Of a DNA stretch of 32,000 nt, positions 1 to 32,000 are shown one piece after another. Below the pieces are notes generated by a model. That model saw only the letters and a list, made by a program, of their open reading frames with translations, did no database searches and was not told the origin of the DNA. The position numbers and the translations under genes are program-made. How positions within the stretch are numbered: the first letter of the stretch is position 1; each line of letters starts with the position of its first letter. This DNA is from Longivirga aurantiaca (GTDB lineage: Bacteria > Actinomycetota > Actinomycetes > S36-B12 > CAIYMF01): the NCBI RefSeq assembly GCF_042660085.1, contig NZ_JBHSTI010000002.1:390001-422000 (forward strand), in the 5' to 3' direction.

Positions 1-114
1 ATGGGCGGGCTGACGCCCAACCCCGTGCGCAGCGTGATCCGGCACTTCCCTGCCGAGCTCGGCCTCGAACCGCTGGTCGAGGCGCCCACCCTGGGGGAGA
101 GTGGGCAGCGATGA
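1..114 (+). CDS. 3' end of NuoF-like NAD(H)-binding subunit of formate dehydrogenase (FdsB-like), partial
   Basis: Frame 1 is open from the window edge to TGA 112-114. The tail GLTPNPVRSVIRHFPAELG resembles NuoF/FdsB C-termini. The stop overlaps the next ATG (ATGA at 111-114). Confidence 0.5.
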   Translation: MGGLTPNPVRSVIRHFPAELGLEPLVEAPTLGESGQR

Positions 115-2927
115 GCATCATCGATCTCGGCACCCCGGCCGTCCCGGGCGAGCGCACGGTCGACGTCGTCGTTGACGGCGTCCCGGTCTTCGTCGCGCCC
201 GGCACGTCGGTCATGCGCGCAGCGGCCGAGGCCGGCGTGGCGATCCCCAAGCTCTGCGCCACCGACTCGCTGGACGCGTTCGGCTCGTGCCGCCTCTGCC
301 TCGTCGAGGTCGAGGGCAGGCCCGGCACCCCGGCGTCGTGCACCACGCCCTGCACCCCGGGCATGCGCGTGCAGACGCAGACGCCGAAGGTCGAGAAGCT
401 GCGCCGCGGGGTCATGGAGCTCTACATCTCCGACCACCCGCTCGACTGCCTCACCTGCCCGGCGAACGGTGACTGCGAGCTGCAGGACATGGCCGGCGTC
501 GTCGGTCTGCGCGAGGTCCGCTACGGCATGGACGGCGCCAACCACCTCGACGCCCCCACCGACGACAGCAACCCGTACTTCTCGTTCGACGCGAGCAAGT
601 GCATCGCCTGCTCGCGGTGCGTGCGCGCCTGCGGCGAGACGCAGGGCACCTTCGCCCTCACGATCGAGGGGCGCGGGTTCGCGTCGAAGGTGTCGGCGAG
701 CGCCGCCGAGCCGTTCATGTCGAGCGAGTGCGTCTCGTGCGGCGCGTGCGTGCAGGCGTGCCCGACGTCGACACTGCAGGAGAAGACGGTCATCGACCTG
801 GGCACGCCGACCCGCAGCGTGAAGACGACGTGCGCCTACTGCGGCGTCGGCTGCTCGTTCGTCGCCGAGCTGCGCGGCGACCAGCTCGTGCGCATGGTTC
901 CCGACAAGGACGGCGGCGCGAACGCCGGCCACAGCTGCGTCAAGGGCCGCTTCGCCTGGGGCTACGCCACGCACCGAGACCGCCAGCTCGAGCCGATGGT
1001 GCGGGGCTCGATCGCCGACGAGTGGCGCGTCGTCTCGTGGGACGAGGCGATCGCCTACGCCGCCGAGCGGTTTCTGGCGATCCAGCGCGACCACGGGGTC
1101 GGCGCGATCGGCGGAATCACCTCGTCGCGCTGCACCAACGAGGAGGTGTACGTCGTCCAGAAGATGATCCGGGCGGCGTTCGGCAACAACAACGTCGACA
1201 CCTGCGCCCGCGTCTGCCACTCGCCCACGGGATACGGGCTCAAGCAGACCTTCGGCACCTCGGCCGGGACGCAGGACTTCGAGTCGGTCGCGCACTCCGA
1301 CGTCATCGTGGTGATCGGCGCGAACCCCACCGACGGGCACCCGGTGTTCGCGTCGCGGATGAAGAAGCGACTGCGTGCCGGGGCGAAGCTCATCGTGATC
1401 GACCCGAGGCGCATCGACCTCGTGCGGTCCCCGCACGTGGAGGCGGCGTACCACCTGCAGCTGCAGCCGGGCACGAACGTCGCGATCGTCAACGCGATCG
1501 CGCACGTGGTGGTGACCGAGGGCCTGGTCGACCGGGACTTCGTCGCCGCCCGCTGCGAGGACGACTCGTTCGCGCAGTGGGAGACGTTCATCGCGCAGCC
1601 CGAGAACAGCCCGGAGGCGCTCGAGGCCGTCACCGGCGTGCCCGCTGCCGACGTGCGTGCCGCGGCACGGCTCTTCGCGACCGGGGGCAACGCCGCGATC
1701 TACTACGGCCTCGGCGTCACCGAGCACAGCCAGGGCTCGACCATGGTGATGGGCATGGCCAACCTCGCGATGGCTACGGGCAACATCGGCCGCACAGGCG
1801 TGGGCGTCAACCCGCTGCGCGGGCAGAACAACGTGCAGGGCTCGTGCGACATGGGCTCGTTCCCGCACGAGCTCCCCGGCTACCGGCACGTGAGCGACCC
1901 GGCCGTGCGCGGGATCTTCGAGGCCGTATGGGGCCGCGCGATCGACCCCGAGCCGGGCCTGCGCATCCCCAACATGCTCGACGCCGCCATCGCCGGCCGC
2001 TACCTCGGCATGTTCATCCAGGGCGAGGACATCGCGCAGAGCGACCCCAACGTGCAGCACGTGAAGGCGGCGCTCGGGTCGCTGGAGCTGCTCGTGGTGC
2101 AGGATCTCTTCCTCAACGAGACAGCGAAGTTCGCCCATGTCTTCCTGCCGGGCACCTCGTTCCTCGAGAAGGACGGCACGTTCACCAACGCCGAGCGGCG
2201 GATCAACCGGGTGCGCCCGGTGATGGCGTCGGCGACCGGCAAGCAGGAGTGGGAGGTCGCCTGCGAGCTCGCGACCGCCATGGGCTACCCGATGTCGTAC
2301 GTGCAGTCGGCCGAGATCATGGACGAGATCGCAGCCACCACACCGACTTTCGCGGGTGTTTCGTTCGATCGGCTCGACGCCGAGGGCAGCGTGCAGTGGC
2401 CGTGCAACGACGCCGCTCCGCACGGCACGCCGATCATGCACGTCGACGGGTTCGTGCGCGGCAAGGGCCACTTCGTGGAGACGCCGTACGTGCCGACCGA
2501 CGAGCGCACCAACCGGAAGTTCCCGCTGATCCTCACGACCGGCCGGATCCTGTCGCAGTACAACGTGGGCGCGCAGACGCGGCGTACCGAGAACGTCCGC
2601 TGGCACAGCGAGGACGTCGTCGAGGTGCACCCGCACGACGCCGAGACCCGCGGCATCGCCACCGGCCAGGCCGTCACGATCACGAGCCGCGTGGGCGAGA
2701 CGGTGCTGCGCGCGAGGGTGACCGACCGCGTGCCGCAGGGAGTCGTCTACACGACGTTCCACTTCCCGGGCAGCGGCGCGAACGTGGTCACCACCGAGTA
2801 CAGCGACTGGGCGACCAACTGCCCCGAGTACAAGGTGACGGCCGTCGAGCTGGCACCGACCTCGCGCACGCCGGTGACGGACGACGAGATGCACTCCGAG
2901 CACCGGTCCGTGGCAGGGCGGTCATGA
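111..2927 (+). CDS. fdsA: NAD-dependent formate dehydrogenase alpha (molybdopterin catalytic) subunit
   Basis: 938-aa ORF. It has an N-terminal 2Fe-2S ferredoxin-like segment (CRLCLVEV), 4Fe-4S motifs (CIACSRCVRAC, CVSCGACVQACP) and a molybdopterin oxidoreductase body (TTCAYCGVGC). The active-site motif is CARVCHSPTG, with a Cys codon TGC at 1215-1217 rather than TGA. Confidence 0.9.
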   Translation: MSIIDLGTPAVPGERTVDVVVDGVPVFVAPGTSVMRAAAEAGVAIPKLCATDSLDAFGSCRLCLVEVEGRPGTPASCTTPCTPGMRVQTQTPKVEKLRRGVMELYISDHPLDCLTCPANGDCELQDMAGVVGLREVRYGMDGANHLDAPTDDSNPYFSFDASKCIACSRCVRACGETQGTFALTIEGRGFASKVSASAAEPFMSSECVSCGACVQACPTSTLQEKTVIDLGTPTRSVKTTCAYCGVGCSFVAELRGDQLVRMVPDKDGGANAGHSCVKGRFAWGYATHRDRQLEPMVRGSIADEWRVVSWDEAIAYAAERFLAIQRDHGVGAIGGITSSRCTNEEVYVVQKMIRAAFGNNNVDTCARVCHSPTGYGLKQTFGTSAGTQDFESVAHSDVIVVIGANPTDGHPVFASRMKKRLRAGAKLIVIDPRRIDLVRSPHVEAAYHLQLQPGTNVAIVNAIAHVVVTEGLVDRDFVAARCEDDSFAQWETFIAQPENSPEALEAVTGVPAADVRAAARLFATGGNAAIYYGLGVTEHSQGSTMVMGMANLAMATGNIGRTGVGVNPLRGQNNVQGSCDMGSFPHELPGYRHVSDPAVRGIFEAVWGRAIDPEPGLRIPNMLDAAIAGRYLGMFIQGEDIAQSDPNVQHVKAALGSLELLVVQDLFLNETAKFAHVFLPGTSFLEKDGTFTNAERRINRVRPVMASATGKQEWEVACELATAMGYPMSYVQSAEIMDEIAATTPTFAGVSFDRLDAEGSVQWPCNDAAPHGTPIMHVDGFVRGKGHFVETPYVPTDERTNRKFPLILTTGRILSQYNVGAQTRRTENVRWHSEDVVEVHPHDAETRGIATGQAVTITSRVGETVLRARVTDRVPQGVVYTTFHFPGSGANVVTTEYSDWATNCPEYKVTAVELAPTSRTPVTDDEMHSEHRSVAGRS

Positions 2928-3172
2928 GCGAGGCCGGCCCGTCAGTGAACGCCGACCCGACCCAGGTCGCGAGCCTGCTCCGGATGGCCAACCAGATCGC
3001 GAGCAACGCCCACCACAAGCCGCACGACGCGGCCGTCGCGATGGTCGAGACGCATCTGCGCGACTTCTGGGCGCCGTCGATGCGCGCGCACCTGACCGAG
3101 TGGATGGACGCCGGCGGCGAGGGTCTCGACCCCATCGCCGCCGAGGTGCTGGACCGTCTCCGCGCAGGCTGA
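2924..3172 (+). CDS. fdsD: formate dehydrogenase delta subunit (FdsD-like)
   Basis: 82-aa ORF whose ATG overlaps the fdsA stop (ATGA at 2924-2927). The LLRMANQIASN motif and the position after fdsA fit FdsD. It is the in-frame 3' part of track ORF 599..3172. Confidence 0.7.
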   Translation: MSEAGPSVNADPTQVASLLRMANQIASNAHHKPHDAAVAMVETHLRDFWAPSMRAHLTEWMDAGGEGLDPIAAEVLDRLRAG

Positions 3173-3187
3173 CCGGTCGCGCAACCG

Positions 3188-3487
3188 TCAGCTGCTCTCG
3201 CGCGCCCGGCGGGCGGCTTCGGCCACGACCTCGGCGGGCATGTCGTCCAGAGGCACGTCGCCACCGGTGCGCGCGGGTGTGGCGCCGGTCAGCAGCAGGG
3301 CGGGGGAGTCCGGCACCGAGGTGCCCGCGCCGGCGGCGGGCATGCCGTCGCTCCACGAGCCGGCGCCGTGCGTGTGGACGGCGTCGTCGGGGTGGGCGAG
3401 CAGGTGCCGGGTCATGGCCACCATGAGCACACCCAGCAGGCCGATCATCGTGAGGCCCAGCACCACCAGAAGCACCATGCCGACCAT
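3188..3487 (-). CDS. small single-pass membrane protein, unknown function
   Basis: 99-aa ORF with a hydrophobic N-terminus (MVGMVLLVVLGLTMIGLLGVLMVAM). Nearly every third codon position is G/C. It lies 54 nt downstream of the aldehyde dehydrogenase stop on the same strand. No clear SD, so the start is uncertain (alternative ATG at 3478). Confidence 0.5.
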   Translation of the reverse strand: MVGMVLLVVLGLTMIGLLGVLMVAMTRHLLAHPDDAVHTHGAGSWSDGMPAAGAGTSVPDSPALLLTGATPARTGGDVPLDDMPAEVVAEAARRARESS

Positions 3488-3541
3488 GAAAGGGCCAAAC
3501 CGTCGATCCCGCCCGTCGAGACGGGCCTCGGACCGGTCGTC

Positions 3542-5017
3542 TCAGCTGGGTCGGCCTGCCGCGATGTAGGAGGTCTTGACCGTGGTGAAGAACTCGCGGG
3601 CCTGCTCGCCCTGCTCGCGCGGCCCGTACGACGACCCCTGGCGTCCGCCGAAGGGGACGTGGAAGTCGACGCCCGCGGTGGGGACGTTGACCATCACCAT
3701 GCCTGCGGTGGACCGGCGGCGGAAGTCGGTGGCCGCAGCCAGGGACGTGGTGACGATGCCGGCGGTGAGGCCGAACTCCGTGCCGTTCGCGACGGCGAGC
3801 GCCTCGTCGTACGACGCGACCTGCACGACGGAGGCGACGGGGCCGAAGACCTCGTCGCGGTTGATGGTGTCCTCGGGCCTGGTCCCGACGACGAGCGCGG
3901 GCTCGAGGTAGAAGCCGTCGGTCGGGCGCTCGAGGCGGCGGCCGCCGATGACCGTGCCCGACTCGTCGCGTGCGATGCCGACGTACCGCTCGTCCTGCGC
4001 GAGCTGGGAGGAGTCGACCACCGGGCCCATCTGGGTGCCGGTGGCGCGGGCGTCGCCGACCTGCAGGGCGAGCATGCGCTCGGTGAGGCGCTCGACGAAC
4101 AGGTCGTGGATGCCGGCCGTGACCACGAAGCGCGACGACGCCGTGCAGCGCTGCCCGGTGGAGCCGTAGGCGCCCTGCAGGGCGCACTCGACGGCGATGC
4201 CGAGGTCGGCGTCGTCCAGGACGACGAGCGGGTTCTTGCCGCCCATCTCGAGCTGGACGCGGGCGCGCGATCCCTGCGCGGAGGCGAGCACGCGCTCGCC
4301 GGTCTGCACCGAGCCGGTGAAGGACACGGCGTCGGCGCTGCTGGTGAGGATGTCGCCGATGTCGCGGCCGCGTCCCATCACGAGGTTGAGGACGCCGTCG
4401 GGCAGGCCCGCGCCGTGCAGGATGTGGACGAGCTCCCACGCGCTGCCGGGCACGAGCTCGGCCGGCTTGAACACCACGGTGTTGCCGTAGGCGAGGGCGG
4501 GCGCGATCTTCCACGCGGGGATCGCGATGGGGAAGTTCCACGGTGTGATGATCGAGACGACGCCGACGGGCTCGCGTGTGACGGCCACCTCGACACCTGG
4601 GCGGATCGAGTCGAGCAGCTGGCCCGCCGGGCGCAGTGCCTGACCGGCGTGGAACTTGAGGATGTGCGCGGCGCGCACCACCTCGCCGACGGCCTCGGGC
4701 AGGGTCTTGCCCTCCTCGCGGGCGAGCAGGTCGCCGAGCTCGTCCTTGCGGCGGATGATCTCGCTGCCGGCGTTGTCGAGGATCTCGAACCGCACCAGGG
4801 GTGAGGCCTCGGCCCAACCGGACGCGGCCGCGCGGGCCGCGGCGAACGCCTCCCGCGCCTGCACTGCGTCGGCGAGCGCATAGCGACCGACCACGTCGGA
4901 GGTGTCCGACGGGTTCACGTTCGTGTTCACGTCGGTGCCCTCGACCCACGCCCCACCGATCAGGTTCGGGTGCACGTCGTCCGGGCCGATGGACTCACGC
5001 CGACCGTGCGTCGTCAT
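3542..5017 (-). CDS. NAD(P)-dependent aldehyde dehydrogenase (ketoglutarate-semialdehyde dehydrogenase-like)
   Basis: 491-aa ORF with ALDH motifs: ITPWNFP, FKPAE, FTGS, LEMGGKNP, and the catalytic Cys in GQRCTASSR. Confidence 0.85.
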   Translation of the reverse strand: MTTHGRRESIGPDDVHPNLIGGAWVEGTDVNTNVNPSDTSDVVGRYALADAVQAREAFAAARAAASGWAEASPLVRFEILDNAGSEIIRRKDELGDLLAREEGKTLPEAVGEVVRAAHILKFHAGQALRPAGQLLDSIRPGVEVAVTREPVGVVSIITPWNFPIAIPAWKIAPALAYGNTVVFKPAELVPGSAWELVHILHGAGLPDGVLNLVMGRGRDIGDILTSSADAVSFTGSVQTGERVLASAQGSRARVQLEMGGKNPLVVLDDADLGIAVECALQGAYGSTGQRCTASSRFVVTAGIHDLFVERLTERMLALQVGDARATGTQMGPVVDSSQLAQDERYVGIARDESGTVIGGRRLERPTDGFYLEPALVVGTRPEDTINRDEVFGPVASVVQVASYDEALAVANGTEFGLTAGIVTTSLAAATDFRRRSTAGMVMVNVPTAGVDFHVPFGGRQGSSYGPREQGEQAREFFTTVKTSYIAAGRPS

Positions 5018-5699
5018 GTCCTGCGCTCGCTCTCATGGGGTGGGGAGGGGTGGTGCGTGGATTCCTATGCTTGCTCATGAGCGCCCCGGTTCGTCCTCCG
5101 AGCCCCAGCGCAGCGGCCCCTGCGAGATCCGTCGGGGTGTCCACGTCGTACGCGAGCGACGCCCAGGGCCCGACGAGACGGCGTGCGCCACTCGCTGCGT
5201 GCCGGGTGCCCGAGGCAGGCCCGTACCTGGGATCCAAGGGGAGGCCGTGCCCGGACAGGAGCAAGGTCGTCCCCGAGCCCTCGCGATCGGGAACGAAGCC
5301 TCGCCGCCCCCGGGCGGCGCGGATGGCCGCCTCGAGCTCGTGGGTCCGCAGCGCGGGCAGGTCGGCGGGGAGCGCGGCGATCGTGGCCCGGGCGAACCGT
5401 CGGCGGGCCAGGTCGGCTGCGACCCGCAGGTCGCCGTTCAGGCTCCCCGTCGCCGGGGAGCACGCGCCGGCCCCGACGTGCTCGGCCAGTCCGACGACGC
5501 GGGCATCGTCGGACACCACGACCGTGTGCACCACCTGATCGGCAGCCATGGCGGCCGACACGGTGTCGTGGACGATCGCCAGCACCAACCCGTCGTGATC
5601 GAGGTGCGCACCCCGAAGCCGCGACTTCGCCAGGGCGAGAGCCTTGACCGGCACCAGCAGCACCGCGGGATGCGGTCCGTGCCCCTCCGGGCTCAGCAT
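4995..5699 (-). CDS. fbiD: phosphoenolpyruvate / 2-phospho-L-lactate guanylyltransferase (coenzyme F420 biosynthesis)
   Basis: In-frame ATG at 5699 inside track ORF 4995..6038. AVLLVPVKALALAKSRL, LPADLPALRTHELEAAIRAA, FVPDREGSGTTLL, DPRYGPASGTRH and YDVDTPTDL run colinear with my memory of M. tuberculosis FbiD (Rv2983). The 3' end overlaps the downstream aldehyde dehydrogenase start by 23 nt. Confidence 0.85.
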   Translation of the reverse strand: MLSPEGHGPHPAVLLVPVKALALAKSRLRGAHLDHDGLVLAIVHDTVSAAMAADQVVHTVVVSDDARVVGLAEHVGAGACSPATGSLNGDLRVAADLARRRFARATIAALPADLPALRTHELEAAIRAARGRRGFVPDREGSGTTLLLSGHGLPLDPRYGPASGTRHAASGARRLVGPWASLAYDVDTPTDLAGAAALGLGGRTGALMSKHRNPRTTPPHPMRASAGHDDARSA

Positions 5700-5712
5700 G
5701 CGTACGCCGGGC

Positions 5713-7140
5713 CTAGGCGTTGTCGCCGAACACCGCCTTGGCCTCCAGGAACTCCCGGATGCCGAACACGGCGTACTCCCGGCCGTTGCCGGACTGCTTG
5801 TACCCGCCGAACGGTGCGTTGAAGTCGAGCCCTGCACCGTTGATGTGCACCATCCCCGTGCGCAGCCGCCGCGCCACCCGACGGGCGCGCTCGGTGTCTG
5901 CGGAGGAGACGAAGCCCGACAGGCCGTAGACGGTGTCGTTGGCCTTGGCGACGGCGTCGTCCTCCCCGTCGTACGTCGAGATGGTGATGACCGGCCCGAA
6001 GATCTCCTCCTTGGCGATCGCCATGTCGTTGGTGACACCGGCGATGACCGTGGGCCGCACGAAGTAGCCGTGCTCGAGCCCGGACGGACGGCCGAGGCCT
6101 CCGGCGACGACGGTCGCGCCCTCGTCGATCGCGGACTGGATCAGGCGCTGCACCTTGTCGTAGCCCGCCTGGGACACGAGCGGCCCGAGCTGGGTGTCGG
6201 GGGCCTCCGGCTCGCCCACGACGGTGGCGTCCGCGGCCTCGGCCGCGATCTTGATCGCGTCCGCGAGCCGGTCGGAGGGCACGAGGAAGCGCGACCCTGC
6301 GTTGCAGGACTGGCCCGAGTTGGCGTAGACGTCCCGCAGGTCGCGCGGGATGGCGACGGCGAGGTCGGCGTCGTCGAGCAGGATGTTGGCGGACTTCCCG
6401 CCGAGCTCCTGGTGCACGCGCTTGACCGTCGGTGCGGCGTTCTTGGCCACCTCGATGCCTGCCCGCGTCGATCCGGTGAACGACACCATGTCGACGTCCG
6501 GGTGGCTCGACAGCGCGACGCCTGCACCAGGGCCGTCACCGTTCACGAGGTTGAAGACACCGGCCGGAACGCCTGCAGCGTCCAGGATCTCGGCGAAGAT
6601 GACGGCGTTGAGAGGGGCGAGCTCCGAGGGCTTCAGCACCATCGTGCAGCCAGCCGCGAGGGCCGGTGCGACCTTCGAGGCGATGAGCAGCATCGGCCAG
6701 TTCCAGGGGGTGATGAGGCCGACGACGCCGATCGGCTCGTAGACCACCGAGGAGGTGCCGACCTTCTCCTCGAACTCGAAGGTCCGCAACGCATCGAGCG
6801 CCACGGCGAACTGCCCTGTGCCGCACGGGACATGGGCGTTCTCGGCGAGGCCTCGCGGAGATCCCATCTCGGACATCAGCGCCTCGGCCAGATCGCCGGC
6901 TCGCTTCTGGTACTCGACGAGGATGCGCTCCAGCAGCGCGATGCGGTCGGCGACCGAGGTCTGCGAGAACGACTCGAACGCACGCTTGGCCGCAGCGACG
7001 GCGCGGTCGACGTCGGCCTGATCGGCCAGCGCGACCGTGGCGATCGACCTCTCGGTGCTGGGATCGATCACCTCGAGGGTGCGTGACGAGCTGGGGTCGA
7101 CCCATGCTCCATCGATGTAGAACTTCGTGGCGTTCGACAT
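5713..7140 (-). CDS. NAD-dependent aldehyde dehydrogenase
   Basis: 475-aa ORF with ITPWNWP, LKPSE, FTGST, ELGGKSA, and the catalytic Cys in GQSCNAGSR. Confidence 0.9.
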   Translation of the reverse strand: MSNATKFYIDGAWVDPSSSRTLEVIDPSTERSIATVALADQADVDRAVAAAKRAFESFSQTSVADRIALLERILVEYQKRAGDLAEALMSEMGSPRGLAENAHVPCGTGQFAVALDALRTFEFEEKVGTSSVVYEPIGVVGLITPWNWPMLLIASKVAPALAAGCTMVLKPSELAPLNAVIFAEILDAAGVPAGVFNLVNGDGPGAGVALSSHPDVDMVSFTGSTRAGIEVAKNAAPTVKRVHQELGGKSANILLDDADLAVAIPRDLRDVYANSGQSCNAGSRFLVPSDRLADAIKIAAEAADATVVGEPEAPDTQLGPLVSQAGYDKVQRLIQSAIDEGATVVAGGLGRPSGLEHGYFVRPTVIAGVTNDMAIAKEEIFGPVITISTYDGEDDAVAKANDTVYGLSGFVSSADTERARRVARRLRTGMVHINGAGLDFNAPFGGYKQSGNGREYAVFGIREFLEAKAVFGDNA

Positions 7141-7191
7141 GGTCGACGTCCCTTCACCGGCGGCGGCGCTGCGTCGGACCCGACGTGCGCG

Positions 7192-7207
7192 CTATAAACG
7201 TTTCCAA
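7192..7207. promoter_or_regulatory. candidate operator, copy a of the 16-bp pseudo-palindromic box (ctatAAACGTTTCcaa)
   Basis: AAACGTTT core palindrome with a central CG. On the minus strand it lies immediately downstream of the putative -10. See the finding on the recurrent box. Confidence 0.35.
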
Positions 7208-7236
7208 CCCTAGGCACGCCCGACCCGGGTGGTCAA
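7207..7236 (-). promoter_or_regulatory. putative promoter of the aldehyde dehydrogenase-fbiD operon
   Basis: The minus strand reads TTGACC (7236-7231), an 18-nt spacer, then TAGGGT (7212-7207), which fits the actinobacterial TAnnnT -10 pattern. Hand prediction. Confidence 0.3.
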
Positions 7237-7249
7237 GTGGGGGGTCCAC

Positions 7250-8005
7250 CTACGCGCGAGCCACCCGCAGGTGCGGCCGGTAGCGGGCGACCGCGTCGGC
7301 GTCGACCGAGGTGTCGGTCAGCACGGCCTCGACCTCGTCCAGCCCCGCGACCCGAGCCAGGACCCGGCGGTCGATCTTCGAGGAGTCGGCCAGCGCGATC
7401 GGATGCTGCGCCGCGGCGATCATGGCCCGCTTGATGGGGACCTCGATCGTGTTCGTGTTGGTGATGCCTCCGTCGAGCGACACGGCGTCGGCTCCGAGGA
7501 ACGTCCAGTCGGCGCGCAGCTCGGAGAGGAACGACGCCGCCTTTCCTCCGACGAGCGTGAACACCGTTCCGAGCAGCTCGCCTCCGGTCACCAGCAGCCG
7601 CGCGGCAGGATCGGTCGCCACGAACTTCGCGATGCGCAGGTCGTTCGTGATGATGGTCAAGGGTTTCCCGCGCAAGGCCACCGCGACCTGGTAGGTGGTG
7701 GATCCGCTGTCGAGGATGACGGCCTCGCCGTCGGAGACCAGCGCGGCAGCGGCCTCGGCGATCTCGGTCTTCGCCGCGAGGTTGGCCGTCTGCTTGCGCG
7801 CGTAGGGGATGTCCCCCGTCCCGTCCGCGAGGAGCCGGGCACCTCCGTGCGTTCGACGGACGTGGCCGGCGCGCTCCAGCACATCGAGGTCGCGGCGGAT
7901 GGTCGACGCGTTCACCCCCAGCTCGAGGGCGAGCGTGTGCGCTTCGACGTATCCGTCCCGGACTGCGCGCTCGACGATCGCGTCGCGTCGGGCAGCGGTG
8001 CTCAC
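7250..8005 (-). CDS. DeoR-family transcriptional regulator
   Basis: GTG start at 8005 preceded by GAGGAGG. N-terminal HTH (LALELGVNASTIRRDLDVLERAG) and a C-terminal DeoR sugar-binding domain (ILDSGSTT, TNDL, FLGADAV). The upstream part of track ORF 7250..8476 is Arg/Pro/Ser-rich and looks non-coding. Confidence 0.85.
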   Translation of the reverse strand: MSTAARRDAIVERAVRDGYVEAHTLALELGVNASTIRRDLDVLERAGHVRRTHGGARLLADGTGDIPYARKQTANLAAKTEIAEAAAALVSDGEAVILDSGSTTYQVAVALRGKPLTIITNDLRIAKFVATDPAARLLVTGGELLGTVFTLVGGKAASFLSELRADWTFLGADAVSLDGGITNTNTIEVPIKRAMIAAAQHPIALADSSKIDRRVLARVAGLDEVEAVLTDTSVDADAVARYRPHLRVARA

Positions 8006-8046
8006 GTGGCCTCCTCGGGGCGGGGTCCGGGGCCCAGTATCCCGTT

Positions 8047-8119
8047 TTCGCGCAATGCCTTGACGAGAAGGGTGTCGGAATGATGCAGTTCGCGCAACAA
8101 GTGCGCGATAACGCGCAAC
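8047..8119. promoter_or_regulatory. repeated CGCGCAA elements in the DeoR/glpX divergent region (candidate DeoR operators)
   Basis: TTCGCGCAA at 8047-8055, TTCGCGCAAC at 8089-8098, AACGCGCAAC at 8110-8119, plus an inverted TGCGCGA at 8102-8108. The direct copies start 42 and 21 bp apart. TTGACG at 8059-8064 lies between them. Confidence 0.3.
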
Positions 8120-8141
8120 GGCGAGGACTGGAGAGGTTTCT

Positions 8142-9137
8142 ATGACGGCATCGACCCAGGAGCAGACCGACACCGACGGCCTGGCCGTCGGCGCCGGCGT
8201 CGACCTCGCCGCCTCGACCCAGGCCGCGGCGCTGGCCGCCTCCCCGTGGGTCGGTCGCGGGGACAAGAACGCCGTCGACGGTGCAGCGGTCAGCGCGATG
8301 CGCCGAGCCCTCGCCGGGATCAGGATCGACGGCACCGTCGTCATCGGCGAGGGCGAGAAGGACGACGCCCCCATGCTCTTCACCGGCGAGCGGGTCGGCT
8401 CCGGCGACGGGGCAGCCTGCGACGTCGCTGTCGACCCGATCGACGGCACCCGCCTCGCCGCGCTGGGGCTGGGCAACGCGATCTCGGCTCTCGCGGTCGC
8501 GGAGCGCGGCGCGATGTTCGACGCGTCCTCGGTCTTCTACATGGAGAAGCTGGCGGCCGGCCCTGCTGCCGCCGGCATCCTCGACCTACGCCTTCCCGTG
8601 CGGGAGAACGTGTTTCGCCTCGCCGAGGTGCTGGGTCGCGATCCCGACGGCATCTGCGTCGCCGTCCTGGACCGACCGCGGCACGACGACCTCGTCACCG
8701 AGATCCGTGCGACCGGTGCACGCGTCCGCCTCCTCCCGGACGGCGACGTAGCGGCCGCGATCGCCGCGGTCGACGCCGGGAGCGGCGTCGACCTCATGCT
8801 CGGTTCCGGCGGCTCGCCGGAAGGTGTCCTCGCCGCTGCGGCGGTTCGGTGCTTCGGAGGCATCTTCCAGGGCCGGCTCTGGCCGCAGTCGGACGCGGAG
8901 CGCGCGTGGATGGGCGATCGTGGCTACGAGAGCGGTCGGGTCCTGTCGGCGAGGGACCTCGTGGCTGGGGACGACGTCGTCTTCGTGGCGACCGGAGTCA
9001 CCGACGGGTCGCTCCTTCGCGGCGTGCGGTCCGAGCTCGGCGTGCCCGTGACCCACTCGCTGGTGGCGGACACGCGCACCGGGATGCGCCATCTGGTCGA
9101 GACCCGTCACCCGCAGCGGGATCCGGGAACCGGCTGA
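8142..9137 (+). CDS. glpX: class II fructose-1,6-bisphosphatase (GlpX type)
   Basis: 331-aa ORF with GGAGAGG before the ATG. GRGDKNAVDGAAVSAMR, GEGEKDDAPML and VDPIDGT are typical GlpX motifs. Confidence 0.9.
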   Translation: MTASTQEQTDTDGLAVGAGVDLAASTQAAALAASPWVGRGDKNAVDGAAVSAMRRALAGIRIDGTVVIGEGEKDDAPMLFTGERVGSGDGAACDVAVDPIDGTRLAALGLGNAISALAVAERGAMFDASSVFYMEKLAAGPAAAGILDLRLPVRENVFRLAEVLGRDPDGICVAVLDRPRHDDLVTEIRATGARVRLLPDGDVAAAIAAVDAGSGVDLMLGSGGSPEGVLAAAAVRCFGGIFQGRLWPQSDAERAWMGDRGYESGRVLSARDLVAGDDVVFVATGVTDGSLLRGVRSELGVPVTHSLVADTRTGMRHLVETRHPQRDPGTG

Positions 9138-9179
9138 TCCGAGGGCCATTGCGGTCCCGCGCGGCGAGCGACTACGGTT

Positions 9180-9195
9180 GATGAAACGTATCTAC
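9180..9195. promoter_or_regulatory. candidate operator, copy b of the 16-bp box (gatgAAACGTATCTAC)
   Basis: It carries the exact 12-mer AAACGTATCTAC (9184-9195), also present at 10175-10186. It sits just after a putative promoter: TTGCGG 9149-9154, 18-nt spacer, TACGGT 9173-9178. Confidence 0.4.
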
Positions 9196-9207
9196 AAAGG
9201 GAGCGTT

Positions 9208-10152
9208 GTGGTCGACCAGCATCCGGCATCAACTGTGGTCGTGGTCGGCGCGCTCAACGTCGACGCCGTCGTACGGGCGCCGCGGCTGCCTGCTCCCGGA
9301 GAGACGGTGGTCGGGCCGCATGTCACCTGGCACGGCGGGGGTAAGGGCGCCAATGCCGCGGTGGCCGCGGCGCGTGCCGGGGCTCGCACCCAGCTCATCG
9401 GCGCTGTCGGCGCCGATGACCAGGGCCGGTCCACGCTGCGCGAGCTGGCAGCCGAGGGAGTGGACATCGGTGGCGTCGCCAGCCTGGACGACTCCGCCAC
9501 CGGGGTGGCGCTGATCGTGGTCGACGCCCAGGCCGAGAACCAGATCGCCGTGGGCCTCGGTGCCAACGCGGACCTCACGCCCGAGTACGTCGCACGCGCG
9601 CTCGAGGGCCGGCTCCACGCGGCCGGGTGCGTCCTGGTCAGCACCGAGATCACCCCGGGCGCGGTCATCGCCGCCGTCGATGCGGCGTCGCGTGCTGGCG
9701 TGCCGGTGATCCTGAACCCGGCGCCCGTGATCGCCGCAGTCGCCCGCTGCATCAGTGGTGCCACCGTGATCACGCCGAACGAGTCCGAGGCGGACCTGCT
9801 CCTCGAGCTGATCGGCGGCAGCACGGGAGGACGTCGCGAAGAGCGGTGGAGCGAGCTGGCCGAGCGTGCCGCAGCGTCCGTCGTGGTCACGCTCGGATCG
9901 GAGGGCGTGGCGGTGGTGCAGCCGGGGGAGCCGGTGGTGGTGGTCCCCGCCCGCTCCGTGAGCGCGGTCGACACGACCGGTGCGGGGGACACGTTCAACG
10001 GCGTCCTCGCCGCGCGGGTGGCCGCGGGCGACGACCTGAGGGAGGCCGTGGCCTTCGCGGTGGCTGCGGCGAGCCTCTCGGTGACGCGCGCCGGCGCTCG
10101 TGGGGGCATGCCGACCTTCGATGCCATCGCCGCGTTCAGCGGACGCGGTTGA
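9208..10152 (+). CDS. rbsK: ribokinase
   Basis: PfkB-family motifs: GALNVDAVV, GGKGANAAVAAARAG, DTTGAGDTFNG. I prefer GTG 9208 (AAGGGAG 4 nt upstream) over the track start at 9178, which would place the AT-rich box inside the coding sequence. Confidence 0.85.
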   Translation: MVDQHPASTVVVVGALNVDAVVRAPRLPAPGETVVGPHVTWHGGGKGANAAVAAARAGARTQLIGAVGADDQGRSTLRELAAEGVDIGGVASLDDSATGVALIVVDAQAENQIAVGLGANADLTPEYVARALEGRLHAAGCVLVSTEITPGAVIAAVDAASRAGVPVILNPAPVIAAVARCISGATVITPNESEADLLLELIGGSTGGRREERWSELAERAAASVVVTLGSEGVAVVQPGEPVVVVPARSVSAVDTTGAGDTFNGVLAARVAAGDDLREAVAFAVAAASLSVTRAGARGGMPTFDAIAAFSGRG

Positions 10153-10186
10153 CACGTCGCCGCACGCATACTATAAACGTATCTAC
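10149..10186 (+). promoter_or_regulatory. putative promoter plus operator copy c upstream of the cupin operon
   Basis: TTGACA (10149-10154, overlapping the rbsK stop), 17-nt spacer, TATAAA (10172-10177). Box ctatAAACGTATCTAC at 10171-10186 overlaps the -10 and the predicted transcription start. Confidence 0.4.
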
Positions 10187-10245
10187 TCTGACCCGTGCCA
10201 GGTGAGCTGCGGGCATCGTCCGCGCCGAGCGATCAGGAGACCGCC

Positions 10246-10698
10246 ATGAGCCAGTACGACCCCGATGCGCCGATGGCGCAGAGGTACCCGCGGGTCACCA
10301 CGCCCGAGCAGATGGATGCCGCGCCGCGGCTGAAGTTCAACGACGGGATCTACACCAACATCTTCATCTCGGCCGAGGGCGAGGACGCCCGCTACTTCCG
10401 GCACGGCATCTGCTACGCCGAGCCCGGTCACAAGACCTATCGCTGGGAGCAGTGGGGCTTCGACGAGTCGCACTTCGTCCTCGAGGGCAAGGTGCGCCTG
10501 CGGGTCGAGGACGCCGACGGGCGCGTCATCTACCTCGAGGCGACGGCGGGCGAGCACATCTTCCTGCCGGCCGGCTACATCTACGAGCTCGAGGACACCG
10601 GTGGCATGAAGTTCTACTGGACCAGCGGGCCGTCCAACCGCAACGGCCTCGTCGAGGTCCCCGACTACAGCGCGACGCTGCGCGCGCAGAGGAGCTGA
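10246..10698 (+). CDS. cupin-domain protein, unknown function
   Basis: ATG 10246 preceded by AGGAGA. The 150-aa product has a cupin-like beta-barrel core (FVLEGKVRLRVEDADGRVIYLEATAGEHIFLPAGY). Confidence 0.7.
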   Translation: MSQYDPDAPMAQRYPRVTTPEQMDAAPRLKFNDGIYTNIFISAEGEDARYFRHGICYAEPGHKTYRWEQWGFDESHFVLEGKVRLRVEDADGRVIYLEATAGEHIFLPAGYIYELEDTGGMKFYWTSGPSNRNGLVEVPDYSATLRAQRS

Positions 10699-10703
10699 CC
10701 CCG

Positions 10704-11219
10704 ATGGCGATCACTGCCAGCACGACCAACCCGTTGAAGGGGGCCAAGCGCTGGGCCTACCTGGCGCGTGCCACGACGATCCGCGTCGCGACCGTCAACG
10801 ACGACGGCTCCCTCTACCTGACTCCGCTCTGGTTCGTCGTGCGCGATCAGCGCATCTTCCTGCCGCTCGACGCCGGCGGCCGTCACGGCAAGAACGGCAC
10901 GTCGGGCCGCCCCGTCTCGGCGCTGGTCGACTCCGGCGACGAGTTCGTGACCGTCGCGGGCGTCCGGATCCTGGGCCGGCTCGAGGCCGTCAACGACGAG
11001 AACGCCCACGGCGAGCTCGAGGCCCTCATGTTCGACAAGTACTTCTACGAGGGCCACCCCTACGCCCACCGCTACTTCGAGTTCGGCGAGTTCGCCGGTC
11101 GCGTCTACTACGAGCTCGTCGTCGACAAGCTCATCGGGTGGGACTCGCGCGAGACGACGGTGTCGGACACGCCCGAACGGCGGAGCCTGCCCGCCCACAT
11201 CGGCGATCGGCTGGTGTGA
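10704..11219 (+). CDS. pyridoxamine 5'-phosphate oxidase-like split-barrel flavin/deazaflavin-binding protein
   Basis: 171-aa ORF starting 5 nt after the cupin stop. ATTIRVATVNDDGSLYLTPLWFV is typical of the PNPOx-like/FDOR fold. The cofactor (FMN or F420) cannot be told from sequence. Confidence 0.75.
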   Translation: MAITASTTNPLKGAKRWAYLARATTIRVATVNDDGSLYLTPLWFVVRDQRIFLPLDAGGRHGKNGTSGRPVSALVDSGDEFVTVAGVRILGRLEAVNDENAHGELEALMFDKYFYEGHPYAHRYFEFGEFAGRVYYELVVDKLIGWDSRETTVSDTPERRSLPAHIGDRLV

Positions 11220-11221
11220 GC

Positions 11222-11980
11222 ATGGCAACGGGGCTTCGGGTCCTGGTCGTCGGAGAGTCCTGGATCAAGCACACGATCCACATGAAGGGCTTCGACCAGT
11301 TCCACAACACGTCCTACGAGGAAGGCGCCGGCGTCTTCCTCGATGCGCTGGACGCGAGCGGGTTCGACGTGACGTACATCCGTGCGCACGAGGTCTCGTC
11401 GCGCTTCCCCACCACGATGGAGGAGCTCCAGGCTTTCGACGTGGTCGTGGTGAGCGACGTCGGGTCGAACACCTTCCTGCTCTGCGACGAGACGTTCCTC
11501 AGGTCGGAGAGGGCTGTGAACCGGCTCGAGCTCCTGGCCGACTACGTCCGCGCAGGCGGAGGGCTCGTCATGGTCGGCGGCTACCTCACGTTCACGGGCA
11601 TCGACGGCAAGGGTCGCTACGGGATGTCGCCGCTGGCTGACGTGCTTCCGTGCACCCTCATGCCGACCGACGATCGCGTGGAGAAGCCGCAGGGTGTGAC
11701 GCCGTCGTTCGACGACCTCGCCCACCCGCTGCTCTCCGCAGCACCCACGCCCTGGCCCGACCTGCTGGGCTACAACCGCATGACCCCGAACCCGGGAACC
11801 GACGTCGTGGCGCGGGTAGGTGATGACCCGCTGGTCGTTCTGGGACAGGTAGAGTCGGGCCGCTCGGCCGTCTTCACGTCGGACCTCGCACCTCACTGGG
11901 CGCCACCGGAGTTCCTCGAATGGTCCGGGTACCGCCCCCTGTGGGAGGCGTTGCTGACCTGGACGGCCGGCAAGTCCTAA
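11222..11980 (+). CDS. class-I glutamine amidotransferase-like protein (DUF1355 / putative GATase family)
   Basis: 252-aa ORF starting 2 nt after the previous stop. VLVVGESW..H.KGFD, VVVVSDVGSNTFLL, GGGLVMVGGYLTFTGIDGKGRY and FTSDLAPHWAP match my memory of the PF07090-type family. Confidence 0.7.
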   Translation: MATGLRVLVVGESWIKHTIHMKGFDQFHNTSYEEGAGVFLDALDASGFDVTYIRAHEVSSRFPTTMEELQAFDVVVVSDVGSNTFLLCDETFLRSERAVNRLELLADYVRAGGGLVMVGGYLTFTGIDGKGRYGMSPLADVLPCTLMPTDDRVEKPQGVTPSFDDLAHPLLSAAPTPWPDLLGYNRMTPNPGTDVVARVGDDPLVVLGQVESGRSAVFTSDLAPHWAPPEFLEWSGYRPLWEALLTWTAGKS

Positions 11981-12006
11981 GAGCGCCTCACGTCGGAAGG
12001 CTCACC

Positions 12007-13047
12007 GTGGCCGAGAGCAGGACCAGGCCCACCATGAAGGATGTGGCTCGGCATGCATCCGTCTCGGTGAGCACGGTCTCCTACGTCCTGAACGGGACCG
12101 GCCCGGTCAGCCAGGAGCGCCGCGAGCGGGTGCTCGAGGCCGTCAAGATGCTCAGCTACACGCCCAACGAGGCGGCGCGCGGTCTGCGGCAGCGCAGCGC
12201 GCCGACGGTGGGGCTGATCGTCCCGGACCTGACCAACCCCTACTTCGCCATGATCGCCGAGGGAGTGGAGCGGTACTCCTCGGAACGCGATGCCCTGGTC
12301 GTCCTGTGCGCCCCCGAGGTCGCGGGAACCAGTTCGAGCGAGCCGACGACCACCCGGCTCCTGCGCAGCCAGCGGCTCTCGGGGTGCATCTTCCTGTCCG
12401 GCGCATCGGCCGTGCCGCGGTCGCTCATGGAGCTGACCGAGCTCGGGCCCGTCGTGCTCGTGGACGAGCTGCTCCCCGGCTTCGGCCTCCCCGCAGTCGT
12501 GTCCGACAACCGCTCGGGTGCGCGTGCCGTGGCCGCGCATGTGCTGTCCATGGGTCACCGCCGGGTCGGCATCATCGGCGGCCCCTCGACGTTGTGGTCC
12601 TCGCACCAGAGGCTTGCCGGCTACCGGGAGGCGTTTGCGTCGGGCGGCATCGAGCCGGACTCGATCCCGCTGGAGGTCGGCGACTACCGCCAGGAGTCCG
12701 GCTTCGACGCCGCTCGGCTGCTCATGGCACGCTCCGCGGGCTCCGACCGCATCACCGCGCTCGTGTGCGCCAACGACCTGATGGCCGTCGGCGCCATCGA
12801 GTACCTCCGCTCGCAGTCCCTCCGCGTGCCCGAGGACGTCAGCGTGGTCGGGTTCGACGACGTGCCGTTCGCGCGCTCTCTCACGCCGCGCCTCACCACC
12901 GTGCGACAGCCGGCGCACGACATGGGTGCTCGGGCCGCCGAGCTGCTGTTCTCGCTCCTCGAGAACCCCGACATGTCGCCCCCCGACTACGAGCCGCTCC
13001 CCGTCGAGCTCATGGTCCGCGACTCGGTGCAGCCCCCCCGGGCCTAG
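12007..13047 (+). CDS. LacI-family transcriptional regulator
   Basis: N-terminal HTH (TMKDVARHASVSVSTVSYVLNG, YTPNEAARGLR) and a periplasmic-binding-protein-like effector domain (VVGFDDVPFA). GTG 12007 has GGAAGG 6 nt upstream. Alternative start: ATG 12034. Confidence 0.9.
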   Translation: MAESRTRPTMKDVARHASVSVSTVSYVLNGTGPVSQERRERVLEAVKMLSYTPNEAARGLRQRSAPTVGLIVPDLTNPYFAMIAEGVERYSSERDALVVLCAPEVAGTSSSEPTTTRLLRSQRLSGCIFLSGASAVPRSLMELTELGPVVLVDELLPGFGLPAVVSDNRSGARAVAAHVLSMGHRRVGIIGGPSTLWSSHQRLAGYREAFASGGIEPDSIPLEVGDYRQESGFDAARLLMARSAGSDRITALVCANDLMAVGAIEYLRSQSLRVPEDVSVVGFDDVPFARSLTPRLTTVRQPAHDMGARAAELLFSLLENPDMSPPDYEPLPVELMVRDSVQPPRA

Positions 13048-13159
13048 CGCACACCTCCCGTGCACCGCGACGGTCGCATCCGACGAGCGCTCGCGTGCTC
13101 GGACGCGCCGCGGTGTCGGCGGCATCGCCCCAATTTACCCAAACGTAGCGCGCAGGGTC

Positions 13160-13188
13160 TTGACGCGTCGACTAGAACCGTTAATAGT
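13160..13188 (+). promoter_or_regulatory. putative nadV promoter
   Basis: TTGACG (13160-13165) followed 16-17 nt later by TAATAGT (13182-13188), in a locally AT-rich stretch. This predicts a leader of about 100 nt. Confidence 0.3.
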
Positions 13189-13251
13189 TGCCCCAGTGCT
13201 TCAGGGCCACTGCTGCTCTAACCCCCTTCGCTGTAGGCGATTCCGCACTCT

Positions 13252-13272
13252 GAGTCGAAATAGAAACGACTC
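13252..13272 (+). promoter_or_regulatory. leader hairpin next to the nadV ribosome-binding site
   Basis: GAGTCG (13252-13257), loop aaatagaaa, CGACTC (13267-13272). It ends 3 nt before the SD AAGGAGG (13276-13282). Confidence 0.35.
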
Positions 13273-13292
13273 AACAAGGAGGTGCCCTCCCC

Positions 13293-14747
13293 ATGGGCCG
13301 GAGTTCTGCGTTCGACAACATCATCATCAACACGGACAACTACAAGCACTGTCACTACTCGCTGTACCCGCCGGGCACCGAGTACGTGTCGAGCTACATC
13401 GAGTCCCGGGGTGGAGAGTTCCCGTCGACGATGTTCGTCGGCCTGCAGGCCTTCATCCGCGAGTACTTGATGCACCCGATCACCCTCGAGGACATCGACG
13501 AGGCGGAGTTCATCGTCCGCGAGCAGGGTATGCACTTCAACCGTGACAACTGGATGGGCATCCTCAACGACCACGGCGGCTTCCTGCCCGTCGAGATCGA
13601 GGCGGTGCCCGAGGGCACGGTCCTGCCGCCCCGCAACGTTCTCGTGCAGCTCATCAACACCGACCCCAAGTACTTCTGGGTGACGAGCTTCTTCGAGACC
13701 GCCCTGCTCCGTGCGGTGTGGTACCCGACGACCATCGGCTCGATCTCGTGGCTGTCCAAGCAGGTCATTCGCGAGGCCCTGGACAAGACGTCGGACAACC
13801 CGCAGCTGCTGCGCTACATGCTCCACGACTACGGCGCACGTGGAGTGAGCTCGCAGCAGTCGGCGTCGCTGGGCGGTCTCGCCCACCTGGTGAACTTCGA
13901 CCAGAGCGACACCGTCCCCGGCATCCTCGCCGCGAAGAAGTACTACAACGCGCAGAAGGTCTCGAACTCCGGTCCCAACTCCGAGCACGCAGGATTCTGC
14001 GCCTGGGGTCAGGAGCACGAGGCCGCGGCCATGAAGAACATGCTCGAGACGTACAAGGACAACGGCGTCGTCCTTCTGCTCACCGACACCTATGACCACG
14101 AGCACGCGGTCAAGCACATCATCGGCGGCGAGCTCAAGGAGATGGTGGAGAACTTCCCCGGGCTCGTGGGCATCCGTCCCGACTCGGGCGACGTCGTCCA
14201 GGTCACGTCGGACACCACCGAGTGGCTGATGGACATCTTCGGCTACACCACGAACAGCAAGGGCTACAAGGTCCTCCCGAACTTCGTGCGCGTCGTGCAG
14301 GGTGACGGTGTCACCTTCTACTCGCTGCCCGAGGTCTACATGGAGATGGAGCGCCGCGGCCTCTCGACCGAGAACGCCGTGTTCGGCATGGGTGGGGGCC
14401 TGCTCCAGCACCACAACCGTGACACGATGAACTTCGGCCAGAAGGCGAGCTCCGTCCGGATCAACGGCGAGTGGCGGGACATCGCCAAGTCGCCCACGGG
14501 GTCGGAGTTCAAGGTCTCGAAGAAGGGGCGTCTGGCTCTGGTCCACAAGGACGGCGAGTGCGCCACCGTCCTGCGCGACAGCGTCGCGCCGGAGGAGAAC
14601 CTGCTCAAGCCGGTGTTCCGCAACGGGCAGCTGCTCAAGAAGTGGGACTTCACCGAGCTCATCGAGCGGAGCGAGCAGCCCGTGCCGGAGTCGTACTACC
14701 TGGACATCGTCGCGAAGATGCGCGAATCGTTCAACCGGGCGAAGTGA
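13293..14747 (+). CDS. nadV: nicotinamide phosphoribosyltransferase (NAMPT/NadV)
   Basis: 484-aa ORF. The N-terminal NIIINTDNYKHCHY (TDxYK motif), the length, and HDYGARGVSS / RPDSGD segments are typical of NadV. Confidence 0.9.
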   Translation: MGRSSAFDNIIINTDNYKHCHYSLYPPGTEYVSSYIESRGGEFPSTMFVGLQAFIREYLMHPITLEDIDEAEFIVREQGMHFNRDNWMGILNDHGGFLPVEIEAVPEGTVLPPRNVLVQLINTDPKYFWVTSFFETALLRAVWYPTTIGSISWLSKQVIREALDKTSDNPQLLRYMLHDYGARGVSSQQSASLGGLAHLVNFDQSDTVPGILAAKKYYNAQKVSNSGPNSEHAGFCAWGQEHEAAAMKNMLETYKDNGVVLLLTDTYDHEHAVKHIIGGELKEMVENFPGLVGIRPDSGDVVQVTSDTTEWLMDIFGYTTNSKGYKVLPNFVRVVQGDGVTFYSLPEVYMEMERRGLSTENAVFGMGGGLLQHHNRDTMNFGQKASSVRINGEWRDIAKSPTGSEFKVSKKGRLALVHKDGECATVLRDSVAPEENLLKPVFRNGQLLKKWDFTELIERSEQPVPESYYLDIVAKMRESFNRAK

Positions 14748-14758
14748 GCAGCTAGCGG

Positions 14759-15436
14759 ATGACTGACGACGGAACCGGCCAGCAGGCGCGCGCGCTCCAC
14801 GTCTTCGACATGGACGGCACCCTGCTGGCCGGCTCCGCGTGCTTGGATCTCTCAGCCCGTGCCGGCTACCTCTCCTCGGTGGAGGAGATGGAGGACGCGT
14901 GGGGCCGCGGCGAGATCGGTCACGTGGAGTTCTACGACCTGCTGATCCCGCTGTGGTCCGAGCTCACTCACGAGGATGTCGACGAGACCTTCGCCAAGGC
15001 GGGGTGGATCGAGGGTCTTCGCGAGGTGCTCGCGGACATCCGCAGCCGTGGTGAGCGCAGCGCCGTCGTCTCCCTGTCGCCGCACTTCTTCGTGCGGCGG
15101 CTGCAGGCATGGGGCCTCGACTACGCCTACGGCGCCGGAGTCGAGATCGGGGAACCGGTTCTCCCAGAACGGGTGTACGTCCCCGAGACCAAGGTGACCG
15201 TCGTGGCCGACCTCCTCGCAGAGCTGCGGCTCGGCGCGGACCGGTGCGTCGTGTACGGGGACTCGTCCTCCGATGTTCCGCTCTTCCAGCGGTTCCCCAA
15301 CAGCATCGCCGTCAATGCGAGCAGCTCCTTGCTGCCCTTCGCGCACGTCACCTACGAAGGCCCGGACCTCGCGAGCGCGTACGCCCTCGGGCGTTCGCTG
15401 CTGGGGGACGAGGCCGAGGAGCCCCCCCAGCCATGA
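14759..15436 (+). CDS. HAD-superfamily hydrolase (HAD-IB / phosphoserine-phosphatase-like), substrate unknown
   Basis: 225-aa ORF with motif I FDMDGTLL, motif II-like VVSLSP, and motif IV YGDSSSDVPLF. Confidence 0.8.
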   Translation: MTDDGTGQQARALHVFDMDGTLLAGSACLDLSARAGYLSSVEEMEDAWGRGEIGHVEFYDLLIPLWSELTHEDVDETFAKAGWIEGLREVLADIRSRGERSAVVSLSPHFFVRRLQAWGLDYAYGAGVEIGEPVLPERVYVPETKVTVVADLLAELRLGADRCVVYGDSSSDVPLFQRFPNSIAVNASSSLLPFAHVTYEGPDLASAYALGRSLLGDEAEEPPQP

Positions 15437-16461
15437 GCCCGACCAGCAGCGCCACGCTGCTCCCACCCGGCCACCGGATCCCCGTCGCGCACCGCGACAT
15501 GAAGATCTTCGGAGGGCGGTCGAACCCCCGGCTGGCGGAGGAGATCGGGGTCCGTCTCGGTGTCGGTCTCAGCCCCGTGACGCTGCGCTCGTTCTCCGGC
15601 GGGGAGGTCTACTGCCGATACGAGGAGTCGATCCGCGGCTCGGACGTCTTCCTCATCCAGTCGCTGAGCGCGAACGCCGAGTCGGGCATCGGGACGAACG
15701 ATGCTCTGGCAGAGCTGCTCGTGATGATCGATGCAGCGAAGGGTGCCAGCGCGCACAGGGTGACCGCGGTCGTCCCATGGTTCGGCTACTCGCGCCAGGA
15801 CAAGAAGAGCGCAGCCCGCGAACCGATCAGCGCCCGCCTGATGGCGCGGATCCTGGAAGCCTCAGGCGCCGACCGCGTGCTGACGATGGATCTGCACGCA
15901 CCACAGATCCAGGGGATGTTCCAGATCCCGGTGGATCACATGACTGCCTCGTTGGCGCTCAGCGACCACATCCTGCAGCTGCAGCTCCAGGACGACCTCG
16001 TGGTGGTCGCCCCGGATGCTGGTCGCGGCAAGCATGCACGGGCGTTCGCGACCATGGTGGGTGCAGGCTTCGCCATCCTGGACAAGCAGCGGCCGGCCCA
16101 GCAGCAGGCCGAGATCGGTTACGTCATCGGAGACGTCGAAGGCAAGACCGCGATCGTGGTCGACGACATCATCGACACTGCCGGCACCATCCGGGCGGCG
16201 GCAGACGCGGTGCTCGGTGCGGGGGCCAACCGCGTCCATGTGGTTGCCACGCACGGGGTCTTCAGCGGCAAGGCGTACGAGAACATCGCCTCGTCGGGCG
16301 TCGAGCGGTTCTTCGTGACCGACACGATCGCCGCACCGCCCGGCGTTCCGCCGAACGTCGAGATCATCTCGTGCGCCGACGTGCTCGCCGAGTCGATGGT
16401 GCAGATCTTCACGTGCGGATCGGTGAGCGCGGTCTTCCGAGGCCACAACCATGTCTACTGA
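15433..16461 (+). CDS. prs: ribose-phosphate pyrophosphokinase (PRPP synthase)
   Basis: ATG 15433 overlaps the HAD stop (ATGA). Canonical class I Prs motifs: FSGGEV, PWFGYSRQDKK, MDLHAPQIQGMFQIPVDH, VVDDIIDTAGT, THGVFSG. Alternative start: ATG 15499 (MKIFGG). Confidence 0.9.
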   Translation: MSPTSSATLLPPGHRIPVAHRDMKIFGGRSNPRLAEEIGVRLGVGLSPVTLRSFSGGEVYCRYEESIRGSDVFLIQSLSANAESGIGTNDALAELLVMIDAAKGASAHRVTAVVPWFGYSRQDKKSAAREPISARLMARILEASGADRVLTMDLHAPQIQGMFQIPVDHMTASLALSDHILQLQLQDDLVVVAPDAGRGKHARAFATMVGAGFAILDKQRPAQQQAEIGYVIGDVEGKTAIVVDDIIDTAGTIRAAADAVLGAGANRVHVVATHGVFSGKAYENIASSGVERFFVTDTIAAPPGVPPNVEIISCADVLAESMVQIFTCGSVSAVFRGHNHVY

Positions 16462-16662
16462 CCCGGCGGATGCAGCTCGCCACGTAGGTCGCAGCAGCCA
16501 CCCTCCCCTCGTGGCCGTCCGTCCGGCCATGCCCGGCCTGGGACTGGCCCTCCTGGCCGTGCGTGGTGCCGCCACTGCGTCGCCAGCGCGGGCCCGACTG
16601 TTCCCAGCCATGGCTCTGGGGCTGCGCCGTCGTCGCGCCGTCCGACCGGGGTGACCCCCGCG

Positions 16663-17613
16663 ATGAGGCTCGTGATCGACACCGACACGGCGAGCGACGA
16701 CGCCGTCGCGCTGATGCTCGCGTCAGCGGCAGACGTGACTATCGAGGCGGTCACGATCGTCGCCGGCAACGTCCCCGTGGAGCTCGGCAGCAGGAACGCC
16801 CTGTCCGCTCTCGAGTTCTGGGGCGTCGACGTCCCGGTCTACGTCGGTGAGACGCGACCGCTCGCCCGCCCGCTCCAGACTGCCCAGCACGTTCACGGTC
16901 CTGACGGGATGGGCGACTCGCAGCTCCCCGCTCCTCGGCGGGTGCCGCGTGACCCGGACGCGGTCGACGTCCTCGTCGACATCCCCACCCGTGACCCCGG
17001 CGCCGTCACCCTCGTGACGCTCGGTCCCTTCACGAACCTCGCCAGAGCCCTCGAGCGCGACCCGGCATGTCTAGGGAAGTACCGGGCCATCTACTGCATG
17101 GCCGGCACCCTCGGCCGGGGCAACATCACGCAGCAGGCGGAGTACAACCTCTGGTGCGACCCTGAGGCCGCCGCCCTCGTGCTGGATTCCGGGATCCCGT
17201 TGACCTTCATCGGCTGTGACGCCGCGCGGGACTTCACCGGACTCTCGAGCGACCGGCTCGATCGTTGGCATTCGCTGGCGTCACCGCGCGCCGACTTCGC
17301 CATCGCCGTCACGCGCGGGGCGGTGCGCTGGTACAGCGACCGCGGCCTGCGCGGCAGCGCCGACCTCCCCGATCCCCTCGCGATGGCGGTGGCGCTGGAT
17401 CCAGCCATCGTGACACGGTCGGAGACCGTCCATGCGAGCGTCGCACTCGACGACAGCCTGCGCGGGAAGCTGGTGATCCATCCGGACTCCGCGCCGGTTC
17501 GCAGGTCAGTGACGATGGTGACCGAGGTGGACGCAGACGCGTTCTGGTCGAGGGTCGACTCCATGGTCGCGGGCCACGATGAGCCCTCCGCCTCCGGCGG
17601 CGCTACCCGCTGA
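16663..17613 (+). CDS. nucleoside hydrolase (inosine/uridine-preferring family)
   Basis: N-terminal aspartate cluster MRLVIDTDTASDDAVALMLA (DxDxxxDD) and the expected length. Alternative start: GTG 16651. Confidence 0.85.
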   Translation: MRLVIDTDTASDDAVALMLASAADVTIEAVTIVAGNVPVELGSRNALSALEFWGVDVPVYVGETRPLARPLQTAQHVHGPDGMGDSQLPAPRRVPRDPDAVDVLVDIPTRDPGAVTLVTLGPFTNLARALERDPACLGKYRAIYCMAGTLGRGNITQQAEYNLWCDPEAAALVLDSGIPLTFIGCDAARDFTGLSSDRLDRWHSLASPRADFAIAVTRGAVRWYSDRGLRGSADLPDPLAMAVALDPAIVTRSETVHASVALDDSLRGKLVIHPDSAPVRRSVTMVTEVDADAFWSRVDSMVAGHDEPSASGGATR

Positions 17614-17622
17614 GGTGATCGA

Positions 17623-18000
17623 TCAGGGGGCGTCGCCCAGCACCTTGCGGTAGGTGTCCTTGACCGCGATGCGGTCTCCTTCGAACTCGAACACGTCGAC
17701 GGCTCTCGTGATGACGGGACGGCCGTCCGGGGCCGAGTCGCGCGCGGTCCACCGGACGACGCCGAAGCTGTCGCCGGTGGTGATCTCCAGCTGCTCGGTG
17801 GTGCCTGCCGGAGGGTTCGCGGGGTCGAGCAGTCTGGCGTAGGCCCCGCGCACGGCCGCAGCGCCGGTGAACGTCGTCCCGGGCTCGGGGCCGATCGAGG
17901 AGCGGAAGACGCAGGTCTCGGTCATGAGCTCCATGAGCGCGTCCACGTCGCGCCTGGCCCAGGCGTCGATGAACTGCTCGAGGACCCTGTGCTCGTCCAC
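17623..18000 (-). CDS. SnoaL-like / NTF2-fold protein
   Basis: 125-aa ORF with GGAGG upstream. The FIDAWARRDVDALMELMTETCVF pattern is typical of SnoaL-like domains. Confidence 0.7.
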   Translation of the reverse strand: MDEHRVLEQFIDAWARRDVDALMELMTETCVFRSSIGPEPGTTFTGAAAVRGAYARLLDPANPPAGTTEQLEITTGDSFGVVRWTARDSAPDGRPVITRAVDVFEFEGDRIAVKDTYRKVLGDAP

Positions 18001-18013
18001 CGTACCTCCGAGA

Positions 18014-18103
18014 GTAATCGTTTCGTGCTTTCCTGCCCGACTAGGCCGCTACGGCTTGAAAGACAGCGTGAATCGACTCTAGCATAGAGGTCGAAACGAT
18101 TAC
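18014..18103. repeat. perfect 12-bp inverted repeat pair GTAATCGTTTCG / CGAAACGATTAC
   Basis: Arms at 18014-18025 and 18092-18103 are exact reverse complements separated by 66 bp. They bracket the putative fgd promoter. Confidence 0.8.
18056..18085 (+). promoter_or_regulatory. putative fgd promoter
   Basis: TTGAAA (18056-18061), 18-nt spacer, TAGCAT (18080-18085). The predicted start falls on the right arm of the inverted repeat. Confidence 0.35.
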
Positions 18104-18188
18104 GGTATTCGTATCCGGCCCTCGGTCCCGTCGCGACGACGGGGCGCGGGCAGGCGGCGACCGTCCACGAGACCTCGAGGAGCACCGC

Positions 18189-19190
18189 ATGACGATCCGC
18201 ATCGGGTACAAGGCCTCTGCCGAGCAGTTCGACCCGAGGGAGCTGCTCCAGGTCTCCGTGGTGGCGGAGGAGTCGGGCTTCGACGTGGTGGGGGTGTCGG
18301 ACCACTTCCAGCCGTGGCGGCACAACGGCGGTCACTCGCCGGCGGTGATCCCGTGGCTCGGCGCGATGACCCAGGCGACGAGTCGCGTCGCCCTCGGCAC
18401 GAGCGTGATGACGCCGATGCTCCGGTACCACCCCTCGATCGTCGCCCAGTCGTTCGCGACGTTGAACTCGCTCGCACCGGGTCGCATCTTCCTCGGGATC
18501 GGGACGGGCGAGGCGATGAACGAGGTGCCGGCGACGGGTGCGGAGTTCCCGGCGCCCAAGGAGAGGCGGCTGCGCATGGCCGAGGCGGTCGAGCTCATGC
18601 GGCGGTTGTGGTCGGAGGAGCGGGTGGACTTCGAAGGCGAGTACTACCGCACGGAGAAGGCCACGGTGTACGACCGGCCGGAGACGCCGATCCCGGTGTT
18701 CTTCGCGGCATCCGGACCGCTGGCAGCCAAGCTCGCCGGTCGGACGGGTGACGGCTTCATCTGCACGAGCGGCAAGGCCCCCGAGCTGTACGAGACGTTG
18801 CTGGAGAACGTCGCTGCCGGTGCGACCGAGGCTGGGCGCGACGTCAGCGACATCCGGCGGATGATCGAGGTCAAGGTCTCGTACGACCATGATCTGGACT
18901 ACGCATACGAAGCGTGCGGGTTCTGGGCTGCGCTCTCGCTCTCGAGCGAGCAGAAGACGGGCATCGAGGATCCGCTGGAGATGGAGCGGGTCGCGGACGC
19001 CAACATCGCCAACGCGCACACCCGCTTCATCGTGTCGAACGATCCCGAAGAGGTGGCGGCTCGCATCAAGCCGTACCTCGACCTGGGGTTCCAGGACCTC
19101 GTCATCCATGCGCCGGGGCACGACCAGCGTCGGTTCCTGAAGCAGTTCAGCGCCGACGTGCTGCCTCTGCTGCGGGGTGCGGGGAGTTGA
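18189..19190 (+). CDS. fgd: F420-dependent glucose-6-phosphate dehydrogenase
   Basis: 333-aa ORF with GAGGAG upstream. It looks colinear with my memory of M. tuberculosis Fgd1: GYKASAEQF.PRELL, SDHFQPWRH.GGH, GTGEAMNE, GDGFICTSGK, HAPGHDQRRFL. Confidence 0.9.
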   Translation: MTIRIGYKASAEQFDPRELLQVSVVAEESGFDVVGVSDHFQPWRHNGGHSPAVIPWLGAMTQATSRVALGTSVMTPMLRYHPSIVAQSFATLNSLAPGRIFLGIGTGEAMNEVPATGAEFPAPKERRLRMAEAVELMRRLWSEERVDFEGEYYRTEKATVYDRPETPIPVFFAASGPLAAKLAGRTGDGFICTSGKAPELYETLLENVAAGATEAGRDVSDIRRMIEVKVSYDHDLDYAYEACGFWAALSLSSEQKTGIEDPLEMERVADANIANAHTRFIVSNDPEEVAARIKPYLDLGFQDLVIHAPGHDQRRFLKQFSADVLPLLRGAGS

Positions 19191-20674
19191 CTCCGACGCC
19201 GCCTGCGGATGGCGTCCTCGGCCGGGAGCCGGTCGACGTCCTCCGTGCCTGGCGCCTCGGTCGCGGCTGGGCTCCGCACGACGCCGCTCGCAGTCTCGGC
19301 GCGAGCACCGCGGAGTACCTCGCGTGGGAGTCGGGGACGGAGGAGATCCCCGATGCCGCGCGGCTCCTGCTGGGCCGTCGCCTCGGCGTACCGGCGTCCG
19401 CCGCACTGCCGACCGCCGCGCGCCGGTGGCGCGTCGATGCCGCGGCAGAGGACGGATGCGCCAGCCTGGCGTCGTTGCTCGCCTCATGGCGCGCGAACGA
19501 GGGGCTCACCCAGAGTGCCGCAGCGGGTCTGCTGGGGGTGTCCTCCGGCGCGGTGGGCCGCTGGGAGCGTGGGACGGTTCCCTCCCCCCAGGTCCTGGCC
19601 CGGCTGGCGGCGCTGTGGTCGGTGGACCGGGCGGTGCTGCGCGCAGCTGCCGGCCCCGATCCGATTCGCCGTGCGTCCAGCACCGAGAGCAGCGACGCCA
19701 CCCCGCTGGTGCTGGCCCGCCTCGACCGGGGCATCAGCCAGGCAGAGCTGGCGCGACGGCTCTCGATCGGCCAGGCGACGCTGTCCCGATGGGAGAGCGG
19801 CGAACGCACACCGCATCGTCTTGACGTGCTGCGGATCGCGCAGGCGCTCGGCATGCCTCCGCAGACGGCGGTCTCACTGTTCGAGGCCTACCGCCCGCAC
19901 CGCCGGCAGTTCGCCGGCAGGCTGCCGGGCTTGGCGCTGCTCCTGGCCGCTCGTGGTGTCGACGAGCAGGCTGCGGCCTGCGTTCTGGGAGTGAGCGATG
20001 CGGCCTTGCGGGACTGGGTGCGGGGTGCTCGTCCAGTCCCGGTGGTTGTCATCGACGGCCTGAGCGCTCTCGTCGGCCAGGACCTGTGGCCGAATCTCCC
20101 GGAGCTGCGCCGACCGCTTCGCACCGCCCCGGCACCGCCTGTCTCGGCGCTGGCGGCGAGGCGGCAGCAGCTCGGGATCACCCAACGTCAGCTGGGCCGT
20201 CACCTGGGAGCCAGCCAGACCACCATCTCCGCGTGGGAGGCGGGGGCACGTCCGGGCAGGTCCTGGCATGCACCCCTCGCGCGGGCCCTGCGATGGGACG
20301 TCGAGAGCCTCTGCTCGGCTCTGGGTGTCAAGGAGCCGACGCGGCCCGACGTGACGAGGTGCGGGCCCGGGGATCTCCCCGCGGTCCTACGGGATCTGCG
20401 CGAGTCGTCAGGCCTGTCGCGCGCCCAGCTCGGCCGATGCGTCGGGGTCGATCCGCGCACCGTCGGCAAGTGGGAGTCCGGCGCTGGCCGACCCTCGGCC
20501 CGGAGCCTGCTCCGGCTGGCTGCGCTGTTCGGAGTGCCGAGCCAGCACCTGGCACGGCTGCGCGGGGGTGGCGGCGAGGCCTGGCGCGCAGACGCCGATC
20601 GCCGGACGGCGGTGCGTGCCCGCCCAGACTCGGTGGGCGCGCGGATCACGGCGCTCGCGGCTCGGGCCGGCTAG
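19187..20674 (+). CDS. protein made of six tandem XRE (Cro/C1)-type helix-turn-helix modules
   Basis: This is the 3' part of track ORF 18914..20674. The only start upstream of module 1 is TTG 19187, which overlaps the fgd stop (TTGA). Six repeats carry the signature W-E/V-x-G: approx. nt 19235-19393, 19463-19639, 19703-19876, 19928-20077, 20138-20320, 20375-20554. Confidence 0.75.
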   Translation: MTPTPPADGVLGREPVDVLRAWRLGRGWAPHDAARSLGASTAEYLAWESGTEEIPDAARLLLGRRLGVPASAALPTAARRWRVDAAAEDGCASLASLLASWRANEGLTQSAAAGLLGVSSGAVGRWERGTVPSPQVLARLAALWSVDRAVLRAAAGPDPIRRASSTESSDATPLVLARLDRGISQAELARRLSIGQATLSRWESGERTPHRLDVLRIAQALGMPPQTAVSLFEAYRPHRRQFAGRLPGLALLLAARGVDEQAAACVLGVSDAALRDWVRGARPVPVVVIDGLSALVGQDLWPNLPELRRPLRTAPAPPVSALAARRQQLGITQRQLGRHLGASQTTISAWEAGARPGRSWHAPLARALRWDVESLCSALGVKEPTRPDVTRCGPGDLPAVLRDLRESSGLSRAQLGRCVGVDPRTVGKWESGAGRPSARSLLRLAALFGVPSQHLARLRGGGGEAWRADADRRTAVRARPDSVGARITALAARAG

Positions 20675-20801
20675 GACGTCGGCTTCGCGGTCGCGGGCCC
20701 CGGCGTCGCGGAGCGCGTGCGGCCCTCCCGCCGACCTGCTGGTTCATGAGGGTGCGCTGGAACGCCCGCACGTTCTAGTCCCGCGTGTGGTTTCTCGCAA
20801 G

Positions 20802-20817
20802 CTTGTTACGTTTCTAC
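20802..20817. promoter_or_regulatory. candidate operator, copy g of the 16-bp box (cttgTTACGTTTCTAC)
   Basis: It shares ACGT(A/T)TCTAC with copies b and c. It lies in the AT-rich region upstream of the Amt-like gene, about 45 bp upstream of the predicted -35. Confidence 0.3.
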
Positions 20818-20828
20818 TATCAGTACGA

Positions 20829-20852
20829 CAGCATTTCCTCTTGAAAATGCTG
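20829..20852. promoter_or_regulatory. 8-bp inverted repeat CAGCATTT / AAATGCTG
   Basis: Arms at 20829-20836 and 20845-20852, with an 8-nt spacer. It ends 6 nt before the -35 hexamer. Confidence 0.35.
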
Positions 20853-20858
20853 AAGGTA

Positions 20859-20886
20859 TTGACGTACTGGACCTGTTCATCATAAT
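20859..20886 (+). promoter_or_regulatory. putative promoter of the Amt-like gene
   Basis: TTGACG (20859-20864), 16-nt spacer, CATAAT (20881-20886). This is the best sigma-70-like match I found in the window, about 80 nt upstream of the ATG. Confidence 0.45.
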
Positions 20887-20968
20887 CGGTTCCACTCGCT
20901 GCACCGCACATCGGAAGGCAGCGCTCGGCGTCCGGACGAAGATCCGGGCCAGACCGCGAGGAGCCCCT

Positions 20969-22369
20969 ATGGAAGCCCCGTTCTTCCCGGACCAGGTGAC
21001 TGATCACCTGTTCCTGCTCGACTTCTTCTACGGAGTCGCCACCGTGTGCCTGATCCTCATCGTGGGAGCGGTGGGCCTGATCGACGGGGGGCTGGTCCGC
21101 CGCAAGAACACCCTCGACAACTGGGTGCAGAAGATCGTCGTGGCCCTAATCGGCGCCGGGTGCATGTGGCTCATCGGCTATGCGATCTGGCAGGTGCAGT
21201 TCTACGAAGCGTTCGGGGTCCCGAACCCGATCTCCTCGGCCATCAAGGACTGGTGGGCGCTCGGGACGAACGCCCAGACGTTCTCCCAGCAGCTCGACCC
21301 CGCCGTGGCGCCTGAGGCCGACGTCTTCCAGATCTTCATGGCCTTCTTCATGGCCTATGCCGCAGTCGGGGCCGTGCTGATCCACTCCGCGGGCCTCGAG
21401 CGCGTCAAGGCTGCGCCGATGTACGTGATGGGGGCCATCGCCGGCGGTCTGGTGATCCCCATCGCGCTCTACTTCACGTGGGGGTCGCTGAGCCCGTTGA
21501 CGAACAACGGACTCCACGACTACATCGGGGTCTACTCCCTGTACATCGTCGTCGGGGTGTGGGCGCTGATCCTGGCCTGGCGGGCCGGTCCCCGGCTCGG
21601 AGCCTTCGCACCTCACGACAGGACGATGGGTCCGATCCCGCACAACTTCGGGTTCTCCGGGCTCGGCATCGCGCTGCTCATGTTCGCTGCGCCGTTCGCC
21701 TTCCTCGGCTGCGGCTACTGGATCGGTGATCTTGGCTACTTCGGCATCTCGATGACCACCAGCGGGTTCGGCATCGCCATGCTCAACGTCTTCGTGAGCT
21801 ACATCGGCGGCGGGCTCGCGGGTGCGCTGATCGCGTACCGCACCAAGAACCCGCTCTTCGCGCTGATCGGTGTGGCCGCCGGCTACATCAGCGCCGGCGC
21901 GTGCCTCGACATCGCCAAGCCGTGGCAGACCTTCGTGGTGTCGTTCGTCGGGACGTTCGTCGTCTTCGGCACCTACAAGCTGCTCCACCGGTTGCGCATC
22001 GACGACAAGAAGATCGTGCCGCTGGCCCTCGGGGGCGGCATCTTCGGCGCGCTCGCCGCGGGCGTGGTCGGGGCCGGCATGAAGACTGGCGGATTCTTCG
22101 GGCTCGAGGGCGAGTACGTCTTTCAGGGCGCGACGATCAGCCTCGGGATGCAGGCGCTGGGCGTCGTCCTCACGGTGGCGTTCGCCGCCGTTACGGGCCT
22201 CATCGTGATCGTCGGCCTCGAGAAGACGATCGGCCTCCGGGTGGAGGAGCACGAGGAGCTCAAGGGTCTCGACGACCACTACTGGGAGACTCCTACGTCG
22301 CCGTACCACGACGAGCCGGTCGAGGTCGTCGACGCACGGGGATCGCGGCCCACCGCCGAGACCGACTAG
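20969..22369 (+). CDS. ammonium transporter (Amt/Mep/Rh) family membrane protein, divergent
   Basis: 466-aa polytopic ORF with GAGGAG upstream. Amt landmarks: GLIDGGLVRRKN, SAGLERVK, FTWG, AGPRLGAF..PHN, RIDDKK, and the C-terminal GLRVEEHEELKGLDDHYWE. The positions I align to AmtB His168 and His318 read Tyr192 and Leu354. Confidence 0.85.
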   Translation: MEAPFFPDQVTDHLFLLDFFYGVATVCLILIVGAVGLIDGGLVRRKNTLDNWVQKIVVALIGAGCMWLIGYAIWQVQFYEAFGVPNPISSAIKDWWALGTNAQTFSQQLDPAVAPEADVFQIFMAFFMAYAAVGAVLIHSAGLERVKAAPMYVMGAIAGGLVIPIALYFTWGSLSPLTNNGLHDYIGVYSLYIVVGVWALILAWRAGPRLGAFAPHDRTMGPIPHNFGFSGLGIALLMFAAPFAFLGCGYWIGDLGYFGISMTTSGFGIAMLNVFVSYIGGGLAGALIAYRTKNPLFALIGVAAGYISAGACLDIAKPWQTFVVSFVGTFVVFGTYKLLHRLRIDDKKIVPLALGGGIFGALAAGVVGAGMKTGGFFGLEGEYVFQGATISLGMQALGVVLTVAFAAVTGLIVIVGLEKTIGLRVEEHEELKGLDDHYWETPTSPYHDEPVEVVDARGSRPTAETD

Positions 22370-22402
22370 CTCGGACGGCGTCGCGGCAAGAAACGCCGCA
22401 CC

Positions 22403-22441
22403 AAGGGAGGGCGGCCGGTCGTGGACCGGCGGCCCTCCTTT
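22403..22441 (+). terminator. intrinsic terminator-like hairpin after the Amt-like gene
   Basis: 18-position stem (one G-G mismatch, one G-U pair) with a 3-nt loop: AAGGGAGGGCGGCCGGTC gtg GACCGGCGGCCCTCCTTT. It starts 34 nt after the stop. The distal arm ends in TTT. Confidence 0.5.
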
Positions 22442-22645
22442 GTCGTCAGGCCCCTGCTCGCAGCCGCGTCCGACCCGGCCGATCCGCGTCGAGCGGAACA
22501 CCGCGGTGGAGGCGTATCGCTGCTCTCCCCAGCAAGGCGGCGTACGGGAGCGAGTGGGTGCTACTCAGGCCCTTGTGCGCCGGCTGCGATGAAGTCGTCC
22601 CAGGCACGCGGCGACCGCCACGTCACGGACGGAGGAAGTGCAGTC

Positions 22646-23041
22646 ATGGGTCTGTTCCAGCAGATGAAGGATCTCAAGGGATTCGTCGCCGCAGCGCCGG
22701 AGATGATCGCGGAGGCGCAGCCGCTGCAGGCCGCTGCCCAGCGGTACGGCGCCGTCACGGCCGGTAGCGCACCGGTGATGGGGATGCCGACCGCCGCGGC
22801 GATCGACCCCGCCGACCTCCGCCTGGTGCCGATCGAGGGCGTCAGCATTGATATGTACGCGCGGATCGCGAAGGTGGCCGCGGCCGGCGTCGACCGTGCC
22901 TCCCTCGTCGGGTACGCCGCCGGCCTCGGCATCCGCGAGCAGGCGTGGGACTCGGCGTCGTTCCAGTGGAACGAGCGCATGCGCGGCGACATGCCGCTCG
23001 CCGTGCACTTCGGCAACCTCTACCGGTCGGTGTCGGTCTGA
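22646..23041 (+). CDS. hypothetical protein (131 aa)
   Basis: ATG 22646 preceded by GGAGGAAG. Third codon positions are very G/C-rich. N-terminus MGLFQQMKDLKGF. I recognised no family. Confidence 0.6.
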   Translation: MGLFQQMKDLKGFVAAAPEMIAEAQPLQAAAQRYGAVTAGSAPVMGMPTAAAIDPADLRLVPIEGVSIDMYARIAKVAAAGVDRASLVGYAAGLGIREQAWDSASFQWNERMRGDMPLAVHFGNLYRSVSV

Positions 23042-23439
23042 TGGGCTTCCTCAACGACCTGCTCACCCTCAACCGGCAGGCGAACGAGATCCGCGCCCAG
23101 CACGACCCTGTGGCGAAGGCGCAGGCGCAGTCTGGGCGCGGGTCGATGCGGGCCGCGCGCGTCGCGATGCAGTCCGCCACAGCCGTTGCGACCGACGCGT
23201 CGGCGAGGTCCGGGTGCGCGACGGTGCTCCGCGTCGTCGACACCTGCCTGCGCGTCGGGCGCCACCCGGTCGCGGAGATCGACCTGCTCGTCGACGTCGA
23301 CGGGCGCCTGCCGTTCCCGGCACGGGTCCGCACGGGCGTCCCCCTCGGCGGCGCCGGCCAGGCAGAGCTGGGCGCGCTGGTCGCCGTACGCGTCGTGGGC
23401 GAGTCGGTGGCCGTGCTCTGGGGCGTGCCCGCCCGCTGA
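23041..23439 (+). CDS. hypothetical protein (132 aa)
   Basis: The ATG overlaps the previous stop (TGATG at 23039-23043). Third codon positions are very G/C-rich. N-terminus MGFLNDLLTLNRQ, with a beta-rich C-terminal half. I recognised no family. Confidence 0.6.
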   Translation: MGFLNDLLTLNRQANEIRAQHDPVAKAQAQSGRGSMRAARVAMQSATAVATDASARSGCATVLRVVDTCLRVGRHPVAEIDLLVDVDGRLPFPARVRTGVPLGGAGQAELGALVAVRVVGESVAVLWGVPAR

Positions 23440-23449
23440 GCCCGGAGCG

Positions 23450-23836
23450 TCAGGCGGACTTGGCCTCGACGTAGGCGCGCAGCGCGGGGGAGAGGGACGA
23501 GCCGTCGAGGCCGAGACCGGCCTGGCGCGGCTGACGGTTGAGGGTGCGCTTCACCTCGTCCTGGTGCTCGGACGGAACCTGCCCGCCTGGGTTGGCGACG
23601 AGCGCGTCGGCGCATGCTGCGGACAGCTCGCTCCACCACTGATCGAACGGGTGGCCGTGCAGGGCGATGAACGCGGCGAGGTCGTCGTCGGACCAGTGGT
23701 CGACGAGGTAGGTCTTGTTCCGCAGGCGGCGTACGTCGTCCCAGTCGTCGATGACCACAGGTGCGCGGCGCTCGTCGACGGTGGCGAGGAATCGCCCGTC
23801 GGCGTCGCGCGCGATCTCGAGCATGCGTTCGGACAT
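23450..23836 (-). CDS. hypothetical protein (128 aa)
   Basis: ATG 23836 with GAGGG upstream. The acidic, Trp-rich sequence (VVIDDWDDVRRLRNKTYLVDHWSDDD) looks protein-like. The longer track ORF N-terminus (to 24067) is Arg-rich and looks non-coding. Confidence 0.55.
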   Translation of the reverse strand: MSERMLEIARDADGRFLATVDERRAPVVIDDWDDVRRLRNKTYLVDHWSDDDLAAFIALHGHPFDQWWSELSAACADALVANPGGQVPSEHQDEVKRTLNRQPRQAGLGLDGSSLSPALRAYVEAKSA

Positions 23837-24090
23837 GCCCTCGACTGTACGCGCCGCCCGGCTGCGCAGGAGCCGGCGAACGACCCGGCCACGCGCGGAC
23901 GAGGGCCGGCGCCGGTGACGCAGGGTGCCGAGCCATGAGCCTTCGGCGACGCCGCTCGCCCGCGGCCCTTCCTCGAGGTAGTTCGGTCGGACACGCCGGT
24001 GCGGACCGGTCGGACGATCGGCAGGGGCCCGTGCGACGTGCCATGGTGGAATCCGGGGTCGGCGCACGGGGTGGGGCGGAGGTGGGTTCC

Positions 24091-25092
24091 GTGATGGTGG
24101 AGCGCGGCCTGCTGCTGCGTCGCCCGGGCGCGGTGCTCGGTGCCGTGCTGATGCTCATCGCGGTCGACTCGCTCATCTGGTCGATCGCGGGTCCCCCTGG
24201 CGCGCCGGTCGTCTTCGACCGCGTGGTCGCCGGAGTCCTGGCAGCGTTGGGCGTCGTGTGCCTGGCCTTCCCGCCGGGCGGACGGCGCGCGGTGCTCGAG
24301 ACGTCGACGGCTGTCGCCGCGGCGCTGCTCACGGTCGCGATGGCCACGCGTGCCACGCCCGAGGGCGTGGTCGCCGTCGGGGTCGTGCTGCTGATGCTCC
24401 TCGCTGTCGCCGCGACGTTCGTGCCCACGCGCAGGCTCGCCGTGGGGATCGTCGCGGGCCTCGCCGGTCTCGTGCTCGGCGTCGCCCTGAACGACGTCAC
24501 CGTGGGCGCGCTCTACGTGTGGGTCATGGGGACGGCCATCGTGGTGGTGCCGCTCGTCGTGTCTGCCCTGATGGCCGAGCTGCGTGCTCTCGTCGACGTC
24601 GCGGCCGAGGCCGCTGTGCACGACCCGCTGACCGGCGCGCTCAACCGCCGCGGCCTGGTCGCCGAGGCCGACGCGGTCCACTCCGTCACCGTCCGGGTGG
24701 GGACCCCGACCGCCGTCGTGGCGATCGACCTCGACGGGTTCAAGGCGGTCAACGACTCGCGCGGCCACGCGGCCGGCGACGAGCTGCTCGTGGCTCTCGT
24801 CGATGCGTGGACGGCGCAGCTGCGGGCCGGCGACGTCTTCGGCCGGTCAGGTGGCGACGAGTTCCTGGTCGTGCTGCCCAACACCGATGCGCGCGCTGCG
24901 GAGTCGGCTGTCGAGCGCCTGCGCGAGGCGCACCCGTTCCCCTGGTCGTCCGGAATCGTCGACTGGGACCCCGACGAGGACCTCGACGCCGCGATGGCGC
25001 GCGCCGACGTGCTGCTCTACGACGAGAAGGCACGCCGGGCGTCGACCATCGACCTGCGGGGCGCAACGGAGCGGACGTCTCAGGGCGAGTGA
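24091..25092 (+). CDS. membrane-anchored diguanylate cyclase (GGDEF domain)
   Basis: GGAGG lies 8 nt before GTG 24091 (ATG at 24094). About 170 aa of hydrophobic helices are followed by DPLTGALNRRG and an intact GGDEF (RSGGDEFLVVL). RAGD five residues upstream matches an RxxD I-site. Confidence 0.85.
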   Translation: MMVERGLLLRRPGAVLGAVLMLIAVDSLIWSIAGPPGAPVVFDRVVAGVLAALGVVCLAFPPGGRRAVLETSTAVAAALLTVAMATRATPEGVVAVGVVLLMLLAVAATFVPTRRLAVGIVAGLAGLVLGVALNDVTVGALYVWVMGTAIVVVPLVVSALMAELRALVDVAAEAAVHDPLTGALNRRGLVAEADAVHSVTVRVGTPTAVVAIDLDGFKAVNDSRGHAAGDELLVALVDAWTAQLRAGDVFGRSGGDEFLVVLPNTDARAAESAVERLREAHPFPWSSGIVDWDPDEDLDAAMARADVLLYDEKARRASTIDLRGATERTSQGE

Positions 25093-25117
25093 CCCGCACA
25101 GGGACCCGTCTCACCCA

Positions 25118-25157
25118 CCGAAGTGCCAGAAACCACAAGGGTTTTCTGGCACTTCGG
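25118..25157. terminator. bidirectional terminator hairpin between convergent genes
   Basis: Perfect 15-bp stem: CCGAAGTGCCAGAAA (25118-25132) and TTTCTGGCACTTCGG (25143-25157), with a 10-nt loop. It lies between the GGDEF stop (25092) and the helicase stop (25191). Confidence 0.6.
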
Positions 25158-25190
25158 TATGTGAGGCGACCTCGGTCAGGCGCGTGTCGG

Positions 25191-27704
25191 TCAGAGCTGG
25201 CCGACGTCGGTGAGGGTGAGGACGGCCTCGCCCGCCTCGTCCGACGCCGCGAGGTCGACATCGGCGGAGAAGCCCCAGTCGTGGTCGCCGGCAGGGTCGT
25301 CGAGGATCTGCCGCACGAGCCAGTGCCCGGGCTGCTCCTCCACGATGAGCCGCTGCGGGCCGCGGGCGTCCGGGCCGGTGCCGATGTCGGTGTGCTCCTC
25401 GAAGTACGGCTCGAGCGCCTCGCGCCAGGCGTCGGCGTCCCATCCGTCGGCGGCGTCGAGGTCGCCGAGCGCCCACCAGTCGCGACGCGCTGCCAGCTCG
25501 ACCCTGCGGAACATCGCGTTGCGCACGAGCACGCGGAAGGCGCGCGTGTTGGCGGTGACACGCGGCGGCCCGGCCGGCGTCGGCGCGATGCCGGCGCCGT
25601 CGTCGTCCGTGCCCGAGCGCAGCTGCTCCCACTCGTCGAGCAGGCTGGAGTCGACCTGGCGCACGAGCTCGCCGAGCCACTCGACGATGTCGTCGAGCTC
25701 CTCGGTGCGGGCGGCGTCGGGCACCGTGCGCTTCAGCGTGCGGTACGCGTCGGCGAGGTAGCGCAGCACGAGGCCCTCGGACCTCGTGAGCTGGTAGTAG
25801 CCGACGTACTCCACGAAGTTCATCGCGCGCTCGAACATGTCGCGCACGACCGACTTCGGCCGCAGCTCGTAGTCGGCGACCCACGGGTGGCCGCGCTTGT
25901 AGATCTCGTACGCCGCGTCGAGCAGCTCGGCGAGCGGCTTCGGGTGCGTGACGTCTGACAGCAGCTCCATCCGCTCCTCGTACTCGATGCCCTCGGCCTT
26001 CATCGCCGCGACGGCCTCGCCGCGCGCCTTGTTGATCTGGGCGTAGATCACCTGGCGCGGGTTGTCGAGCACCGACTCGATCACCGAGACGACGTCGAGC
26101 GCGTACGTCGGAGCCTCCTTGTCCAGCAGCTCGAGCGCCCCGAGCGCCATGGGCGACAGCGGCTGGTTGAGGGCGAAGTTGTCGGGCAGGTCGATGGTGA
26201 GGCGGATCGTGCGGCCGTCCTCGTCGGGCTCGTCGAGCCGCTCGATCACGCCGCCCGCGAGCAACGCTCGGTAGATCGCGATCGCGCGGCGCACGTGCTG
26301 GCGCTTGGTGCGCTCGTCGTCGTGGTTCTCGAGCAGGAGCTTGCGCATCGCCTCGACGGGGTCGCCCGGGCGCGCGATCACGTTGAGCAGGGTCGAGTGC
26401 GTGACGCTGAACTGCGAGGTGAGCGTCTCGGGCTCGGAGCCGACGAGCCGGTCGTACGTCGGCTCGCCCCACGACACGAAGCCCTCGGCCGGCTTCTTGC
26501 GCACGACCTGCCGGCGCTTGCGCGGATCGTCGCCGGCCTTGGCGAGCGCCTTCTCGTTCGCGATCACGTGCTCGGGCGCCTGGACGACGACGCCGCCCGC
26601 CTCGTCGAACCCGGCACGTCCGGCACGGCCTGCGATCTGGTGGAACTCGCGCACCTTGAGGTGCCGCTGGCGCACGCCGTCGTACTTGCTGAGGCCCGTG
26701 AAGACCACCGTGCGGATCGGCACGTTGATACCGACGCCGAGGGTGTCGGTGCCGCAGATGATCTTCAGCAGACCCGCCTGGGCGAGGGTCTCCACGAGGC
26801 GGCGGTACTTCGGCAGCATGCCCGCGTGGTGAACGCCGATGCCGTGGCGGACGAGGCGCGACAGCGTGCGGCCGAAGCCCGCGGTGAAGCGGAAATCGCC
26901 GATGAGCTCGGCGATCCTGTCCTTCTCCTCGCGGGTGCAGACGTTGATGCTCATGAGCGCCTGCGCGCGCTCGAGCGCGGAGTCCTGCGTGAAGTGGACG
27001 ACGTAGATCGGGGCCTGGCCGCCCGCGAGCAGCTCCTCGATCGTCTCTTGCAGCGGCGTCAGGACGTAGGAGTAGTAGAGAGGCACCGGCCGCTCGCCCG
27101 AGCTCACGAGCGCGGTCGGCCGGCCGGTGCGCGCGGTGAGGTCCTGGGTGAAGAACGAGACGTCGCCGAGGGTCGCCGACAGCAGCAGGAACTGCGCCTG
27201 CGGCAGCTCGAGCAGCGGCACCTGCCACGCCCAGCCGCGATCGGGCTCGGCGTAGAAGTGGAACTCGTCCATGATCACGAGACCGACGTCGGCGTTCCGG
27301 CCCTGCCGCAGGGCCATGTTGGCCAGCACCTCGGCGGTGCAGCAGATGATCGGCGCCTCCGGGTTCACGCTCGCGTCGCCGGTGAGCATGCCGACGTTCT
27401 CCGCGCCGAACGTGTCGCAGAGCGCGAAGAACTTCTCCGACACCAGCGCCTTGATCGGCGCGGTGTAGAAGCTGCGGCGCCCGCCTGCGAGCGCGATGAA
27501 GTGCGCCGCGGTCGCGACGAGGCTCTTCCCGCTGCCGGTGGGCGTCGCGAGGATGACGTTGGCACCGGTGACGAGCTCGAGGACGGCGTCCTGCTGCGCG
27601 GGGTACATCGCGATGCCCTGCGCCTCGGTCCAGGTGCTGAACGCGGCGTACAGCGAGTCCTCGTCCGGAGGCTCGGGCATCAGCTCGGCGAGGGTGGGCG
27701 TCAT
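25191..27704 (-). CDS. Ski2-like DEAD/DEAH-box helicase with extended C-terminal domain (DUF3516-type)
   Basis: 837-aa ORF with motif I ATPTGSGKS, motif II MDEFH, motif III SATL, and motif VI-like QIAGRAGRAG. The long C-terminal region resembles actinobacterial DUF3516 helicases, from memory. Confidence 0.85.
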   Translation of the reverse strand: MTPTLAELMPEPPDEDSLYAAFSTWTEAQGIAMYPAQQDAVLELVTGANVILATPTGSGKSLVATAAHFIALAGGRRSFYTAPIKALVSEKFFALCDTFGAENVGMLTGDASVNPEAPIICCTAEVLANMALRQGRNADVGLVIMDEFHFYAEPDRGWAWQVPLLELPQAQFLLLSATLGDVSFFTQDLTARTGRPTALVSSGERPVPLYYSYVLTPLQETIEELLAGGQAPIYVVHFTQDSALERAQALMSINVCTREEKDRIAELIGDFRFTAGFGRTLSRLVRHGIGVHHAGMLPKYRRLVETLAQAGLLKIICGTDTLGVGINVPIRTVVFTGLSKYDGVRQRHLKVREFHQIAGRAGRAGFDEAGGVVVQAPEHVIANEKALAKAGDDPRKRRQVVRKKPAEGFVSWGEPTYDRLVGSEPETLTSQFSVTHSTLLNVIARPGDPVEAMRKLLLENHDDERTKRQHVRRAIAIYRALLAGGVIERLDEPDEDGRTIRLTIDLPDNFALNQPLSPMALGALELLDKEAPTYALDVVSVIESVLDNPRQVIYAQINKARGEAVAAMKAEGIEYEERMELLSDVTHPKPLAELLDAAYEIYKRGHPWVADYELRPKSVVRDMFERAMNFVEYVGYYQLTRSEGLVLRYLADAYRTLKRTVPDAARTEELDDIVEWLGELVRQVDSSLLDEWEQLRSGTDDDGAGIAPTPAGPPRVTANTRAFRVLVRNAMFRRVELAARRDWWALGDLDAADGWDADAWREALEPYFEEHTDIGTGPDARGPQRLIVEEQPGHWLVRQILDDPAGDHDWGFSADVDLAASDEAGEAVLTLTDVGQL

Positions 27705-27910
27705 GGGCTGCCCATGCTGCCCGTTCCACGCGCGGAGGGGAAACGAGCACGCGTCCGAGGGCGATGCACGCAGGTCGGCCTGTCTGCCCCGTCACGCTTC
27801 TGGACCCGGGCCCGTCGACGTCGCCGAGCGGGGGAGAAGGATCGAGGCAGCGGGGCTCCCACCGGCCCGACCGGGTCGCCGCCTCGCGAGGACACGGAGG
27901 ATCCACCCTC

Positions 27911-28180
27911 ATGCGCACCGACGTCGTGACGCTCTTCCCCGCCGAGTTCGCCGTCGGCGACAGCGTCTTCGACCTGACGTCCCACCAGTGGCACGAGATC
28001 ACCGGTATCGGCAGCGGCGACGGTCGGGTGCTGCTCGCGACCGACGACGGCTTGTCCCTCGCGGTTCCGGCATCCGAGCGGCTGCACGCCCGCCTGGCCG
28101 TCGAGCACCACGACGTCGCGCTCGAGCATCTGCGCCCGGCCACCGGGGCCGATCAGGTCGCCGAGCAGTTCTGGGACTGA
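27911..28180 (+). CDS. hypothetical protein (89 aa)
   Basis: ATG 27911 with GGAGGA 9 nt upstream. Third codon positions are very G/C-rich. I recognised no family. Confidence 0.55.
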   Translation: MRTDVVTLFPAEFAVGDSVFDLTSHQWHEITGIGSGDGRVLLATDDGLSLAVPASERLHARLAVEHHDVALEHLRPATGADQVAEQFWD

Positions 28181-28261
28181 ACGGCCGGCGCGAACCCTCC
28201 CGCTCGCGCGCCCGCGCTGCCACACTCCAGCAGCCGGACCCGTGACCACCTGGAGGAACCG

Positions 28262-28894
28262 ATGGACCCGCACAAGACCGCAGTCGTGCTCGTGGAGTAC
28301 CAGAACGACTTCGCCAGCGAGGGCGGCGCCCTGCACGGCGCCGTCAAGGACTCGATGGAGTCGACGGGCATGATCGGCCACACCCAGGACGCCGTGGCCG
28401 CCGCCCGGGCCGCGGGGGTCACGATCATCCACGCCCCCATCCAGTTCGCCGAGGGCTACGGCGAGATCACCCGGAACCCGTACGGGATCCTCAAGGGGGT
28501 CGTCGACACGAACGCCTTCGTCAAGGGCAGCTGGGGGGCGGACTTCGTCGGCGAGGTCTCGCCCCAGCCGGGCGACATCGTGCTGGAGGGCAAGCGCGGG
28601 CTCGACGCGTTCGCCAGCACCAACCTCGACTTCATCCTGCGCAGCAAGGGGATCGAGACGGTGGCGCTCAGCGGGTTCCTGACGAACTGCTGCGTCGAGT
28701 CGACCATGCGGTCGGCGTACGAGAAGGGGTTCGAGGTCATCACCCTCACCGACTGCGTCGGGGCCACGAGCGCCGAGGAGCACACGAACGCCATCACCTA
28801 CGACTACCCCATGTTCTCCAAGCCGATGACCGCCGATGAGTTCGCCGAGACCCTCGGCGGTGCGTCGGCCGCCGACACGTCCCGCGCCTACTGA
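28262..28894 (+). CDS. isochorismatase-family cysteine hydrolase
   Basis: 210-aa ORF with GGAGGAA upstream. The catalytic triad context is present: Asp in VEYQNDF, Lys in EGKRGLDAF, Cys in LTNCCVEST. Confidence 0.85.
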   Translation: MDPHKTAVVLVEYQNDFASEGGALHGAVKDSMESTGMIGHTQDAVAAARAAGVTIIHAPIQFAEGYGEITRNPYGILKGVVDTNAFVKGSWGADFVGEVSPQPGDIVLEGKRGLDAFASTNLDFILRSKGIETVALSGFLTNCCVESTMRSAYEKGFEVITLTDCVGATSAEEHTNAITYDYPMFSKPMTADEFAETLGGASAADTSRAY

Positions 28895-28915
28895 CGCCCG
28901 CGGGGCTCCCCGCTC

Positions 28916-28953
28916 GACGGCCCGTGCTCCGCTCGTCGGGGTCACGGGCCGTC
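28916..28953 (+). terminator. terminator-like hairpin after the isochorismatase-family gene
   Basis: Perfect 11-bp inverted repeat: GACGGCCCGTG (28916-28926) and CACGGGCCGTC (28943-28953), with a 16-nt loop. No U-tract follows. Confidence 0.35.
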
Positions 28954-29185
28954 CGCGTCTGACCGGTCCGGGCGCGGGTCGCCAGGACATAGGGACGGCG
29001 GAGGTCGAGGGATGGCGGCAGGACGACGGCAACGTCCGGCAGCCCCGTCCCGCGACGTCGCCCAGGGCCACGGTGACCGGGTCGCCCTGCGGTTCCCGTG
29101 CGCTCCGGCCGTGCATCGCGGGAGCGGACGGCGGATCCTGGGAGCAGGCGCCGCGACGTCTGTGCCGGCCGCCGGGGGTGCAGCG

Positions 29186-32000
29186 ATGGCGGAGAACGGT
29201 GAGGCCGAGGCTCGGGAGCGGGCAGAGCTCGCACCTGAGCAGGCTCGCGAGCTGAGCGCCGCCCTGGGCCACCTCGCGCCGACCGAGCCGCTCGCCCTGC
29301 TGTTCCGTGACCTGCGCTCCAGCCGGCGCGGGCTCTCCGAGCGGGAGGCCGCGCGACGCCTCGCGACGTACGGGCCCAATGAGCTGCGGCGCGCCGCCAG
29401 GCGCAGCCCCTGGCGCGACCTGCTCGACCAGCTCATCCATCCGCTCGCGCTGCTGCTGTGGGTGGCCGCCGCCCTCGCGTGGGCGATCCGCACCCCGGTG
29501 CTCGCGATCGCCGTCGTCCTCGTCATCTGGCTCAACGCCGGGTTCGCCTTCGTCCAGGAGCGGCAGGGCGAGCGCGCGGTCGAGGCGCTGTCGGCGTACC
29601 TCCCGCAGAAGGCGGTGGTGCGTCGCGACGGGCGTCGGCGCGAGATTCCGGCGCGCGAGCTGGTGCCCGGCGACGTGATCGAGCTGACCGAGGGCGACCG
29701 CGTCTGCGCCGACGCACGACTGGTCGAGGGCGCGCTCGAGGTGGACATGTCCACCATCAACGGCGAGTCGCTGCCTGCCTACCGCACGGCGGCTGCACCC
29801 GACAGCGGCGTGCCGCTGATGGAGGCCGCGTCGCTCGTGTTCAGCGGGACGTCGTGCACGGGCGGCGACGCCGTAGCGCTGGTGAGCCGCACCGGCATGC
29901 ACACCGAGCTCGGCCGTATCGCTGCACTGACCCAGCGCGTGGTGCGCGAGCCGAGCCCGCTCGAGACCCAGGTCCGCAAGGTGGCGTGGCTCATCGCGCT
30001 GGTCAGCGTCGGCGTCGGCCTGGCGTTCATCCCGATCGGCGCGCTGATGGCGGGGCTCTCGCTTGCCGACTCGGCCTCGTTCGCGATCGGCCTCATCGTC
30101 GCGAACGTCCCCGAGGGGCTGCTCCCCACGATCACGCTCGCGCTCGCCGTGGCCGTCCGCGAGCTGGCGCGCAAGGGGGCGCTCGTCAAGCGGCTCTCCG
30201 CGGTCGAGACCCTCGGCGCCACGAGCGTCATCTGCACCGACAAGACCGGCACCTTGACCGAGAACCGCATGCACGCGGTGCTCGTGTGGACCACGTCCGG
30301 CGAGCAGTGGCTCGGCGGCGCCCCCATGGCCGACGCCGAGTTCGCGCCGCTGCGCCGGCTCGCCGAGGTGCTCGCGTCCTGCAACACCGCCGAGCTCGCG
30401 CCGGACGATCCGGCGCGACCCGACGCAGGTCCGGCCGGCACGGGCGACCCCACCGAGGTCGCGCTCCTCGCCGCTGCCCGCGTGATCGGCGCCGACGTCG
30501 ACCCGCGGCCGCGCGAGGCCGCCCGGCGGGCGATGTTCCACTTCGACCCCGGCCGCAGGCTCATGACCACCGTCGACGACGTCGGCTCCCGCACCGTCGT
30601 GCACACCAAGGGAGCGCCGGAGGAGGTGCTCGCGCGCAGCGCCGCGCTGCTCGACGACCACGGCACCGAGGTGCCGCTCGACGATGCGCGGCGCGAGCTC
30701 GTCCTGGCGGCGACCCAGCGGTACGCGGCACGCGGTCTGCGCCTCATCGCCGCCGGCTACCGCGAGCTCGACGGCGGCGACGTGCCGCAGGAGCGGGACG
30801 ACGCCGAGCGGGGCCTGGTGCTCACCGGCTTCGTCGCGCTGCTCGACCCTGCGCGCCCCGAGGTGCGGACCGCCGTGGATCGCTGCCACACCGCGGGGAT
30901 CCGCGTCATCGTGCTCACCGGAGACCACCGGCTCACCGCGGGCGAGGTGGCACGCGAGGTGGGCATCGGCGGCCCGGACCTCCTCCCCGTGAACGCCTCC
31001 GAGCTCGACGCCCTCACCGACGACGAGTTCGACGCCCTCCTCGCCGGCGGCCGCGAGATGGTCATCGCTCGCTCGTCGCCGGAGATGAAGATGCGCGTGG
31101 CCGAGTCGCTGCAGTCGGGCGGTCACGTCGTCGCGATGACGGGCGACGGCGTCAACGACGCGCCCGCGCTGCGTCGTGCGGACATCGGCGTCGCCATGGG
31201 CCGGAGCGGGACCGACGTGGCCCGCGAGGCGGCCACGATGGTGCTCACCGACGACAACTTCAACACGATCGCGCAGGCGGTCGAGTCGGGCCGTCGCGTC
31301 TACGACAACGTCCGCAAGTTCGTGCTCTACATCTTCGCCCACGCCACTCCGGAGGTCGTGCCCTTCCTGGTGTTCGCGCTGTCGGGCGGGCGCGTGCCGC
31401 TGCCGATCACGGTGCTGCAGATCCTCTGCATCGACATCGGCACCGAGACGCTGCCGGCCCTGGCTCTCGGCCGGGAGCAGGCCGAGCCGGGCCTCATGCA
31501 CCAGCCGCCGCGGCCCAGCGGCGAGAAGCTCATCCGTGGCGCGCTGCTGCTGCGCGGGTGGCTGCTCCTGGGTGGGGTGAGCGCCGTCCTCGTCACTGGC
31601 GCCTTCTTCTGGACCTTGCTCGCCGGCGGCTGGAGCCCGGGCGCCGACGTCAGCGTCGGAGCGCCTCTGCACGACGTCTACCTCCAGGCCACGACGATGA
31701 CCTTCCTCGGGATCGTCGCCTGCCAGGTGGGCACGGCCTTCGCCGCGCGCACCGACCGCGCCTCGCTGTGGTCGATCGGGGTGCTGTCCAACCGCCTGCT
31801 GCTCTGGGGCATCGCCTTCGAGCTCGCGTTCGCCGCGCTCGTCGTGCTGGTCCCGGGCGTGAGCGACGTCCTCGGCATGGCCGCACCCCCCGTCGAGCAG
31901 GTGGCTGTGCTCCCGCTGTTCGCGGTGGTCGTGTGGGGCGTGGACGAGGTGGTGCGCTGGGTGCGCCGAACGCTCGACACGCGCCGGGAGGGCGCGGCGG
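29186..32000 (+). CDS. P2-type cation-transporting P-type ATPase (Ca2+/Mg2+-ATPase-like), 3' end beyond window
   Basis: I translated this frame by hand and it is open from ATG 29186 to the window edge. It is absent from the ORF track because no stop lies in the window. Motifs: [36 protein letters not shown]. About 938 aa are visible. Confidence 0.9.

Follow-up and report, generated by a model that had tools for sequence, protein, structure and literature searches.

The window analyzed here, a 32,000-nucleotide stretch of the Longivirga aurantiaca genome (contig NZ_JBHSTI010000002.1, positions 390,001 to 422,000), includes a gene under purifying selection that encodes six tandem XRE-type helix-turn-helix (HTH) modules on one chain. 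Four of these XRE domains are canonical and two are degenerate. The gene lies directly downstream of fgd, which encodes an F420-dependent glucose-6-phosphate dehydrogenase, and genome comparisons indicate that this adjacency is a recent, lineage-specific single-gene indel and not a conserved functional coupling. On balance, the protein is probably a sequence-specific regulator that binds DNA at several sites and belongs to an uncharacterized family of multi-HTH proteins. The features discussed below are collected in Table 1.

Table 1. Features of the fgd-array locus, in coordinates of the window
Feature	Position	Strand	Basis
Candidate control region of the fgd-array unit	18014..18103	.	Repeat and promoter scans
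fgd, F420-dependent glucose-6-phosphate dehydrogenase, upstream gene	18189..19190	+	TIGR03554, 436.5 bits versus cut-off of 420
TTGA, TTG start of the array gene overlapping the fgd TGA stop	19187..19190	+	Sequence
Six-module XRE array gene, 495 aa, TTG start, TAG stop	19187..20674	+	ORF, Pfam, dN/dS
Module M1, degenerate XRE (aa 15-73), net charge 0	19229..19405	+	HTH_31, 15.8 bits, E=0.018
Module M2, canonical XRE HTH (aa 94-155), net charge +3	19466..19651	+	HTH_31, 43.4 bits
Module M3, canonical XRE HTH (aa 173-230)	19703..19876	+	HTH_3, 52.6 bits
Module M4 (aa 249-307), degenerate in its own clade, W-V, net charge -3	19931..20107	+	HTH_31, 15.3 bits, E=0.025
Module M5, canonical XRE HTH (aa 321-379), net charge +5	20147..20323	+	HTH_31, 41.7 bits
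Module M6, canonical XRE HTH (aa 397-459), net charge +7	20375..20563	+	HTH_31, 50.5 bits
C-terminal 17 aa (aa 479-495), RPDSVGARITALAARAG, invariant helix restricted to the close clade	20621..20671	+	dN, predicted structure

The open reading frame, its coordinates and its W-E/V-x-G motifs match those given in a preliminary description of this DNA. An identical 495-aa gene call is found in P0001, and a frame of 495 to 497 aa is intact in at least five independent assemblies. Compared with three relatives, the whole gene has a dN/dS of 0.15 to 0.22 at dS values of up to 0.7. Among the reading frames of the region, the gene's own frame has the highest GC3. At 0.835, this GC3 is lower than that of the four flanking genes (0.875 to 0.93), so that the excess of A/T-ending codons noticed earlier by eye is real, if modest. 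An Rfam scan found no RNA families in the window. The host had been placed among the Micrococcales; L. aurantiaca is a member of the Sporichthyales.

The modules begin at residues 15, 94, 173, 249, 321 and 397, with a spacing of 72 to 79 aa, and their signatures occupy residues 46-50, 125-129, 201-205, 276-280, 349-353 and 428-432. As a whole, the protein exceeds the Pfam gathering score for XRE/Cro-C1 membership (172.5 bits for HTH_3, PF01381, and 148.1 bits for HTH_31, PF13560). Scanned singly, M2, M3, M5 and M6 all lie above the gathering cut-offs, with scores of 35 to 52.6 bits, whereas M1 and M4 fall below them (about 15 bits), yet align in register with HTH_31 and HTH_3. AlphaFold2 folds all six modules into five-helix XRE bundles, with the helix 2-turn-helix 3 arrangement of the family, at a pLDDT of 85 to 98 (about 77 to 95 along M1 and 93 to 98 along M4). 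Foldseek places single modules on solved XRE DNA-binding domains with an rmsd of 1.0 to 2.2 Å and 21 to 34% identity. Superpositions on P22 c2, C.AhdI and SinR gave 1.0 to 1.8 Å, including a match to the P22 c2 repressor at 1.0 Å over 59 columns. Thus, the module scores and predicted folds bear out the claim of six HTH domains in one chain. That all six read DNA is probably an overcount, as M1 and M4 are neutral or acidic and degenerate in their own clade.

Constraint is distributed unevenly along the protein. M5 is the most constrained module (omega of 0.01 to 0.02), M2 and M3 range from 0.05 to 0.16 and M1 from 0.14 to 0.26, and the linkers L12 and C1 reach about 0.4 to 1.5. The tryptophan-glutamate pair of the signature is present at M3 in 78 of 79 family members and at M4 in 63 of 86 relatives; the window protein has W-V at M4. 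Identities between modules are flat at 19 to 35%, without an excess for the pairs M1-M4, M2-M5 and M3-M6, and a duplication of the triplet [M1M2M3][M4M5M6] was rejected on these grounds. A deeper alignment raised the pTM from 0.33 to 0.52 and the linker pLDDT within M3-M6 to 86 to 96. This rise suggests that the predicted M3-M6 core has a defined arrangement; the modeled overall geometry between domains is still uncertain at a pTM of 0.52.

The original view that the protein has no domain other than the HTH modules overlooks its C terminus. The last 17 residues, predicted by AlphaFold2 to form a helix at residues 483-494, have a dN of 0 at dS values of 0.2 to 1.2 relative to three relatives. 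A Pfam scan of this segment returned no matches.

How far the architecture extends depended on the type of search. Word-prefiltered protein searches, run with the single protein or with a 24-sequence profile, returned the same 7 close matches only, since the prefilter saturates on HTH words. An exhaustive search of representatives, with a profile that combined the window protein with five relatives, was required to reveal the family: 104 clusters (50% identity) at E≤1e-30. Dozens of representatives match the profile in one stretch, at positions ~170-457, 90-455 or 10-457. Among 86 collinear representatives, 47 contain M3-M6, 20 contain M2-M6 and 8 contain M1-M6, and the window protein likewise aligns over at least four consecutive modules in a single stretch. 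The family consensus retains linkers with the motifs AGPDRVRRP (M2-M3), GRLPGL (before M4) and W..G.LP.VLR.LR (before M6). Beyond this set, the wider family includes arrays of 8 to 34 modules, with chain lengths reaching 5640 aa.

These collinear proteins of four, five and six modules, together with arrays of up to 34, show that the architecture is not unique, as it had at first seemed. Most of the family is probably actinobacterial, and its members share a core of four modules, M3-M6, that is extended at the N terminus first by M2 and then by M1. A characterized protein with six XRE domains was, as initially stated, absent from Pfam, NCBIfam, the PDB and the literature searched. Literature queries on tandem, multiple or repeat XRE or HTH arrays, on fgd with XRE and on Longivirga returned nothing relevant; a preprint on a retron "tandem KH-HTH" is unrelated. 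A scan of genome contigs yielded one full-length relative along with single-HTH noise. This relative is a frameshifted chimera of the array gene in a public long-contig MAG.

The identity of the upstream gene is secure, given its TIGR03554 score and the 100% identity of its product to an L. aurantiaca protein. The stop/start overlap reported at the junction is present, and comparative support for a start at TTG 19187, or close to it, comes from a GTG at the homologous position in L033 and an ATG two codons upstream in L002. The preliminary description held that no ATG or GTG precedes the first module in frame. One does, GTG 18914, the only other in-frame NTG codon in the window, but it is implausible as a start, lying 91 codons inside fgd in another frame. 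A sequence scan found no promoter- or terminator-like sites separating fgd from the array gene, which makes their co-transcription likely. The pair has the layout expected of translationally coupled genes: one strand, overlapping stop and start, and no such site in between. By our estimate, about half of all TGA stops would form such an overlap by chance. TTGA is retained in L001 and L002. In L033 and L034, the fgd stop occurs 15 nt earlier and the called GTG start lies 11 nt downstream; an alternative GTG would form GTGA.

We compared the fgd neighborhood across genomes. In Longivirga-like genomes, the array gene behaves as a 1.5-kb single-gene indel beside fgd. Sister genomes whose fgd is 90 to 93% identical have this gene intact and lack the array gene, and in a relative with a 97% identical fgd the two genes are separated by 11 nt instead of overlapping. 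None of the five distant family members examined adjoins fgd or another F420 gene, and the gene neighborhoods of relatives display no common theme hinting at a regulon. These absences speak against the meaningful link to fgd that the overlap had implied, and an F420-related function should not be deduced from the adjacency.

Upstream of fgd, a promoter-like TTGAAA-N18-TAGCAT is bracketed by the arms of a perfect 12-nt inverted repeat, GTAATCGTTTCG, and these two 12-mers lie 78 bp apart. The arms of GTAATCGTTTCG have no more than one mismatch in all loci that carry the array gene, while the spacer varies. Looser copies of the 12-mer occur elsewhere in the window at chance frequency. The correlation between the repeat and the array gene is confounded, because genomes without the array gene also differ in the upstream neighbor and the intergenic region. 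A link between the repeat and the array protein is hypothetical.

A multi-site, sequence-specific regulator, the explanation that we favor, would be produced in small amounts, given that its gene starts with TTG, lacks a well-spaced SD and has a lower GC3. On the assumption that every basic module binds DNA, M2, M3, M5 and M6, the heads that are both basic and canonical, would each occupy one major-groove half-site. The monomer would then do the work of an XRE dimer or tetramer, filling a long composite operator or bridging two separated sites, and its Arg-rich conserved linkers might help to grip the DNA. M1 and M4 may act as spacers or protein-contact modules in their own clade, and the invariant C-terminal helix as a clade-specific element for interaction or oligomerization. 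If the protein does regulate fgd, the two inverted 12-mers flanking the fgd promoter would be the candidate operators, as a piece of lineage-specific wiring.

A more far-reaching version of this explanation is possible but doubtful. Here, the M3-M6 core, with or without M2 and M1, would define a new class of single-chain, "pre-assembled repressor oligomer" with a fixed monomer geometry, reading an operator of 40 to 60 bp or looping DNA between two sites, and the giants of 8 to 34 modules would be unrecognized chromatin- or DNA-organizing proteins. A fixed geometry is hinted at by the conserved linkers and by the climb of the pTM with alignment depth. The inverted 12-mers around the fgd promoter would be one example of sites that could be looped.

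Several other explanations were weighed against a specific regulator. A nucleoid-associated or DNA-bridging role with low sequence specificity, in which many basic HTH heads coat or cross-link DNA, is unlikely. The protein's pI of 11.4 and 13% Arg would fit such a role, as would the varied genomic contexts of the family and the largest arrays, which look architectural rather than operator specific. However, the modules with recognition helices are the most constrained, M5 above all, as specific recognition predicts. The start codon, the lack of a well-spaced SD and the GC3 argue for a low abundance, unlike that of typical nucleoid proteins, and the absence of the array gene from sister genomes indicates that it is dispensable.

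A dedicated role in regulating fgd and F420-linked glucose-6-phosphate metabolism, with translational coupling to maintain a fixed ratio of enzyme to regulator, is also rather unlikely. An overlap or an 11-nt gap joins the two genes in all five loci with the array gene, and the conserved pair of inverted repeats around the putative fgd promoter is confined to these loci. The overlap itself appears not to be conserved, as the earlier fgd stop of L033 illustrates, and the repeat correlation suffers from the different upstream neighbor. The array gene is missing where a closely similar fgd is otherwise intact, and the distant family members lie elsewhere.

XRE domains also serve in protein binding, and the array could be a protein-interaction scaffold, an antitoxin-like factor or a decoy, with the C-terminal helix as its docking element, which we regard as improbable. 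M1 and M4 are not basic, the C-terminal helix bears no relation to any HTH, and the structural matches include two complexes of XRE-family repressors with their protein partners, Stl-dUTPase and SinR-SinI. NCBIfam antitoxin models are matched as well, but only in their HTH part and above the cut-offs only through summed repeats. MqsA (TIGR03830) reaches 99.1 bits against 61.8 by summing four repeats over profile positions ~69-115, and the CxxCG motif, of which MqsA carries two in an N-terminal zinc ribbon ahead of its C-terminal HTH, is absent from the protein. HipB/Y4mF (TIGR03070) and RstR (NF041951) likewise pass by summing four HTH repeats, with the RstR match spanning positions 7-55 of 108. 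Members of those two families are single small HTH proteins, accompanied by a partner such as a HipA-like toxin or located in a phage context. Because such summed scores exceed NCBIfam cut-offs, pipelines may wrongly give MqsA, RstR or HipB-like names to array proteins. PADLOC returned generic HTH-portion matches only, the array gene has no adjacent toxin or phage genes, neither a toxin-like gene nor a conserved partner lies beside it in any of the contexts examined, and four modules are basic and canonical.

Finally, a decaying paralogue fusion, a pseudogene or an over-long frame of the kind that is often spurious in high-GC DNA is refuted by the selection, the intact frames, the GC3 peak and the confident fold prediction, despite the rare TTG start and the frameshift in one relative (L001/L003). 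This frameshift results from the loss of 1 nt in a long MAG contig, and once it is repaired, the encoded protein is identical to the intact P0002, which comes from another assembly.

Counterparts of the window protein within the family include Klenkia brasiliensis WP_091068189.1 and the metagenomic proteins P0008-P0027, which are collinear with it over M2-M6 or M3-M6 at 26 to 41% identity and share its linker motifs and module order. The window protein differs in being of the minority six-module form (8 of 86) and in its degenerate M4 and clade-specific C-terminal helix. Relatives of the WP_091068189.1 type are annotated just as "helix-turn-helix domain-containing protein," a label that currently conceals a conserved family of arrays.

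Multivalent DNA recognition through oligomerized single-HTH subunits has its textbook example in the XRE/Cro-C1 proteins. P22 c2, 434 and lambda repressors, SinR, C.AhdI and C.BclI have the same five-helix fold and HTH signature as each module of the window protein. Single-domain XRE repressors carry one HTH per chain and become multivalent as dimers or tetramers, whereas the window protein links six covalently, with conserved linkers and, apart from the 17-aa helix, no separate oligomerization or sensor domain.

Wmk, a prophage-encoded protein of the endosymbiont Wolbachia, has two XRE-type HTHs and an inter-domain linker on one chain and was proposed to act as a monomer, with the HTHs inserted into neighboring major grooves (PMC12889037). 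Both proteins join tandem XRE-type HTHs by a linker on one polypeptide, but Wmk has two such domains where the window protein has six, and it includes an accessory helical module. At 34.8 bits, where the Wmk model (NF047948) requires 300, the window protein falls outside that family. In Myb R1R2R3, POU, the Pax paired domain and CENP-B, several HTHs per chain read adjacent grooves, with the linker touching DNA. Such eukaryotic tandem-HTH monomers are also discussed as an analogy in PMC12889037. They belong to unrelated families with two or three units; the analogy is functional and does not imply homology. Compared with oligomerized single-HTH subunits, four to six heads hard-wired in one chain would be a different route to operator recognition or DNA bridging.

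HTHx6, the 495-aa product of the gene downstream of fgd, consists of six XRE domains (M1 to M6 from the N terminus), four of them canonical (M2, M3, M5, and M6) and two degenerate (M1 and M4). The whole product scored 172.5 bits against Pfam HTH_3 and 148.1 bits against HTH_31. In a module-by-module scan with gathering thresholds as the cutoff, HTH_31 alone gave 43.4, 48.4, 41.7, and 50.5 bits for M2, M3, M5, and M6, respectively, all above threshold, and HTH_3 reached up to 52.6 bits on single modules. M1 and M4 were subthreshold, at 15.8 bits (E = 0.018) and 15.3 bits (E = 0.025), respectively, but matched the same Pfam families in register; the 41-aa tail had no Pfam match. AlphaFold2 produced six five-helix bundles and two C-terminal helices both with a 24-sequence alignment (mean pLDDT 80.7, pTM 0.33) and with an 86-sequence alignment (pLDDT 87.7, pTM 0.52). 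Thus, the six tandem modules of the preliminary description were upheld, with four counted by Pfam above threshold and two below, and all six predicted to fold. Foldseek matches of the model in the PDB were single-domain XRE proteins only, including the P22 c2 repressor (rmsd 1.0 Å over 59 columns), C.AhdI, C.BclI, SinR, and CapH, all with a query-normalized TM-score of ≤0.15; a PDB sequence search gave no match.

The model from the 86-sequence alignment had pLDDT values of 86 to 96 for the linkers within M3-M6 and paired a short strand of the M3-M4 linker with M4. These features suggest that the M3-M6 core forms a defined arrangement rather than a simple string of beads. The 52-kDa product has a pI of 11.4. 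Net charges are +3 to +7 for M2, M3, M5, and M6, whose helix 2-turn-helix 3 segments are canonical; the net charge is 0 for M1 and -3 for M4, and the HTH segments of both are acidic. Among relatives, M4 has the W-E pair in 63 of 86 and a median charge of +3. Since M4 is canonical in most relatives, its degeneration is specific to the clade of the window protein. We propose that a monomer would offer four DNA-reading heads, possibly paired as M2-M3 and M5-M6, and that it could either recognize a composite operator of considerable length or link two sites. Further DNA contacts might come from the Arg-rich linkers, on the model of two-HTH monomers, for which linker contacts have been proposed (discussion in PMC12889037). 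That this basic protein acts as a low-specificity nucleoid or bridging protein is unlikely.

A saturated, word-indexed homology search found seven proteins only. An exhaustive profile search covering 1.84 billion representatives returned 28,069 proteins at E ≤ 1e-3, of which 1,271 remained at a cutoff of E ≤ 1e-10 and 104 at one of E ≤ 1e-30. The top matches were collinear over a single stretch, namely profile positions ~170 to 457 (four modules, roughly 300 to 330 aa), ~90 to 455 (five modules, roughly 380 to 417 aa), or ~10 to 457 (six modules, 474 to 535 aa; P0009, P0012, P0015, and P0019). The modules were counted with an HMM built from the modules themselves. M3-M6 were present in 47, M2-M6 in 20, and M1-M6 in 8 of the 86 collinear representatives. 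The linker motifs AGPDRVRRP (M2-M3), GRLPGL (before M4), and W..G.LP.VLR.LR (before M6) were conserved. Modules of the window protein are only 19 to 35% identical to each other, compared with 46% (M2), 38% (M3), and 50% (M6) for positional counterparts in P0007, a relative with 39% identity. The higher identity of counterparts argues that the array is old and against a recent internal duplication, which we rejected.

Named family members bear generic labels only, such as "helix-turn-helix domain-containing protein" (Klenkia brasiliensis WP_091068189.1), and a search of a paper library found no paper on such multi-XRE arrays. Among larger matches, a 1,002-aa protein had 10 modules, a 2,332-aa protein had 13, and WP_307711370.1 (P0099) of Streptomyces sp. 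V4I23, at 4,162 aa, had 34. Giants of 2,000 to 5,640 aa with 8 to 34 tandem XRE modules (P0099, P0020, P0036, and P0072) appear uncharacterized. The architecture of HTHx6 is not unique in view of the matches at the strictest threshold; the preliminary statement that no characterized protein with it was known held insofar as Pfam, NCBIfam, the PDB, and the paper library yielded none. HTHx6 belongs to a substantial family that databases already contain; its architecture is unusual and appears uncharacterized.

The HTHx6 gene spans 19187 to 20674. Its frame is open from GTG 18914, and fgd occupies 18189 to 19190 in another frame. The TGA stop of fgd overlaps TTG 19187 as TTGA, and this TTG is the sole in-frame start between that stop and the first domain. 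The earlier statement that no ATG or GTG lies upstream was correct only past the fgd stop; GTG 18914, the only other in-frame NTG, was rejected as a start because it lies 91 codons inside fgd. Among related loci with HTHx6, L001 keeps TTGA, L002 has an ATG two codons upstream (ATGGAGTTGA), and L033 and L034 have a GTG exactly at the position of the window TTG, with GAGG ahead at a reasonable spacing. In L033, the fgd stop occurs 15 nt earlier and the called GTG thus lies 11 nt past it; a second possible GTG, five codons farther upstream, would restore an overlap with the stop (GTGA). In the window, GGAG directly abuts TTG 19187 and no well-spaced SD precedes it, which makes termination-reinitiation plausible. 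Since no promoter- or terminator-like site was found between the two genes, HTHx6 is likely cotranscribed with fgd in the Longivirga-like lineage.

The identity of fgd as F420-dependent glucose-6-phosphate dehydrogenase was corroborated by TIGR03554 (436.5 bits; cutoff, 420). The gene is 100% identical to fgd of Longivirga aurantiaca, a member of the Sporichthyaceae (Sporichthyales) and not of the Micrococcales, the order that had been assumed. We compared the whole locus with L028 to L034. L033 and L034 (fgd identity, 97%) follow the window collinearly as far as the HTHx6 stop codon and lack positions 20675 to 23409, a block that starts exactly after this stop and holds amt (ammonium transporter gene) and two hypothetical ORFs. 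In the sister loci L028 to L032 (fgd 90 to 93% identical), fgd is followed by a convergent 128-aa gene, GGDEF, and a DEAD/DUF3516 helicase; positions 19175 to 23446 (HTHx6 and the amt block) and 5043 to 18175 are missing, and tblastn found no remnant of the array there. The latter 13-kb segment, missing in L028/L031, contains NAD-salvage, PRPP-synthetase, and nucleoside-hydrolase genes, and the indels relative to sister genomes are nested. In L001, a Transposase_mut (IS256-like) gene (11264 to 12520) lies just past amt, where the window has none; this insertion identifies the sequence that follows fgd as a hotspot for indels.

None of the five distant family members examined (P0007, P0008, P0010, P0011, and P0012) adjoins fgd. 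P0012 lies next to genes for dodecin, an SDR, enoyl-CoA hydratase, and thiolase; P0011 lies next to a pyridine-nucleotide-disulfide reductase gene; and P0007, P0008, and P0010 each lie next to a TetR gene. In these last three, which are five-module relatives, the direct neighbor is a TetR_N/TetR_C_14 gene of 228 to 240 aa that recurs in the subclade; it was not seen in the window. Given the absence of the gene from sister loci and the unrelated contexts of distant members, HTHx6 resembles a single-gene indel of 1.5 kb adjacent to fgd, the link being local and recent. The suggested functional tie is not supported as a conserved partnership with F420 metabolism, and the coupling to fgd is a chance outcome of gene order that is specific to the lineage.

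Upstream of fgd, the arms of the inverted repeat GTAATCGTTTCG have 0 or 1 mismatch in all loci with HTHx6 (L001, L002, L033, and L034), and the 66-nt spacer drifts. Judging from sequence, the pair looks like a two-site operator for some regulator. As a candidate HTHx6 target it is only a lead, however, since loci without HTHx6 differ in the upstream neighbor too and degenerate copies occur elsewhere at chance frequency. A role of HTHx6 as a dedicated fgd regulator is rather unlikely. The block at 20790 to 20900 probably binds a regulator of amt. An Rfam scan of the window gave no match. For HTHx6, PADLOC returned only generic HTH matches. Action of the protein as a protein-interaction scaffold or antitoxin-like factor is quite improbable.

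Coordinates of candidate regulatory sites, predicted helix bundles, and TetR neighbor genes
Feature	Coordinates	Context
Perfect 12-nt inverted repeat GTAATCGTTTCG	18014-18025 and 18092-18103	SnoaL(-)/fgd intergenic region, upstream of fgd
Promoter-like TTGAAA-N18-TAGCAT	18056-18085	Between GTAATCGTTTCG arms
8-nt inverted repeat CAGCATTT/AAATGCTG	20829-20852	Conserved AT-rich block 20790-20900 upstream of amt
Promoter-like TTGACG-N16-CATAAT	20859-20886	Same AT-rich block
Five-helix bundles	Residues 15-73, 94-155, 173-230, 249-307, 321-379, 397-459	HTHx6, AlphaFold2
TetR_N/TetR_C_14 gene	5231-5953	L023
TetR_N/TetR_C_14 gene	175-897	L024
TetR_N/TetR_C_14 gene	137-823	L025
TetR_N/TetR_C_14 gene		P0007 contig

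Intact ORFs of 495 to 497 aa with 82 to 89% identity to HTHx6 occur in several independent assemblies (including L033/L034). The dN/dS ratio (Nei-Gojobori) was 0.15 versus L002, 0.20 versus repaired L001, and 0.22 versus L033, compared to 0.10 to 0.18 in neighboring genes. M5 was the most constrained segment (omega, 0.01 to 0.02), with values of 0.05 to 0.16 for M2 and M3 and 0.12 to 0.31 for M1, M4, and M6; the N terminus, the M1-M2 linker, and residues 460 to 478 were near neutral (0.4 to 1.5). The last 17 residues, RPDSVGARITALAARAG, had a dN of 0 and a dS of 0.2 to 1.2. GC3 was maximal in the annotated frame, at 0.835 versus 0.875 to 0.93 in four flanking genes, and the reported excess of A/T-ending codons was thus modestly correct. 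In comparisons of the window with L001 and L002, dS was roughly two- to threefold as high in HTHx6 (0.30 to 0.70) as in adjacent fgd (0.16 to 0.23), which is consistent with weaker codon bias in HTHx6 or with a history unlike that of fgd.

Among relatives, the single broken copy was P0006 on L001/L003 (1.4-Mb contig, MAG MFD02832.bin.1.159). It is a chimeric 449-aa call, with the first ~280 aa out of frame, and has a one-base deletion at L001 ~8848 (window ~20172). Once the base was restored, the translation matched that of P0002 in full, and P0002 is an intact ORF of another assembly; we therefore take the deletion to be a likely misassembly or a lesion at the strain level. HTHx6 is a real, correctly delimited gene with an unusual architecture, and a nonfunctional ORF is extremely improbable.

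By both sequence and fold, HTHx6 belongs to the XRE/Cro-C1 superfamily. It exceeded the NCBIfam cutoffs for MqsA (TIGR03830), RstR (NF041951), and Y4mF/HipB (TIGR03070), the excess coming only from the summation of four HTH-portion repeats. All three assignments were rejected: the zinc ribbon that defines MqsA is missing, the RstR match is confined to the HTH part of the profile, and the Y4mF/HipB cutoff is passed only through the four summed repeats. Such summed-repeat scores are an annotation hazard and could lead to systematic misannotation. Wmk, a tandem-XRE protein with literature, has two domains whereas HTHx6 has six, and HTHx6 scored 34.8 bits against the NCBIfam Wmk model, for which the cutoff is 300.

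Follow-up and report, generated by a model that had tools for sequence, protein, structure and literature searches.

What might a protein of the Amt family do once both histidines of its pore have been lost? The question is raised by the gene at 20969–22369 of the window, by which we mean the whole 32,000-nucleotide stretch of Longivirga aurantiaca DNA analysed here; all coordinates refer to it, and all features named below lie on its + strand. The twin-His pair is treated as a signature of the Amt/Mep/Rh superfamily and as central to its selectivity, and the only natural exception discussed in that literature is a fungal His-to-Glu replacement (PMC10433425, PMC10794816). Given the loss of the pore histidines, together with ties to nicotinamide-salvage and pyridine-degradation gene clusters, the protein may carry vitamin-B3-type pyridines and not ammonium. 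We propose that it is a putative facilitator of small neutral pyridines, nicotinamide in the case of L. aurantiaca, and give this reading a probability of about 0.5.

An Amt-fold protein without pore histidines

The ORF at 20969–22369 encodes a genuine Amt-fold protein of 466 amino acids with 11 TM helices. GC3 in its frame is 0.87, and PF00909, the sole Pfam domain found, matches with 131.3 bits (cut-off 23.2), placing residues 20–438 on profile positions 2–393 of 399. The AmtB-type family TIGR00836 scores 136.4 bits, below its cut-off of 343.3. An AF2 monomer model reached a pLDDT of 91.8 and a pTM of 0.91, with 11 helices and a short tail beyond TM11 whose end is disordered. Foldseek aligns the protein with Sd-Amt1, Af-Amt-1 and EcAmtB at TM scores of 0.82–0.85, and hhalign against a canonical Amt gives a probability of 100% (E = 2.6e-44). 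The Amt landmark motifs listed in the original prediction are all present in the ORF, and its landmark acids, D184 and D345–D346, are as described there.

The same prediction had placed Tyr192 (codon TAC, 21542–21544) opposite AmtB His168, and HMMER pairwise, MAFFT and hhalign alignments all agree. Tyr fills this column in 120/120 close homologues, and P0137 is the one far member without it. The loss of the second histidine, His318, likewise stands, but its assignment to Leu354 does not. MAFFT auto, MAFFT L-INS-i and hhalign each open a one-residue gap after the DD motif, which puts Ala353 (22025–22027, within Ala353–Leu354 at 22025–22030) opposite His318 as its best equivalent. Leu354 then pairs with the residue following His318, commonly Leu in canonical Amts, and falls opposite His318 itself only in gapless or HMMER pairwise alignments. 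In the crown group, the Ala353 column holds A, G, T or N, never His. No His occurs in TM5 or TM10 of the protein, and none of the alignments, among them the profile comparison suggested earlier as a check, has a His at either pore position. With both of them gone, the twin-His mechanism is closed to this divergent paralogue.

Further residues of the conduction path are altered. AmtB Gln104, Phe107 and His145 correspond to Phe127, Tyr130 and Tyr168, respectively, and the equivalents of Trp148 (Trp171) and Asp160 (Asp184) are invariant. Trp212 aligns with Ala241 in both L-INS-i and hhalign; Phe215 falls on Ala244 (L-INS-i) or Tyr250 (hhalign), so that the TM6 correspondence is method-dependent. 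The canonical pattern of a Phe gate (Phe107/Phe215) and an S2 site (Phe215, Trp212, His168) is absent. Read from the alignments, the S2 site and inner Phe gate appear cut down to small residues (Trp212 to Ala241, Phe215 to Ala244), and the outer recruitment site would now be more aromatic, with Trp171 kept and Phe127, Tyr130, Tyr168 and Cys248 new. The S1, Phe-gate and S2 changes are invariant or almost so throughout the subfamily. Asp39 was considered as a new pore acid and ruled out, as canonical Amts mostly have Glu there and E. coli Tyr32 is the exception.

The region of AmtB Ser219 had also been described as rewritten. Replacement of the canonical segment is upheld, but the exact equivalent of Ser219 varies with the alignment method, being Cys248 (L-INS-i, at the modelled end of TM6), Gly256 (hhalign) or Thr264 (MAFFT auto). 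In place of the NAGS segment, residues 247–266 (21707–21766) provide a conserved GCG motif and an inserted, likewise conserved β-hairpin after TM6, at the periplasmic mouth. The AF2 secondary structure comprises a helix at 227–246 and strands at 250–252 and 256–258, and G247, C248, G249, Y257, G259, S265 and G266 are invariant in A1.

A rare actinobacterial Amt subfamily

The protein is a member of a discrete, rare, monophyletic actinobacterial branch of the Amt family. Phylogenetic analysis bears out the suspected existence of a His-less clade: the branch separating the subfamily from canonical Amts has a support of 100/100, and subfamily members score 264 bits or more, canonical Amts no more than 83. 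P0137, the only member that keeps the twin-His pair, is the earliest-branching (support 98/94). Across 36–94% identity, the pore-lining and mouth residues are strictly conserved. A conserved, monophyletic, His-less bacterial clade constitutes a natural experiment on the fold without either His, and the basal twin-His member sharpens the comparison. No publication describing a bacterial Amt clade without the histidines came up in literature searches.

In a sample of 400 genomes from the phylum the subfamily turned up once, and NAMPT_N was found in none of 400 other genomes sampled there. As both are too rare for random-sample profiling, targeted loci were used instead. Many of the loci are MAG contigs.

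The canonical amtB-glnK-glnD operon of this genome lies on contig C8, apart from the window. As predicted, no glnK stands 3' of 20969–22369: the Amt-like gene forms a monocistronic unit with an unrelated ORF after it, and it is the other amt, on contig C8, that glnK follows.

A putative LacI-controlled NadV/NAMPT regulon

A palindromic LacI-type operator with the halves GTAGAAAC and GTTTCTAC marks a NadV/NAMPT regulon in the window; the central CG of this palindrome is typical of LacI-family operators. A PWM trained only on sites from other genomes was scanned over the 3.67 Mb genome, and the five top matches all fell inside the window, at four operon promoters and at the promoter of the Amt-like gene. 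The best (23.5 bits, 10171–10186) lies upstream of a cupin-PNPOx-GATase1-like-LacI operon, and the second-best (22.3 bits, 9180–9195) at the start of a ribokinase-like PfkB gene. The third, CTTGTTACGTTTCTAC (20802–20817), lies 167 nt upstream of the Amt-like ATG and scores 20.9 bits, compared with a shuffle maximum of 17.8. The fourth (19.5 bits, 7192–7207) occupies the spacer between Aldedh and DeoR genes, and the fifth, a candidate box that precedes the NAMPT start codon by 33 nt (13260–13275), is marginally over the shuffle maximum at 18.0 bits.

The regulon includes the ribokinase-like PfkB, cupin, PNPOx-like and GATase1-like genes (9178–11980) and a LacI-family regulator (12007–13047; Pfam LacI and Peripla_BP_3) that would bind the operator box. 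An operon encoding NadV-type NAMPT, an HAD-IB phosphatase and PRPP synthetase follows (13293–16461; NF006629, Pfam and the Prs reading frame), its NAMPT matching NF006629 with 527 bits (cut-off 405). Further downstream are an IU-type nucleoside hydrolase (16651–17613; PF01156, 258 bits) and an F420-dependent glucose-6-phosphate dehydrogenase (Fgd, 18189–19190; TIGR03554, 436.5 bits, cut-off 420); Fgd also comes after Prs in L006, L008, L031, L044 and others. Across 80 NAMPT loci, the GATase1-like gene recurs in 71, the LacI-family regulator in 70, the cupin in 54 and PNPOx in 49, and proteobacterial versions of the cluster carry the same box ahead of their NAMPT and cupin operons. Literature searches found no paper on this LacI/NadV regulon.

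Neither PnuC nor NicX was found in the genome, and no maleamate pathway was seen in it. Nicotinamide auxotrophy as the reason for the Amt-like gene was ruled out, since NadA and NadC are present and NAD is made de novo.

Promoter and operator of the Amt-like gene

That the gene has its own promoter and terminator, as originally claimed, was confirmed. A pattern scan located a sigma70-type promoter, TTGACG-16-CATAAT, at 20859–20886 (one found against 0.1 expected) and the inner stem of a terminator hairpin with a short U tract at 22403–22441; folding of 22370–22450 yields −51.6 kcal/mol (z = −4.8). The window, L004 and L007 have identical −35 and −10 elements, and orthologues show the same promoter architecture, TTGACA-N17-ATAAT. 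The box at 20802–20817 is conserved in L007 and has one core change in L004.

A degenerate second operator half-site, TCATAATCGGTTCCAC (20880–20895), overlaps the −10 element and the start site. It is probably the degenerate counterpart of ATAAnCnTTTCTAG, a composite promoter-plus-operator motif that stands upstream of the Amt-like gene in 14 of 28 loci and has no other occurrence in the 984 kb scanned (both strands counted). When separate upstream boxes are included, the operator is found at orthologue promoters in 19 of the 28. By operator and conserved arrangement, the Amt-like gene is therefore assigned, at the level of sequence, to the adjacent NadV/NAMPT regulon. It would be transcribed alone, from its own sigma70-type promoter bearing the operator of the neighbouring LacI-regulated NadV genes.

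The 5' leader (20893–20968) is near-invariant among the window, L004 and L007 and includes the RBS GAGGAG at 20958–20963. A riboswitch was ruled out, Rfam being blank for both the window leader and the long L031-type leader; the fold of the window leader is not significant (z = −1.0). GlnR-type control was also rejected: the box contains GTTAC and GTTTC but at the wrong spacing, and it travels with the LacI gene into Proteobacteria.

Conserved neighbourhoods in relatives

The 27 Amt loci contain 44 operator boxes, against about one in shuffles, and in 12 loci an operator lies in the intergenic region that separates the Amt-like gene from Aldedh. NAMPT, HAD and Prs all lie within 10 kb of the Amt-like gene in 13/27 loci, and a NadV cluster was confirmed in 19 of the 22 genomes whose Amt-like gene has at least 50% identity. 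Pseudonocardia acidicola keeps the box though its NAMPT cluster is on other contigs. Seen from the NadV side, the association is sparser: the Amt-like gene lies within 10 kb in 8 of 80 clusters and most are without one, and the pathway can thus do without it. The Amt-like protein is the only recurrent membrane protein bearing the operator. NAMPT clusters without it contain NCS1 (4 loci), CNT (1 locus) or MMPL (11 loci) genes; none of these has an operator nearby within those clusters, and several are kilobases off. These clusters therefore hint only weakly at transporter displacement.

Deeper-branching members of the subfamily reside in pyridine-ring catabolic clusters with NicX, NicF-like, Mo-hydroxylase and 3hpd-like genes. 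The His-less gene stands beside orthologous partner genes in L018, L030, L028, L115 and L027, the last having the NicX homologue alone of those partner enzymes, and L018 bridges the NadV and pyridine-catabolic contexts. The NicX homologue (2,5-dihydroxypyridine dioxygenase) matches with E = 7.6e-96, a NicF-like amidase is among the partners, and the XDH-family Mo-hydroxylases score 592 bits with quinoline 2-oxidoreductase and 495 bits with CO dehydrogenase. A PEP-utilizer protein is common to L027 and L028, and L028 has a separate SRPBCC protein; both proteins typify the 3-hydroxypyridine cluster. None of the catabolic-cluster enzymes reached an NCBIfam equivalog cut-off. Naming of the L030 operon through NCBIfam was dropped for this reason, and PDB homology to NicX and NicF was used (3UAO is NicF; PMC5806882).

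Proposed function and alternatives

The original prediction held that no substrate could be deduced from the neighbourhood. The operator shared with the NadV/NAMPT regulon, and the deeper relatives in pyridine-ring clusters, speak against that view. Its suggestion that the divergent paralogue may have a different substrate was a reasonable one. In the subfamily the twin-His proton-relay pore has been replaced, His168 by Tyr192 and His318 by Ala353, and the protein would conduct a substrate whose identity we infer from context. In L. aurantiaca it would feed nicotinamide to NAMPT, and the deeper-branching relatives would carry the substrate of their pyridine-ring (maleamate-pathway) catabolic clusters. 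Because no NicX was found in the window's genome, and because the NAMPT salvage route has no known ammonia-releasing step, the common denominator in this organism is the pyridine, not ammonia. On a wider account, this would be the first Amt/Mep/Rh-fold protein with an organic N-heterocycle as its physiological substrate, a channel-type uptake of nicotinamide or hydroxypyridine that followed a single twin-His loss and served pyridine-ring catabolic operons first and the NadV salvage regulon later; we hold this account tentatively, at a shade under even odds.

Several observations run against a pyridine substrate. Tyr192, with a larger side chain than His, could close off the pore, and nicotinamide, much larger than NH3, is generally held to cross membranes unaided. 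The Amt-like gene is, moreover, dispensable for the NadV pathway, and L. aurantiaca makes NAD de novo.

The retention of Asp184 and Trp171 (AmtB Asp160 and Trp148) with an aromatic S1 cage would also suit an atypical NH3/NH4+ channel, one that passes hydrated NH4+ (or NH3), in or out and independently of GlnK, and handles the ammonia of pyridine-metabolism amidases. Engineered AmtB and Mep2 double-His variants do become K+/NH4+ channels (PMC9040831, PMC10433425). NicF-type and other amidases of the catabolic clusters release NH3, which makes ammonia too a shared metabolite there, and a GATase1-like gene belongs to the core of the NadV regulon. We nevertheless consider such a channel unlikely. 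The genome already has its canonical amtB-glnK-glnD, control is by a LacI-type operator with nitrogen control not seen, and the window's organism lacks both a visible maleamate pathway and a known ammonia-releasing step in salvage. The changes at Ser219, Gln104, His145, Trp212 and Phe215, together with the inserted hairpin, are more than NH4+ passage needs. In addition, transporters in amide and heterocycle catabolic clusters usually bring in the substrate, as the ABC system presumed for 3HP illustrates.

Tyr at the narrowest point could instead block conduction altogether, as the hydrophobic constriction does in RhCE (bioRxiv 10.1101/2022.02.10.479914), and leave a non-conducting protein that senses a ligand or serves as a membrane subunit with a regulatory or structural role. 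A sensor role had been raised in the original prediction; the sensor Amts Ks-Amt5 and Sd-Amt1 are among the protein's best matches in sequence and structure, and a GGDEF gene lies 1.4 kb downstream. Even so, this seems improbable. The protein has no fused signalling or output domain, only the short tail described above, and the GGDEF gene recurs beside the two closest relatives, L004 and L007, but GGDEF-domain matches in L008, L012 and L022 are weaker and lie at unrelated positions. The replacement of several large pore residues by Ala or Gly suggests widening, not sealing, and the strict conservation of pore-lining and mouth residues fits a working site. It is also conceivable that the genomic links reflect general co-regulation only and that some other small, non-pyridine solute (an alkylamine or a gas) is carried: in several genomes the Amt-like gene has aldehyde dehydrogenase, acyl-CoA dehydrogenase and CoA-transferase genes on its flanks, the operator between it and Aldedh recurs as noted, and CoxD, CoxE and CoxG accessory genes adjoin in some loci. 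We regard this as a long shot, as two independent contexts meet on pyridine carboxamide and hydroxypyridine chemistry and the Mo-hydroxylases are nearer to quinoline 2-oxidoreductase than to CO dehydrogenase.

Comparison with known systems

E. coli AmtB and A. fulgidus Amt-1 (TIGR00836) share the 11-TM fold (Foldseek TM 0.82), and the equivalents of Asp160, Trp148 and Phe103, the PHN and DD motifs and the C-terminal LRV..E..GLD region are conserved. The two pore histidines, the canonical S2 site, Ser219, Gln104 and His145 are all changed in the L. aurantiaca protein, which unlike canonical Amts also has the β-hairpin after TM6, LacI-type control and no glnK partner. Fungal Mep1/Mep3 provide a precedent for a natural, clade-wide departure from the twin-His pair that defines a functional subfamily (PMC9040831); there, however, only the first His is replaced, by Glu, and the proteins are still ammonium transporters with no link to pyridine metabolism. 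The engineered AmtB H168A/H318A and Mep2 double-His variants resemble our protein in lacking both His, and they show channel-like NH4+/K+ conduction with the deprotonation mechanism lost (PMC9040831, PMC10433425). These variants are laboratory-made, with Ala at 168 and an otherwise canonical pore, whereas the L. aurantiaca protein has Tyr at 168 and many other changes in pore and mouth.

RhCE/RhD (erythroid Rh30) also have a non-canonical pore, and RhCE, its pore blocked, plays a structural part, binding ankyrin as one subunit of a heterotrimer (bioRxiv 10.1101/2022.02.10.479914); they are animal-specific and distantly related (TM 0.61–0.75). The sensor Amts Ks-Amt5 (6EU6) and Sd-Amt1 (8QJ3), the best PDB sequence and structure matches, are repurposed Amt modules, but they keep the twin-His pair, the Phe gate and the S1 site and have a histidine kinase or HAMP-GGDEF fused on as output domain.

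NiaP, NiaX, NiaY and PnuC would share the proposed role, supplying a pyridine precursor for NAD salvage, and niacin and NR transporters were likewise identified through regulon membership (PMC2330245). Their folds are unrelated (MFS, ECF-type S components, SWEET-like), and none belongs to the Amt family. The AmiS/UreI channels conduct small, uncharged nitrogen compounds, and their genes lie within the amidase or urease clusters that they serve. With an unrelated 6-TM fold, they would offer a functional analogy only.

If pyridines are carried, the substrates of the superfamily would widen from NH3/NH4+ (perhaps CO2) to organic heterocycles. The protein would then represent a new class of niacin uptake system and provide a way into a regulon (LacI, NadV, cupin, PNPOx, GATase1-like) that is widespread yet uncharacterised. 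Carriers are available in culture, namely Amycolatopsis acidiphila, Pseudonocardia acidicola, Patulibacter sp. and Sporichthya brevicatena, which makes the pyridine hypothesis directly testable.

A strongly divergent Amt protein with a remodelled pore

The open reading frame at 20969-22369 (+) encodes a 466-aa protein containing every Amt motif quoted in the original prediction. It scores 131 bits against Pfam Ammonium_transp (cut-off 23.2) and only 136 bits against TIGR00836 (cut-off 343), and is thus a genuine Amt, though strongly divergent. An AlphaFold2 model, calculated from 40 subfamily sequences, was very confident (pLDDT 91.8, pTM 0.91) and comprises 11 TM helices with a short β-hairpin inserted after TM6. 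Foldseek matched the model to Sd-Amt1, Af-Amt-1, EcAmtB and Ks-Amt5 (TM 0.81-0.85 on target length, 20-22% identity). The genome contains one other PF00909 gene, a canonical amtB with both histidines, which lies on another contig (C8) and is followed by glnK and glnD.

Residues were numbered against the verified E. coli AmtB sequence. Both twin-His residues had been predicted to be lost, as Tyr192 opposite His168 and Leu354 opposite His318. HMMER, MAFFT and hhalign agree on Tyr192, while Leu354 is obtained in the HMMER pairwise alignment; MAFFT (two modes) and hhalign (probability 100%, E 2.6e-44) place Ala353 opposite His318, which needs a one-residue gap after the DD motif. Leu354 then pairs with the post-His residue, often Leu in canonical Amts. 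The protein has no His in TM5 or TM10, and none at the His318 position under either alignment.

Further positions are conserved within the subfamily and within canonical Amts and differ between the two: Gln104 (Phe127 here), Phe107 (Tyr130), His145 (Tyr168), Trp212 (Ala241), His399 (Trp439), Ser219 (Cys248, a correspondence that varies with alignment method) and Phe215 (Ala244 by L-INS-i or Tyr250 by hhalign, the TM6 correspondence being uncertain). The counterparts of Asp160, Trp148 and Phe103 are retained. As the S2 site consists of Phe215, Trp212 and His168 (2023 review), all three of its residues are replaced. Residues 247-266 (GCGY..G.GYFGIS.TTSG), including the hairpin, are nearly invariant in the subfamily.

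A rare His-less clade

A word-indexed search returned 423 matches, the best 120 of which are 55-94% identical, come from Pseudonocardiales, Solirubrobacterales, Patulibacter, Sporichthya and Amycolatopsis acidiphila, and have Tyr at position 192 in every case (120/120). In an exhaustive search of 1.8 billion representatives, full-length relatives scored 264-397 bits (36-45% identity) and the next matches, ordinary Amts, at most 83 bits, leaving a score gap. Of 400 genomes sampled from the phylum, one carried the subfamily.

Whether a His-less clade exists, a question raised by the original prediction, was answered by a maximum-likelihood tree, in which the subfamily lies on one side of a 100/100 branch. 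P0137, a protein from the exhaustive search, branches first, as sister to all His-less members (98/94). It is the only subfamily member with both histidines (FHMNVG, FPFHFLPG), and most residues specific to the subfamily are already in place, among them the His145 to Tyr change. P0137 is a natural intermediate, and its basal position with the twin-His kept is consistent with the histidines having been lost once. In reviews the twin-His is regarded as conserved, the His to Glu change of fungal Mep1/3 being the sole exception mentioned, and our literature search found no description of a His-less clade.

Transcription unit and control region

The gene is monocistronic, and the promoter and terminator claimed for it were both recovered: TTGACG-16-CATAAT at 20859-20886 (+), with a GAGGAG ribosome-binding site (+), and a hairpin at 22403-22441 (+; -51.6 kcal/mol, z = -4.8). 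Two control-region elements, TTGAAAATGCTGAAGGTATTGACG around the -35 (20829-20852) and GGAACGCC..CGTTCTAGTC upstream (20769-20777), are invariant in the window and its two closest relatives, L004 and L007. A co-directional gene for a six-HTH XRE-type protein (19187-20674) lies directly upstream; this adjacency is limited to the same two relatives, so it is not a conserved partner.

In a subclade of 52-55% identity (L020-L024, L031), the same promoter and operator lie ~230 nt upstream of the start, followed by a ~190-nt leader with a conserved GGAGCTGACGGG element and an SD-sequestering hairpin (CTACTCGGAGGAGTAG). An Rfam search of this leader type gave no match, and it could be an uncharacterised regulatory RNA.

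Membership of a NAMPT-centred regulon

The genes upstream in the window encode, in order, Aldedh, DeoR, ribokinase-like PfkB, cupin, PNPOx-like, GATase1-like and LacI proteins, then NadV-type NAMPT (passing NF006629), HAD-IB phosphatase, PRPP synthetase, IU-nucleoside hydrolase, SnoaL, Fgd (passing TIGR03554) and the XRE protein. Recurrent AT-rich boxes approximate the palindrome GTAGAAAC|GTTTCTAC, whose central CG is typical of LacI-family operators. A PWM found 44 boxes in Amt loci against ~1 in shuffles, located upstream of the Amt-like gene, in the Amt-like/Aldedh spacer and upstream of NAMPT; in cluster versions from gamma- and deltaproteobacteria, the box likewise lies ahead of the NAMPT and cupin operons. 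Most orthologues have the right half-site of the box superimposed on the -10 and start site (TTGACA-N17-ATAAnCnTTTCTAG). Of 28 loci, 14 have this composite motif ahead of the Amt-like gene, and it has no other occurrence in 984 kb (both strands counted); with separate upstream boxes included, the count rises to 19/28, almost every member of at least 52% identity.

When the 3.67-Mb genome was scanned with a PWM trained on other genomes only, the four best matches were window positions 10171, 9180, 20802 (the Amt-like promoter) and 7192. The fifth, at 13260, lies 33 nt before the NAMPT ATG (18.0 bits, marginally above the shuffle maximum of 17.8). This operator evidence makes the Amt-like gene a member of the NadV regulon.

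NAMPT, HAD and Prs genes lie within 10 kb of the Amt-like gene in 13 of 27 loci encoding relatives, many of them MAG contigs, and LacI plus hydrolase in 3 others that are cut off by the end of the contig or flank. An identical order, GntR, ACAD, CoA-transferase, Amt-like, Aldedh, IUNH, hypothetical, PNPOx, GATase1-like, LacI, PfkB, NAMPT, HAD, Prs, is found in two unrelated MAGs. The cluster was confirmed in 19/22 genomes with an Amt-like gene at least 50% identical (the other 3 being on short contigs), and NAMPT_N in 0/400 other sampled genomes of the phylum, a comparison whose statistics are overstated because related genomes are non-independent. The cluster itself has a far wider distribution than the Amt-like gene, an accessory present in only 8 of 80 NAMPT loci.

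Across those 80 loci (L035-L114), the regulon (window 7192-19190) has a core of LacI, GATase1-like, NAMPT and HAD genes, which recur in 70-75 and are usually accompanied by PfkB, cupin, PNPOx-like, Prs and IU-nucleoside hydrolase genes. NAMPT identity is 75-82% across Actinomycetota and gamma- and deltaproteobacterial MAGs, all with the same operator, a pattern suggestive of horizontal spread; we found no paper on the cluster. A contig titled Burkholderia sp. (CAZZVR010000003.1) carries an Amt-like gene and NadV cluster of actinobacterial type, 61-77% identical to the window, and is probably mis-binned or mislabelled. True Fgd, the F420-dependent G6P dehydrogenase (18189-19190), follows Prs in many NadV operons (L006, L008, L031, L044, L062, L097 and others), a position that ties the regulon to the supply of F420H2 or pentose phosphate; a weak match to an F420-dependent family was obtained for the PNPOx-like gene.

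A second context in pyridine-ring catabolism

Members without a NadV link (L027-L030 and one further relative, G223/L115; 45-56% identity), and L018 (60%), which has both contexts, share orthologous neighbours at 52-80% identity. One, of ~350 aa, is a close homologue of 2,5-dihydroxypyridine 5,6-dioxygenase NicX (PDB 7CN3, E 7.6e-96). Another is an isochorismatase-family amidase whose nearest structures include 3OT4/3UAO; 4L07/4L08 we take to be maleamate amidase. A third, an XDH-family Mo-hydroxylase, has quinoline 2-oxidoreductase as its nearest match, ahead of 6-hydroxypseudooxynicotine dehydrogenase and nicotinate dehydrogenase. The 3UAO entry is NicF maleamate amidohydrolase (PMC5806882). 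Of these three partners L027 has the NicX homologue only, and the short contig L029 has just one neighbour in common, a 211-218-aa protein that L027 and L028 also encode. NCBIfam gave the catabolic enzymes no equivalog-level names, so any exact substrate assigned to these clusters is putative. All Amt-like genes in catabolic contexts are His-less.

L030 and L018 share the order amidase, NicX, FAD subunit, Mo subunit, Amt-like, CoxD, CoxE, and L030 has alpha/beta-hydrolase, Amdase-family and creatininase-like genes nearby. L018 links both contexts, as it carries a NadV-regulon box 198 nt upstream of its Amt-like gene and, ~14 kb downstream on the same contig, a NAMPT cluster. L027 and L028 encode a PEP-utilizer protein, and L028 also a separate SRPBCC/CoxG protein, both unusual features that characterise the 3-hydroxypyridine (3hpd) cluster of Ensifer adhaerens, whose substrate is presumed to enter through an ABC system.

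The window has an isochorismatase-family gene 6 kb downstream (28262-28894), with no operator found near it. It resembles BiuH/RutB-type amidases and is 29-34% identical to the NicF-like partners over 77-80 aa only.

Proposed function

NAMPT uses nicotinamide, and the maleamate pathway degrades hydroxylated pyridines; the two independent contexts thus converge on niacin-type pyridines. Among recurrent membrane proteins, only the Amt-like one has the operator at its gene. In its pore the proton-relay histidines, the S2 aromatics and the inner Phe gate are gone, and the aromatic outer site is apparently kept and strengthened. Together, contexts, operator and pore changes favour a putative facilitator for small neutral pyridines, here nicotinamide feeding NAMPT, to which we assign even odds (probability about 0.5).

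The main rival, an atypical NH3/NH4+ channel, draws on the behaviour of engineered double-His variants and on the amidases of the catabolic clusters. Neither PnuC nor NicX was found when looked for in the window's genome; without NicX, ammonia release by NicF cannot explain the NadV link in this organism, and we consider such a channel unlikely. A non-conducting sensor is improbable, and a carrier of an unrelated small solute the least probable of these readings. For the favoured pyridine facilitator, the presence of the de novo NAD synthesis genes NadA and NadC indicates a conditional rather than essential system.

Pore residues and genomic context

Members in the Mo-hydroxylase operon (L018, L030; Solirubrobacterales MAGs) have Gly at position 353 (PLGLGCG) and NadV-regulon members Ala (PLALGGG); in 3hpd-like members the stretch reads PLALGPG, position 248 is Ser and position 130 is Phe. 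The pore residues thus vary with genomic context, perhaps as a sign of tuning to different substrates.
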